A stretch of DNA of 43,994 nt from a virus: positions 1 through 43,994 of the IMG/VR virus record IMGVR_UViG_3300046780_000195. One strand, written 5' to 3'. Of this stretch, positions 1-43,994 are shown piece by piece (positions within the stretch are counted from its first letter, which is position 1; every line of letters starts with the position of its first letter). Under the pieces are notes generated by a model. That model was given only the letters and a program-made list of their open reading frames with translations, searched no databases and was not told the origin of the DNA. Both the position numbers and the translations under genes were made by a program.

Positions 1-127
1 ATGCCGTCAAAGTCGCCACCGCCCTTCTCGCCTCCACCGCACGCGAGGCAAAGCTTCGCGAGGCGCTGGAGAATATTGAAGATATAGCAACGACCGGACG
101 TATCAGCGAACTGGTAGAGAAATTCAA
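1..127. repeat. 127-bp terminal direct repeat identical to 43868..43994 (circular-assembly overlap)
   Basis: Bases 1-127 (atgccgtcaaagtcgcc...gtagagaaattcaa) recur exactly as the last 127 bases of the window. An ORF reads straight through the junction. Confidence 0.95.
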
Positions 128-179
128 CACCATGAAGTTGATCGCCCGCGAGGCGCTGGCGGACAAGGAGACGACATGA
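1..179 (+). CDS. 3' end of junction-spanning CDS (5' part at 43519..43994); hypothetical helical protein, about 175 aa after removing the duplicated 127 bp
   Basis: The frame starting at position 3 continues the open frame from 43519 (…DAVKVATALLASTAREAKLREALENIEDIATTGRISELVEKFNTMKLIAREALADKETT) and ends at TGA 177-179. Confidence 0.6.
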   Translation, partial: AVKVATALLASTAREAKLREALENIEDIATTGRISELVEKFNTMKLIAREALADKETT

Positions 180-310
180 GCAAGGAACTGATGTGGTGGG
201 GTGGAGTGATCGGCTTCTTCATCTACATTGCCGTCTGTGGTGCCGGAATCATCTCCAATCCCAAACGCCCGCTTTCACATTGGGACAAGGACGATGCTTC
301 CCATCATTAG
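176..310 (+). CDS. small membrane protein (44 aa), hypothetical
   Basis: ATGA start/stop overlap with the upstream CDS. Translation is MSKELMWWGGVIGFFIYIAVCGAGIISNPKRPLSHWDKDDASHH, with one clear hydrophobic helix. It is below the ORF-track cutoff and was read by hand. Confidence 0.45.
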   Translation: MSKELMWWGGVIGFFIYIAVCGAGIISNPKRPLSHWDKDDASHH

Positions 311-336
311 CCGCGCCCGCTACTGGTGGGACCGCA

Positions 337-627
337 TTACTTGGCCTGTAAGAAGCCAGCCAGAGCGTCGAACCTGGCCTCTACGCACTCGCTGTATCGC
401 TCCTGCCCTACGATGAAGACGGCGATCTCGTTGTCACTTGGGCTTGTTGACAGGGGCAGCAAGGGGCGTAGGCATTCCTTTCGCGACAGGAGGCTTGCGT
501 CCGGCCTGCTGACTACTGCTGTCACGGAGTTCGCGCACCCCATCAAGGGCAGTCCGCACGACAGGACCGCAGCCAGTGGTAACAGGCGCTGATACAATAC
601 GCTGGATGATCGGCTGGGCTTTCGCAT
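337..627 (-). CDS. outer-membrane spanin (o-spanin, Rz1-like lipoprotein), overlapping the i-spanin gene
   Basis: The N-terminus MRKPSRSSSVLYQRLLPLAAVLSCGLPLMGC is a basic n-region, a hydrophobic core and a lipobox-like LMGC (or VLSC). The gene starts inside the i-spanin ORF in another frame and extends past its stop, at the end of the lysis cassette. Confidence 0.55.
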   Translation of the reverse strand: MRKPSRSSSVLYQRLLPLAAVLSCGLPLMGCANSVTAVVSRPDASLLSRKECLRPLLPLSTSPSDNEIAVFIVGQERYSECVEARFDALAGFLQAK

Positions 628-829
628 CGATGACCTCCAATTTGCCTTGGAGGAGCCCGATCTGTTTCTCGCTGTTGGCGTGGTCCTTCAAGTTCTGCTG
701 TATGACCGCTTGATCGTTGGCGTGCTTTAGCGAATCGGCCTTGTGCTCCTGCCACAGCCCCCAGATGCCCAGCCCCATCACCGCCATGGCGATGTAGGGG
801 GCGAAATGGAGAAGGATGGAGACGGGCAT
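434..829 (-). CDS. inner-membrane spanin (i-spanin, Rz-like)
   Basis: 131 aa with an N-terminal TM helix (FAPYIAMAVMGLGIWGLW) followed by a coiled-coil-like charged segment. It lies downstream of the endolysin and contains the embedded lipoprotein ORF. Confidence 0.6.
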   Translation of the reverse strand: MPVSILLHFAPYIAMAVMGLGIWGLWQEHKADSLKHANDQAVIQQNLKDHANSEKQIGLLQGKLEVIDAKAQPIIQRIVSAPVTTGCGPVVRTALDGVRELRDSSSQQAGRKPPVAKGMPTPLAAPVNKPK

Positions 830-952
830 TCAGCGGCCCAGCGCGAAGCCCAGGATGAATACGGCAATCAGTGAGACAACGCAGACTGACAGCACAGGAT
901 TGTTCTGAACCCACGCGCCGCTAGCGATGCCCCACTCCTTGAGTTTGTTCAT
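830..952 (-). CDS. small membrane protein (40 aa), possible holin/antiholin component
   Basis: Hand-translated as MNKLKEWGIASGAWVQNNPVLSVCVVSLIAVFILGFALGR, with one TM helix. Its stop directly abuts the i-spanin ATG, inside the lysis cassette. Confidence 0.4.
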   Translation of the reverse strand: MNKLKEWGIASGAWVQNNPVLSVCVVSLIAVFILGFALGR

Positions 953-1015
953 AGCAATGGCACCGAGTGAGAGCCAATCCACAAGCCCAGCATAGCTGCC
1001 AGCAGCGCGGCAAGG

Positions 1016-1453
1016 TCAGTCAATGCGAGCTTCATATGCCGTCCCCATGAACTGGGCCTTCTCGCCGTTCCTGCGTGAGATGATCTCCGGGGGCTTGTGC
1101 CAACTGTCGAAATCCGCCGCCGCCGCATCCAGATTGCCTTCGTTGATGTGCCGGATCAGCGTGGCCGAGCGCGCCCATCCGGTCCCTACGTTGTAGAGCC
1201 ACGACACCAAGGCATCGAACTGGTTCTGTCCGATCGTGCCGGTGATGTTCTCGTTGAGGGCTTCCTCGAAACGCTCCAGATCCTTGGTAAAGGCTTCCTC
1301 GATGCGCTCGTCGGTCCAGATTTCGCCTTCCACAACGTCCGGCCCTGTATGGCCATAACCAACGGTCAGCACGCCTTGGGTGTCGCGATAGACCTCGTTG
1401 CGCTTGCCCTCGCGGGCCATCAGCAGTTCAAGTCCCTGGTGCGAGATGTTCAT
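1016..1453 (-). CDS. endolysin, GH24 phage lysozyme (muramidase)
   Basis: The N-terminus ELLMAREGKRNEVYRDTQGVLTVGYGHTG matches the T4/P22-lysozyme E-x8-D-x5-T catalytic pattern. No signal or SAR sequence is present. Confidence 0.9.
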   Translation of the reverse strand: MNISHQGLELLMAREGKRNEVYRDTQGVLTVGYGHTGPDVVEGEIWTDERIEEAFTKDLERFEEALNENITGTIGQNQFDALVSWLYNVGTGWARSATLIRHINEGNLDAAAADFDSWHKPPEIISRRNGEKAQFMGTAYEARID

Positions 1454-1626
1454 TCGTGCTTGCCGTTCGGCATAGGTCGGGGCTTGGGCATCTCAAAGGG
1501 CTCCTGTCCGATTTCTTCTTCCAGGAACTTGTGCTCCAGGCGCTCTACCACGTTCATCAGTTTCCTGTGCGCCTCGTCGGCCTCCTTGATCAGGCTCTTG
1601 ATTTCCTTGCGCTTGCCATTCTCCAT
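1450..1626 (-). CDS. hypothetical protein (58 aa), lysis-cassette associated
   Basis: Hand-read ORF MENGKRKEIKSLIKEADEAHRKLMNVVERLEHKFLEEEIGQEPFEMPKPRPMPNGKHE. It has an ATGA overlap with the endolysin start and sits 1 nt after the upstream stop. Confidence 0.45.
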   Translation of the reverse strand: MENGKRKEIKSLIKEADEAHRKLMNVVERLEHKFLEEEIGQEPFEMPKPRPMPNGKHE

Positions 1627-1627
1627 G

Positions 1628-1840
1628 TCACGCTCCGACCTTGGTTGCTATCCTATCCAGCACCGAGGTCAGGGCATTGTCGGAGGTGATCTTGTCGCGC
1701 AGCAGTTGCGTGTTTGCATCCTGCAACGAACGCCTCTCCGACCGCTCTTCTCGCCACTGATAGAACATGAACCCGGCAATCACACCGCCGGGGCCCAGCC
1801 CTAATAGGGTCTTCATCAGGTCGGATACAAGACTATCCAT
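1628..1840 (-). CDS. single-pass membrane protein (70 aa), candidate holin
   Basis: One TM helix (LLGLGPGGVIAGFMFY) followed by a charged helical tail. It is the first gene of the lysis cassette, two genes upstream of the endolysin. Confidence 0.45.
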   Translation of the reverse strand: MDSLVSDLMKTLLGLGPGGVIAGFMFYQWREERSERRSLQDANTQLLRDKITSDNALTSVLDRIATKVGA

Positions 1841-1905
1841 GGTGCCACGAATTTGCCACAGCCCCTATTGGCGTGGTAGATGCAAAAACGCATATCTTCA
1901 GCCGC

Positions 1906-3477
1906 TCAATAATCCGCCAGCATAATCTTGTAGAAATGGCCAACGACAGCAGCCCCTCCGGTCGTCACCACCTTGATGGATAGCGCGTCACCTGTGTCGG
2001 CTAAAATCTGCAAGGTGGGTGTCGTCAAGACAACGAAAGCATCCGTGCCACCGCTAATGACGCCGACCATTGAGGTGTCGGAGAAGGACTTCTGAATGGT
2101 GTAAGTATAACTTTCGCCGATCCCGGCAACGGCTGTCGTACCGAACTGGGCGCCCATGATGGCTTCCTGGCCATTGATGTACCACAGGATGGCTCCCACA
2201 ATGGCTCCATCGAAGACTCCGGTTGAACCGACATAGCTCGTGACACCGGCCGCAATCGAAGTCCGGCTTCCCGCCGCGACAACGCGGTCAACCGCAAAGC
2301 CGGCCACGGCAGTGGCACTGTCAATGCTATAGGGTCCCTTGGTGGCGTCGAAGCCGCGCACGCGGTTGCCCTTGATGGTCAATTGCTGGCAGCCGTTCTT
2401 GACCTCCAGGCCGTACTTGGAATTGGTGGCATCCCACGTAAAGACCTGGTTGCCCTCAAACAGGAAATTTATGCAGGTGTCGACAATGACATTGCTATAG
2501 AGGCCGTTTCCGTCCTGGGAACCGGAATAGACTTTATTGCCGATAAAGTCGGTATAGAACGAGCTGAGAAAGGTGACGTTCTCACGCGCTGATTGAGTGA
2601 TTCGATTACCCTGCCAGGAGTTGTAGCTGCTGGTGGTGGCATAGATGCCTAGTTGAAGACTCCAAATCTTGTTGTCACGAACGACACCGGAATCTGAGTT
2701 GGTGAGATACAATCCATGTGTGCCCGCGGGAAATCCGCCTTCGATGCCGAACTGGTTGCCACCGATCAGGAAATCGTGGTTATAGACGCTGTTCACCGCC
2801 TTGCCGCCGCAGCCGAGAACATAGCTGTTGGTGATGTCGTTGCCTGTCATCTGGTCAGTGATGTTGCCGGTGAGCTTAATGCCATCTACAGCGAAGCCGC
2901 GCACGATCACGCGATCTAATTTGATGTTGCCTGTGGCGCCGCTGCCGACAATCTCAATGCCGTTGGTCGAGCCAATCGATTGCGGCGTGCCGTTGATACC
3001 GAACGTCAGTCCCGCGATGCGCGAAAAATTGCACGGCCCCGTGATGGTCAGCAGTGTTCCCGCTTGCGTCAGAAGCAGTTTAGTTTGGTCGAAATCAGGA
3101 CCTATTAGATAGAACCCCGTAACCCCGCTGATAGTTAGCGGCTTGGTCAGGTAAGTGCCAGAAGGAAAATATAATCCCCTGATCGTTCCCAAGGCATTCA
3201 AGGCCGCCTGCAAGGCGGTTGTATCGTCCGTTGAACCATCGCCAGTTGCACCGAACCAACGCACGTCAAGGGGGCCGTTATAGACTCTGATGTAACGGCC
3301 CACCGGTCCGCTGGTGCATTGAACAACAGTTCCATCATCGGCCGTCGTCGCATCGGCGGCATACCAATTGAAGATGCCCGCTGCTATTCCGGTTAATTCC
3401 ACTACGGCCGGCCGCGTCGTCAACGCCTTGAGTTCGGCGATGGTCGGTACGGTGTAGAAGGTGGTGGTCTTGGACAC
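1906..3477 (-). CDS. tailspike / receptor-binding depolymerase with pectate-lyase-like right-handed beta-helix
   Basis: DVRWFGATGDGSTDDTTALQAALNAL...GLYFPSGTYL is the classic Pectate_lyase_3 N-cap motif. It is followed by repetitive G/N/I/V-rich beta-helix-like sequence. This is the last structural gene before lysis. Confidence 0.8.
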   Translation of the reverse strand: MSKTTTFYTVPTIAELKALTTRPAVVELTGIAAGIFNWYAADATTADDGTVVQCTSGPVGRYIRVYNGPLDVRWFGATGDGSTDDTTALQAALNALGTIRGLYFPSGTYLTKPLTISGVTGFYLIGPDFDQTKLLLTQAGTLLTITGPCNFSRIAGLTFGINGTPQSIGSTNGIEIVGSGATGNIKLDRVIVRGFAVDGIKLTGNITDQMTGNDITNSYVLGCGGKAVNSVYNHDFLIGGNQFGIEGGFPAGTHGLYLTNSDSGVVRDNKIWSLQLGIYATTSSYNSWQGNRITQSARENVTFLSSFYTDFIGNKVYSGSQDGNGLYSNVIVDTCINFLFEGNQVFTWDATNSKYGLEVKNGCQQLTIKGNRVRGFDATKGPYSIDSATAVAGFAVDRVVAAGSRTSIAAGVTSYVGSTGVFDGAIVGAILWYINGQEAIMGAQFGTTAVAGIGESYTYTIQKSFSDTSMVGVISGGTDAFVVLTTPTLQILADTGDALSIKVVTTGGAAVVGHFYKIMLADY

Positions 3478-6476
3478 TATGGCCTCGGCGTCACGGTGAT
3501 ATTGAGTCCTTGCGATGGACCCGTTGGAATTCCGCGCAAGGCTCTGTCCTGTTCCTCGCGGGTCATCGGTCTGCCTCCGGTGCGTCCGGTAATCAGGTCC
3601 ATCACCTGTCGCTGTGTCTCGGGATCAATCGGCGCTTGTGGGTTGGTATTCCTGAGAGCCAATGCGCGAGCCAGCACGAGTGCCTTGGTCGAGACATTGC
3701 TTGATGGGCCGCGTGCCATCTGTGCTTGGCCGACGCGCTCAAGAATCATCTGCAGTTTGGTGGGATCATCGGCTGCCAGAGCTTCCCCGAGGAACGCCTT
3801 GGCCTTATCCGCAGGCATCTTGCTCAACAGGTTCTTGGCAATCTTGGAACCGGCTGCCGCCATCTGCAGAGAACCACCGGCTCCGCCACCCTTGCCCAGC
3901 CCGAGAGCTGCAATGACGCGAGTGCCAAGATAACGCTCGGCGAGGTCATGCCACATGCCCGGCCCCTTGAACTCGCTCACCGCAACCTTCATGGCCTTGG
4001 CTGCCTCGTCGGCCATGCCGGCATCCATGAACTTCTTGATCTGGTTGAAGTGCATGTCGTTCAGCACGCCACCCTCTTTGAGAACCTGCGTGAGCGTCGG
4101 ACCATTGGGCGACATCGGCGTGTTCAGCAGCGTATTGGCCTTGCCATAGGAGAAGCCGTTGGCTGTGGTCGAGTTGTCGATGACATGCTGCAGAACGGTG
4201 GCCCGCAAACCGCCCTGTGCCTCCGGTCCAGCCGCCTTGGCGAGGAAGGAAATCCTGGTGAGATCCTGAACCGGATTGGGACCATTGATAGCTGCAGCCA
4301 CTGCTGTCTGCGGATTTTCTCCCGCTTTCAGAATCTTGGCGAAAGCCCCCTGTTTTTCAGTGAGCTTCGCGTAATCGCCTGTCTTCTGGACGACACCCTC
4401 ATAGGCAAGCTGTGCATCGCGAGCATTCGTCAATGCTGTGCGGTATTGCGGAAACTGGTCGAGCAATGGAGCATGAGTTTTGAGCAGCGTATCGATCTTG
4501 CTAGGATCGACCCGACCATCCGCCCCTACGACGCCTTGCGAGACAGTGCGCAGGAACTGCTCCTGCGTAGCTTGCATCTGCTGGGCTGGAGCCATTGCTG
4601 CACCGCTCTGCATCTCGGCAGGCGTGGCTCTAAGAGGTACAGCGGCGGTCTGCAATTCCTGAAACTGCTGTGCTGCCTTGGCAGGACCACCGGCCGCCGC
4701 CGATTCCAGCGTCAGTTCGGGACGGATGCGTTCAGCGCCTGTGGCCTTCATACCCAACACGTCTCCCGCAAAGGAACGAGTGATACGGTCGTTGAGGGCG
4801 CGAGAGTAGTCACGAGCCGCTGCCGCCGACTGCTGGGAAGATGCGTTCAGGTCGGTCAATACGCCTTGGTTGGCAAACGCCTCCAGCCTACGGGCCATGT
4901 CACGATTGGGATTGGTCCCTGCGCGTAAATCTTTGGCCATGTCCAGCGCACGACTGCGAAGCGTCTGCAGAAAACCAAGCGTCGGGGGTTGTTTACCTGT
5001 CTGGATGGCATTGATGGCGTTCTCGATTGGTGTTGGAAGATTCTCTCCGGGCAATAGGCCCTCTCTTGCCGTCTGGTAGCCCTGCAAGGTCCCTTCCTGC
5101 GGCAGGATCTCGCTCTTGTCCGGTATCTGCCAAAGCCTGCGTTCGGTGCCCCGCGCCTTGCCTACGGCTTCCTCAAGGATGTTACGCGCCTTGGTGTTGG
5201 CCAGTTCACGGGAGGTTGCATCCAGTGGCTGGACCGGCGCTGCTGCCGCAATCGCCTTCTGCTCGGCCTCGCCAACGGTGTCCTCGACGTACTTGGCAAT
5301 GGAGGTCTGCCGAGCCTGTGCCGCTGCTGTCAAGGCATTTGGCTGGCCGGGTTCAAAGGCTCCCTTCACGCCCTGCTGCATGCCCTGCTCGTAGGTCTGC
5401 CGTCCCGCTGCCAGTCTGTTAGCCATGTCTGGGTTCTGGGCAGCAAGGTTCTCCGTCACGTCATTAAGGACCGGGCTCTGCGCGCGCTGCCCCGCCGTCA
5501 AGCCGGGAGCCGCCTGTTCGCTGTTAAGAGAGCCCAGGATGGTCTTGATGTCCTCCTTGCCCGAGGTCAGGGCGGGCTCAAGACGCCGTGCCGCAATGGA
5601 TGCCTTGCCGGCATCCGTTGTAGACGTGAATGGTTCAGTGATACTGTTATAGAGACGCTCAAGTAGATTTCCGCCAGTCTTAGCGCCGGCAGAAACAACG
5701 CTTCCCAAGCCACCGCCAACAAGTTGGCCAATGGTCTGTGCCGTTGGACTGTCGGGAGCAATAGTCTCGGCAGCATAGGCTCCAGCCCCTTGGCCTATCG
5801 TGCTGGGGATCTGCGAAGCCATGAATGCGCTCGGGTTCTCTGCCGCCTGTCCCGTGATGCTTCGCCATAACGATGGAAGTACACTCCCGCTAGGTATCTT
5901 GGAGGCTGCAATCTCTGCCGCCGTCATATTTCGTGCAGCAGCCAAAGGAGCCGCCAGCATACCGAGCGTAGCGCCCGTGACTTCGCCGGCCCGCGCTGCC
6001 GGCCGCAGATGTTCTGGCACTTCGCTGATGTTGCCGTAGGTCGCCTTGATCGATGAATCGCCCAGACCAGTCTTGCGCTTGATGAAATCGACCGCTTCGT
6101 TCATGCCCGACCGGATGTCCTCAACGCCACCGCTCGGCAAGCGTATCCCACCGATGGCATTCAATCCTGAGAGGACGGTCTCGGCTCCCTTGGGAAGTCC
6201 ATAAACAGCGGCAATGTTCTTGGGTTCCAATGCGCCACCGGGACCGAACGCCTGACTATATTTGTTGTAGATGTCAACTGGGGCACCGATAATCTGGGCC
6301 AGAGCGGAGTTGGCGCCGCGCACACCTTGCGTCAGGGAGGCCATTGCCCCTTCGTTTTTGGGCACGGTCACGGAAGATGCCATATGCGTCTTGATCGCCG
6401 CTTCCATGTCGGCATTGCTCATGCCGTCAGGAAACTCGACATCCCCTAAACCGGGAACGGCGACGACGTTGACCAT
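3477..6476 (-). CDS. large internal virion / DNA-ejection protein (999 aa)
   Basis: Size, Ala/Gly/Gln-rich helical composition and its position between the tail genes and the tailspike, as for podovirus ejection proteins. The N-terminus VPGLGDVEFPDGMSNADMEAAIK resembles N-terminal motifs of such proteins. Confidence 0.55.
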   Translation of the reverse strand: MVNVVAVPGLGDVEFPDGMSNADMEAAIKTHMASSVTVPKNEGAMASLTQGVRGANSALAQIIGAPVDIYNKYSQAFGPGGALEPKNIAAVYGLPKGAETVLSGLNAIGGIRLPSGGVEDIRSGMNEAVDFIKRKTGLGDSSIKATYGNISEVPEHLRPAARAGEVTGATLGMLAAPLAAARNMTAAEIAASKIPSGSVLPSLWRSITGQAAENPSAFMASQIPSTIGQGAGAYAAETIAPDSPTAQTIGQLVGGGLGSVVSAGAKTGGNLLERLYNSITEPFTSTTDAGKASIAARRLEPALTSGKEDIKTILGSLNSEQAAPGLTAGQRAQSPVLNDVTENLAAQNPDMANRLAAGRQTYEQGMQQGVKGAFEPGQPNALTAAAQARQTSIAKYVEDTVGEAEQKAIAAAAPVQPLDATSRELANTKARNILEEAVGKARGTERRLWQIPDKSEILPQEGTLQGYQTAREGLLPGENLPTPIENAINAIQTGKQPPTLGFLQTLRSRALDMAKDLRAGTNPNRDMARRLEAFANQGVLTDLNASSQQSAAAARDYSRALNDRITRSFAGDVLGMKATGAERIRPELTLESAAAGGPAKAAQQFQELQTAAVPLRATPAEMQSGAAMAPAQQMQATQEQFLRTVSQGVVGADGRVDPSKIDTLLKTHAPLLDQFPQYRTALTNARDAQLAYEGVVQKTGDYAKLTEKQGAFAKILKAGENPQTAVAAAINGPNPVQDLTRISFLAKAAGPEAQGGLRATVLQHVIDNSTTANGFSYGKANTLLNTPMSPNGPTLTQVLKEGGVLNDMHFNQIKKFMDAGMADEAAKAMKVAVSEFKGPGMWHDLAERYLGTRVIAALGLGKGGGAGGSLQMAAAGSKIAKNLLSKMPADKAKAFLGEALAADDPTKLQMILERVGQAQMARGPSSNVSTKALVLARALALRNTNPQAPIDPETQRQVMDLITGRTGGRPMTREEQDRALRGIPTGPSQGLNITVTPRP

Positions 6477-7744
6477 TACTCGATCTTCCCAGTCTCTGGA
6501 TTAAAGCGCAGCCGCGCACCCCCGCTTCGGGGTGCAGCCTTCGTTCCGCCCTGACTGCCACTCAGCTTATCGACCACGATGTTCACGTTATCGAGATTCT
6601 TGCGTAGCGACTGGATGTCCTGTGCGAGTTTCGCCCGCTCCGCTGGTTTGGTGTTTGATGCCTGAAATAGTTGTGTCGTTGTCTGTAATTCCTTGGCAAT
6701 CGAGTCCTTCGCCGCCACCAGTTGTTTCAGCGCATAGGGAGAATCGTGAAAGGCTGATCCAGCCACCGGCAGAGTATCGTTGATGGCGCTGTATACGGCC
6801 TTGATGCGGGATGAACCGGGCGCTTCAGCACGCGCCTCGTTCACCAGTTCAGTCCGCATCTTATCGAACTGCGCTACCGCTGCGTTCTGCATGTTCAGTT
6901 CGGGAGAGATCGTGCCTAGGCCAGTCGTTCCCTGAATGCGACCCTGCGCGTATCTCGTGGCACCGCCGACACCGAATGCCTTGTCATACGGAAGTGCCGG
7001 ATTGATCGATGCATTGGGATACGGATTGGCCGCCGGTTGGCCCTGCGGCGCAGCGCTAATTGGCGTGCCATCGGGCAATGCCGGTTGGCCCGTTGGTGCA
7101 TTAACCGCAGTCGTACCGCCGGATGCCTGTCCACCGGGAGGTGCTATGCCATAGGCTGCGTAGGGGTCCTGCGCGCCACCAATAGGTACGACCTTGCCCG
7201 ATACCGGATAGTAGGCAATCGGATTGCCGGCGGCGTCATGCGTAACTTGTGCCTTGTTTGCCTCGCGCTCGGCAATGGCTTGTGCGCTGCGCGTCTGGAG
7301 CTGCATCTTCACGTAGTCAGTAACGAGAGATGTTGCGGCGGTATAATTGCCTGCTTTCATGTTGACCATCGCCTGCGCCTTCAGCACGTCGGGCATCTGG
7401 CTAAACCACTTCTGATATTCTGGCGTTTCGGCATAAGCCTGTGCCGCCTTCTCCTGTGCCACCTTGTCCTGCAGCACCTTGGCTCGCTGCGCCGCCACGT
7501 TCTGGTTGACCATCTGCGACTGCTGGTTCGCCACGTTGCCGGGAATGTTGCCAAGTTGCGCCAGTGCCCGCCCCTGATCCCCCGACCCAGGCATCTGTGG
7601 CGCACCGGCTGCCAGCAGAGCCGCCCCGGTCTGACCAAGGATGCCGTAGGCCAACTGGCGACGTTGGGCTTCCACCAGTCCGGTCGTGGGATCGGCGGTG
7701 CTGGGATCGCTTGATCCGGCGAGGAAGTCGAGGAGGCCTGCCAT
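6476..7744 (-). CDS. internal virion protein (422 aa), hypothetical
   Basis: Long ORF with a 1-nt overlap with the downstream gene. It has low-complexity Q/A/G/P-rich composition and lies within the ejection-protein block. Confidence 0.5.
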   Translation of the reverse strand: MAGLLDFLAGSSDPSTADPTTGLVEAQRRQLAYGILGQTGAALLAAGAPQMPGSGDQGRALAQLGNIPGNVANQQSQMVNQNVAAQRAKVLQDKVAQEKAAQAYAETPEYQKWFSQMPDVLKAQAMVNMKAGNYTAATSLVTDYVKMQLQTRSAQAIAEREANKAQVTHDAAGNPIAYYPVSGKVVPIGGAQDPYAAYGIAPPGGQASGGTTAVNAPTGQPALPDGTPISAAPQGQPAANPYPNASINPALPYDKAFGVGGATRYAQGRIQGTTGLGTISPELNMQNAAVAQFDKMRTELVNEARAEAPGSSRIKAVYSAINDTLPVAGSAFHDSPYALKQLVAAKDSIAKELQTTTQLFQASNTKPAERAKLAQDIQSLRKNLDNVNIVVDKLSGSQGGTKAAPRSGGARLRFNPETGKIE

Positions 7745-7748
7745 GTGA

Positions 7749-8555
7749 CTATCCTAGTAGCCCGCGTAAGCCGGGGAGGACGGGAGTGAAGTTCTGGGCA
7801 ATCCGGGGACGGCCTGCCTGCAAGAGCGGAATCTGCTGCTGAGGTGCCATCTGCGTCGGCGCGCCCTGGGCAAGCAATCCCTGCGATGCTGTCTGGCCTT
7901 GGGCAGTGGCAGATCGTAATGCTGCGGCTCGCTGGGCGGCAAGTAAGCCCTCGATGCGGCTGTCTGTGCTTCCCGGCTGAGATGCTGTTGGGCTGCCATA
8001 GCCGCCGAGGTCGGCATCGTTAGCCGTGCGAGGGTCCACCGGAGGCGGCATCTGTGCTGGAACACCCTGACCACCAGCGCCCGCTCCGTCCACATTCGTT
8101 GTCTGCACGATCGGCAGCACGGACGGCGTAACGCCTTCGGGAACCTTCAATGTCTGGGCAGTCTGGTCTACCACCTTGCTATAGTTGGGATCGCTGGCGT
8201 AACCGCTCTTCTTGAGTGCCGCGATCTGTGCATCGTAGTCTCCCGCCGCCCCGACCTTCTGGACGACCGGAAGAGCAGCATAGTGAGCAAAACTGTGGTC
8301 GGTCGATGGATAGGCGGCGAACCCGGCACTGGTCATGTACGACCTGCCGTCAGGTCCGACTTCGCGCGTCTGGAGAGTTTGACCAGTTCCCTTCACGCCA
8401 AAGAGATTGTTGCCGGGAGCCGCCGTACCCCAGCCGCTCTCGATGCCCGCCTGCGCCATGACGATGCGCGGATCAACACCGGTCTGCTTCGACACGGCAA
8501 GTGCGTGCTGCCAGTTGTCGAGCTTGAATTGGGCGATCTGGTCAGGAGTTGCCAT
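7749..8555 (-). CDS. virion-associated peptidoglycan hydrolase (FlgJ-type N-acetylglucosaminidase domain)
   Basis: VMAQAGIESGWGTAAPGNNLFGVKG matches the glucosaminidase (PF01832-type) signature. The domain is N-terminal and is followed by a Q/A/P-rich tail. Confidence 0.8.
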   Translation of the reverse strand: MATPDQIAQFKLDNWQHALAVSKQTGVDPRIVMAQAGIESGWGTAAPGNNLFGVKGTGQTLQTREVGPDGRSYMTSAGFAAYPSTDHSFAHYAALPVVQKVGAAGDYDAQIAALKKSGYASDPNYSKVVDQTAQTLKVPEGVTPSVLPIVQTTNVDGAGAGGQGVPAQMPPPVDPRTANDADLGGYGSPTASQPGSTDSRIEGLLAAQRAAALRSATAQGQTASQGLLAQGAPTQMAPQQQIPLLQAGRPRIAQNFTPVLPGLRGLLG

Positions 8556-9699
8556 TGGCCCGCTCCATGATGCCGCTCAGGAAGTTACTCTTCACCGCGA
8601 GCTTGCCGCCGATCTCAACAACCTGCTCGGGATACTTCTTCCGTGCATCCTGTGCCATGATGCCGACGACCTTGGGATAGGACTTGCTATCACCCTTGTA
8701 GCGATAGGCATAGAGCGGGAGGTCCGTCTCCTCGTCCTTGCCGATCTTCTCGATGTCGGTTTTCATTGTGCGGTCGGACAATAGCGGAGCGATACTGCCT
8801 GCGATGCTTGCAAGAGAAGACAGGCCACCGAGACCCGTGAGCCATGGATTGCTCGTTGGTCCAGCACCGGTTCCGGTCGTGGTCTGCGTCTGGCCATAGG
8901 GCACCGAACCGACAGCCTGTTCCTGCATCTGTAACCGCTGCAAGGCGTCCTGCCATGGGGCGTTGCTTACCGCCTGCGCCTGTTGCTGCAACTGTGTCTG
9001 CCCGCCCAGCGCCGCCATGAGGCCCTGCAGGTTCGCCGTCTGCCCCTGTCCGGCGAGGTTGCCCAACTGCTGATTGGCTCCAAGCTGCAAGCCCGCTCCC
9101 GCCAAACCCGCCTGCTGGTTCAATCCCTGTGCCTGCAGGCTTCTGGCAAGGTCCGCCTGTGCCGCCGCCTGCGCCTGCGAGAAGTTCGCCTGATTGAGTT
9201 GCGCGCCAAGTTGTCCGGCATACAAACCTGACTGCGCATTGTTCACGCCCTCGGACACGCCCTGTCGGCTTCCCCCGAACGCTCCCGTCTTCGCAGCGAG
9301 ATCGGCCGTTTGATTGTTGGCCATCTGCCGCTGCTGATCGATCAGCGGCATCGTCTTGTCGATGACTTGTTGCGTGTAGGGATTCATATAGGGCGACAGG
9401 TCAGTGCCCGACAGCCAGCCCGGAGTAACTTGCTGCGGTTGATAACCTGCAAGAGCCTGCGTCCCCGCCTGCGCCGAGGCATAAGCCGGATTGGTGCCTC
9501 CTACGGCATTCTGCAGGCTCTGAATGTCCTGCTGGCCCGATTGCGTAATCGGCGCAACCTGATACTGCGGCAGTGTTGATGCGTAATAATGTGCCGCCCC
9601 GACGATGTTCTGCGAGGCATTGTTCAGCCAGTCGGGGAGCTGGACCTGGCTAGTCTGCGTCGTTTGCTGATTGCTGTTTCCTGCGGGCTTGCTAGGCAT
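8542..9699 (-). CDS. structural protein with C-terminal intramolecular-chaperone (Peptidase_S74-like) autoprocessing domain
   Basis: The C-terminus LLSDRTMKTDIEKIGKDEETDLPLYAYRYKGDSKSYPKVVGIMAQDARKKYPEQV fits the S-D-x-x-x-K chaperone-domain pattern of tail fibres and endosialidases. The preceding ~300 aa are Q/G/A/L-rich. Confidence 0.7.
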   Translation of the reverse strand: MPSKPAGNSNQQTTQTSQVQLPDWLNNASQNIVGAAHYYASTLPQYQVAPITQSGQQDIQSLQNAVGGTNPAYASAQAGTQALAGYQPQQVTPGWLSGTDLSPYMNPYTQQVIDKTMPLIDQQRQMANNQTADLAAKTGAFGGSRQGVSEGVNNAQSGLYAGQLGAQLNQANFSQAQAAAQADLARSLQAQGLNQQAGLAGAGLQLGANQQLGNLAGQGQTANLQGLMAALGGQTQLQQQAQAVSNAPWQDALQRLQMQEQAVGSVPYGQTQTTTGTGAGPTSNPWLTGLGGLSSLASIAGSIAPLLSDRTMKTDIEKIGKDEETDLPLYAYRYKGDSKSYPKVVGIMAQDARKKYPEQVVEIGGKLAVKSNFLSGIMERANGNS

Positions 9700-10069
9700 T
9701 GCTCACATCCTTGGAGTAGACCACTCCGATTTTCGTCCAGCCATACTTGGGCAGCACTCTGTCCCAACCCATTCGGCCGGTCATGATCATCTGCTTGCAG
9801 CCCTCTTTGCGGGCCAGCTTCTCCATCGCCGGGACGTTCTTCATGACTCCCGGCAGACGACCACCGGCCAGCCATGCACTGTAGTATCTCCCCTTTGGAA
9901 GCTGCATGATCTCGCCGATCAGAGCGCCATCGGCATTGTCGAAGATCTGGTAACGCCCGCTTTCCAGGCCATCGACCACGTCATCCCACGTATGATAATC
10001 ACCGGCATAGTGCAGCGCCTTCTTGATGCGCTCTATCTTCTGGTCGGGGGTGAGGGGTTCAGATTTCAC
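9692..10069 (-). CDS. hypothetical protein (125 aa); GNAT-like fold possible
   Basis: Start set at GTG 10069, because the upstream part of track ORF 9692..10225 overlaps the previous gene and looks out of frame. The sequence …LARKEGCKQMIMTGRMGWDRVLPKYGW is only faintly acetyltransferase-like. Confidence 0.45.
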   Translation of the reverse strand: MKSEPLTPDQKIERIKKALHYAGDYHTWDDVVDGLESGRYQIFDNADGALIGEIMQLPKGRYYSAWLAGGRLPGVMKNVPAMEKLARKEGCKQMIMTGRMGWDRVLPKYGWTKIGVVYSKDVSNA

Positions 10070-10268
10070 GGTCTTTACCCGATATGGCAGTCGTCGTGAT
10101 AACGCCCGCATCGTCCGTCGTGATGGCATAGATCGTCCCGTTGGGAGAGCGCAGCATGACCCGCTCGCTGCCCTCGTTCTTCGACACCACGTTGCCAAAC
10201 GCCTGCGAGATGGTCTGGAAGGCAATCTGCAATTGCTGGTTTGTGAAATAGGGGAGATGGATGTTCAT
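10059..10268 (-). CDS. hypothetical protein (69 aa)
   Basis: MNIHLPYFTNQQLQIAFQTISQAFGNVV… The ATG at 10268 forms an ATGA overlap with the stop of the upstream 507-aa gene. Confidence 0.5.
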   Translation of the reverse strand: MNIHLPYFTNQQLQIAFQTISQAFGNVVSKNEGSERVMLRSPNGTIYAITTDDAGVITTTAISGKDREI

Positions 10269-11788
10269 CGCTTGGCACCCGAACCCTGCTGCTGCGGGAT
10301 GTCCACGCGCACCGTGCCGATGCCCCATACTCCATCGGAAGTAGGCTGCCAGCGAAAGCGCACGTTACGACCGGAGATGCGAGTATCACAATAACCATCC
10401 GACCGAGGGGTATAGGGTCCGAACGTGGTCACTGTGCCCTCTGGCGTATACTGGGCATAGGCCGTTACTTGCAGAGCCGTTGCCCCATCTCCGGTCGCCG
10501 CCTGCAACTGGTTGATGTCAACGATGCGATCACTTACTCCCAACGCGCCTGTCTCGACGAAGATGTCCTGAAAGCGCGGCTGCCCGGCGTTCGTCCACTG
10601 GTCAGGCTCGTCATGCTCGAACATATCTCCATCGGCATTGCCCATGAACGGCTCGGTATAGGCAACGGCAGGAGACATGGCCGAGCGGGTCAGCATCCCC
10701 CATGCCCACCAATTCTCGACATAGTTCCAGATCACGTAGCGATTGGCCTCGGTATTACCCCGCGTAGGATAGAACCACCACAGTTCGGGAAAGCGGCCAT
10801 TCTGCGCGCCATGGATGCGGTAGGGTCCATAGGATGGATCAAACTCGGCCAGGATGTCGTTCAGGATCGGGCAGTCGAGATTTGCAACACCACCGCCGCT
10901 ATAGACTTGGAAACCGTTGCGACCCAGCCATGCCGCCCTGCCGTTGAACGAGATGATCGAATCGGGATGCATCATCGCGACGGTCGATAGCCATGTGAAG
11001 CCGAAGATGAAGGGCTGCCCCACGTACTGCATCAGGTAGCAGTCGGACATCGAATGGATCAGGTGTCCTTCGCGTACCTCCGTCGCTGCCAACAAGGGGG
11101 CATGGGTATCGAGATCCTGAAAGCCCGCACTGTTGGTCGTGCTGGCGAAGTTCCAATCGGTGTAGTCCTCCCGCGATGACCATGCGACCCGGAACACCGA
11201 GCCACCACCACCGACCTGTCCAACGGCGATGACATGCCGCTCCTGGGAAACCGCTACGGCATTGTTGCCGGTGGGAGCCGTGGTCACGACAGCGGGGGCT
11301 ACCGTCGCCGTTGCCGTGGAATAGTAGAAGATACGGCCATCGGCGCTTTCGGTCATCACTACGTCCTCGCCCCAGTTATCGAACGACCAGTAGGCGAAGG
11401 GCGAGAAGATGGGCGACGGACCAGGGCGAGGCGTGCCATAGGTCGACGTGCCATAGGTCAGGGTTCCATAGCCGCCTGCTGTGCCCACAGAATCGAGCGG
11501 AACGAGAGCGGCTGGCGTGATGTCAACGTAGGTGCTGCCGTTATCCTCATAGAGTTTTGAGCCTGTGCCAACGAGGACGTGGCGCTGGTCACTGTTGTCG
11601 CGATAGACGTAGATCTTCCGCACGGGGCCGGTCAGCGGAGTTGCCGTCAGCTTGGTCCAGCCGCCGATCGGAACGATCGAGCCGGATTGCCAGCGCACGA
11701 GATTGGAATCCCAATAGCGGTCTGTCGTCTCGTAAGCGTCATTATTTCTTTCGAGGCCGGGCGGGATTTTGATCGGAACGAGGGGCAT
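10265..11788 (-). CDS. tail structural protein (507 aa), function not assignable
   Basis: Start MPLVPIKIPPGLERNN at 11788 (ATGA overlap with the tail-fibre stop). It is W/Y/G-rich and beta-rich in composition and lies in the tail gene block. Confidence 0.55.
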   Translation of the reverse strand: MPLVPIKIPPGLERNNDAYETTDRYWDSNLVRWQSGSIVPIGGWTKLTATPLTGPVRKIYVYRDNSDQRHVLVGTGSKLYEDNGSTYVDITPAALVPLDSVGTAGGYGTLTYGTSTYGTPRPGPSPIFSPFAYWSFDNWGEDVVMTESADGRIFYYSTATATVAPAVVTTAPTGNNAVAVSQERHVIAVGQVGGGGSVFRVAWSSREDYTDWNFASTTNSAGFQDLDTHAPLLAATEVREGHLIHSMSDCYLMQYVGQPFIFGFTWLSTVAMMHPDSIISFNGRAAWLGRNGFQVYSGGGVANLDCPILNDILAEFDPSYGPYRIHGAQNGRFPELWWFYPTRGNTEANRYVIWNYVENWWAWGMLTRSAMSPAVAYTEPFMGNADGDMFEHDEPDQWTNAGQPRFQDIFVETGALGVSDRIVDINQLQAATGDGATALQVTAYAQYTPEGTVTTFGPYTPRSDGYCDTRISGRNVRFRWQPTSDGVWGIGTVRVDIPQQQGSGAKR

Positions 11789-12732
11789 CAGATACCGATC
11801 TCCATAACGGTGATGCTGGAGGCCATGACGCCACCCAGCAAACGACCCGCAAGACTGCCGTTGAAGGTTATGAGAGAGCCGCCTGCGGTGCCCCCAATCC
11901 TGACCTTGAAGGTAGTTGCCGATGTCGTGCCACTCGTCATCTCCCATCTAAACGACGTACTTATCATGCCGCCAGGCTGCAGCAAATTGACGGCGACCGC
12001 CCTCAATGCGTTCACTGTGCTATCCTGAAACAAGGCAGTGACGAGGTTGTCGGCTTGATTGGCGCTGTAATTCGCCACCACATCGATCACCAGCTTGCTC
12101 GTCGCACTCTCAGGGGTGATGGTGACCTGCATGTACTCGTCGCCCTGAATATTCGTCGGGATAGAGTCGTTGTATAGGTTCAGTGTCGTTCCGGTACTCA
12201 TCACGCCCGTGATCGTGGTCTGAATCTGCTGCACGCCGATGCGGTCGGCATAGGCCGTTGTCGCCAGTTTCGTATTGTTGCTCGCCGCCGTCGTCGTCAC
12301 GCCAGTAGAGGCCGCGAGAATGCCTGTGAGAAGCGGGGCCGTCAGCGTCTTGTTGGTAGCCGTCTGGACCGATGTTAGGTCCATCATGCCAACGGTGGCC
12401 GCCGCAACGCTGCCGGTCGTCGCCATGCCGGTGGTGGCGGTCGCGAGGTCTGCGATCAGGGCAATCGTGCCATCGCTGTCCTGCACCGTCAGCGTGCGGG
12501 TGGCGCCCGCGCTGATGCTGCTCATGGCCAGCATCATGGCCTTGCTGGTCGTCGTTACGTCGAGATACTTGGTGCTGGACAGGATTTGCGAGGAAATCGG
12601 CCGCGTTGTTGTTCCGGTGAAAACCGAATCGATGATGTCCAAATCAGAGTTCAGATGACCGCCCCAGAGGTTCGCATCAGCTCCGACTTCCGGCTTCTCC
12701 AGCCCTAGATTCGCGGTAAAGCTATTCGGCAT
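11788..12732 (-). CDS. tail fibre protein
   Basis: The N-terminus MPNSFTANLGLEKPEVGADANLWGGHLNSDLDIIDSVF is the widespread tail-fibre motif LGLxKPxxG…W…LNxNxxxID. The remainder is T/A/S/G-rich. Confidence 0.7.
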   Translation of the reverse strand: MPNSFTANLGLEKPEVGADANLWGGHLNSDLDIIDSVFTGTTTRPISSQILSSTKYLDVTTTSKAMMLAMSSISAGATRTLTVQDSDGTIALIADLATATTGMATTGSVAAATVGMMDLTSVQTATNKTLTAPLLTGILAASTGVTTTAASNNTKLATTAYADRIGVQQIQTTITGVMSTGTTLNLYNDSIPTNIQGDEYMQVTITPESATSKLVIDVVANYSANQADNLVTALFQDSTVNALRAVAVNLLQPGGMISTSFRWEMTSGTTSATTFKVRIGGTAGGSLITFNGSLAGRLLGGVMASSITVMEIGI

Positions 12733-12735
12733 CGA

Positions 12736-12957
12736 TCACTCCTCGGGCGTCCAGCGAGGATCACCCGGGTCGGTGGGATTTTCCTCGGTCCATGCTTCAA
12801 AGACGACTTCGCCAGTGGCGGGATTGGTCGAGACCCTGCCGAACTTCGCCCCCTGCGCCTTCGCCTCGGTGGACGTGTTCGATGTCCATGCCTTCAGCAT
12901 GGCAGAGGATTTATACACCCCTAAGTGGCTGCGGGCGATAAAGAAAGGTTCAGCCAA
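12736..12957 (-). CDS. hypothetical protein (73 aa)
   Basis: Track ORF that is tightly packed between neighbouring genes. It ends …DPGDPRWTPEE. Confidence 0.5.
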   Translation of the reverse strand: MAEPFFIARSHLGVYKSSAMLKAWTSNTSTEAKAQGAKFGRVSTNPATGEVVFEAWTEENPTDPGDPRWTPEE

Positions 12958-13120
12958 GGCGGCGTCTCCATGTGTCGGTCGGTAGGGGTTCCTCGTTCCA
13001 CAGGTCTCCCCGGTCGGTCACGAGGATGATGACCCCCGATTCGGTCAGTATTTCCAGCAGCGATTCCGTCAGCAACGGGATTTCCAGCAGGTTGATCGGT
13101 TCGGGGGTCCAGGTCGTCAT
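12950..13120 (-). CDS. hypothetical protein (56 aa)
   Basis: Start MTTWTPEPINLLEIPLL at 13120 (ATGA overlap with the upstream stop), shortened from track ORF 12950..13159. Confidence 0.45.
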   Translation of the reverse strand: MTTWTPEPINLLEIPLLTESLLEILTESGVIILVTDRGDLWNEEPLPTDTWRRRLG

Positions 13121-13578
13121 CCGGGGATCCATGAACCGAGCAGGAAAGTGGCTACCCAAAGGGTTGTCGAAATGGCCTTCACGGTAATGACCGAATAGGG
13201 CGAGTCGGACGATACGAAGCCACCCGCACTGGAGGCTATCTCCCCCAGGGTGATGATGTCCGAGCCATCCACGTCTATTTCCAGCGTCTGCGCCGCCGCC
13301 ACAATGAAGGTGTAAGTGAGTTGGACGATGGCAGGCGTAGGCAACGTCAGGACGACTGGCCCTGCCGCTCCAGCATTGCTGAATGTCCCCGTGGTCTGGG
13401 CTGCCGTCATGCTGTGGTTGGTCGTGTAGGCTGTATAACCGACCTGAAGGCCACCGAGATAGGACGCCAGCAGCGCGGGATTGGCCGAACTGGTGACGCC
13501 GTTCTGGACAATGGGAAATTTCTCGTCGCCGTTGATGACGGGAACGAGGTCCAATCTGGAAATGGGGATGCCGGTCAT
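13117..13578 (-). CDS. tail-fibre-like structural protein (153 aa)
   Basis: Start MTGIPISRLDLVPVINGDEKFPIVQNGVTSSANPALLASYL at 13578 (ATGA overlap). This N-terminal pattern (I..L…g.e.fPvvQnGvT) is common in phage fibre and spike N-termini. Confidence 0.55.
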   Translation of the reverse strand: MTGIPISRLDLVPVINGDEKFPIVQNGVTSSANPALLASYLGGLQVGYTAYTTNHSMTAAQTTGTFSNAGAAGPVVLTLPTPAIVQLTYTFIVAAAQTLEIDVDGSDIITLGEIASSAGGFVSSDSPYSVITVKAISTTLWVATFLLGSWIPG

Positions 13579-15281
13579 TGGGCTACTCTCGGGGTCCATG
13601 AATCGCTGTTGACCGGCTCAGGCGTCCAGATGTCCGGCGTTACCGGATGAGTCTGCCAATACGATAGTTGGATTTGGGCGCGATCAGGCAGTTCGGAAGC
13701 ATTCAGGACGATACCAACCGTGGTGATGGCAGATGCGGTGAACGCTGCCGTATCCGGGGATTCGGTGGCATTCAGGACAATCCCATTGGAAACCGTTGCG
13801 ACAAAGGCAGCGGTATCGGATGCCTCGATTGCCGCAAGGGTGGCAATATTAGCAGCGGACGCCGCCACGCTGAAATTGGCCGTGTCCTGAGCTTCCGTCG
13901 CCGCAAGGGCCACATCTGTCCGTGCGGCAAGAGCGATGGCCGAGGTATCTGATGCTTCTGTCGCCGCGAGCGTGACGCCGGTTTTCGCGGTGATGACAAT
14001 GGCCGTCGTGTCGGATGCTTCCGTCGCTGCCAGAGTTATCCCGGTCTGGGCCGATATGGCGAATGCTGCGCTGTCCTGTGCCTCGGTGGCCGCAAGCGTT
14101 GTCCCGGTCTTCGCCGTTATGGCTATTGCGGCAGTATCGGCGGCTTCGGTCGCCGCAAGCGTAACGCCAGTCTTTGCAGAGATCGTGAATGCTGCCGTGT
14201 CAGCAGCCTCGGTCGCCGCCAGGGTCGTGCCCGTCTGGGCAGTGATCGCAATCGCTGCCGTATCGGCCGCTTCCGTCGCTGCCAGTGCAACTGCGACATT
14301 GACGACGAAGGCGCCCGTATCCGCTGTTTCCGTGGCGGCCAGTGTTGCCCCGGTCTGGGCAGTGATGGCGATTGCGGCGGTATCGGCCGCTTCCGTGGTT
14401 GCCAGTGTGACGGCAAGACCAGTATTCGCCGTGTAAGTGATGACGATCAGCCCAGCGCCACCCGTGCCGGTATGCGAGGAAGCGTTATAGGAACCACGGG
14501 CACCGCCTCGGCCACCACCCCCTCCGCCGTAGACCGCACCGTCCCCCGCCGTCGAGAGCGTTACGCCGGTATTGGTGTTGGTGCCCGAACCGCCGCCGCC
14601 CGAACTGGCACCGGCTGTCGCTCCGCCCGCTGTAGCCGTCCATAGCGTAGCGGCCGTACCGCTCGTGCCGGTCGTTGGTGTGACATCGCCCGTGCCGCCG
14701 CCGCCACCAGCCGGTGAGCCACCATTGGCCGTGCCACCGCTGCCACCGGCTGTCGTCGCAGGATTGCTCGGCGAGCCGCCGATCCCGGTCGTGCCCGCAG
14801 CACCCGCGCCGCCTGCCCCGCCCAGATTCTTGCCACTCGAAGCGCCGCTGCCGCCGTTGCGCGCGGTCGTCTGGGTATAGACAACGGTTGGCGATCCAAG
14901 ATCGCTGACGGTGAAATTACTGCCGCCGTTGACACCTGAAGCATCTGCCGCCGCTGACCCGGGAATCGCATAAAATGCTCCCGAATTGGCGCTGCTGCTT
15001 CCCCATTGATTGCTGATAGTCGAACCACTGCCCCCCGCCCCCACAAGGAACGCAACCGTCGTCGTGCTGGGCGTCAGCGTGCCTGACGAATAGGTCATCA
15101 GCCGATAGGCACCACCCGCACCGCCGCCGCCGCCATTCGGCCCTGATCCCGTGGTTCCTATTGCCCCGGCGCCACCGTGACCTACACCTTCAACTGTATG
15201 GCCAGTCGCAGGCACTGGAAAATCGGCCGGTACTGTCCACGGTGAACTTGTTGCGGCCAACAGGAAGACGATGGTAGCCAT
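13575..15281 (-). CDS. glycine-rich-domain protein with about 12 tandem 21-aa repeats (568 aa), probable virion surface/tail protein
   Basis: The N-terminus …SSPWTVPADFP…GGGGGAGGAY…GGAGLIVITY resembles the phage glycine-rich domain. It is followed by repeats of the form LAATEAADTAAIAITAQTGTT. Confidence 0.7.
   Translation of the reverse strand: MATIVFLLAATSSPWTVPADFPVPATGHTVEGVGHGGAGAIGTTGSGPNGGGGGAGGAYRLMTYSSGTLTPSTTTVAFLVGAGGSGSTISNQWGSSSANSGAFYAIPGSAAADASGVNGGSNFTVSDLGSPTVVYTQTTARNGGSGASSGKNLGGAGGAGAAGTTGIGGSPSNPATTAGGSGGTANGGSPAGGGGGTGDVTPTTGTSGTAATLWTATAGGATAGASSGGGGSGTNTNTGVTLSTAGDGAVYGGGGGGRGGARGSYNASSHTGTGGAGLIVITYTANTGLAVTLATTEAADTAAIAITAQTGATLAATETADTGAFVVNVAVALAATEAADTAAIAITAQTGTTLAATEAADTAAFTISAKTGVTLAATEAADTAAIAITAKTGTTLAATEAQDSAAFAISAQTGITLAATEASDTTAIVITAKTGVTLAATEASDTSAIALAARTDVALAATEAQDTANFSVAASAANIATLAAIEASDTAAFVATVSNGIVLNATESPDTAAFTASAITTVGIVLNASELPDRAQIQLSYWQTHPVTPDIWTPEPVNSDSWTPRVAQ
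13662..14405 (-). repeat. in-frame tandem repeat, about 12 copies of a 63-nt (21-aa) unit
   Basis: Residues ~293-540 have L-A-A-T-E-A-x-D-T-A-A recurring every 21 aa (two units of 19 or 23). The antisense track ORF 13936..14436 shows the mirror periodicity (SAASVAASV…). Confidence 0.85.
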
Positions 15282-15895
15282 CAGCGGCTCTCGCCGAAGT
15301 AGTGCGTAACCGTATCGAACCGCTCGCCTTCGCTCTCACGGGCCGCGACGAACGCCTGCATCGCTGCCGACTTGGAATAACTCCGATCAACGTGAATCTT
15401 GGTCGTGTCCTCCTCGTGCGTCAGCATCACACCGCAACGATCAGGGCGTAACTCCGGACTCATTGGCCGGTTACCGCTCTGGCTCTGCAGCCATATACAT
15501 TCAAACCTGCCACACACGACTGGTTTGCTGGCGTTGATCGAGCAGCCGGCATTGCAGAGGTTGTGGCAGGGCTTATGGCTGGGCTTGGTGAAGCCGTCGC
15601 CCTCATCGGCCACAAAGGGCGTGATGCAACAGGCCCGACAGGAGCCACAGGGCTGACGCTCGGGATCGGCGTCGAGCACTGCCTGCTCGCCTTTCCAGAT
15701 GATCCATTCCTTGTGGTTCCAGATGTCGGTCATCGGCTGCCATCCGGCGTTGCTCACAAAGTAGCGTTCGCCTTTGCCGAACATCGTATTGGCCGGGATA
15801 GACATCGGGTCATCGGTGAACACGACCCTGCATCCGCCACCATGGTCCTTAATACCGGCGATCAGGCCCCACTGAATGGCAGGCAGAGCACTCAT
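15281..15895 (-). CDS. YkgJ/UPF0153-type CxxCxxCC cysteine-cluster (putative Zn/Fe-binding) protein
   Basis: CGSCRACCITPF … KPCHNLCNAGCSINASKPVVCGRFECIW reproduces the CxxCxxCC … C…C…C..RP..C..F.C pattern of that family. Confidence 0.6.
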   Translation of the reverse strand: MSALPAIQWGLIAGIKDHGGGCRVVFTDDPMSIPANTMFGKGERYFVSNAGWQPMTDIWNHKEWIIWKGEQAVLDADPERQPCGSCRACCITPFVADEGDGFTKPSHKPCHNLCNAGCSINASKPVVCGRFECIWLQSQSGNRPMSPELRPDRCGVMLTHEEDTTKIHVDRSYSKSAAMQAFVAARESEGERFDTVTHYFGESR

Positions 15896-15900
15896 TGACC

Positions 15901-16308
15901 TTACGAATGAGTGATCGTGCCGGAGTTGATCGAGACCGTCTGTCCGTTCGTCACGTTGACGTTGGCAATGATCACATCTGCTCCGGTTGTCGCTACCGTG
16001 AGCCCGGTGACAATGGCCGTGCCCGCGTTGTTCCTGAGTTCGGCCTTCGATGCGGTGGCGGTCAGGATGGCCGTGGTGGTGATCGGCACTGCCAGCATGG
16101 TAATGACGCCGGCGCTGAGCGAGAACGGTGTCGAACTCAAGACCCCTGTGGCAATCACACCCGTCGATCCCGAGAGGGTGCTGGTGCCGATAACGATAGT
16201 GCCGGCCGAAAAGGCTCCAGTCGATGCGGCGGCGACCTTGCTGCCGATCAGGTCAAGGACAAGCTGCATACGATTGTCCTTGAGTGTCGATGAATACGTA
16301 ACAGCCAT
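15901..16308 (-). CDS. Ser/Thr/Ala/Gly-rich structural protein (135 aa), hypothetical
   Basis: Track ORF with beta-rich low-complexity composition (…GTSTLSGSTGVIATGVLSSTPFSLSAGV…), inside the virion module. Confidence 0.5.
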   Translation of the reverse strand: MAVTYSSTLKDNRMQLVLDLIGSKVAAASTGAFSAGTIVIGTSTLSGSTGVIATGVLSSTPFSLSAGVITMLAVPITTTAILTATASKAELRNNAGTAIVTGLTVATTGADVIIANVNVTNGQTVSINSGTITHS

Positions 16309-16317
16309 GATGATCCT

Positions 16318-16944
16318 CTATCCGAAAGTGGCCATGCGGGTACGGATACGGGTCGTTGGCCGCTTGGCCCGCTCGCTTTCCAGTTTCATGTCATCGGTGA
16401 TCTTGTTGGCCGCGCCCGCCCATACCGCAATGCGTTCGTCGTCCTTCAGGAAGGGAGCCGAAGCCGCGAGAGCAGAATAGAGGTAGAGATCGGGCGACTT
16501 CAGCAGCAGCCAGTTGGACGTGTTGCTGACGGAGAGCGCGGGAATCTTGGCGTAGTAGCGGATGTCGTACGACACGTCTCCCGTTGGCACCGGAAGAACC
16601 TGGAAGGCACCATTCAGAATGGTATAGTAGCGGGTCGTGTTGGTGAGGCCGCTCGCTTCCAACTGGTCGAACTCTTCCTCGCCGACATATTCTAGGATCT
16701 GCATCCCCGCTGTCGGGTCTTCCAGCCTGAGCGTGCGCGTTTCCAGCCAGTCGGAAGGCACGGCCACGAGGTCAGCGCTGGAAGTGCCGTCCGAGAACAC
16801 TTCCATCTGCAGAACGCGCAGGGTGCGGTTGATCTGCGCTTCTCCGATGGTGATGAAATCAGGAATCTGCGCAACCAAATCTTGACGGTTAAGCCAGTCT
16901 GCCACCGAAGCCTTCAGGCCGGTATAGGTGCCATCAAGGGCCAT
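16318..16944 (-). CDS. putative head-tail adaptor / connector protein
   Basis: The N-terminus LKASVADWLNRQDLVAQIPDFITIGEAQINRTLRV resembles adaptor and head-completion proteins. It lies downstream of the capsid gene. The call rests on position and pattern only. Confidence 0.4.
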   Translation of the reverse strand: MALDGTYTGLKASVADWLNRQDLVAQIPDFITIGEAQINRTLRVLQMEVFSDGTSSADLVAVPSDWLETRTLRLEDPTAGMQILEYVGEEEFDQLEASGLTNTTRYYTILNGAFQVLPVPTGDVSYDIRYYAKIPALSVSNTSNWLLLKSPDLYLYSALAASAPFLKDDERIAVWAGAANKITDDMKLESERAKRPTTRIRTRMATFG

Positions 16945-17750
16945 CAGTCTGCTGCCTGCGGGCCATGCACGGCCTCCGCGATCATGTCCTTGTGGATGCC
17001 CTCGGCGCCGACGACACGCGGCGTCTTGGCAAACGGGATCACCGGCTTGGGTTCTTCCTTGTGCAGCTCGGTAACGACAGCGGCGTCGACCTCGGCACGC
17101 ATGGAGAGGGCTGCTTCGTCATCGACATGCTCATGGCCGAACTCGAAGATGCCGACATGGCGGACCTGTTTGGACAGGTCGTGGTCGATGAAGATGTCGA
17201 AGCCATAGCGTCCGGCGTTGATGCAGAAATAGATGTCCTCGCCCAGGGTGGTATGGTTCTTGACCGAATACTGGAACCAGAACATCGGCACGTCGGGCTT
17301 GTCGAGCTTCTTGAACACTGCCGCCGAGGTCAACATACAGCCCATCGGCGCACCCGTGACCCTCTCCAAGCCAGTCGAAGCCGCAAGCGTCGGAACGCGC
17401 CGCCAGAGTTTGCCGTCGTCTGTGAGCTGGAATGACACCGGCTCAGGAGGAACCTGTCGGGTGACATAGTTCGCGCAGACGATGTCCTTCTGGTGGGCCA
17501 GAAGACGAATCAATGTGTCCTTGGGGAAACGCATGTCCGTGTCGAGCCACAGTATGTGAGCGCAGCCCTCCGACATCGCCTCACGCACGAGATCAATACG
17601 CTGGTTGAAGATCATCGTGCCCTTGCTGACGTAGGATGCCAGTTCGATGTCGGGCCGATGGGCACAGGTGAAGCCGATCATGTTCGCCATATCGAAGGCG
17701 AAGCCGGTATCGACGATGTCCCGTGCCGGGCTCACCACAGCAAGTTTCAT
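16944..17750 (-). CDS. GT-A fold glycosyltransferase (GT2-like)
   Basis: MKLAVVSPARD… then ILWLDTDMRFPKDTL (DxD) … IVCANY … GAPMGCMLTSAAVFKKL … LGEDIYFC… follows the order of GT2-type motifs. Confidence 0.65.
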   Translation of the reverse strand: MKLAVVSPARDIVDTGFAFDMANMIGFTCAHRPDIELASYVSKGTMIFNQRIDLVREAMSEGCAHILWLDTDMRFPKDTLIRLLAHQKDIVCANYVTRQVPPEPVSFQLTDDGKLWRRVPTLAASTGLERVTGAPMGCMLTSAAVFKKLDKPDVPMFWFQYSVKNHTTLGEDIYFCINAGRYGFDIFIDHDLSKQVRHVGIFEFGHEHVDDEAALSMRAEVDAAVVTELHKEEPKPVIPFAKTPRVVGAEGIHKDMIAEAVHGPQAAD

Positions 17751-18083
17751 TCAGATGCTCCCAGGGCGTGTGCGTAACTTGCGATAGTCGATGTCGTTCA
17801 GGACGGTTTTCAGCCGCTTGCGTAACTCCCCGTCATCCAGCGTGCTGCCGTCCGGTGCGACTACCCCGGACATCACGAGATCGGCGAAGAACACCATTGG
17901 GATGGAAGCGACCTTGGTGAACTCGCCCCACCGTCCATGGTCGCCGTTGTACTCGGCCTGATTCATGTCGAGGATCGGCGTCACTTCCTGGTCGGCGCCA
18001 TAGGTCGTGATGCCGGTTTCCTCGTCGGTATCAACCCAATGAGAGATGCCGCTTTCAGAATCGTGGTCGAGGTACTGTTTCAT
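17751..18083 (-). CDS. hypothetical protein (110 aa)
   Basis: Start MKQYLDHDSESGISHW at 18083. The longer track ORF (to 18497) overlaps the HNH gene in another frame and crosses the terminator hairpin. Confidence 0.55.
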   Translation of the reverse strand: MKQYLDHDSESGISHWVDTDEETGITTYGADQEVTPILDMNQAEYNGDHGRWGEFTKVASIPMVFFADLVMSGVVAPDGSTLDDGELRKRLKTVLNDIDYRKLRTRPGSI

Positions 18084-18091
18084 TGACCTTC

Positions 18092-18136
18092 GGAAAAAGC
18101 CCGGTGGAGGAGGGAGAAAGCGGCTCCCCCACCGGG
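18092..18136 (-). terminator. intrinsic terminator downstream of capsid + HNH
   Basis: The minus strand reads CCCGGTGG-GGGAG-ccgcttt-CTCCC-tcct-CCACCGGG-CTTTTTCC. That is a GC-rich stem of 8 + 5 bp followed by a T-run, 24 nt after the HNH stop. Confidence 0.7.
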
Positions 18137-18159
18137 AAGTTGGGACACAGTTAGGCAAA

Positions 18160-18660
18160 TCATGAAAGATGCTTCCAATAACGACCATTTCTAGTGTGAC
18201 GAATGGTCGATTTGGAAACACCATATTTTTGCGCCAAAAAGCGTGTGGCAACTTTACTGGCGCGGATTTCCAATACCTGTTCTTCCGTAAGAACTGTCTT
18301 GGAACAATTGACTCCGCGAGCGGTGCGTTGACGATCTTCGCGGTCGGCAATGTTGTTGAGTTGAGTGCCAATTTCCAAATGATCTGGGTTAATGCATGAT
18401 GGAATATCGCAGCGATGCCGCACAACACTACCCTCTGGGATAGGACCACAATGAAGCTTGTATGAAACGCGATGAACGCGATCAGCCATACGTCCATCCC
18501 AAATCATTCCATAACCATCCTCATTGACATTCCCCGTCCATAACCAACAGCCGCTGTTTGGCTCGGGACTTACCCTGTCCATCAACCGATCAAGTAGAGG
18601 TCCGCGCACTAAACTCTCCTTGGTGAAATCGCGGGACCAGCTTACTCTCTGGCCCCGCAA
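18160..18660 (-). CDS. HNH homing endonuclease (HNH_3 type with C-terminal HTH), copy 1 of 3
   Basis: SGCWLWTGNVNEDGYGMIW…RVHRVSYKLHCGPIPEGSVVRHRCDIPSCINPDHLEIGTQLNN, then an HTH-like LTEEQVLEIR…YGVSKSTIRHTRNGRYWKHL. It looks visibly AT-richer than its flanks. Confidence 0.85.
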   Translation of the reverse strand: MRGQRVSWSRDFTKESLVRGPLLDRLMDRVSPEPNSGCWLWTGNVNEDGYGMIWDGRMADRVHRVSYKLHCGPIPEGSVVRHRCDIPSCINPDHLEIGTQLNNIADREDRQRTARGVNCSKTVLTEEQVLEIRASKVATRFLAQKYGVSKSTIRHTRNGRYWKHLS

Positions 18661-18675
18661 CCTTCAATTGTGCAC

Positions 18676-19662
18676 TTAACTTGTGGTGCAATCTGCGATA
18701 TTGGCGAACGCCCGCTGGTTGCGGACCTTCAATGCGTACTCGACGATCAGCATCGTCTTGTCGGCATCGCCGGTCTTGGCCATCGGAATGCTCTGGAACG
18801 GACGAAGGTAACTCACCCCCGCCATGCTCTTGTCCACCAGATAGATGTCGGTCTCCGGCTGGAAGCGGTTTGGAACGATCGAGATCGTACCGAAGTCACT
18901 GACGTACACATCCGCCGCACCGATGATCTGGGCCTGCCGGCCGGCCGGAACGTCACGGAAGCGCGTGGCGATGCCGGTGAAGCCGGAGATGACCGTCTTG
19001 TTGAACGGACCGCACATGGCGAAGTCGGGAGAACCGCCCTGCGTCCATACCTTCTGGATCGCGCTCTTCAGCACGGTTTCCGTCGCCGTGCGTGCAGTCG
19101 TCGCCACCGCAGCAGTAGCCGGATAGCCGTCCGAAGACGAAGACATCACGGGCGCTCCACCAGCGGTGCCGTTGCCGTTGATGTAGTTGGTGATGATCCA
19201 CGCCCCGAGGCCTGCCGTCTGGCGAGCCACGGTGTTGTTGCCGACCACTGCCGCCTGCAGGCCGGTCAGCGTGCTTTCTAGGTCGCGCTTCAGTTCGTTG
19301 GCGGCCTTGGCGAGGTTGTAGGCCTTGGCAGACCTCATACCGGCCTTGTTGGAGGCTTCGAGGGTTCCCGTCACGGCCACGATCTTGCGGCTGATCTGGG
19401 TGTAGTTGCCGACGCGATTGGTGGTCGCGCGTGTATCGGCGGTGGAGACGATGTCGTCGCCTTCAAGCTGCGCGTTGGTCGTGACCGCCGCAGCAAGAGT
19501 GTCGGTCTGCCATTCCGTGAAGGTCTGGGCAGCCTTGTCGCGTCCGATATTGCTCTGGAAAGGAACGTCTACCGGACTGATGTTGTAGATGATGTCGGAA
19601 AGATCCTCACGTACCGACTTGGTATAGTCGTAGCGCGTGATGGTGTTGGTAACGATTGCCAT
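18676..19662 (-). CDS. major capsid protein
   Basis: Start MAIVTNTITRYDYTKSVREDLSDIIYNISPVDVPFQSNIGRDKAAQTFTEWQTDTL, preceded by GGAG. This N-terminal pattern is typical of podovirus HK97-fold coat proteins. The gene follows the scaffold gene. Confidence 0.75.
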   Translation of the reverse strand: MAIVTNTITRYDYTKSVREDLSDIIYNISPVDVPFQSNIGRDKAAQTFTEWQTDTLAAAVTTNAQLEGDDIVSTADTRATTNRVGNYTQISRKIVAVTGTLEASNKAGMRSAKAYNLAKAANELKRDLESTLTGLQAAVVGNNTVARQTAGLGAWIITNYINGNGTAGGAPVMSSSSDGYPATAAVATTARTATETVLKSAIQKVWTQGGSPDFAMCGPFNKTVISGFTGIATRFRDVPAGRQAQIIGAADVYVSDFGTISIVPNRFQPETDIYLVDKSMAGVSYLRPFQSIPMAKTGDADKTMLIVEYALKVRNQRAFANIADCTTS

Positions 19663-19678
19663 TTCTCGCTCCGGGGCC

Positions 19679-20662
19679 TCACTCGAAGACCCCCTGTTGC
19701 AGGAAGATATTGGCGGCGTCATCGACGCTGCCGGTTTGGGCGAGACGCTGTTTCAAGCGGGTGACTTCGGCGGGACGGCCGGGCGTGGCTGAACCTGCAC
19801 CGGGAGAAGCCGAACGTGGACCGCGACCTGCGACCGGGCGGGGCATCTGGGTCTTGGCAAGCTTGTCGAACTGCATCGCCTTGTAGAGGGCGAGCACGGC
19901 GCGACTGTCCCTTGCGTTGTCCAGTTCCTCGTCGGTCCAGCCTTCGCCTTTCGCATAGTCGCGAAGGTCGGAGATGGCTGCCTTGGCCTTGGTCTTGTCC
20001 TTCCACGCCGGGATCTTGTCGAGGACCTTGCGGTTTTCCTCTTCAACATACCGTTGCGTGGCTTCGTCCTGTTGCTGCTTCTGAAGGCCTGCGATGCGGG
20101 CCTGCTCTGCCTTGACGGCATTGAGCCGGTCCTGCTTCAGTTGCCAGGCCTGACGTTCAACCACGAACTTGAACTCGTCCTCGGCGCGCAGTTTTTCCCA
20201 GTCGGGTTCCGCTTCTCCGCTTCCAAGCTGAGAGGCGAGTTTGCCCAGTACCTCGGCGTATTGCGCGCGTTCCTGTTTCACCGCAGCCGCTTCGGCCTCA
20301 AGGGCCTTGCGCTCTGCTGCCATTGACTGGCTACGCTGACTGATCCACTTCTGGCCGGAATAGCCGCGTTGAAGCTCCTCAAGAGTGACCTGCTGTTCCT
20401 TGCCGTCGACCTTGACGGTGTAGAGCGGTTCCTGGGTTTGCTCTTCCTCGGGTTCTGCTTCCGACTCAGCTTCCGCTTCCTCGCCCTCGGCATCAGGTTC
20501 TTCAACCTTGGCCGGCGTCTCGGGCGGTTCGGCGGTCTCTTCCGCTTGCGCGGCCTCTTCCTTCTCGGGCTCGTCGTTACCCAGATTTTCATCGCGGGCG
20601 AGCAAGCCTTCGAGGGCACTGCTGGCATCTGCCAAACTCATGTCTGTGTTCGGGTCGGCCAT
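19679..20662 (-). CDS. scaffolding protein
   Basis: Highly acidic E-rich N-terminal third and a helical, coiled-coil-like composition. It lies between portal and capsid. Confidence 0.6.
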   Translation of the reverse strand: MADPNTDMSLADASSALEGLLARDENLGNDEPEKEEAAQAEETAEPPETPAKVEEPDAEGEEAEAESEAEPEEEQTQEPLYTVKVDGKEQQVTLEELQRGYSGQKWISQRSQSMAAERKALEAEAAAVKQERAQYAEVLGKLASQLGSGEAEPDWEKLRAEDEFKFVVERQAWQLKQDRLNAVKAEQARIAGLQKQQQDEATQRYVEEENRKVLDKIPAWKDKTKAKAAISDLRDYAKGEGWTDEELDNARDSRAVLALYKAMQFDKLAKTQMPRPVAGRGPRSASPGAGSATPGRPAEVTRLKQRLAQTGSVDDAANIFLQQGVFE

Positions 20663-20910
20663 CAGATTCTCCTTACGGCCCGCTGGCTCTGCCAGGCGCG
20701 GACCTTTTCTTCATCGGTGAGCGAAGTGATCTTCACGTTGACGAGGCGAATGGCGGTCAAAAGATGCCAGCAGCGTTCGCGTTCCTCGGTCTGGGGAGCG
20801 ATCTTCCATTGCTCGATCACATCTTCTTCCAGGCGCCGCAGCACTTCGGCCAGCGTGCCATTGGTCGCCAGCGCCTTTACATTGGAGATGAACTCGATGT
20901 CTTCGGTCAT
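20662..20910 (-). CDS. hypothetical protein (82 aa)
   Basis: Track ORF with overlapping start and stop with the portal and scaffold genes. Confidence 0.5.
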   Translation of the reverse strand: MTEDIEFISNVKALATNGTLAEVLRRLEEDVIEQWKIAPQTEERERCWHLLTAIRLVNVKITSLTDEEKVRAWQSQRAVRRI

Positions 20911-23246
20911 TGCACGGTCTCGGGCTGGGCCTGAGCGGCAAGGCGGGCGGACTCAACCTGGGCCTGCGCATCCATGGCGTTACCGTGATGATCGACGGCG
21001 GACTGCATCAGATTAGCGTGGTGATCGACCATGCCCTGCATCTGCGCAGTAGTAATAGCCTCGTCGCGGCTAATGAAGGCTTCCAACTGCGCTTCATTGA
21101 AAGAGCCGGTGGCGGCGATCTGCGCGACCGCCAGTTTGCTCGCATAATCGAGGCGCATCTTCATGGCGGCCTGCTGATGATCAAGCATCATCTGCTGGTT
21201 CTTCTGCTGGGCTTCGGCCTGGTTCTTCTGGGCCTGCACCTGAACCTTCTGCTGCTCGATCTGGGCCAGCATCATGGTCGGGTCCTGCTTCTGCGGCTGC
21301 TGCTGGGCGTGCTGCTGCAACTGCTGCGGCGTCACATCGCCGAAGAACTTGGTTTCGTCCTTGAAGCCCGCCAGATGGCACATCTCGGCAAGGGTCTCGC
21401 GGTACTTGTCCACGGGAGCGAGAGGATTATCCGGTCCCAGAAGCTGGATGATCTGTTCCTGCTTGCCGGCGACCTGAGCAAGGAAGGCGAGGCTCTGCTG
21501 GTCGGTGCCGCGTCCCAAAGCGACGTTGGGCACGCAATCGAGGTCGGAGTCCCAGAAGCGCGGGTCCATCTCGACGAACTTGTCCCTGAGCCGGATCATC
21601 CGTGGCTTGTCCTGATGCCTCACCACCATGCGGTAGATGCCCTTCATCAGGCGTTTCATGCCGTTGTCGGCGAACAGGCGGGCAATCATCTCCTTGCGGG
21701 CTTGTCCGGCCTGCACGGCGGCATTCACCGCGGTCGGCGTCGTGCTCTGGAGCGCGTCGGCGTCGAGGCCGTTGGCGCCGGCATTGATTCCCGTCCGGTT
21801 CTCTTTCACCTGGTCGAGGTACTGGATGACCGGGAGGGCATATTGACCCTGGAACGGCGTGTCGAGGCTCTGCACCATGCCGGGCTGTCTTGCCCTGATG
21901 ATGTTGCCGATCTCGTTGTTCATCACGTCGTCGAGATTGACCTGCCCCTCGACAACGACCGTTCTCGGGTTGATGGACTGCTTGAGGCTGTCGAGGGTGT
22001 CGCGAACAACTGCCGACTTGATGAGCTGCAAATCCATCGTCTGGTCGGCGACTGACTGACCGATCAGAAGATGAGGCGTCGGGTCGGGGCAGAAGACGGC
22101 AAAGGGAACCTCGTCGGCTACTTCGTCGAAGAGGATGTGCGGGCCGATGGAACAGACCTTGCGTAGTTCAGCAATTCCGTCGCCGTCGCGGTCGATACGT
22201 ATCCATGACTCGACGTATACGAAACGCTTGAGCGCGCTGTTCGGACCGGTATCACGCGAGAAGATGTTGATAGCAGGGTTGCGCGTAATTGCCTCAAGGT
22301 TGGTGAGGTAGTAGCTGTCGTCGGAGTTGCTGATGTTCTCGACTTCATCGGCGTCATACCCCATGTCGATCAGTTGGGAGACCGTTTTGAGGCTGCGATG
22401 ACCGATGTAGCGGCTGGTATCGAGGTCGCGGGTCTCGCGGTCGATCAGGAACTCCTCGGGAGGAATGCACTCAAGAACGACACGCTGCTTCTTGCGCTTC
22501 CTTCGTATCCGCACGTCGTAGACGACCTCGGCGGGCACGATGACGTTGCCGTTCATCGATACAGCCTCGGTTTTCGTCACCGGCTCGGCCTCGATGATTT
22601 CGAGGTCTTCTTCCCTTTGCAGCAGGAGAAGCTGATCGTGGCTGATGCCCGAGTAGTCCGCTTCAGTGACTTCGATGTCGTCGGACCAGTGCCACTTGAT
22701 GACGCCGGTTTTCACCGTCAGCGCGTCCTTCAGGCAGTTGTGGAAGATCTCGAAGCCCGCGTTGTCGTTCCAGAAGATGTGATTCACATAATCGGTCGCC
22801 TGATCGGCCTGTTCCACCGTCTTTGAGTTCGAGGGAATGAACTGCACGATCGTCGTGGTCTGGGTGAAGATCCTCAGCAGGTCGGGGATGATGGCCAGCA
22901 CGGTATCGCGCACTTCGGTCATCACCACTTCGGAACGGCCTTCCTGCTCGTTGCCGAACAGTCTTCCAAGGTAGTAGGCCTGTGCCAATGCCCGGTCGGG
23001 AGCGATGTAGCCGTCGATGAACAGCATGGCGTCGCTGATCGTGCCATGGACCTGCAGGCCGAACTCGTAGTCGTCCATCAGGTGACGCGGACCTTTGGGG
23101 GCACTGTTGAGGACGCCGACACCCTTGGGCTTTCCTCCCGCACCGGAGTTGTCCTTGCCGGGGTCGCCCGGAAGCTCAAGGTTCTCGGCAGGCCGCATGT
23201 GGTAGCGGCCGCCGCCCATGGCTTTGGGTGTGCCTATGTCCGCCAT
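20907..23246 (-). CDS. portal protein with long Gln-rich helical C-terminal extension
   Basis: 779 aa. The motif …AQAYYLGRLFGNEQEGRSEVVMTEVRDTVLAIIPDLLRIF…DQATDYVNHIFWNDN… matches conserved portal wing/stem motifs. The gene lies downstream of terL. Confidence 0.8.
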   Translation of the reverse strand: MADIGTPKAMGGGRYHMRPAENLELPGDPGKDNSGAGGKPKGVGVLNSAPKGPRHLMDDYEFGLQVHGTISDAMLFIDGYIAPDRALAQAYYLGRLFGNEQEGRSEVVMTEVRDTVLAIIPDLLRIFTQTTTIVQFIPSNSKTVEQADQATDYVNHIFWNDNAGFEIFHNCLKDALTVKTGVIKWHWSDDIEVTEADYSGISHDQLLLLQREEDLEIIEAEPVTKTEAVSMNGNVIVPAEVVYDVRIRRKRKKQRVVLECIPPEEFLIDRETRDLDTSRYIGHRSLKTVSQLIDMGYDADEVENISNSDDSYYLTNLEAITRNPAINIFSRDTGPNSALKRFVYVESWIRIDRDGDGIAELRKVCSIGPHILFDEVADEVPFAVFCPDPTPHLLIGQSVADQTMDLQLIKSAVVRDTLDSLKQSINPRTVVVEGQVNLDDVMNNEIGNIIRARQPGMVQSLDTPFQGQYALPVIQYLDQVKENRTGINAGANGLDADALQSTTPTAVNAAVQAGQARKEMIARLFADNGMKRLMKGIYRMVVRHQDKPRMIRLRDKFVEMDPRFWDSDLDCVPNVALGRGTDQQSLAFLAQVAGKQEQIIQLLGPDNPLAPVDKYRETLAEMCHLAGFKDETKFFGDVTPQQLQQHAQQQPQKQDPTMMLAQIEQQKVQVQAQKNQAEAQQKNQQMMLDHQQAAMKMRLDYASKLAVAQIAATGSFNEAQLEAFISRDEAITTAQMQGMVDHHANLMQSAVDHHGNAMDAQAQVESARLAAQAQPETVQ

Positions 23247-23395
23247 GGTTGCTCTTTCATTGTCCGGCTACGCTGGTCGATCTCGTCCCATTTGACGCGC
23301 CATTCCTGCCGGACCTCGGCCACCGCCGCGAGCAGGGCTTTCATCTCCTGCCGCTTGAGATGACGCTTCCAGGCAAGGATGTGGCTGTCGAACAC
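23234..23395 (-). CDS. hypothetical protein (53 aa)
   Basis: GTG start at 23395, abutting the upstream stop: VFDSHILAWKRHLKRQEMKALLAAVAEVRQEW… Only this part of track ORF 23234..23575 is free of overlap. Confidence 0.35.
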   Translation of the reverse strand: MFDSHILAWKRHLKRQEMKALLAAVAEVRQEWRVKWDEIDQRSRTMKEQPWRT

Positions 23396-23697
23396 TAGCT
23401 GAACACTTCGACGACGGTGGCGGTGCAGATCGCGGTGGCGACACCGTAGAGGGCACCCTGATAGATGCCGGCCTGGCTGGGGTCTCCCGAACCCCATTGA
23501 TCGAAGGGCTGGTTCAGCACGACGGGGAAGCCGCGTCCTGCTCCTGTCGTGGTTACGCCAGGGCCGCCGACCCACAGGGTTCCGGCGACCGGGAGGGCGA
23601 CCATGCGGCGGGAAGCGCCGGCATTGGCGGCGAGCAGGAGCTGGGCAACCGCCGTGGCGGTCACGATGCCCTGCGTGGTGGTCATCTGGTTGGCCAT
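23395..23697 (-). CDS. hypothetical protein (100 aa)
   Basis: Start MANQMTTTQGIVTATAVAQLL at 23697, with a 1-nt overlap with the upstream stop. It is the C-terminal part of track ORF 23395..23982. Confidence 0.5.
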   Translation of the reverse strand: MANQMTTTQGIVTATAVAQLLLAANAGASRRMVALPVAGTLWVGGPGVTTTGAGRGFPVVLNQPFDQWGSGDPSQAGIYQGALYGVATAICTATVVEVFS

Positions 23698-23987
23698 CAG
23701 ATGATCTTCCTGCGCTTCATGCCCGAGGCCATTCCCGCTTTCACGGTGGCGGCGTGCTGGGCAGGAGACTGCACGGCGGTCGTCTTGACCTTGTCGCCGA
23801 GGGCACCCGCCATCGGAGCGCCGAAGCCGGGGCCGTTGCCCTTGGTCGAGCCCATGTCGGTCGGGTTGCCCCGAGGCATCAGGGTCTTGTGGTGCAGCAT
23901 GGCGGCGGGGCCGTGCATATTGCCGACGCTGTTGGGCTGCTTCTCGAACGCCGATTCGAGGCTCTTGAACTTGCTTGTCCACGCCAT
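23697..23987 (-). CDS. hypothetical protein (96 aa)
   Basis: Track ORF preceded by AAGGAG 8 nt upstream of the ATG. Confidence 0.5.
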   Translation of the reverse strand: MAWTSKFKSLESAFEKQPNSVGNMHGPAAMLHHKTLMPRGNPTDMGSTKGNGPGFGAPMAGALGDKVKTTAVQSPAQHAATVKAGMASGMKRRKII

Positions 23988-24000
23988 CAGATGGCTCCTT

Positions 24001-24165
24001 CTATCCTAGCCATGATTTCTTCCTCTTCTTCAGGATGCCGGTACCGGCGTCCGCCTGATTGAACTCTTTCGCCACCTTCTGCGGCACGCCGACCTTCTTG
24101 GCGAACTGCGGGTTATGTGCCGCCGCTGCCATCAGCCTTGCCTGTTTGGGCGACTTGCTGGGCAT
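24001..24165 (-). CDS. hypothetical protein (54 aa)
   Basis: Hand-read as MPSKSPKQARLMAAAAHNPQFAKKVGVPQKVAKEFNQADAGTGILKKRKKSWLG. It has a TAATG overlap with the upstream gene and fills an otherwise empty gap. Confidence 0.45.
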   Translation of the reverse strand: MPSKSPKQARLMAAAAHNPQFAKKVGVPQKVAKEFNQADAGTGILKKRKKSWLG

Positions 24166-24377
24166 TAGCCGAGCCAGCTCTTCTTGCCGTCGCTCTTGCC
24201 CATGTTCGGGTACTTGCGATGAACGGCGGCGCGGACGCGACCCTCGACGGCCTTGCCCGATGCTCTCGCAAGGGCGTTGCGGGCATGGCTCGCGTCCTCG
24301 ATCGGATACGAGCGATCAGGACCGGCGAAGTTCTTCGTGGCGATCTTCTTGCGACCGGCGGTGGTCAACTTAGCCAT
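24165..24377 (-). CDS. hypothetical protein (70 aa)
   Basis: Start MAKLTTAGRKKIATKNFAGPDRSYPIEDASHARNALARASG at 24377. This is the internal part of track ORF 24165..24491. Confidence 0.5.
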   Translation of the reverse strand: MAKLTTAGRKKIATKNFAGPDRSYPIEDASHARNALARASGKAVEGRVRAAVHRKYPNMGKSDGKKSWLG

Positions 24378-24567
24378 CGCGGAAGTCCTCTTCGGAGTAG
24401 GTGCCAACATCCCACTTAGCGCCAAACGTATAGGCTTCCTGTATCTGAGGCGCGGTTGCAGTGGGTGCGATGCCAGCAGGCTGCATGGCAAGCGCGCGTT
24501 CCAGGGCCTCGACCCGCTGCTTGAGGTCGGCCACGAGGTCGCTGAGATGGACGACTTCCTCGACCAT
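24370..24567 (-). CDS. hypothetical protein (65 aa)
   Basis: Track ORF with a helical N-terminus (LVADLKQRVEALERALA). It is coupled to both neighbours. Confidence 0.5.
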   Translation of the reverse strand: MVEEVVHLSDLVADLKQRVEALERALAMQPAGIAPTATAPQIQEAYTFGAKWDVGTYSEEDFRDG

Positions 24568-24740
24568 CAGCCGGGCTTTCCGGTGCCGCCCTTCTTGGGC
24601 ATTGCCATCTTGCCGCCCTTCGGTCCCTTGGCACTGACGTTGTTGGGCTGCGGGGTCATCACGCGGCGGGTCTCGCCCGAGCGACCGCCGCTCATGCCGG
24701 ACGTGTTCATCTTCTCGCTCGAAATGTTCTTGGCAGACAT
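24567..24740 (-). CDS. small basic Gly/Lys-rich protein (57 aa)
   Basis: Start MSAKNISSEKMNTSGMSGGRSGETRR… at 24740, forming an ATGA overlap with the terL stop. Confidence 0.45.
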   Translation of the reverse strand: MSAKNISSEKMNTSGMSGGRSGETRRVMTPQPNNVSAKGPKGGKMAMPKKGGTGKPG

Positions 24741-26203
24741 CAGACGACTCCTCTCAAACCGCGTTTGAGTGCTTGGCCCGGAATCCAGGCGGGGGCGCGT
24801 CCGCCGACGAGGGCACCTTGCCCTGCAAAAGTTAAGCATAATGAATCGGCAAGATCAGGCGAGCGGCGGAGGCGGCTCTTCATGCTGTCCTTGGTCTCGA
24901 TCTTGTATTGCCCTGTGCTGTGGTAGTCGTAGCAGGTGGAGACCAGTTCCATGCGGAGTTCATCATCCTTCGGGAGACGGCAGACCCTGGTATTGAGCCA
25001 GTCCCTGACCATGATCCAGAGTTCGTCCCTCAATCGGTAGGCGCCGAGGTTCATCGAGGTCGTCTCGGAGACGTTGACATCGCGGACGTTGAACTTGAGT
25101 TCTCTAAGGCGGTCAGCGACGCCACTTCCGAGGCCAATGCTGTCGACCATGATCTCGGCAGGTCGGTCCACATTGCCTTCGGCAGCGACCCAGCCAGTAA
25201 CGCCCATGAGGTCCAATCCCCTCTGAGACTTAACTTCGAGTACGATGTTGCCTTGTCGCTTGCAGATGGTACTCCTGTCGTCACCGAATCGAGCGACATC
25301 GACGCCGTAGACGATAGGGTCTTTGGGGTTGAGGACGACATCGCGGTTCATGGCTCCGTCTACGAGGTCTGCACTGATAAGCGTCCGGGCCTCGCTGATG
25401 GGGAACTCGCCGAGGACTTTTACTCTATACTCGTTGCTGCCTTCGCCCCATCTGTGAAGCGTGTCGGCGATGAAGTCGTTGCTCACCAGCCGATTGCCCA
25501 CGCAGGATTCGTGCATGGTCGTCCAGTTGGCCCGGAGACTGTTATGGGTGTCGAAGAAGAAGCCCGAGTTGCGGGTCGGGTTGCCAATGAGGATCGTGAC
25601 GCAGTTGTGGCCGGACATCGAGCCAGCGGCCGCACTGTAGACTGCTTCCGGTATCCCGGAAGCCTCGTCGAAGATCAAAAGGACGAAGCCGTCTGAATGC
25701 ACTCCCTGCATGGCCTCCGGCCGGTCCATAGAGGAGGTCTTCGCTGACACAAACGACTCTTCGATCTTCCGGTCCAGTTCCGCTTTCAGGACGATCCGGT
25801 CGGTCAGGACGACGAACAGGACACGGCAGAACTCTGGCAGCCTTGAAAACCACTTCTTGATCTCGGGGTACAGCGCGTCGAACAACTGTCCTGCAGCAGG
25901 GGCCGTCACCACGGTCTTCTGGGGATACCTGACCGTCTGGTGCCATACGACCAGCATCCCGCAGGCGGCGGTCTTGCCCACCCCATGGCCCGTCCTGACA
26001 CTGATCCTTCGCTTGCCCTCCGCTACGCTTCGCATGAACTCGCGCTGCCACGACAGCAACTCGACCTTCAGGACCTCCTCGGCAAAGGCCACAGGGTCAT
26101 GCCGGTACCTGTGCACAAACGCCGTGTACTGGTCGAACATGACCCTCGCCTGCTCGGCAGCCCTCAACTGGGCAGGACGAGGCTTCAGGGCAGTCTCAGC
26201 CAT
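24740..26203 (-). CDS. terL: terminase large subunit
   Basis: Walker A-like RTGHGVGKT and Walker B-like VLLIFDEASGIP, with a C-terminal nuclease-like half (…YGVDVARFGDDRS…). Start chosen at MAETALKP (26203), 8 nt into the upstream gene. Confidence 0.85.
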   Translation of the reverse strand: MAETALKPRPAQLRAAEQARVMFDQYTAFVHRYRHDPVAFAEEVLKVELLSWQREFMRSVAEGKRRISVRTGHGVGKTAACGMLVVWHQTVRYPQKTVVTAPAAGQLFDALYPEIKKWFSRLPEFCRVLFVVLTDRIVLKAELDRKIEESFVSAKTSSMDRPEAMQGVHSDGFVLLIFDEASGIPEAVYSAAAGSMSGHNCVTILIGNPTRNSGFFFDTHNSLRANWTTMHESCVGNRLVSNDFIADTLHRWGEGSNEYRVKVLGEFPISEARTLISADLVDGAMNRDVVLNPKDPIVYGVDVARFGDDRSTICKRQGNIVLEVKSQRGLDLMGVTGWVAAEGNVDRPAEIMVDSIGLGSGVADRLRELKFNVRDVNVSETTSMNLGAYRLRDELWIMVRDWLNTRVCRLPKDDELRMELVSTCYDYHSTGQYKIETKDSMKSRLRRSPDLADSLCLTFAGQGALVGGRAPAWIPGQALKRGLRGVV

Positions 26204-26483
26204 TGCCGCTGGCCTCGACCGCATTCAGAAGCTCGGGATAGTGCTTCAGCATCGCCACCAAGTATTCCTGGCGGTCACAATGAACCAGCCGCGACAGGTA
26301 GGTGATTGCCTTCCTGAAGGACTCCGCGCAATCGTCCTCATGATTGATAAATTGTGCCGCCACCGACAGACACGCCATCACTCCGATCTTCGGGTCATCG
26401 TCATGGTTCAACGCCTTCCACAGCAACTCCTTCATGTCCCGCACACGCTTGTGCCGAGCATCAAGATCATAGTCGTCAGCCAC
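26196..26483 (-). CDS. hypothetical helical protein (95 aa)
   Basis: GTG start at 26483 preceded by AGGAAG 7 nt upstream: VADDYDLDARHKRVRDMKELLWKAL… The upstream part of track ORF 26196..26603 runs through the repeat region and looks non-coding. Confidence 0.5.
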   Translation of the reverse strand: MADDYDLDARHKRVRDMKELLWKALNHDDDPKIGVMACLSVAAQFINHEDDCAESFRKAITYLSRLVHCDRQEYLVAMLKHYPELLNAVEASGNG

Positions 26484-26553
26484 GAGCCCACTTCCTCTCC
26501 CGGTAAGCCGCCTGTTTGGCAGCCCCGCTCTCGTACTTCCGGGGCCTCCCACC

Positions 26554-26593
26554 TTTCGTAACAAGACGCTGTTTCGTAACAGCCTTTCGTAAC
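26554..26593 (-). repeat. three direct repeats of GTTACGAAA (minus-strand sense) in the terS-terL gap
   Basis: TTTCGTAAC occurs on the plus strand at 26554-26562, 26572-26580 and 26585-26593, inside a 330-bp non-coding stretch. Confidence 0.85.
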
Positions 26594-26815
26594 GTAGGCG
26601 CAACCCTCACCAAAGGCTCTTCTCGGACTCGGATCACTGCTACTCCCCAATTTTTCTAAATTTCCTGAACAGAATGTGGGAGTGCTGCATCGGCAGCCGC
26701 CCCCTCTGGTGGTCACCGCATCCGGGGGGCTCGATCGCTGCCCTGCCCTGCCATGCGGCTAAGCCATTGATATTGCTACGTTCTTCGTTCCTCGTTGGTT
26801 ATCGCATAACGTACA

Positions 26816-27328
26816 TTATGACAAATCATCATGAACGTCTGGGCAACCTGTGTCCTCAACGTCTGTGACATCAGCGGCCGTGCTTGCCTCCCTCTGCTCT
26901 CTCTTCCCTTGCACTGCCTTGCCTACCTCTTCGGTAATGCGTCTGTCTGTGTACTGCATCAGTGCGTCTAGATGCTGTTGAGTTACGTCTGCGTTGAGGT
27001 TCAGGCTTCTCTCTACCAGGTAGCCTTGAGCCTTTAGAATCAGCTCTGTTGCCTTTATGGCTGGTCCGTATTGCTGGTCTACTGATGCTTGCTCTGCAAT
27101 ATGGGCAGCATTGTTGATCAGCGTCTCTCTGCTGATGTCGAGGCGCTCTTGCATGCGGCGTCTATGGGCTGCGATCTCCTTGGAGACTTTAGCATTGCTT
27201 ATCAGCCTTGAGCCTTGGACGTGAGCACTTGGCTGGGCGTATCCGGCTTTGATTGCAGCTTGGGTGCCGTTACCTGTCTTCACGTATTCACGGGCAAACT
27301 TGTCTTGTCTGATCGACAGGTCAGACAT
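26816..27328 (-). CDS. terS: terminase small subunit (Terminase_2-like)
   Basis: LSIRQDKFAREYVKTGNGTQAAIKAGYAQPSAHVQGSRLISNAKVSKEI matches the conserved terS N-terminal HTH motif (L..kq..F..eY…gN.t.Aa..AGYs…A). Confidence 0.75.
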   Translation of the reverse strand: MSDLSIRQDKFAREYVKTGNGTQAAIKAGYAQPSAHVQGSRLISNAKVSKEIAAHRRRMQERLDISRETLINNAAHIAEQASVDQQYGPAIKATELILKAQGYLVERSLNLNADVTQQHLDALMQYTDRRITEEVGKAVQGKREQREASTAADVTDVEDTGCPDVHDDLS

Positions 27329-27569
27329 TTGCGGCCTTCAGGGCTCTGGCTTCCTTGGTCCGGCCGTCGAGCTTCACAAGCTCAGGCAACACCATGGGCG
27401 ATGGCACTGCCGCGTGAATGCCGGGAATAGGCTTGGCCAGCTCGTCCCTTGCGGCCAGCAAGGTTGTGCGGACCTCCAGCCAGTTTCGATAGTCTGCCTG
27501 GAATTGGGCGTGTTCGACGGACTGGTCTGCAATGCGGATAGCAGCTGTTAGGCGATCGATGATCGTCAA
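27321..27569 (-). CDS. hypothetical protein (82 aa), first gene of the late block
   Basis: TTG start at 27569 with GGAGG 9 nt upstream, and an 8-nt overlap with terS. Confidence 0.5.
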   Translation of the reverse strand: MTIIDRLTAAIRIADQSVEHAQFQADYRNWLEVRTTLLAARDELAKPIPGIHAAVPSPMVLPELVKLDGRTKEARALKAANV

Positions 27570-27632
27570 GGTTCATAACCTCCAAGGGATGGATGAACCG
27601 TATGAGAATGCGCGCGAGGACAATGACGAGGT

Positions 27633-27661
27633 AATATCTAGGCGTCAAGTGTCGCTGCCAA
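27633..27661 (-). promoter_or_regulatory. possible sigma70-type promoter for the late block
   Basis: The minus strand reads TTGGCA-17 nt-GATATT, about 65 nt upstream of the TTG start at 27569. This is a pattern match only. Confidence 0.25.
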
Positions 27662-27730
27662 TACCATCGATAGGCGTTGATACCGATCTGTGACTAAGAT
27701 TGTTGGGTCAGCAAACAAAACTAGTCAGCA

Positions 27731-27898
27731 TTACTGACCTTGTTCCGCGTGCTTGATGTCCTTGCGCGCTGCTCGAAGGGCAATCATCCGCAGCCATGCT
27801 GACAGGCTCAAACCGTTGAGGTTTGCCGCTTCGGTCCATTGGCCGATTTCTTCAGCTTTCGCCCTGATATTGATCTGTGGCCGCGTGTCCTTTGCCAT
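27731..27898 (-). CDS. ribbon-helix-helix (CopG/Arc-like) DNA-binding protein (55 aa)
   Basis: Hand-read as MAKDTRPQINIRAKAEEIGQWTEAANLNGLSLSAWLRMIALRAARKDIKHAEQGQ. This gives a beta-strand (QINIR) followed by two helices (…SLSAWLRMIA…), typical of RHH proteins. It is divergent from the early plus-strand genes. Confidence 0.55.
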   Translation of the reverse strand: MAKDTRPQINIRAKAEEIGQWTEAANLNGLSLSAWLRMIALRAARKDIKHAEQGQ

Positions 27899-27921
27899 GC
27901 ACTCTTTATAGCATCATCCAA

Positions 27922-27983
27922 TGTCTAGCGATATGCTTAAAGTTATGCACAGCTATGCGCCAATGACTGCTAGACAATCGCTA
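27922..27983. promoter_or_regulatory. inverted-repeat operator candidate in the divergent control region
   Basis: TGTCTAGC/TAGCGAT at 27922-27932 is mirrored by GCTAGACA + ATCGCTA at 27969-27983. TATGC recurs at about 27932, 27944 and 27954. Confidence 0.35.
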
Positions 27984-27999
27984 TAGGCTTCCCCATACT
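27971..27999 (+). promoter_or_regulatory. possible early promoter (TAGACA-17-CATACT)
   Basis: The spacing fits a sigma70-type promoter about 28 nt upstream of the AAAGGGGAA RBS and the ATG at 28027. The -35 element lies within the inverted repeat. Confidence 0.3.
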
Positions 28000-28026
28000 C
28001 TCACTGTCAGCAAAGGGGAACCGCAT

Positions 28027-28275
28027 ATGACCGAATCAGAGTTTATCGCTAAAGAGCAGGCCAAGCATGACCGCAAGAATGCTCGGCTGTTGCGTGGCGT
28101 TCATCATACCGGCCGCATTGGTCGCGAGAATGGCGAAACGTATCTCTGCAACAACTTGATTGCGTTTGGGGGCCCGCGTCCCGAAATCAGCAATCCTTAT
28201 AACTGTTTCCGCCTCACTAAAGGAGGCGTGGCGATGCTCGATGAGATCGAATTTCGCCTTTCTCTCGCCCGCTAA
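28027..28275 (+). CDS. hypothetical early protein (82 aa)
   Basis: Track ORF with RBS AAAGGGGAA 7 nt upstream. Confidence 0.55.
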   Translation: MTESEFIAKEQAKHDRKNARLLRGVHHTGRIGRENGETYLCNNLIAFGGPRPEISNPYNCFRLTKGGVAMLDEIEFRLSLAR

Positions 28276-28301
28276 CCCCTCACCCTATGGGAGACCGTAT
28301 C

Positions 28302-28505
28302 ATGCGCTACAAAAACGCCGCTGAATATGAAACCGAGAGAATGAACCGCTTGGCCGATCATATCGCCCATGCATTGGATGACGGCTATTGCTGCCATACC
28401 GCGTTGCACGGAACGACGTGCGATTACTGCGGAACAGTTTTCAAGACGTTTGAAGATGCAATGGCCGCTAGTGCCGAAGCTATGCGCAAATTGCCACGTT
28501 TCTAG
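28302..28505 (+). CDS. hypothetical early protein (67 aa) with Cys/His cluster
   Basis: The ATG at 28302 has GGGAG upstream, whereas the track start at 28287 has none. It contains DDGYCCHTALHGTTCDYCG. Confidence 0.5.
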   Translation: MRYKNAAEYETERMNRLADHIAHALDDGYCCHTALHGTTCDYCGTVFKTFEDAMAASAEAMRKLPRF

Positions 28506-28506
28506 C

Positions 28507-28550
28507 TGACCTAGCGCGCAATCCCCTGCTGCGGTGGGGGATTTCCGATA
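28507..28550 (+). promoter_or_regulatory. conserved stem-loop element, copy 1 (possible terminator/processing site)
   Basis: TGACCTAGCGC-gc-AATCCCC-loop-GGGGATT-t-CCGATA, immediately after a stop codon. It shares flanks and structure with 29722..29764. Confidence 0.55.
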
Positions 28551-28618
28551 TGCCAGCAATCTCAAGAGTTTAGTTCGCTTTGCCTCGCGTATCACCAGCA
28601 CCTGAAAGGGGAAACACT

Positions 28619-28822
28619 ATGCAAACTTATCACGCCCACGAAAGGCCTTGCGCGGCTCCCGGACTCACTTCGTATCGCATTCGCGGAGTCTTTGGCTGGA
28701 TTATGATCGGCGCTAAAGACGTTCCCGACGCAATGCGCGAGGCGTTTCGGTCTAGCGGTTACTGCAAGCGCGAAACGCTGCAAGTCTGGGATGCGGCAAC
28801 GGCCAAGTACGTCAACGTCTAG
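28619..28822 (+). CDS. hypothetical early protein (67 aa)
   Basis: Start MQTYHAHERPC preceded by CCAGCACCTGAAAGG + 9 nt. This is the internal start of track ORF 28580..28822. Confidence 0.5.
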   Translation: MQTYHAHERPCAAPGLTSYRIRGVFGWIMIGAKDVPDAMREAFRSSGYCKRETLQVWDAATAKYVNV

Positions 28823-28873
28823 CATCCCGAGGCGAAGCGAACCCTAATCCCAGCACCTGAAAGGACAAGCACC

Positions 28874-29098
28874 ATGACCATCATCGGCACATCGCATTTC
28901 GTCAATTTCACGAAGGCCTGCGATTACTACAAAGGCCAAGGCTATGACGATCTCAGCGTCAGCGAGTTAGAGCGATTCGTGCGCGACAAGCTGGACGACG
29001 GCGAGATAGAGCTAGGCAAGCCGGAATTGAACATCGGCGAGACCTTGCTGCTGATCGACGAAGGCACTCGTTACGCCGTCTCTCAGGCTAAGACATAG
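28874..29098 (+). CDS. hypothetical early protein (74 aa)
   Basis: Track ORF preceded by the same CCAGCACCTGAAAGG + 9 nt context. Confidence 0.55.
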   Translation: MTIIGTSHFVNFTKACDYYKGQGYDDLSVSELERFVRDKLDDGEIELGKPELNIGETLLLIDEGTRYAVSQAKT

Positions 29099-29105
29099 GC
29101 CCGCC

Positions 29106-29297
29106 ATGACACAGATTGACTTGCTCGCCATGGAAAAAATGCACGCCGCTGTGTGCAGTCTTCGCAGCCAGATCGGTTATGAGGCTCGCCATTATAGCCT
29201 TTCAGTCGCAGGCCGTGACGTTCTCAATGAATTGGCCGCGAAACTTAACAGTGCTGCCAATGGCATCAAAGCCGAAATAGCTAACGCTAAGGCATAG
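29106..29297 (+). CDS. hypothetical early protein (63 aa)
   Basis: Track ORF with helical composition. Confidence 0.5.
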   Translation: MTQIDLLAMEKMHAAVCSLRSQIGYEARHYSLSVAGRDVLNELAAKLNSAANGIKAEIANAKA

Positions 29298-29306
29298 GGG
29301 GAGAGC

Positions 29307-29561
29307 ATGGAAAACACAATGGCTAAAAGTGACGCAACAATGCTTCTACTGGCTGAAAAGGATTCACATGCGCGGACTATAGCGGCGCTCCTATCGGCTT
29401 TGCATTTTGCGGCGGCTGGATTCGCTGTCATCAATAACAATTTGCCAGAAAGCCCTGTGTCCGCAAAAAAATTTGCACATGAGAACTTCCGTGCGTGCAA
29501 GGCGGCTATCGCTCAAATAGAAGCCGAACAATCGCAGGAGGACAATCATGCAAATGCATGA
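29307..29561 (+). CDS. hypothetical early protein (84 aa)
   Basis: Track ORF with GGGGAG upstream of the ATG. Confidence 0.5.
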   Translation: MENTMAKSDATMLLLAEKDSHARTIAALLSALHFAAAGFAVINNNLPESPVSAKKFAHENFRACKAAIAQIEAEQSQEDNHANA

Positions 29562-29724
29562 ATGGCTCAAAGAGCCGAAATCACGAGGCCAAATTGCCTA
29601 TGAGGAAGATGTGCGACGAGCGCCGCGCTACCATGATGGTACTCCACGCAAAGCATGGAGGCAACTTTGCGGCGTCGCGCAATGGTCATGGATATGCAAT
29701 CCAATCCCGCGCACCTACAATTGA
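29548..29724 (+). CDS. hypothetical early protein (58 aa)
   Basis: AGGAGG lies 6 nt upstream of ATG 29548: MQMHEWLKEPKSRGQIAYEEDVRRAPRYHDGTPRKAWRQL… The stop sits exactly at the start of stem-loop copy 2, as for copy 1. The competing frame 29495..29773 would read through the hairpin. Confidence 0.4.
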   Translation: MQMHEWLKEPKSRGQIAYEEDVRRAPRYHDGTPRKAWRQLCGVAQWSWICNPIPRTYN

Positions 29725-29764
29725 CCTAGCGCATAATGCCCTTCGCCGAGGGGCATTATCGATA
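29722..29764 (+). promoter_or_regulatory. conserved stem-loop element, copy 2
   Basis: TGACCTAGCGC-ATAATGCCC-ttcgccgag-GGGCATTAT-CGATA, a 9-bp stem. The stem differs from copy 1 by paired (compensatory) changes. Confidence 0.55.
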
Positions 29765-29817
29765 GGGCAATAAAGCCCAGAAAGGAACTACCATGACCCG
29801 CCCGCGTTTCACTGACT

Positions 29818-30018
29818 ATGGTCGAAACAGTTATCACGCTCCTGATCTACATAGCCCTGGTCGTGGGCCTCGTCTGGCTCGTGCTATGGGTTCTCGAATC
29901 CATTGGCGTGCCTCTCCCCCCTCAGGTGGCCAAGGTGATGTGGGTCGTCGCGGCCCTCGTTATCCTGCTCTTGCTATGGCGTGCGCTCTCGCCTGTTTTG
30001 CACCTGCCATTGCATTAG
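29818..30018 (+). CDS. small two-TM membrane protein (66 aa)
   Basis: MVETVITLLIYIALVVGLVWLVLWVLESIGVPLPPQVAKVMWVVAALVILLLLWRAL has two strongly hydrophobic helices. No obvious RBS is present. Confidence 0.45.
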   Translation: MVETVITLLIYIALVVGLVWLVLWVLESIGVPLPPQVAKVMWVVAALVILLLLWRALSPVLHLPLH

Positions 30019-30230
30019 CCCAGCAATCCATCACCACCATAGACATGGGCGACGGGCTGTATATCTCGACCGACCAGTCAGGCCGGCAGGCCACGACGAT
30101 CGACGTGGGTGGCGGCATATCCACCACCACCACGCAACCTGGGTTCGGCCAGCCCACGTTCCCCCAGCCTGCGTTGCCGCCCCTGCCGCCAATCTACGTT
30201 CCCCAACCTACGTACAATCCCTATAGGTGA
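29976..30230 (+). CDS. possible secreted Pro/Thr-rich protein (84 aa)
   Basis: An internal ATG of track ORF 29793..30230 gives the signal-peptide-like MACALACFAPAIALA-QQ, then …GGGISTTTTQPGFGQPTFPQPALPPLPPIYVPQPTYNPYR. It overlaps the previous ORF by 43 nt. Confidence 0.3.
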   Translation: MACALACFAPAIALAQQSITTIDMGDGLYISTDQSGRQATTIDVGGGISTTTTQPGFGQPTFPQPALPPLPPIYVPQPTYNPYR

Positions 30231-30232
30231 AC

Positions 30233-30715
30233 CTACGTAGGGACGTGCGTTGCTTGAACGTACGCTCTCCGCTTGCGCAGTTTGATATTGGTAACGTGCG
30301 CTCCAGAAATCCCATATTCGGCTGCCACAAGGTCGCGCTTGCGCCGGTCATTCCTGATGGCCAGAACCTGCGCTTCGCTCAGGCGGGCTAAATCTGGCCT
30401 GTTGCGACCCTTCAACCCACGTCCCTTGGCCGCCTTGTCCCGATGGTTGTCCAGATCTGTGCCTAGGAACAGATGACGTGGGTTTATGCAACGTGTGTTG
30501 TCGCATGTATGACAAACAAGCATTCCGGCTGGAATAGGCCCGTGGACCGCAATCCATGACAGGCGATGGGCACGCCATTGGCGACCCTCCCACCAAACTG
30601 CGCCATACATGCCTTCATGAGCTTTACCAGCTAGTCCGCCAGTCCAGTTCCAGCAGGCTTGCGCACCACCGCTCTGGTCACTGTATTTAGCCAGTTTAGA
30701 AACGATGCTGGTCAT
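30233..30715 (-). CDS. HNH homing endonuclease (HNH_3 type + HTH), copy 2 of 3
   Basis: CWNWTGG…YGAVWWEGRQWRAHRLSWIAVHGPIPAGMLVCHTCDNTRCINPRHLFLGTDLDN, then LSEAQVLAIRNDRR…YGISGAHVTNI. Confidence 0.85.
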   Translation of the reverse strand: MTSIVSKLAKYSDQSGGAQACWNWTGGLAGKAHEGMYGAVWWEGRQWRAHRLSWIAVHGPIPAGMLVCHTCDNTRCINPRHLFLGTDLDNHRDKAAKGRGLKGRNRPDLARLSEAQVLAIRNDRRKRDLVAAEYGISGAHVTNIKLRKRRAYVQATHVPT

Positions 30716-31577
30716 TCTTCGTGGGCTCGAAAATCAACGTCGGATCGTGAGCCTTGATATACGCTATTGCGGCCTTTTCGGCAGCCAAATAACGATCATC
30801 CAAGGGCGCGGGTCTCTCGATTTGGCGCACGATTTCTTCAGATGCCGGCAAGCCTGCTTCGTCACGTTTCTTCCACAGACCTACCAATTCCTCCAGATTT
30901 TTAGGCGTGGGAAGATCTAGCGTCTGACGGATAATATCAGCCATGTTCAGTCGCTCTAGACGGGTGATACCAAAATGGGTCCACCACAAATCCATTCGCC
31001 GCAAGCGCGGGTTCCATTTATTGGCTTTACTGGCGAAATTGATGGGCAGCATAGGTAGTCCGTTGCCCGTGATGAATGAATAAGTTTCGGATATGGCCGT
31101 ATCTGAAAACCACATGGGGTAACGCTCGTCGAGTAGGTGCCCGACCATCTCGAACCACCTGCGTCCGATGGCGAATAGCGTGGGTTGCCCCGGATTGGCC
31201 TGATCCTGCAAGCCGGCGATCTTCAGGTCTGCGTGCGTCCAGTCGTGGTTCCTCCATGCCCAGTCCAGGCAATGGTCCCAGTTCGGCGTGGCGATGATGC
31301 CGTCGTCGGGCAGGGTCAGCATCACCTCGGCGTCCGTAAGGGCAGCGCAGCGGTTCCAGCATGCGCCTACGCCAACGGGACGCACGTCAACGCTGATACG
31401 TGCGTTGTGCTGGATATGCGCCAGAACGCCGGTTGGCCAGCATTCTACGTCGTCCTCGTCGCACGCTACCACGAACTCAAGCATGTTCTCCCCCGTGGAC
31501 AACATGCGCAGCGACTCGATGATGCCGATCACGTTGCGTGGCTTGCCTCGGGTCGCGATAATCGCTGCAATCTTCAT
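30696..31577 (-). CDS. GT-A-like glycosyltransferase (293 aa)
   Basis: MKIAAIIATRGKPRN…FVVACDEDD…MLTLPDDGI gives a Rossmann-like start, an acidic DxD/DD motif and spacing typical of GT-A enzymes. The call is by pattern only. Confidence 0.45.
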   Translation of the reverse strand: MKIAAIIATRGKPRNVIGIIESLRMLSTGENMLEFVVACDEDDVECWPTGVLAHIQHNARISVDVRPVGVGACWNRCAALTDAEVMLTLPDDGIIATPNWDHCLDWAWRNHDWTHADLKIAGLQDQANPGQPTLFAIGRRWFEMVGHLLDERYPMWFSDTAISETYSFITGNGLPMLPINFASKANKWNPRLRRMDLWWTHFGITRLERLNMADIIRQTLDLPTPKNLEELVGLWKKRDEAGLPASEEIVRQIERPAPLDDRYLAAEKAAIAYIKAHDPTLIFEPTKNDQHRF

Positions 31578-31864
31578 TTGATGTCATAAAGTTGAACGGC
31601 TTCAGTGGCGGTATAGATGCGCGTGGGGTGTGGCCGTTCGCGATCTTCCGCCATCAGATTCTGGCTCTCGACGGGTCTCGGATGCTTCCTGCCGTCCCAT
31701 AGCACCATGTAATAAGCTGCTGGCTGCTGGTAGAAATCGAGGACCTTGCGGACCGTTCCAAAGCGCCGCCCCCAATGGCCAATCCGGGGATTGATTAAGG
31801 CCGCATCCGAGATCATTACGCGATCACCCTTCTCAAATACCACGGCTCTGCCCTCCATCGACAA
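31574..31864 (-). CDS. hypothetical protein (96 aa)
   Basis: Track ORF with an ATGA overlap with the downstream GT-like gene. Confidence 0.5.
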   Translation of the reverse strand: MSMEGRAVVFEKGDRVMISDAALINPRIGHWGRRFGTVRKVLDFYQQPAAYYMVLWDGRKHPRPVESQNLMAEDRERPHPTRIYTATEAVQLYDIK

Positions 31865-32537
31865 CGATATTGGCCCCGTTGACCAGACTCGCCCCCTCGC
31901 TGCACAGGAACGCCACCACGTTGGCCACTTCCTCCGGCGTGCCCATGCGGCCCAGCGGCAGTTCCGCCCCGCTCGGAGGCTTGCCTACGTCGATCTCGCC
32001 GGGTGCCACTGAATTGAACGTGATGCCGTCACGCGCCAGATAGCTCTGGCTTGCCAAGCTCTTCATCAGCGCCGTTTGTGCCGCCTTCGCCATCACGAAC
32101 CATGGGCGTGCGTTGCCATCCTTGCCGCCGAATATGCTGGTGATGGTGACGACGCGGCCCCATTTTTGGGCGCGCATATAAGGAATGGCCCATCGCGTCA
32201 GTTCGGCCGCCACTCCGGCATTTTTTAAATATACTTCCGTGCCCGTGGACAGCGCTGTTTCCTCAAATATCTCTGAGCCCCATCGCCCGCCGCCGCCAAC
32301 ATTATTGATTAAAATATCCGGGCGCACTCCGGTCATGGCCTCGCGCAGACTTTCTCTCTCCAAAACATCCACGCGCGTCGAACGCGACCAATTCTCCACC
32401 GTGCAGCCCTCACGACTCAGTGTTTCCATGATTGCACGCCCGATGCCCTTGCTGCCTCCGGTCACCACCGCGTGCTTGCCCGCCAGCCCATAGTCAACCA
32501 CCGAACGGAATCCCGCCGCCGATGGGCTCGCCCGCAT
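31833..32537 (-). CDS. short-chain dehydrogenase/reductase (SDR) family protein
   Basis: GKHAVVTGGSKGIGRAI (TGxxxGxG), INNVGGGG (NNAG-like) and …ITFNSVAPGEI… The start is uncertain: ATG at 32537 or GTG at 32501. Confidence 0.8.
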   Translation of the reverse strand: MRASPSAAGFRSVVDYGLAGKHAVVTGGSKGIGRAIMETLSREGCTVENWSRSTRVDVLERESLREAMTGVRPDILINNVGGGGRWGSEIFEETALSTGTEVYLKNAGVAAELTRWAIPYMRAQKWGRVVTITSIFGGKDGNARPWFVMAKAAQTALMKSLASQSYLARDGITFNSVAPGEIDVGKPPSGAELPLGRMGTPEEVANVVAFLCSEGASLVNGANIVVDGGQSRGI

Positions 32538-33018
32538 ATTTGTCGAACCGGATGTAATGCGGCGTTCTCGCCTCATAAGCCATCTTCACGCAGTCCTCGA
32601 CACATCCCCATTCAAATGGTTCGCAAACCGTCATGTTGGCGAGCGTCCGCATCAGTCCCAGATCCTCTGTTCCGTAGTGCGTCGGACCATCGCGCCACAT
32701 CGACGTACCGCCAAGTCCAAGAATCGTCACCGGAAGGTTCGGCAGGCAAATGCAGACCTTGATGAGTTCCCATCCGCGCATCAGGTGAGCGCATTGGCCA
32801 TAGGCAAATACCTTCTTGCCCGACGATGCGAGACCACCTGCGAGCGCCATCATGTTCTGCTCGGCAACGCCCACGTTGACGACCCGTGCAGGAAACTCCT
32901 CGCGAATGGTGTCGAGCCCCCACGCCCCATTGTCGTTGGTCAGCACGATGATGCCTGAATCAGCGCGCATCAGTTCGTGGACGACGGCGAATACGGCATC
33001 CCTGAAATCACGCGACAT
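32494..33018 (-). CDS. transketolase-like Pyr (pyrimidine-binding) domain subunit, lacking the usual C-terminal domain
   Basis: [20 protein letters not shown]…FPARVVNVGVAEQNMMALAGGLASSGKKVF…GPTHYGTEDLGLMRTLANMTVCEP…PHYIRFDK follows the Transket_pyr motif order. The protein ends about 120 aa earlier than typical C-terminal subunits. Confidence 0.75.
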   Translation of the reverse strand: MSRDFRDAVFAVVHELMRADSGIIVLTNDNGAWGLDTIREEFPARVVNVGVAEQNMMALAGGLASSGKKVFAYGQCAHLMRGWELIKVCICLPNLPVTILGLGGTSMWRDGPTHYGTEDLGLMRTLANMTVCEPFEWGCVEDCVKMAYEARTPHYIRFDKYAGEPIGGGIPFGG

Positions 33019-33580
33019 TGGGAAGTCCCTCCTCTTCGACTTCCTTGGGAATGCAGTCGGCATAGCGAGCCCACATCAGCGTGCGGGGGAGCGATGGAAT
33101 GAGACCGCAATGGTAATGGGTGTTGTCGGCCAGCCAAGCCGTTCCCCGAGGGCCATAGATTGGCTCAAGCAGGTCGTCGGGTCGCATATGGAGTTGAGCT
33201 GAATCAAGCGGTACGTCCGTTCCAAAGATGAACAGCGCCACGATTTTGGAACCGCCCCGATCACGATGCAGGCCATGCAGTCCGGGGAAGTAAGGCGTGT
33301 CTTTATTCGTGTAGAAGGCATTGAGACTCCATAGGTGTGCAGGGCAATCGAAGTATTCGCTGACCTTGGGAATGAAACCCTTGGCGTAGTCGAGGAAGTG
33401 AGGGGCGGCCATCACGTCCTCCATCGAATTGCATTCCATGCCGTTGCGTGGTCGCGCCTTGATGTGACCGGGATAGCGCGGGCATTGGTCGAGATGGTCG
33501 GTGACCTGCTTGATCCATGGCAAAACACCCAATCTTGCAAACCCGCAGCTTCGGAGATCCCGGATCATATGTGCTTCCAT
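33008..33580 (-). CDS. possible Fe(II)/2-oxoglutarate (PhyH-like) dioxygenase
   Basis: GLHRDRGG (HxD) … [14 protein letters not shown] … PRTLMWARY resembles the HxD…H…R facial triad and 2OG-binding arrangement. Support is weak and by pattern only. An alternative start is at 33568 (ATGA overlap with the HNH stop). Confidence 0.4.
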
Positions 33581-34047
33581 GAATGACGGGCTCTAATGTT
33601 GTGAACTTGAGATTTCGCTATTTTATAATCTTGAGCGATCTGAACGCAGGTACGTGGATCAGCTCGAATTGCCCTCACATCTGCGGCTGATATTTTTGAC
33701 GTTCCTACTCGTTCACCGCTAGTGTTTCGCGCCTTGGCATTTCGATCAGTCATATTGTCGGCATGTGTTCCCAAGAATAGATGATTAGGATTCACACATG
33801 ATCGGACATCACACTTATGGCAAACAAACATTCCTGCTGGAATAGGCCCGCGATGCGTTGTCCACGCTAATCGATGTGCTAACCAAGTTCTCCGCCCCCA
33901 ATTCAATTTGCCATATCCAACATTAGATTGATGGCCCAACCAGAGAAAGCAGCCGCTATTTGGCTCCGGCATGGAATCAATTTCCAATCTCTCAAATGCG
34001 GTACGGTATCGCATTGAAGATGTCCGTTTCGGACGAGCAACGCTCAT
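33565..34047 (-). CDS. HNH homing endonuclease (HNH_3 type + HTH), copy 3 of 3
   Basis: [20 protein letters not shown]…[43 protein letters not shown], then [12 protein letters not shown]…[20 protein letters not shown]. It looks AT-richer than its flanks. Confidence 0.85.
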
Positions 34048-34751
34048 GCCAGCGCCTTTCGTGCTTCAGCGATCTCATCGCCCTTTGGAATCTGATGGTG
34101 CCACTTGGGATTGCCCTCCATATAAGAAATGCCGCGCCCTTTGATCGTTCTTGCGACAATGCCCAAGGGGCGGCGCATATAAGGTTCGCGAGGCAATAGC
34201 CGCAATCTTAGCATCGAGATATTATGCCCACTCTCATCAAATATATCCCATCCGAAGGCCTGAAACTTTCGATCAAGCGGGCTAATATTAAGAATCTCGC
34301 CCGTGAAACTGGCACAAGCCTGTCCGTTGTCGTCAACGATGGCGATAAGGTTGCTGAGTTGATGATGTGCTGAGAACATCACCGCTTCCCATATCGCCCC
34401 CTCGTGCAGCTCGGCATCGCCCAGCACGCAGAATACCCGCCCCGGCTTGCCGTCCAGTTTGTTGGCCAGCGCCATGCCCGCAGCCATGCCGAGCCCCATG
34501 CCAAGCGAGCCGCTGCACTTGTGGGGCCAGCCCGGCCACATCGGGTAGTCGGGGTCGGGCCACAGTGCATCCAGCGTCAGATGGCCGTGCGTCTTGCTGA
34601 GAACCAGCCTGTCCTCGGGCTTCATCACTTCATGCAGGACAACGGCGATCTCGACCCATGACAGGGCGCTCGCAACATGGCCCTTGCCGTTCGCGAGAGC
34701 GGTTTCGAGGATGGTGCGGCGGATCTCTGCGGCCTTGGTTTCGAGGTTCAT
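34044..34751 (-). CDS. transketolase-like N-terminal (thiamine-diphosphate-binding) subunit
   Basis: [33 protein letters not shown] and [38 protein letters not shown] (GDG…EG…N TPP/metal motif). Confidence 0.85.
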
Positions 34752-34978
34752 GCGTCTCCACCTAATGCTCGCTCAATCCATAATTTGATGAGAACCTTTC
34801 CCATCACGCGATTCATCTGCTCATCCATTTCATCGTCTATTGGCAACACAATCGAAGATTCCATGACGAATCGCCGCAATGCGGAAACTGCCGCGTGGGC
34901 TTCAGCAAAATAGTCAGCGTTCCTTTTGGATTCGTGCGCGTCCTTGATTGCAGCAGCCATTTCTTCAATGAGTGTCAT
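34748..34978 (-). CDS. hypothetical protein (76 aa)
   Basis: Track ORF with ATGA overlaps at both ends. Confidence 0.5.
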   Translation of the reverse strand: MTLIEEMAAAIKDAHESKRNADYFAEAHAAVSALRRFVMESSIVLPIDDEMDEQMNRVMGKVLIKLWIERALGGDA

Positions 34979-35886
34979 GGTGCCCCCTCCAGCGCATCGA
35001 TGCGTGCCCGGTCGGTAAGCGTGGGGTTAGGGCTCCACTGAATCTGCGAGTAGCCTTCCAGCAGAAGGCTGCCGAAGCCGGTGCGATGCCCGCCGAGAGG
35101 CACAACTTCATTGGCAAAGCCGCGCCAGAAGCCGCGTGCCTCGTGGATCTTGATCGCCGTGTAATCAACAAGATTGGCGGGATCGTACCACTCCAGCATT
35201 GGCTCGATGTGGAAACACATCGCGGGTTGGCTGCGGCGCACGAACTCCAGGAAAGGCCGCCACCGGGTTCCGGTCTGCTCCATGGCACCAATCGTCAGCA
35301 CCGCTGAATTGGGCATGAATGGCTGGAGAGTATGAGGCTCGAAGAAATCGAACCTGCCGCCACCGATGTTGGGGAAATGGCTGCGCAGCCGGTCGATAAT
35401 CCTGAACGATGCATCGGCCCAGTCATAGCCATGGATGTGTTTGCCGGGAAACTCCTGGGCGAGAAACACGAGGTTGTGCCCGGAACCGCAGCCGAACTCG
35501 TAGATGTGGTCGAAGCCCGAGAGATAGCGCCGTGCGAACCAGCCCCGGAATACACTGTACCAATTGGCCTCGAACATCGGGTCAGCAGGTTCGATGAATT
35601 GTCCGTCGAGCCGCAGCACCTTGGCGGGGCGCAGGTATTTAGGCTCCAGCGCCTTGAGGTCGTCGGTGCGGCGGAAGTCCTCGAAATTCTCCTGCCAGCC
35701 TTTCTGCCAACGTCCGGTATTCTCGCCGGCAATCGAGAACGAGCGACCCTCCAGCCTGTGCAGCAGGTCGATCACGACGCTGTTGGATGCGTCACTGTCC
35801 AGCGTCTTGTAGCGCCAGTCGTGCGCCTTGATCTCGGCCTCGGTCTTGATGTCGAGTGGGCCGCCGAACATCTTTTCCCACTTCAT
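34975..35886 (-). CDS. class I SAM-dependent methyltransferase
   Basis: Motif I IYEFGCGSGHNLVFLAQ, followed by an acidic residue (HGYDWAD). Start MKWEKMFGG at 35886 (ATGA overlap with the upstream stop). Confidence 0.7.
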   Translation of the reverse strand: MKWEKMFGGPLDIKTEAEIKAHDWRYKTLDSDASNSVVIDLLHRLEGRSFSIAGENTGRWQKGWQENFEDFRRTDDLKALEPKYLRPAKVLRLDGQFIEPADPMFEANWYSVFRGWFARRYLSGFDHIYEFGCGSGHNLVFLAQEFPGKHIHGYDWADASFRIIDRLRSHFPNIGGGRFDFFEPHTLQPFMPNSAVLTIGAMEQTGTRWRPFLEFVRRSQPAMCFHIEPMLEWYDPANLVDYTAIKIHEARGFWRGFANEVVPLGGHRTGFGSLLLEGYSQIQWSPNPTLTDRARIDALEGAP

Positions 35887-36104
35887 GCCTGCTCCTTCTG
35901 GTAGCTTGCCCATACGCGGCGGCGCACAATCTCGGCAAAAGGCAGCGAAAGCGCCTCCGATTCACGCGATAGCTTGCCCAGCAAATCAGGCGGCCAACTG
36001 ACCGTCACCCGCGGCGACTGCAGCGTAGACCGCCCGCTGGTGTTGATCGTGCAGCCCTTGGCAAAGCCCTTATTACGGGAGAGGCGGCGTTTCACATCGC
36101 TCAT
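35883..36104 (-). CDS. possible ribbon-helix-helix regulator (73 aa)
   Basis: …PRVTVSWPPDLLGKLSRESEALSLPFAEIVRRRVW resembles the RHH strand-helix-helix pattern (rvtvslp.elle.ld…s.selir.a). Confidence 0.4.
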   Translation of the reverse strand: MSDVKRRLSRNKGFAKGCTINTSGRSTLQSPRVTVSWPPDLLGKLSRESEALSLPFAEIVRRRVWASYQKEQA

Positions 36105-36508
36105 GGCACCCTCGCCTTGCTGGCCTCATGCGGGAAACGCAATCCATTGCGGTGATACTTGCCTTTGTTGAAGGCTTTGGCGGCGAAAATCACCGTGTCT
36201 TCCGGCGCGATGTCGCCTAGAATGTGCCATGTTGCTTGCGGCCAAGTGTAATCAGGCTTGCCCCAAATCCGCACCGCGCTCCAATATTCGTCGCCTCGGA
36301 AACCGATGAAGTGAACGCAACCACCGACCACCAAGCAAGCCTCCGAACGACGCCAGCAAATCTCAGCCCATGACCAGCCCAAGCGTCTGCATTGAGCGTT
36401 CCAGTCAGACGCGCTGATAAAGAACTGTTCAATCTTCGGCCTGTGGATAGCAGGAGGCGCATCCTTCTCCATGCTCTTGAAACGCTCGATTGAACTTTGC
36501 CGGCTCAT
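36101..36508 (-). CDS. hypothetical protein (135 aa)
   Basis: Start MSRQSSIERFKSMEK at 36508 (ATGA overlap). This is the downstream part of track ORF 36101..36796. Confidence 0.5.
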   Translation of the reverse strand: MSRQSSIERFKSMEKDAPPAIHRPKIEQFFISASDWNAQCRRLGWSWAEICWRRSEACLVVGGCVHFIGFRGDEYWSAVRIWGKPDYTWPQATWHILGDIAPEDTVIFAAKAFNKGKYHRNGLRFPHEASKARVP

Positions 36509-36705
36509 GGCACGCGCTTCCTGCTGGCCTCGATAAACGCATACCAGTCCCTGAGAACCGGCGTGGCGTTCTGGATCTGCTTGGCCGTCCGTGCCGCCTC
36601 GGTTGCCTGGGTGATCGACCCGGTGCGGTGGTAGGGGTTGCCGGTCTTGTTGCCGGGCCACTTCGTTACGGGGCGGCGCTTGAAGAGGCTTTTCATGTTG
36701 CTCAT
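36505..36705 (-). CDS. hypothetical protein (66 aa)
   Basis: Start MSNMKSLFKRRPVTKWPGNK at 36705 (ATGA overlap with the upstream 49-aa ORF). Confidence 0.45.
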   Translation of the reverse strand: MSNMKSLFKRRPVTKWPGNKTGNPYHRTGSITQATEAARTAKQIQNATPVLRDWYAFIEASRKRVP

Positions 36706-36851
36706 TTCTTTGGTTCCATCTTTTCCCAAAGCGCCTCTGCCTCGTGGGCAATGTGTTCATCGACAATCTCTTGGATTTCGGCGTCGGTATATTCATTATC
36801 GCCCAAATCGAGCACGCCAGATTTCCGCTGAATTTCCCATTTGACTCTCAT
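36702..36851 (-). CDS. hypothetical protein (49 aa)
   Basis: Hand-read as MRVKWEIQRKSGVLDLGDNEYTDAEIQEIVDEHIAHEAEALWEKMEPKK, with AAGGAG 7 nt upstream. Confidence 0.45.
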   Translation of the reverse strand: MRVKWEIQRKSGVLDLGDNEYTDAEIQEIVDEHIAHEAEALWEKMEPKK

Positions 36852-36894
36852 GGCAGCAACTCCTTGGGCACCTGACAGCCGGGCTCGCCAACCC

Positions 36895-37326
36895 TCACAG
36901 CGCAGCCCTCAGAGCATCGCGGATTTGCTTTCGCCCGCGCATCCGATTGTCGAGTTCGTTCTTTAGGTCGGCCCACGTTGGCCAGAATTGGTTGGCGTCC
37001 GCCCATCTGTCGCAAGACGTGTTGACCACATCGCGCGGATATTCAGCAAGTCGTCGCGTGTAAGCTGCTGCCAGCAATTCGGTGTCCGACCCGTCACGCG
37101 CACGGTGCGCCGTCAGTACGCGAAGCTCGGTTAATTTCTGGGCAGCGAATGAGGCCTCGCAAGGCATGAGATAGGGGGCCAGTGCCTTCAGCATGGCGTC
37201 GGCCTGATGGTGGTTCACGCCATCGCGAACCTTCACGTCAGTCACTTTGACGCCTTCAAAGCCATGGCTACCGTACAGGCTCGCGTCCCCCCAAGCGAGC
37301 AGCGGCGCGAGCGAACGCGCCAGCAT
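36895..37326 (-). CDS. hypothetical protein, possible replication accessory protein; start uncertain
   Basis: Track ORF 36895..37569 overlaps the organizer gene by 302 nt. The first in-frame ATG past the conserved end of the organizer (…WRNWCRN) is at 37326. The C-terminus reads …CDRWADANQFWPTWADLKNEL. Confidence 0.4.
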   Translation of the reverse strand: MLARSLAPLLAWGDASLYGSHGFEGVKVTDVKVRDGVNHHQADAMLKALAPYLMPCEASFAAQKLTELRVLTAHRARDGSDTELLAAAYTRRLAEYPRDVVNTSCDRWADANQFWPTWADLKNELDNRMRGRKQIRDALRAAL

Positions 37327-38107
37327 CGCCGCCGTCTCGGGAAGATCGAACGCCCTTGCGAGTCGTGCTGCCACGTCCGGTATCGTTGCGACACCAGTTG
37401 CGCCAAGTGGCTTCCCAATCGACCTTGCAGCCACGTTGTCCGGGCTGGGCGATCCAGTAGTCTCGGAAACGCTCGCGGGTTTCCTGCGGATCGAGTCCCT
37501 GATCGCGGGCAAAATCTGCGAGAGCCTGCGTTGGCTGCCAGTCCTCTCCGAGTCGTGTTCCTCGTCCATGGGCTTTCCCTTTCGTTGGGCGCGCTTGCGC
37601 GCTCTCAGACTCTTCTATCTTTGCTTCTGTATCTGCTTCTGCTTCTGCTTCTGCTATGTCAGTTTGTGACGTGACGGGTGCGTGACTGTGCGTGACGCCG
37701 CGTCGTTGTCTCGCTCGCTTCTGCCTGATGGCGTCTTGCTCTTTTTTGTCGTCAAGTGATGCTTTTCTGCGGTATTTTGCGTAGTTCAGAAGAAGCCAAC
37801 CGCCGTCGATCTCAGCGACTCTGCGTCCTTCATCCGTCTTGGTTCTGGAGCGATCATCTGGAGCAAGAAATTTTGCGAGCGCCGCGTCACATGCTTCGAC
37901 CGAAACGCCAGCCAAACGAGCCAACCCAGGAACGCTGCCCTGCACTTCGCCATTCTTGTCGGCCAGTGCGAGCATGGTGATCCAGACGATACGGGTCTGG
38001 TCGTCCTCAATCCAAATGGTCGAGGTGATGATGGAGGAAAAGAGCTTGGTATAAGCCACGGGCAAGAGGCTAGCGTGACTTTGCGTGACTGTCACGCTTT
38101 TTGCCAA
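37268..38107 (-). CDS. replisome organizer / replication initiation protein
   Basis: The N-terminal domain …IWIEDDQTRIVWITMLALADKNGEVQGSVPGLARLAGVSVEACDAALAKF is winged-helix-like. It is followed by an acidic linker and a C-terminal …FRDYWIAQPGQRGCKVDWEATWRNWCRN motif, as in phage organizer/DnaD-like proteins. Confidence 0.55.
   Translation of the reverse strand: MAKSVTVTQSHASLLPVAYTKLFSSIITSTIWIEDDQTRIVWITMLALADKNGEVQGSVPGLARLAGVSVEACDAALAKFLAPDDRSRTKTDEGRRVAEIDGGWLLLNYAKYRRKASLDDKKEQDAIRQKRARQRRGVTHSHAPVTSQTDIAEAEAEADTEAKIEESESAQARPTKGKAHGRGTRLGEDWQPTQALADFARDQGLDPQETRERFRDYWIAQPGQRGCKVDWEATWRNWCRNDTGRGSTTRKGVRSSRDGGDAGAFARAAARLGGREPVR
37666..37696. repeat. iteron-like cluster: GTGACGTGAC then GTGCGTGAC x2 at 10-bp spacing
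   Basis: GTGAC at 37666 and 37671. GTGCGTGAC at 37678-37686 and 37688-37696. The cluster is adjacent to a (CTGCTT)n run at 37633-37655. Confidence 0.7.
38073..38097. repeat. iteron-like cluster: GCGTGAC x2 at 10-bp spacing plus inverted copy
   Basis: GCGTGAC at 38073-38079 and 38083-38089, followed by GTCACGC at 38091-38097 (palindrome GCGTGAC-T-GTCACGC). Confidence 0.7.
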
Positions 38108-38215
38108 GCGTCCTTACAATAATATCTCGCGGCTTAGGGCGGCTACGCTTCTGCATCTGCTTTGCCAAGCGTCTTGTCATCCTGGGGCCGTAGGGCGCTG
38201 GGCGGGGGGACGAGA

Positions 38216-38791
38216 TCATTGGGCCGCACCTCTAGCGATGCCAATCAGAAGATCGCGAAATGCCAAAGGGGAAGCGGCGCGTTCGGCATCTGGTAGCTGG
38301 GGTAGTTGGTTCTTTCCGAACCGACCGATCTGATGACTACCGCGAACATTTCGCCAATCCAGCGGCGGCGGTGCTGCGTCTCCGCAATAGAGCAACCACG
38401 TTCGCTTTTTGGCCCGGTGGCCATACGCCGCTTGATCGACTTCCGTCACCCAGTCGCCGTCGATCGTAAGCTGCCAGCCTCGAGAAGTGGGCTCAGGAAT
38501 GCGGTGGAAGCGAAAGGCCCTGGATTCGGCAGGATGCTCGAGAACGCCGCCATAGGTCCGCACGCTTGCCAACGCCGACGCGAAACAACCATCATCTTCG
38601 TTGATCTTCCAGCGCCACCGCTTATGATTGACCGCACTCAAAAGGTGCCAGCGGTCACAGGGCGGATGAGCCACCACCGGATACGGACCGCCGTATTGCC
38701 TAGCATCTCGCGTGCGATCCCAAGGATGAACGCCAACTACGCCGAAATAGCAGCCGCCAGTTTCCACAAAGAGAGCGGCCACATCAGTCAC
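38216..38791 (-). CDS. short, degenerate DNA C5-cytosine-methyltransferase-like protein (191 aa)
   Basis: VVAHPPCDRW (motif IV PPC), GGVLEHPAES (ENV-like motif VI), QAAYGHRAKKRTWL (motif VIII-like) and an altered motif I ALFVETGG (normally FxGxGG). No room remains for a target-recognition domain. Confidence 0.5.
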   Translation of the reverse strand: MTDVAALFVETGGCYFGVVGVHPWDRTRDARQYGGPYPVVAHPPCDRWHLLSAVNHKRWRWKINEDDGCFASALASVRTYGGVLEHPAESRAFRFHRIPEPTSRGWQLTIDGDWVTEVDQAAYGHRAKKRTWLLYCGDAAPPPLDWRNVRGSHQIGRFGKNQLPQLPDAERAASPLAFRDLLIGIARGAAQ

Positions 38792-38842
38792 GATTGATTC
38801 CTCCGAGGCGAAGCGCGCTATCCTCTTGTGGCGTATCCATGG

Positions 38843-39232
38843 TCAGGAGAGCTTGGCATGGAGGGGGATGCGGTACCGATTGAGCAGGCTGACCAGCTCG
38901 CCAAGACTCTTGCATTCCTCGTACTCGCAGCCGCATTTGCGCCATGCCGCCTGCACTACAAGCTGCGCGTCCGACATCCGACCTTTGGATGCCTTCAGTT
39001 CAATGCCAATCACATCCGCCATCGGCCTAATGCTTGTGTTCCAACCGGATGGGTGCATGATCAGAATATCGGGCAGACCGGGACGCACCCCACGCGCACG
39101 CCTGAGCCCCGCACTTGCTGGTGTCATCTTGCCTGCCCCGTGGTCGATCGCCGTCCAGAACGTCGGCGGACGCAGCGCCACCCGCAGGTAGTTCGCCACC
39201 TGGATCTGCAGGGTCTGCTCGGGTCTACGCAC
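38843..39232 (-). CDS. VRR-NUC domain nuclease (PD-(D/E)xK)
   Basis: …GVRPGLPDILIMH…VIGIELKASKGRMSDAQLVVQAAWRKCG… shows the D…ExK core and the VRR-NUC layout. GTG start. Confidence 0.7.
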   Translation of the reverse strand: MRRPEQTLQIQVANYLRVALRPPTFWTAIDHGAGKMTPASAGLRRARGVRPGLPDILIMHPSGWNTSIRPMADVIGIELKASKGRMSDAQLVVQAAWRKCGCEYEECKSLGELVSLLNRYRIPLHAKLS

Positions 39233-39380
39233 TGGCTGCTTCTTTCAACTGCACCACCATCCACTGCTGCAACTCGCGCAGCCGCCTGAGCTTGTCGCCC
39301 CCGCGAGCCCGGTGGTAGGCCAGCATGAGGGTCCGATGCTCGGCAGAGAAGGCGCGGCGGGCGATCTGGCGGCGGGTCAT
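39225..39380 (-). CDS. hypothetical protein (51 aa)
   Basis: Hand-read as MTRRQIARRAFSAEHRTLMLAYHRARGGDKLRRLRELQQWMVVQLKEAASA, with an ATGA overlap with the upstream gene. Confidence 0.4.
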   Translation of the reverse strand: MTRRQIARRAFSAEHRTLMLAYHRARGGDKLRRLRELQQWMVVQLKEAASA

Positions 39381-39568
39381 CCGGCAGTCTCCGCGCGGCG
39401 TTTGAGGTCCATCATATTGCGAACGAGTCCTCGCGCCCGATTAAGATGGTCGCGCACTGCACCCCATTCATTACGCCAGCCAGGCTTCTCCGAAAGGTAA
39501 TTGGCCCGTTCCATCAAACCAAATAGTTTCGCGTCGAAGTCATCCGCGTCTCTCTCGTTCTGACTCAT
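39377..39568 (-). CDS. hypothetical protein (63 aa)
   Basis: Track ORF. Confidence 0.5.
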   Translation of the reverse strand: MSQNERDADDFDAKLFGLMERANYLSEKPGWRNEWGAVRDHLNRARGLVRNMMDLKRRAETAG

Positions 39569-39694
39569 TTCACTTGCCTCTCAACCCGAAGCCACGAATT
39601 AGTGGGCCGATGCCGTTGGAGGGGGAGACCTTTGCCCGACACCGGCCCTGATCCCGTCGCCCATCTATCTTGGGGAGATAGCGGCTTGGCAGGA

Positions 39695-39880
39695 TCATTT
39701 GCGAACCTTCAGCTTGTCGAACGCTCCCAGACGCCAATGGGGAATGTTCTTGTTCCTCCACCAGGCGTAGACCGTGTTGGATGGTATGCCAAGGCGCTTG
39801 GCAAGGCGATCGAACGCCTCGATCTTCTTGGGCGCCGCGGCACAGGCGGTTAGTATCCGGGTGGCTTGCTCTAGTTTCAT
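39695..39880 (-). CDS. Cro/YdaS-like helix-turn-helix regulator (61 aa)
   Basis: RLAKRLGIPSNTVYAWWRNKNIP is a typical HTH with the trailing W…IP motif. It is the first gene of the minus-strand block and is divergent from the plus-strand block. Confidence 0.6.
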   Translation of the reverse strand: MKLEQATRILTACAAAPKKIEAFDRLAKRLGIPSNTVYAWWRNKNIPHWRLGAFDKLKVRK

Positions 39881-39885
39881 GCCGC

Positions 39886-39915
39886 ATCATAGGCATGGGA
39901 TTTTATCAAAGTCAA
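39886..39915 (-). promoter_or_regulatory. candidate promoter for the Cro-like gene (TTGACT-18-TATGAT), probably leaderless
   Basis: On the minus strand the -10 ends 5 nt before the ATG at 39880, and no Shine-Dalgarno sequence is present. Confidence 0.4.
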
Positions 39916-39924
39916 ATTATTCGC

Positions 39925-39953
39925 TTGAAGTTAAAAATATACGGGCGTATAAG
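39925..39953 (+). promoter_or_regulatory. candidate promoter for the plus-strand recombination block (TTGAAG-17-TATAAG)
   Basis: Good sigma70-like spacing in an AT-rich intergenic region, back-to-back with the minus-strand promoter. Confidence 0.45.
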
Positions 39954-39978
39954 GTTCCGCATGACCAAAGGAGCCGAC

Positions 39979-40200
39979 ATGCACTCAGGGGACCAAGTGG
40001 CGCTTGCCAACGACAGCAACCCGTTCGCCAACAGCGTATGGGTCAAGAACGCCATCGCCAGTGGCTCGATCGTACCGCCTCACGGCGAGAGCGCGGCGGT
40101 ACGCAGGACCGACTATCTGGTGGGCCTCTGCGTGATCCTCATCATCGGTTTCGGGCTTGCCTGCATCGGCTCGTTCTTCATCGCTTCGCACTGGAGGTAA
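39979..40200 (+). CDS. small C-terminally anchored membrane protein (73 aa)
   Basis: AAAGGAG lies 6 nt upstream of ATG 39979. The C-terminus is LVGLCVILIIGFGLACIGSFFIA. An alternative leaderless start is at 39961. Confidence 0.5.
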   Translation: MHSGDQVALANDSNPFANSVWVKNAIASGSIVPPHGESAAVRRTDYLVGLCVILIIGFGLACIGSFFIASHWR

Positions 40201-40202
40201 TC

Positions 40203-40571
40203 ATGCCGTTCGATCAATCTGATTTCGAGTTCGCTTCGCCGCAGGTTGAACTGCCTGTGACTGATGGGGTCCTCCGCGTGCTGATCGAGGCGCGCGGCAT
40301 TCACGAAGACGAGGGACGCTGGGCACATCTGGCCGGGATGGGTGATTGCGAAAACACCTTCTGCGTCATCGCTGCCGCCAACCATCGAAAGTATCGCCGG
40401 AGGGATCAAGGCTGGTTTGAAATCGAACCCTATATCGACGCAGCCCTTCGCGACATGAACTACAGATATTCAGTGGTTTCCTTCAGCTATGACGAGAAGA
40501 CCACGCACCCCATGCTGATGGAGATGTGGGATCGCGCGATTGCGGCACGGCGTGCCGAGATCGGAAGCTGA
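40203..40571 (+). CDS. hypothetical protein (122 aa)
   Basis: Start MPFDQSDFEF 2 nt after the upstream stop. This is the downstream part of track ORF 39774..40571. Confidence 0.55.
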   Translation: MPFDQSDFEFASPQVELPVTDGVLRVLIEARGIHEDEGRWAHLAGMGDCENTFCVIAAANHRKYRRRDQGWFEIEPYIDAALRDMNYRYSVVSFSYDEKTTHPMLMEMWDRAIAARRAEIGS

Positions 40572-40572
40572 C

Positions 40573-40779
40573 ATGGACATAGAAAGCATCATCAAGACCC
40601 ACGCCGACACAATGAAAACCGGCATCGAGCATGGCGAGCAGTTCGGCGCTGGCAAGGTGGCTGCGGAATGCGGGCGGATGCTCGATGCCTGCGGGATCAG
40701 CGGAGAATGGAACCAGGGCTATCGCAAGGCTTTGTCGGACGTGATCGCCTATGTCGGCACGATGCGGAGGCCGCTGTGA
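40573..40779 (+). CDS. hypothetical protein (68 aa)
   Basis: Start MDIESIIKTHADTMK directly after the upstream stop. Confidence 0.5.
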   Translation: MDIESIIKTHADTMKTGIEHGEQFGAGKVAAECGRMLDACGISGEWNQGYRKALSDVIAYVGTMRRPL

Positions 40780-40967
40780 CCCGCTACGTCCGCGTCGGCG
40801 GCTATCCCAATACCGATCCCTACTACCGCACTCCCGAGCAACAGGAGCGGGACGACGAATGGGATTCCATTCCTGAAAACCCCGATGGCGAGGAAGACGA
40901 GGGCGCCCGCGTTCTGCGAATGCGCGCCGAGATGAAACGCAAGATGGAGAAGTCCAATGGGAAGTGA
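40776..40967 (+). CDS. hypothetical acidic protein (63 aa)
   Basis: GTGA start/stop overlap: VTRYVRVGGYPNTDPYYRTPEQQERDDEWD…. Confidence 0.4.
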   Translation: MTRYVRVGGYPNTDPYYRTPEQQERDDEWDSIPENPDGEEDEGARVLRMRAEMKRKMEKSNGK

Positions 40968-41169
40968 ACTGTGGTTCCGCGAGATGGAGCGCATCCTGAA
41001 CGAGAAGGAAGCCGCCATCGAGGAGTCCGGCCTGTCGGCTGCGGAACAGCGGCGCCTCAAGGCCAAGGCTTACGACGAGGCGGGAGAGGAAGCAGGCCCC
41101 GCGCTTGCCGAGCGTCTTGCCGACATGGCCGACCTCGAGCGCAAGCGTCGCCGGGAGGGGGGAAAATGA
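40957..41169 (+). CDS. hypothetical coiled-coil protein (70 aa)
   Basis: Track ORF. Confidence 0.5.
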   Translation: MGSELWFREMERILNEKEAAIEESGLSAAEQRRLKAKAYDEAGEEAGPALAERLADMADLERKRRREGGK

Positions 41170-41891
41170 CACTGGAAACCAGTCCGACCACTGCCGCCCT
41201 GGATGATGCGCTCGTCAAGGCGCAGAGCCAAATCAAGAATGCATCCAAGGACAGCGTGAACCCGCATTTCAAGTCCAAGTACGCCGACCTCGCCTCGATC
41301 TGGGAAGCCTGCAAGGAAGCCTTGGCGAAGAACAATATCGCCGTCACCCAGTGGCCGGTCGCCAGCGAGGACCAGAAGCTGCATCTTATCACGCGCATCT
41401 CCCACAAGGGAGAGTTCATGCAGGGGCGTATCGCCATCCCGATGGACAAGCAGAACGCCCACGGCGTCGGCAGCGCCATCACCTATGCCAAGCGGTATGC
41501 CCTCGCTGCCGCGCTAGGTGTGGCTGACGAGGACGATGACGGGAACGCTGCCAGCAAGAAGGTTCGCCCCCATGCTGATTTCGTTGCCGAGGCTCAGAAG
41601 GACGGCCTCATCTCGGGCGATCCCGACAAGTCTCAGTACGAGGTGGACAAGCAGAAGAAGGCCATCGCGGCCGGCTGGAAGGTGACGAACACCACCACCA
41701 AGGGCCAGATTTCACAGGTTGTGGACTATCTCAACATGGCCCCCAGCGCCATCGCGGTGAACACCATCCTGAAGGCCAATGCCGACGTGATCGCCGCCGC
41801 CCCGACGCGGGATGACATTGTGGCCTCGGCTGACGACCTCCTCAGGTTCTTCAATGAACAGGCCACAGGAGCGGCAGGGAGCCCCGTCTGA
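41166..41891 (+). CDS. erf: ERF-family single-strand annealing protein
   Basis: Start MTLETSPTTAALDDALVKAQSQIKNASKDSVNPHFKSKYADLASIWEACK … GSAITYAKRYALAAALGV. These are the hallmark ERF motifs (NPhFkskYAdL, GsaiTYarRY). Confidence 0.85.
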   Translation: MTLETSPTTAALDDALVKAQSQIKNASKDSVNPHFKSKYADLASIWEACKEALAKNNIAVTQWPVASEDQKLHLITRISHKGEFMQGRIAIPMDKQNAHGVGSAITYAKRYALAAALGVADEDDDGNAASKKVRPHADFVAEAQKDGLISGDPDKSQYEVDKQKKAIAAGWKVTNTTTKGQISQVVDYLNMAPSAIAVNTILKANADVIAAAPTRDDIVASADDLLRFFNEQATGAAGSPV

Positions 41892-42298
41892 TGGCATTCG
41901 CCACCTTCCGGCTATCCACCCCCCAAGCCCGGCAAAACGCACGGGAGGCGATCCTTGTGGCTCCTGAGGGGTATGTGTGCCGGATCGAGGATGAGCCCAG
42001 GTCAGAAATCCAGAACGACCACGCCCATGCCGCGCTGACCGATATTGCACGCCAAGTGAAGTGGCACGGCAAGAAGCTCAATGTCCTGACGTGGAAGCGG
42101 CTCACCATGGCCGCGTTCCTGCGCGAGATAGGGCACCAGCCGGAACTAATCCCCGCGTTGGACGGCAATGGCTTCGACGTGATTTTCGAGCACTCATCGA
42201 AGCTGGGGAAGAAGAAGTTCTCAGCATGGCTGGAATGGATCTATGCCTTCGGGACGCAGAACAAGGTGGTGTTCAGGGACAGGCATCATGCGTCGTAG
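41891..42298 (+). CDS. ninB: NinB/Orf-like recombination mediator
   Basis: …SEIQNDHAHAALTDIARQVKWHGKKLNVLTWKRLTMAAF… resembles the NinB pattern (Q…lha.l.diA.Q..w.G.kl….WK.l). It lies immediately after erf. Confidence 0.55.
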   Translation: MAFATFRLSTPQARQNAREAILVAPEGYVCRIEDEPRSEIQNDHAHAALTDIARQVKWHGKKLNVLTWKRLTMAAFLREIGHQPELIPALDGNGFDVIFEHSSKLGKKKFSAWLEWIYAFGTQNKVVFRDRHHAS

Positions 42299-42602
42299 CC
42301 TCTCCACCACTGCCCGCCTCAAGATCTGGGAAGCTGCCGAAGGGCGATGCCATCTCTGCGGTTTGCAGATTCGCGGCAAGTGGGAAGTCGAGCATCGCAT
42401 CCCGGTCGCGCTGGGTGGGGCTGACGAGGCGGCAAACATGGCCCCCGCCCATATCGATTGCCATGCCGGGAAAACCCGCCAAGACGTGGCTGCCATTGCC
42501 CGAGCCAAGCGGCGCAAGGCAAGGTTCGTCGGTGCCAAGCAATCGAAGTGGCCCAAGTCGAAATGGAAACGCAAGGTTTCTGGCGAGACGGTGCTGCGGT
42601 GA
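42288..42602 (+). CDS. HNH nuclease (HNH_5-like, 104 aa)
   Basis: GRCHLCGLQIRGKWEVEHRIPVALGGADEAANMAPAHIDCHAGKT shows the C.lC…veH.iP…GG…Nl…H..CH..KT pattern. Confidence 0.8.
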   Translation: MRRSLSTTARLKIWEAAEGRCHLCGLQIRGKWEVEHRIPVALGGADEAANMAPAHIDCHAGKTRQDVAAIARAKRRKARFVGAKQSKWPKSKWKRKVSGETVLR

Positions 42603-43522
42603 AGCCCTTGGCCATTGACCTATTCTGCGGCCTCGGCGGATGGACGGAAGGACTGCTAGCCGAGGGTTACGACGTGGTGGGCTTCGACATCGAGCGGCAC
42701 CGCTATCCGGCTCGAGCGTTGCCGGATTCGGATGGGCGCAAAGTTGGGACTGACGGCGTCGATTTCAACAATCCTCGAGAAGGCAGCAGCAAGAACCGCT
42801 CCTTCAATTATGCCAACGAATGCCTTGTGCGTGATGCGCCGCTCACTGGCGGATGGATGGAATATCCCGCCCAGCTCGTCATTCAAGACGTTCTGACGCT
42901 GCACGGCAGGCAGTTCAAGGATGCCGCGCTAATCGTCGCCTCGCCGCCCTGCCAGGCCTACAGCTACCGCGCCATGCCATGGAAGCGGGCCAAGGCGCTC
43001 CCACCACCCGACAACACGCTGTTTGAAAGCTGCTTTCGCATCCAGCGGGAAGCGTGCGAGGCGGCTGGACGGCATATCCCGCTGGTGGTCGAGAACGTGC
43101 GAGGGGCGCAGAAGTGGGTCGGCCGAGCTCGCTGGAACTATGGCTCGTTCTATCTGTGGGGCGACGTGCCGGCGCTGATGGTCGCGAGGCCATACAGCCA
43201 TCAATCGAAATACGGGAAAATCTGCCTGTCGCCAGAGGAATGGCAGCGGGCGCAGAATGGCGAAGCGGTCGTCCATCCTCACAATGGCCGCAAGGCCCCG
43301 GCTGGTACGCAATGGTTCAACGATGGTCCCCGCACGCCGGACTCTCTCGCCTCCATGGGCGGCAAGAGCAAGGCACGCAAGGCGGCCAGCGCCATGATCG
43401 CCAAGATACCCCTGCCGCTGTCCAGGCACATAGGGCGCACGTTCTTCGATGCAGCCAATGGTCGGTGCGGTAGCGGTAATCCGCGCGTAGCCACAAATCC
43501 CCCTTCCAAAGGTGGCACATGA
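42599..43522 (+). CDS. DNA (cytosine-5) methyltransferase
   Basis: Motif I AIDLFCGLGGWTEG, motif IV IVASPPCQAYS and motif VI PLVVENVRGA. The GTG start forms a GTGA overlap with the HNH stop. Confidence 0.85.
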   Translation: MKPLAIDLFCGLGGWTEGLLAEGYDVVGFDIERHRYPARALPDSDGRKVGTDGVDFNNPREGSSKNRSFNYANECLVRDAPLTGGWMEYPAQLVIQDVLTLHGRQFKDAALIVASPPCQAYSYRAMPWKRAKALPPPDNTLFESCFRIQREACEAAGRHIPLVVENVRGAQKWVGRARWNYGSFYLWGDVPALMVARPYSHQSKYGKICLSPEEWQRAQNGEAVVHPHNGRKAPAGTQWFNDGPRTPDSLASMGGKSKARKAASAMIAKIPLPLSRHIGRTFFDAANGRCGSGNPRVATNPPSKGGT

Positions 43523-43994
43523 CCTACTCAGAGCGTGAATTCGGTGCTTCTCAGTCGGACTACCCAAAGGAACAGCAGATGAGCGACATTGTAGAGCGGC
43601 TGCGAAAACTCGCCAGCATATACGCCGATCCTGACATTGACGGCGCGCTCTGGAAGGAACGTGACTTGCTCACCGAAGCCGCCGCCGAGATCGAGCGCCT
43701 GCGGGCTGGCCGTGCCGACCCGGAAGCGGTGGAAGCTGCGCGGCGAATACTCAAACCATTCAAGCGCGAGCGTCCTACCGTGGCCGAACTGGAAGCCATC
43801 CTACGGGCACCCGATGGAGCGCCTGTCACGATCAACCCGGACGGATCAATCGGTGTTGGCGACACAGATGCCGTCAAAGTCGCCACCGCCCTTCTCGCCT
43901 CCACCGCACGCGAGGCAAAGCTTCGCGAGGCGCTGGAGAATATTGAAGATATAGCAACGACCGGACGTATCAGCGAACTGGTAGAGAAATTCAA
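43519..43994 (+). CDS. 5' part of junction-spanning CDS (continues at 128..179 of the circle); hypothetical helical protein
   Basis: ATGA overlap with the MTase stop (a later ATG is at 43579). The frame is open to the end of the window: …MSDIVERLRKLASIYADPDIDGALWKERDLLTEAAAEIERLRAG…. Confidence 0.6.
   Translation, partial: MTYSEREFGASQSDYPKEQQMSDIVERLRKLASIYADPDIDGALWKERDLLTEAAAEIERLRAGRADPEAVEAARRILKPFKRERPTVAELEAILRAPDGAPVTINPDGSIGVGDTDAVKVATALLASTAREAKLREALENIEDIATTGRISELVEKF
43868..43994. repeat. second copy of the 127-bp terminal duplication
   Basis: Identical to 1..127. Confidence 0.95.

Follow-up and report, generated by a model that had tools for sequence, protein, structure and literature searches.

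A possible modular glycosylation island with an oxygenase–glycosyltransferase core in an uncultured SU10-like phage

Introduction

For miharamycin and amipurimycin biosynthesis, it has been proposed that split-gene transketolases attach hydroxyacetyl groups to keto sugars as branches, and in the orthosomycins C2 branches are added by E1-type enzymes (PMC12247030). Phage gene clusters that combine C5-MT, 5mYOX and GT genes with sugar-nucleotide enzymes are also documented, and their GT-A glycosyltransferases are similar to TarP and JGT, with R...DDD motifs (PMC8256090; bioRxiv 10.1101/2023.12.21.572611). Phage DNA is glycosylated by GT-A enzymes whose structures are related to those of TarP and JGT (bioRxiv 10.1101/2023.12.21.572611).

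The locus described here lies in a 43,994-nt stretch of DNA (the window; IMG/VR record IMGVR_UViG_3300046780_000195) from an uncultured SU10-like phage. An earlier note on this DNA saw in it the toolkit of a tailored or branched-sugar pathway, and both the gene content and that reading hold: the most likely role of the enzyme block is to make an unusual sugar and link it to an acceptor. The note could name no described phage system with this gene set, and our searches likewise found no described or deposited phage that has it. What the note took for a single nine-gene pathway is instead a two-gene constant core, consisting of a small PhyH-type oxygenase and the glycosyltransferase GT293, together with a portable accessory sugar-tailoring module (methyltransferase, split transketolase and SDR), mobile HNH genes and a backbone RHH gene.

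Results and Discussion

Organization of the locus

All 11 ORFs listed in the earlier note are present at 30233-36104 on the minus strand. The tightly packed genes run in the order RHH, class I SAM methyltransferase (MT312), transketolase-like subunit TK-N, PhyH-like 2OG/Fe(II) oxygenase, transketolase Pyr-domain subunit TK-C, FabG-like SDR and GT-A glycosyltransferase, with two small ORFs (orf76 and orf96) and two HNH genes in the same block. Exact ATGA overlaps link the upstream gene to RHH, MT312 to orf76, orf76 to TK-N, TK-N to the first HNH gene (HNH_a) and orf96 to GT293, and the HNH_a/oxygenase junction would be ATGA as well if the oxygenase started at 33568 (186 aa), the start chosen by the JGI gene caller. 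TK-C most likely starts at 33018 (174 aa; GAGGAGG upstream), which gives an 11-nt overlap, and orf96 is probably an 80-aa ORF starting at 31816, in which case it does not overlap the SDR gene. The SDR itself most likely starts at GTG 32501 (GTGGTTGA) or ATG 32537.

The same genes recur in the same order, at 61-94% amino-acid identity, in the independent contigs L001, L002, L003/L018, L017/L029 and L031, which excludes a chance arrangement of the block. The cassette makes up the distal part of the early (replication) operon, near replication genes rather than structural genes. Ahead of the Cro-like gene, the highest-scoring sigma-70-like promoter candidate (39886..39915, minus strand; TTGACT-18-TATGAT, 10/12 matches, a consensus match only) could be the promoter of the entire minus-strand early operon and with it of the cassette.

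The oxygenase–glycosyltransferase core

The oxygenase (33008..33568, minus strand; 186 aa, or 190 aa from 33580) has no Pfam match, Tet_JBP included, and was assigned by motif and fold. H105-x-D107...H157...R166 is invariant across the 41 members of its family, which is near neutral in charge. Its AF2 model (pLDDT 97) matches PhyH-type 2OG oxygenases at E ~3e-8 and TM 0.6-0.7. The top Foldseek matches are AviO1, AsqJ, HygX, SnoN and GriE, and the sugar-acting enzymes AviO1, HygX, EvdMO1 and SnoN are among the best structural matches; no TET/JBP or AlkB structure appears in the top 50.

GT293 (30696..31577, minus strand) likewise lacks a Pfam match. Its AF2 model (pLDDT 92) has a GT-A fold, and it matches phrog_14945 glycosyltransferase (1.4e-5); R10, D40/D42/D43 and D91-D92 are invariant in its family, which is uniformly acidic (median pI 5.6, net charge ~-8). 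Foldseek recovers GT-A enzymes including PcManGT, WrtF, AvpGT, RmlT and TarP, and also GtrB and TarS. The presence of TarP among these fold matches counts against a virion acceptor.

Both families were absent from 50,697 GenBank phage records and from 185,579 species genomes (GTDB), and by the latter absence they are not prophage cargo; they were matched solely on phage-sized or short metagenome contigs. With the block also conserved across diverged phages, the locus is not a recently captured bacterial fragment.

Among close relatives, contigs L019/L030, whose TerL and portal proteins are 90% and 89% identical to those of the window, carry only the oxygenase and GT genes at the same genomic position, where L025 and L026/L027 (TerL 73% identical) have a true PF05721 PhyH protein of 166 aa, which precedes and overlaps a GT293 homolog. 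In L012/L013 a methyltransferase and oxygenase stand with a GT2-like protein, GT41 and TPR-GT9. L021 lacks the oxygenase and combines PfkB, nucleotidyltransferase-like, epimerase, MT, TK-N, TK-C, SDR and TPR-GT9 genes.

GT293 homologs also occur in virion modules. L035 and L036 encode the GT293 domain (42-46% identity) as a fusion with GT2 and TPR, in a gene that lies between the major capsid and tail-adaptor genes and beside collagen-like GXT-repeat proteins; the GT gene of L037 lies before the portal gene and overlaps a 634-aa Gly/Ala/Thr-rich fibre-like ORF at that ORF's end. This association comes from homologs of other phage lineages rather than from this phage, which tells against a virion acceptor.

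The accessory sugar-tailoring module

MT312 (34975..35913, minus strand) belongs to an uncharacterised family with 816 representatives at 50% identity. Its Pfam matches (Methyltransf_12/25/31/23) are all sub-threshold and cover residues 136-214, around the GxGxG motif; against the PDB, the family profile matches generic class I MTases alone, with no DNA MTase among them. Members are found fused to Transket_pyr+Transketolase_C, E1_dh (E1 alpha), PfkB and B12-radical SAM, and among the top 150 representatives 5 of the 21 long members carry a TK-C fusion. In L021 (66% identity) and L023 (36%) the MT312 homolog has TK and SDR genes as neighbours, and in L012/L013 (33%) the oxygenase gene.

The closest solved relative of TK-N and TK-C is the split transketolase of Carboxydothermus hydrogenoformans (6YAK/6YAJ). 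TK-N (34044..34751, minus strand; PF00456, 1.2e-17) is a shortened ThDP-binding (PP-domain) subunit, with the 6YAK N chain (1.3e-38) as its top match in the PDB; every NCBIfam transketolase and DXS model scores below its cut-off. It retains the GDAE...N metal/diphosphate motif, and the loop with the canonical GHP histidine is deleted. TK-C (32494..33018 within ORF 32494-33063, minus strand; PF02779, 2.4e-21) was correctly recognised as a Pyr-domain subunit, with the qualification that it is Pyr only: it matches 6YAJ (3e-20) over that domain alone, the transketolase C-terminal domain being deleted in this clade and mostly retained in L003. TK-C keeps the cofactor-activating Glu in GVAEQN and lacks the THxG histidine, as does DXS. 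The SDR (31833..32501 within ORF 31833-32576, minus strand) has a classical fold (adh_short_C2, 7e-29; FabG-type PDB matches) with the catalytic Tyr replaced by Phe; its phage and bacterial homologs share an invariant S122/F135/K139 and a conserved NxxGGGGRWG.

The earlier note rightly expected a toolkit of this kind in bacterial O-antigen or capsule loci: the closest cellular context found for the module, L023, is a bacterial polysaccharide locus. There the four-gene block of TK-N, TK-C, MT and SDR homologs recurs in order (44/49/36/48% identity) beside an ABC transporter, NTP-transferase, GHMP kinase, RmlC-like protein, epimerases, GT87 and an E1 alpha/beta pair.

Other genes of the phage

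A second GT-A-like gene (16944..17750, minus strand; Pfam Anp1 4e-4, phrog_12406 glycosyltransferase 1.6e-4, phrog_1574 8e-16, DxD-like 'LDTDM') lies in the head module, between SU10-type capsid and adaptor genes. Relatives conserve this gene: MW202711 has a 'putative glycosyltransferase' of 54% identity in the corresponding place, and L038 has a 29% homolog after two GT293-like genes. Its product is a possible partner of the cassette, with which it would act together. At 13575..15281 on the minus strand, a 568-aa repeat protein (507 aa in sister contig L044) is 63% Gly/Ala/Ser/Thr, with ~12 repeats of 21 aa, a TRF period of 63 and pI 4.1; from this composition it is a speculative candidate for the glycosylation acceptor. 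Two further observations weigh against an acceptor in the virion, namely that the window has no collagen-like repeats and that the cassette lies in the early operon beside replication genes.

A C5 cytosine DNA methyltransferase-like gene (42458..43522, plus strand) matches PF00145 at 1.2e-5 with 25.3 bits, the cut-off being 22; its TIGR00675 score falls far short of that model's cut-off. The gene bears on the DNA-modification reading only. It stands in the opposite-strand operon, 6 kb from the cassette; in sister phages that have the oxygenase, N6/N4 MTases take the place of a C5-MTase. As the earlier note had stated, no integrase is recognisable in the ~45-kb genome, which likewise encodes no thymidylate-synthase homolog, 5mYOX or TET/JBP homolog. 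The phage is without its own DNA polymerase. Its tailspike is a pectate-lyase-type beta-helix, and the receptor is therefore probably a polysaccharide.

What the cassette may modify

The reading that we tentatively prefer, at somewhat less than even confidence, is a modular phage glycosylation island whose acceptor is a virion protein, either capsid-associated or fibre. TPR units are a usual feature of glycosyltransferases that act on proteins (the OGT/GT41 and autotransporter heptosyltransferase families), and we count the TPR-GTs of sister cassettes in favour of such an acceptor, along with the GT293 homologs among capsid and fibre genes, the absence of both core families from the 185,579 species genomes and, in this phage, the second GT between capsid and adaptor genes and the Ser/Thr/Gly/Ala-rich repeat protein. 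Beyond the domains, folds, conservation and modularity reported above, the sequence of reactions, their substrates and the acceptor are our inference. A host-supplied activated sugar or sugar phosphate would gain a carbonyl, which the oxygenase may supply by hydroxylating a carbinol carbon; the split TK would then move a C2 ketol (hydroxyacetyl) unit onto it, giving a branched or chain-extended sugar. The new keto group would be processed by the SDR-fold protein and the product methylated by MT312, before GT293, as the transfer step, would pass the finished sugar to the acceptor. That the cassette has no nucleotidyltransferase counts against the scheme, as the donor must then be host-derived, and this chemistry may be wrong in detail, since the TK lacks its substrate-contacting histidines and C-terminal domain and the SDR its catalytic Tyr. 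If the proposal is true, close relatives with different cassettes would display different virion glycans.

The earlier note leaned instead towards DNA hypermodification, for which positive evidence was lacking, and which we consider unlikely. In a post-replicative scheme, the oxygenase would hydroxylate a base (thymine, or 5mC made by the C5-MTase) and GT293 would glycosylate the hydroxymethyl group, with the MT-TK-SDR module supplying an unusual sugar against restriction or CRISPR. An oxygenase and GT-A core does fit a logic of hydroxylation followed by glycosylation, and clusters of this kind are documented, GT293 having the invariant R10 and D40/D42/D43 and TarP as a fold match. The cassette also ends a replication operon, near DNA methyltransferases in several phages (a DPPY DNA methyltransferase lies inside the L029 cassette), the window has a C5-MTase-like gene, and near-identical phages differ in cassette content, as expected for a restriction arms race. 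But the oxygenase is PhyH-type by fold, as its L025/L026 counterparts are by Pfam, rather than TET/JBP- or AlkB-like; the genome lacks a thymidylate-synthase homolog, 5mYOX and a DNA polymerase; and the C5-MTase does not adjoin the cassette and gives way to N6/N4 MTases in sister phages. The acidic GT family, the near-neutral oxygenase family and the TPR-fused GT homologs among capsid and fibre genes argue in the same direction.

It is similarly doubtful that the target is a host envelope polysaccharide (O-antigen, capsule or EPS), modified during infection by GT293 adding a branched sugar to a lipid-linked or nascent glycan and so altering the receptor for this or competing phages. Phage-encoded seroconversion is well established and offers a precedent; the polysaccharide locus that holds the module's closest cellular homologs also encodes an ABC exporter, the beta-helix tailspike makes a polysaccharide receptor probable, and glycosyltransferases acting on wall polymers and lipid carriers (GtrB, TarS, TarP and RmlT) are among the fold relatives of GT293. 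Classical lysogenic conversion is unlikely, however, because the 185,579 species genomes hold no prophage copy of either core family, and an integrase is missing as well. The cassette has no membrane, flippase or polymerase component, remodelling a surface glycan within one lytic cycle would bring little obvious benefit, and GT homologs elsewhere are embedded in virion modules. Very improbable, in our estimation, is an auxiliary metabolic cassette with no macromolecular target, in which the TK would boost pentose-phosphate/sedoheptulose-7-phosphate flux or a soluble modified sugar or nucleoside would be made. Pentose-phosphate pathway enzymes are known auxiliary metabolic genes of phages, L021 joins the module to an epimerase gene and to genes of HldE-like kinase and nucleotidyltransferase type, the combination seen in heptose activation, and AvpGT, the rank 3 fold match of GT293, glycosylates a nucleoside. 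Yet the TK in every case has MT, SDR and a GT as partners, lacks the canonical phosphate-/substrate-binding histidines and falls far below the equivalog cut-offs for real transketolase, and the constant element of the island is a GT.

Mobile and backbone genes

Both HNH_3 genes are mobile insertions that sister phages lack. HNH_a (33565..34047, minus strand; PF13392 1.3e-16, phrog_1872) occupies the TK-N/oxygenase junction; in L001, L002 and L003 TK-N abuts the oxygenase gene directly, and in L029 the DPPY DNA methyltransferase takes its place. The second (30233..30715, minus strand; phrog_1872 1.9e-30) follows the GT gene and is missing there in L001-L003. The small acidic orf76 (34748..34978, minus strand) occurs only in L001 and identical contigs, its family search giving nothing above threshold, and the small basic orf96 (31574..31816, minus strand; 96 aa if read from TTG 31864) is not conserved in L003 or L017. 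The RHH gene (35883..36104, minus strand), which the earlier note had included in the operon, is a phage backbone gene upstream of the cassette and outside it: it is 48-70% conserved in L003, L012 and L013, and in L003 it lies ~1.8 kb away, not adjoining the MT gene. Its small basic product (pI 10.9), which has no family match and is RHH-like by sequence pattern only, is possibly a regulator.

Gene content of the island and its host genome

The window covers essentially the complete ~45-kb genome of an uncultured phage represented by metagenome contigs alone. Its structural genes include a SU10-type portal, capsid, and adaptor, a terminase, and a beta-helix tailspike; its early genes are lambdoid in style, with a replication-initiator/primosomal-type protein, ERF, NinB, and VRR-NUC. 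Pfam searches of the called genes returned no integrase, thymidylate-synthase homolog, or TET/JBP domain in this genome, and a search for tRNA genes that might hint at the host found none. Among deposited sequences, the phage is closest to uncultured freshwater phages and to Sinorhizobium phage phiM5 (portal identity 42%). A C5-MTase-like gene is present at 42458–43522 (+), on the strand opposite to the cassette. The ORF previously described as C5-MTase-like (38216–38791, minus strand, 191 aa) has no Pfam or NCBIfam match and belongs instead to phrog_12600 (unknown function, 3e-51), with a 76% identical counterpart on contig L013.

Eleven minus-strand ORFs are packed into positions 30233–36104, with almost no intergenic space. 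The domain calls of the earlier note, which had recognized from sequence a methyltransferase (MT), a split transketolase (TK), an SDR, HNH genes, an oxygenase, and a GT-A glycosyltransferase (GT), are borne out by profile and structure evidence; NCBIfam gave no names beyond the domain level, every match falling under its cut-off. The ATGA-type coupling said to chain these genes is exact at five junctions, and the remaining junctions are short overlaps once likely internal starts are used. By consensus matching, the best promoter-like site of the minus strand (39886–39915) lies upstream of the Cro-like gene, and no convincing terminator occurs between it and the cassette, an arrangement in which the cassette would plausibly be the tail of an early operon.

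Two of the 11 genes encode HNH_3 endonucleases (33565–34047 and 30233–30715, minus strand). Both are missing from relatives with the same cassette and are therefore homing-type insertions. On contig L029, a DPPY (N6/N4-type) DNA methyltransferase gene (5228–5905) occupies the junction between the TK-N and oxygenase genes in place of the HNH gene, which marks this junction as an insertion hot spot. HNH_3 genes show presence/absence polymorphism among near-identical phages, and the sister contig L044 carries another HNH gene (8363–8785) after its capsid gene. The RHH gene belongs to the phage backbone: it is conserved, and its adjacency to the cassette is variable. Upstream of it, a maximal ORF of 231 aa (36101–36796, minus strand) is split by the JGI caller into genes of 66 and 135 aa; close to the equivalent position, contigs L012 and L021 each carry a gene of comparable length that belongs to PF27050 (Phage_P22_Y8K6).

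The oxygenase and the glycosyltransferase

The oxygenase (33008–33568, minus strand) is a protein of 186–190 aa, depending on its start codon, from a family in which H105, D107, H157, and R166, representing an HxD...H iron triad and a 2OG-binding arginine, are invariant across 41 sequences. Its AF2 model (pLDDT 97) is a double-stranded beta-helix closest to PhyH-type enzymes, and Foldseek recovers AviO1, AsqJ, HygX, SnoN, GriE, and FtmOx1 (E 3e-8 to 1e-6, TMq 0.56–0.74); the nearest fold relatives are PhyH-type Fe/2OG enzymes whose substrates are small molecules and sugars. The window oxygenase and its homologs in L019 and L020 score below the Pfam PF05721 gathering threshold (zero Pfam matches), and the family profile has no match among PDB sequences. 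The 166-aa proteins that partner the glycosyltransferase in the phage relatives L025 and L026 are non-orthologous to the window oxygenase and, with 39 bits, exceed the PF05721 cut-off of 22. No sequence similarity is detectable between these two groups, and hhalign aligns them with their motifs in register at a non-significant score. A TET/JBP (5mYOX) identity for the oxygenase was ruled out by Pfam, fold ranking, and the PDB profile search: there is no Tet_JBP match at E up to 0.1, and TET, JBP, and AlkB account for none of the top 50 Foldseek matches. Neither a C5-MTase nor a ParB-like activator lies beside the oxygenase gene, and no ParB is recorded in the genome.

The glycosyltransferase of the cassette, GT293 (30696–31577, minus strand, 293 aa), is modeled by AF2 (pLDDT 92) as a single Rossmann-like GT-A fold, with Foldseek matches to PcManGT, WrtF, AvpGT, RmlT, GalNAc-T2, GtrB, TarS, and TarP. 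Its best BFVD matches are GT2-like proteins of giant viruses. Two acidic motifs of the DxD type are invariant, D40/D42/D43 ('ACDDDD') and D91–D92 ('PDDG'). Among curated families, GT293 matches neither Pfam Glycos_transf_2 nor NCBIfam, and is recognized by phrog_14945 alone (1.4e-5). Homology to a 283-aa protein of L012, or to a second GT-A-like protein encoded in the head module of the window, was not significant by hhalign. On contig L042 (5927–10487), a distant GT293 homolog (28% identity) follows genes for a large TPR protein and polyphosphate kinase 2, and a GT41-like gene lies downstream of it on the opposite strand.

The split transketolase and its tailoring partners

Among solved structures, both transketolase subunits come closest to the split transketolase 6YAK/6YAJ. 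TK-N (34044–34751, minus strand; PF00456, 1.2e-17) retains the ThDP/Mg2+ motif of the PP domain, with 'LGDAELHEG...IVDDNG' aligned to the GDGE...DxN of split transketolases, and TK-C (32494–33018, minus strand; PF02779, 2.4e-21) retains the cofactor-activating glutamate, 'GVAEQNM' against the 'GIAEQNL' of 6YAJ. Both subunits are also reduced. TK-C ends after the Pyr domain and lacks the transketolase C-terminal domain (PF02780), so that its length in the window clade is 174–189 aa, versus 291–305 aa in the phages L003 (11598–12515) and L021 (10879–11754); the L003 subunit keeps about 125 extra residues, which can be aligned with the C-terminal domain of 6YAJ. The window-clade TK-N has a deletion of 20–28 residues that removes the GHP-motif loop, and the THxG histidine of the Pyr domain is lost from TK-C, where 'ATHAGLT' of 6YAJ is replaced by a DXS-like 'LGL-GGTS'. 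The NCBIfam transketolase and DXS equivalog cut-offs are not reached (best 162 bits against 488 for NF004559), and model coverage is partial.

MT312 (34975–35913, minus strand) has a class I SAM methyltransferase fold, with score confined to the SAM-binding region, and belongs to a family of 816 representatives. Among long members of the top 150 representatives, TK-C::MT fusions occur five times, and MT::E1-alpha, PfkB::MT, and B12-radical-SAM::MT fusions once each; these gene fusions tie the methyltransferase functionally to ThDP-dependent carboligases. Two further representatives of about 640 aa (P0216 and P0304) have a C-terminal MT domain and an N-terminal HxD...HQT...RVS pattern of 2OG-oxygenase appearance, and may be oxygenase::MT fusions, a reading based on the residue pattern and unsupported by hhalign or PDB. 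Nine others have in common a different N-terminal domain, helical and duplicated. The MT312 homolog of L003 (8863–9783) has an in-frame stop directly before the SAM-binding motif ('SEFD*IYEFGCGSGHN'), which could reflect a pseudogene, an assembly error, or recoding.

The SDR (31833–32501, minus strand) is classical and FabG-like, with the cofactor motif 'VTGGSKGIG' (TGxxxGxG) and scores above cut-off for both adh_short_C2 (101 bits) and adh_short (78 bits). Its Ser-Tyr-Lys triad (YxxxK) is incomplete: S122 and K139 are present, and the tyrosine site is occupied by an invariant Phe135, preceded by Pro-Trp, in all five aligned homologs from phages and bacteria (window, L003, L021, L023, and L031). 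An unusual motif, 'NxxGGGGRWG', is likewise conserved in both phage and bacterial members of this SDR subfamily.

The phage module fits ThDP-dependent keto-sugar branching chemistry, the exact reactions of which we infer. This fit is qualified by a transketolase that lacks the C-terminal domain and both histidines, by low transketolase scores, and by phenylalanine in place of tyrosine in the SDR. The cassette enzymes are conserved and therefore presumably functional.

Conservation and modularity of the cassette

The gene order MT, TK-N, oxygenase, TK-C, SDR, GT is kept, at 61–94% identity, in at least five independent contigs. Other relatives carry other combinations. The phages L019/L030, whose terminase and portal are 90% and 89% identical to those of the window, have the oxygenase and GT alone. 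In L025 and L026/L027 (the latter with a TerL 73% identical), which belong to the same lineage but are more distant, a 166-aa PhyH gene overlaps a GT293 homolog (47–48% identity), and the pair sits where the island does in the window, after the replication genes. Although the two oxygenase groups show no detectable sequence similarity, a PhyH-type oxygenase is the recurrent partner of the GT293 family. In contigs L012/L013, genes for GT2-like, GT41, and TPR-GT9 proteins come after MT and oxygenase, and in L021 the MT, TK-N, TK-C, and SDR genes, with no oxygenase in the cassette, are grouped with genes for a PfkB kinase, an epimerase, and proteins of nucleotidyltransferase-like and TPR-GT9 type. 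These gene contexts indicate an island core of oxygenase and GT, from which the MT-TK-SDR module is separable. L021 is a 58.6-kb phage with an SU10 portal; its PfkB kinase, cytidylyltransferase-like protein, and NAD-dependent epimerase (6018–8007) are HldE/HldD-like, as in heptose activation.

The closest cellular context retrieved for the MT-TK-SDR module is a polysaccharide locus on a 77-kb metagenome contig (L023), with consecutive homologs of TK-N (44% identity), TK-C (49%), MT (36%), and SDR (48%). The same locus encodes an ABC exporter, an NTP-transferase, a GHMP kinase, NUDIX and RmlC-like proteins, epimerases/dehydratases, and a GT87 enzyme, and holds a second ThDP enzyme pair of the E1 alpha/beta type. 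Members of the oxygenase family (n = 47) and the GT family (n = 29) were found exclusively on phage-sized or short metagenome contigs, and alignment-based pattern scans of 185,579 species-representative genomes gave no confirmed match to either. This absence argues against both recent bacterial capture and lysogenic conversion: the cassette is neither a fresh acquisition from bacteria nor prophage cargo, and the recently captured bacterial fragment, devoid of phage conservation, that the earlier note had entertained is not what the distribution of these families describes.

Deposited phages offer few counterparts. Against 50,697 GenBank phage records, megablast of the cassette and of 25 kb of the genome returned nothing except a 72% capsid match, and tblastn of the oxygenase and MT returned no match. 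The sole tblastn match to the GT is from Pelagibacter phage HTVC008M (25%), and TK-N matches reach at most 37%, mainly in unannotated 'phage' records that are possibly bacterial fragments. Neither the oxygenase family nor the GT family is represented in these records.

Candidate acceptors for glycosylation

The genomic position of GT293 homologs offers some indication of what may be glycosylated. On contigs L035 and L036, a GT293 homolog (42–46% identity) forms the N-terminal domain of proteins of 636–646 aa, followed by GT2 and TPR regions, and the gene for this fusion is flanked by the major capsid gene on one side and the tail-adaptor gene on the other, both of which were confirmed against annotated phages; BLASTP of the L036 capsid and adaptor genes against those of the window found no similarity. 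Collagen-like GXT-repeat proteins are encoded nearby: in L036 such a gene overlaps the GT gene at its beginning, and in L035 one is found downstream of the adaptor gene. On contig L037, the GT gene overlaps the end of a 634-aa Gly/Ala/Thr-rich, fibre-like ORF and lies ahead of the portal gene. The TPR-bearing glycosyltransferases of the sister cassettes likewise suggest that the substrates are proteins. In the window itself, another GT-A-like gene (16944–17750, minus strand, 268 aa, 'LWLDTDMRF') is located between the SU10-type capsid and adaptor genes. The product shares 54% identity with the 'putative glycosyltransferase' encoded at the corresponding site of MW202711, a relative without the cassette, and the gene is conserved in cassette-less relatives; its homolog on contig L038 comes after two GT293-like genes. 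The window also encodes (13575–15281, minus strand) a 568-aa protein with a Gly-rich N-terminus, a pI of 4.1, and 63% Gly/Ala/Ser/Thr, in which a 21-aa unit of the type 'LAATEAADTAAIAITAQTG..' recurs about twelve times (a 63-bp tandem repeat). The repeat number varies, as the gene encodes just 507 aa in the sister contig L044. Collagen-like repeats were considered as a hydroxylation or glycosylation substrate in the window and rejected, there being no run of five or more GXY triplets.

On this evidence a virion protein is, tentatively, our leading candidate for the acceptor, and two other acceptors must be weighed against it. Hypermodification of phage DNA, toward which the earlier note leaned, would accord with the succession of oxygenase and GT, which resembles that of JBP/JGT and TET/GT, with the proximity of the cassette to replication and DNA-methylase genes, and with documented phage GT-A enzymes that glycosylate 5hmC and are accompanied by sugar-nucleotide enzymes. 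However, the oxygenase is of the PhyH type rather than TET/JBP; Pfam and our own scans of the ~45-kb genome found neither a ThyS homolog nor a 5mYOX that could supply hydroxymethyl- or hydroxy-pyrimidines; the C5-MTase-like gene lies far from the cassette and does not accompany the oxygenase in relatives; and the GT293 family is uniformly acidic. DNA is therefore an unlikely acceptor. A specific form of this reading, in which the PhyH-type oxygenase and GT-A pair would constitute a new, TET/JBP-independent route to glycosylated bases, with the oxygenase hydroxylating the base, GT293 glycosylating it, and, in this phage, the MT-split TK-SDR module supplying a C2-branched or chain-extended methylated sugar, so that the DNA would bear a branched-chain sugar, has a modest chance of being correct.

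We consider a glycan of the host envelope about as unlikely as DNA. The bacterial affinity of the MT-TK-SDR module and a polysaccharide-directed tailspike would suit such an acceptor, but the phage encodes neither an integrase nor membrane components, and the genomes scanned contained no confirmed prophage copies. A virion protein therefore ranks above both DNA and host glycan.

Comparison with known glycosylation systems

Phage clusters of C5-MT, 5mYOX (TET-like), and GT genes effect glycan hypermodification of DNA (PMC8256090; bioRxiv 10.1101/2023.12.21.572611). Like the island, they combine a phage-borne Fe/2OG oxygenase with a GT-A (or GT-B) enzyme and sometimes with sugar-activating or tailoring enzymes, vary among related phages, and include glycosyltransferases fold-related to wall-polymer enzymes such as TarP. 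The island differs in its PhyH-type oxygenase, in the absence of an adjoining C5-MTase, ThyS, or ParB, and in an MT that is not a DNA methyltransferase. Its ThDP split transketolase and SDR are unreported in those clusters, and the word 'transketolase' is absent from the text of Pyle et al. (bioRxiv 10.1101/2023.12.21.572611).

A closer parallel for the tailoring module is found in bacterial sugar branching. In miharamycin and amipurimycin biosynthesis, split-gene transketolases are proposed to transfer hydroxyacetyl to keto sugars; E1-type enzymes, such as those like AviB1/B2, are proposed for C2 branching in orthosomycins and aldgamycin, and YerE acts in yersiniose formation (PMC12247030). 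Split transketolases catalogued to date come from Streptomycetes only, and none has been shown to be active in vitro (PMC12247030). As in the island, these systems place a two-subunit ThDP enzyme beside redox, methyl-transfer, 2OG-oxygenase, and GT genes, and in structure the phage oxygenase comes closest to AviO1, an oxygenase of orthosomycin biosynthesis. They are, however, secondary-metabolite or O-antigen pathways of bacteria, and the phage transketolase is shortened by comparison, without the C-terminal domain or the GHP loop.

Virion glycosylation offers a further comparison: structural proteins are decorated by the products of viral GT genes, in some cases together with methyltransferases, and GT293 homologs occur among capsid and fibre genes. 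Mycobacteriophage capsids and tails, and the capsids and fibrils of chloroviruses and mimiviruses, are glycosylated by virus-encoded glycosyltransferases (such systems are mentioned in PMC11256854). We know of no virion-glycosylation system in which a ThDP enzyme or a PhyH-type oxygenase is constantly associated with the glycosyltransferase. Paired hydroxylases and glycosyltransferases that create a hydroxyl group and then glycosylate it include JBP/JGT (base J) and the collagen lysyl hydroxylase/GT, among them mimivirus L230. The island follows the same two-gene logic, and in L025/L026 the oxygenase and GT genes are translationally coupled; unlike those hydroxylases, the island oxygenase is a PhyH enzyme and may act on the sugar rather than on the acceptor. 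GtrABC and TarP are prophage-expressed morons responsible for seroconversion and wall-polymer glycosylation. They share with the island a phage-encoded GT-A enzyme of similar fold, alongside which the window has a tailspike directed at polysaccharide, but the island phage lacks the integrase, the prophage copies in genomes, and the membrane component.

Implications

Phage-encoded glycosylation cassettes, whether acting on DNA, virions, or host envelopes, are already known as a kind. The literature searched contained no described phage transketolase-glycosyltransferase system and, as far as we found, no prior description of a phage in which a split TK, MT, and SDR are combined with an oxygenase of the PhyH type and with glycosyltransferases of a family found only on phage contigs. 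The underlying architecture, a core of PhyH-type oxygenase and GT-A with an optional split-TK/MT/SDR module, is absent from the deposited phages searched and from the papers found. If the proposed chemistry holds, sugars with branches or extended chains, familiar elsewhere from O-antigens and antibiotics, are also products of phages, in a field where sugar-acting split transketolases have thus far been proposals, with none demonstrated in vitro. The island also opens a genomic route, backed by gene fusions, to a bacterial module of four genes (TK-N, TK-C, MT, and an SDR with Tyr replaced by Phe) that is itself uncharacterised. Among near-identical phages, the island occurs as the oxygenase and GT, as the same pair with the TK module, and as the pair with several glycosyltransferases, and this variation supplies natural comparisons for the role of the glycan in the virus.
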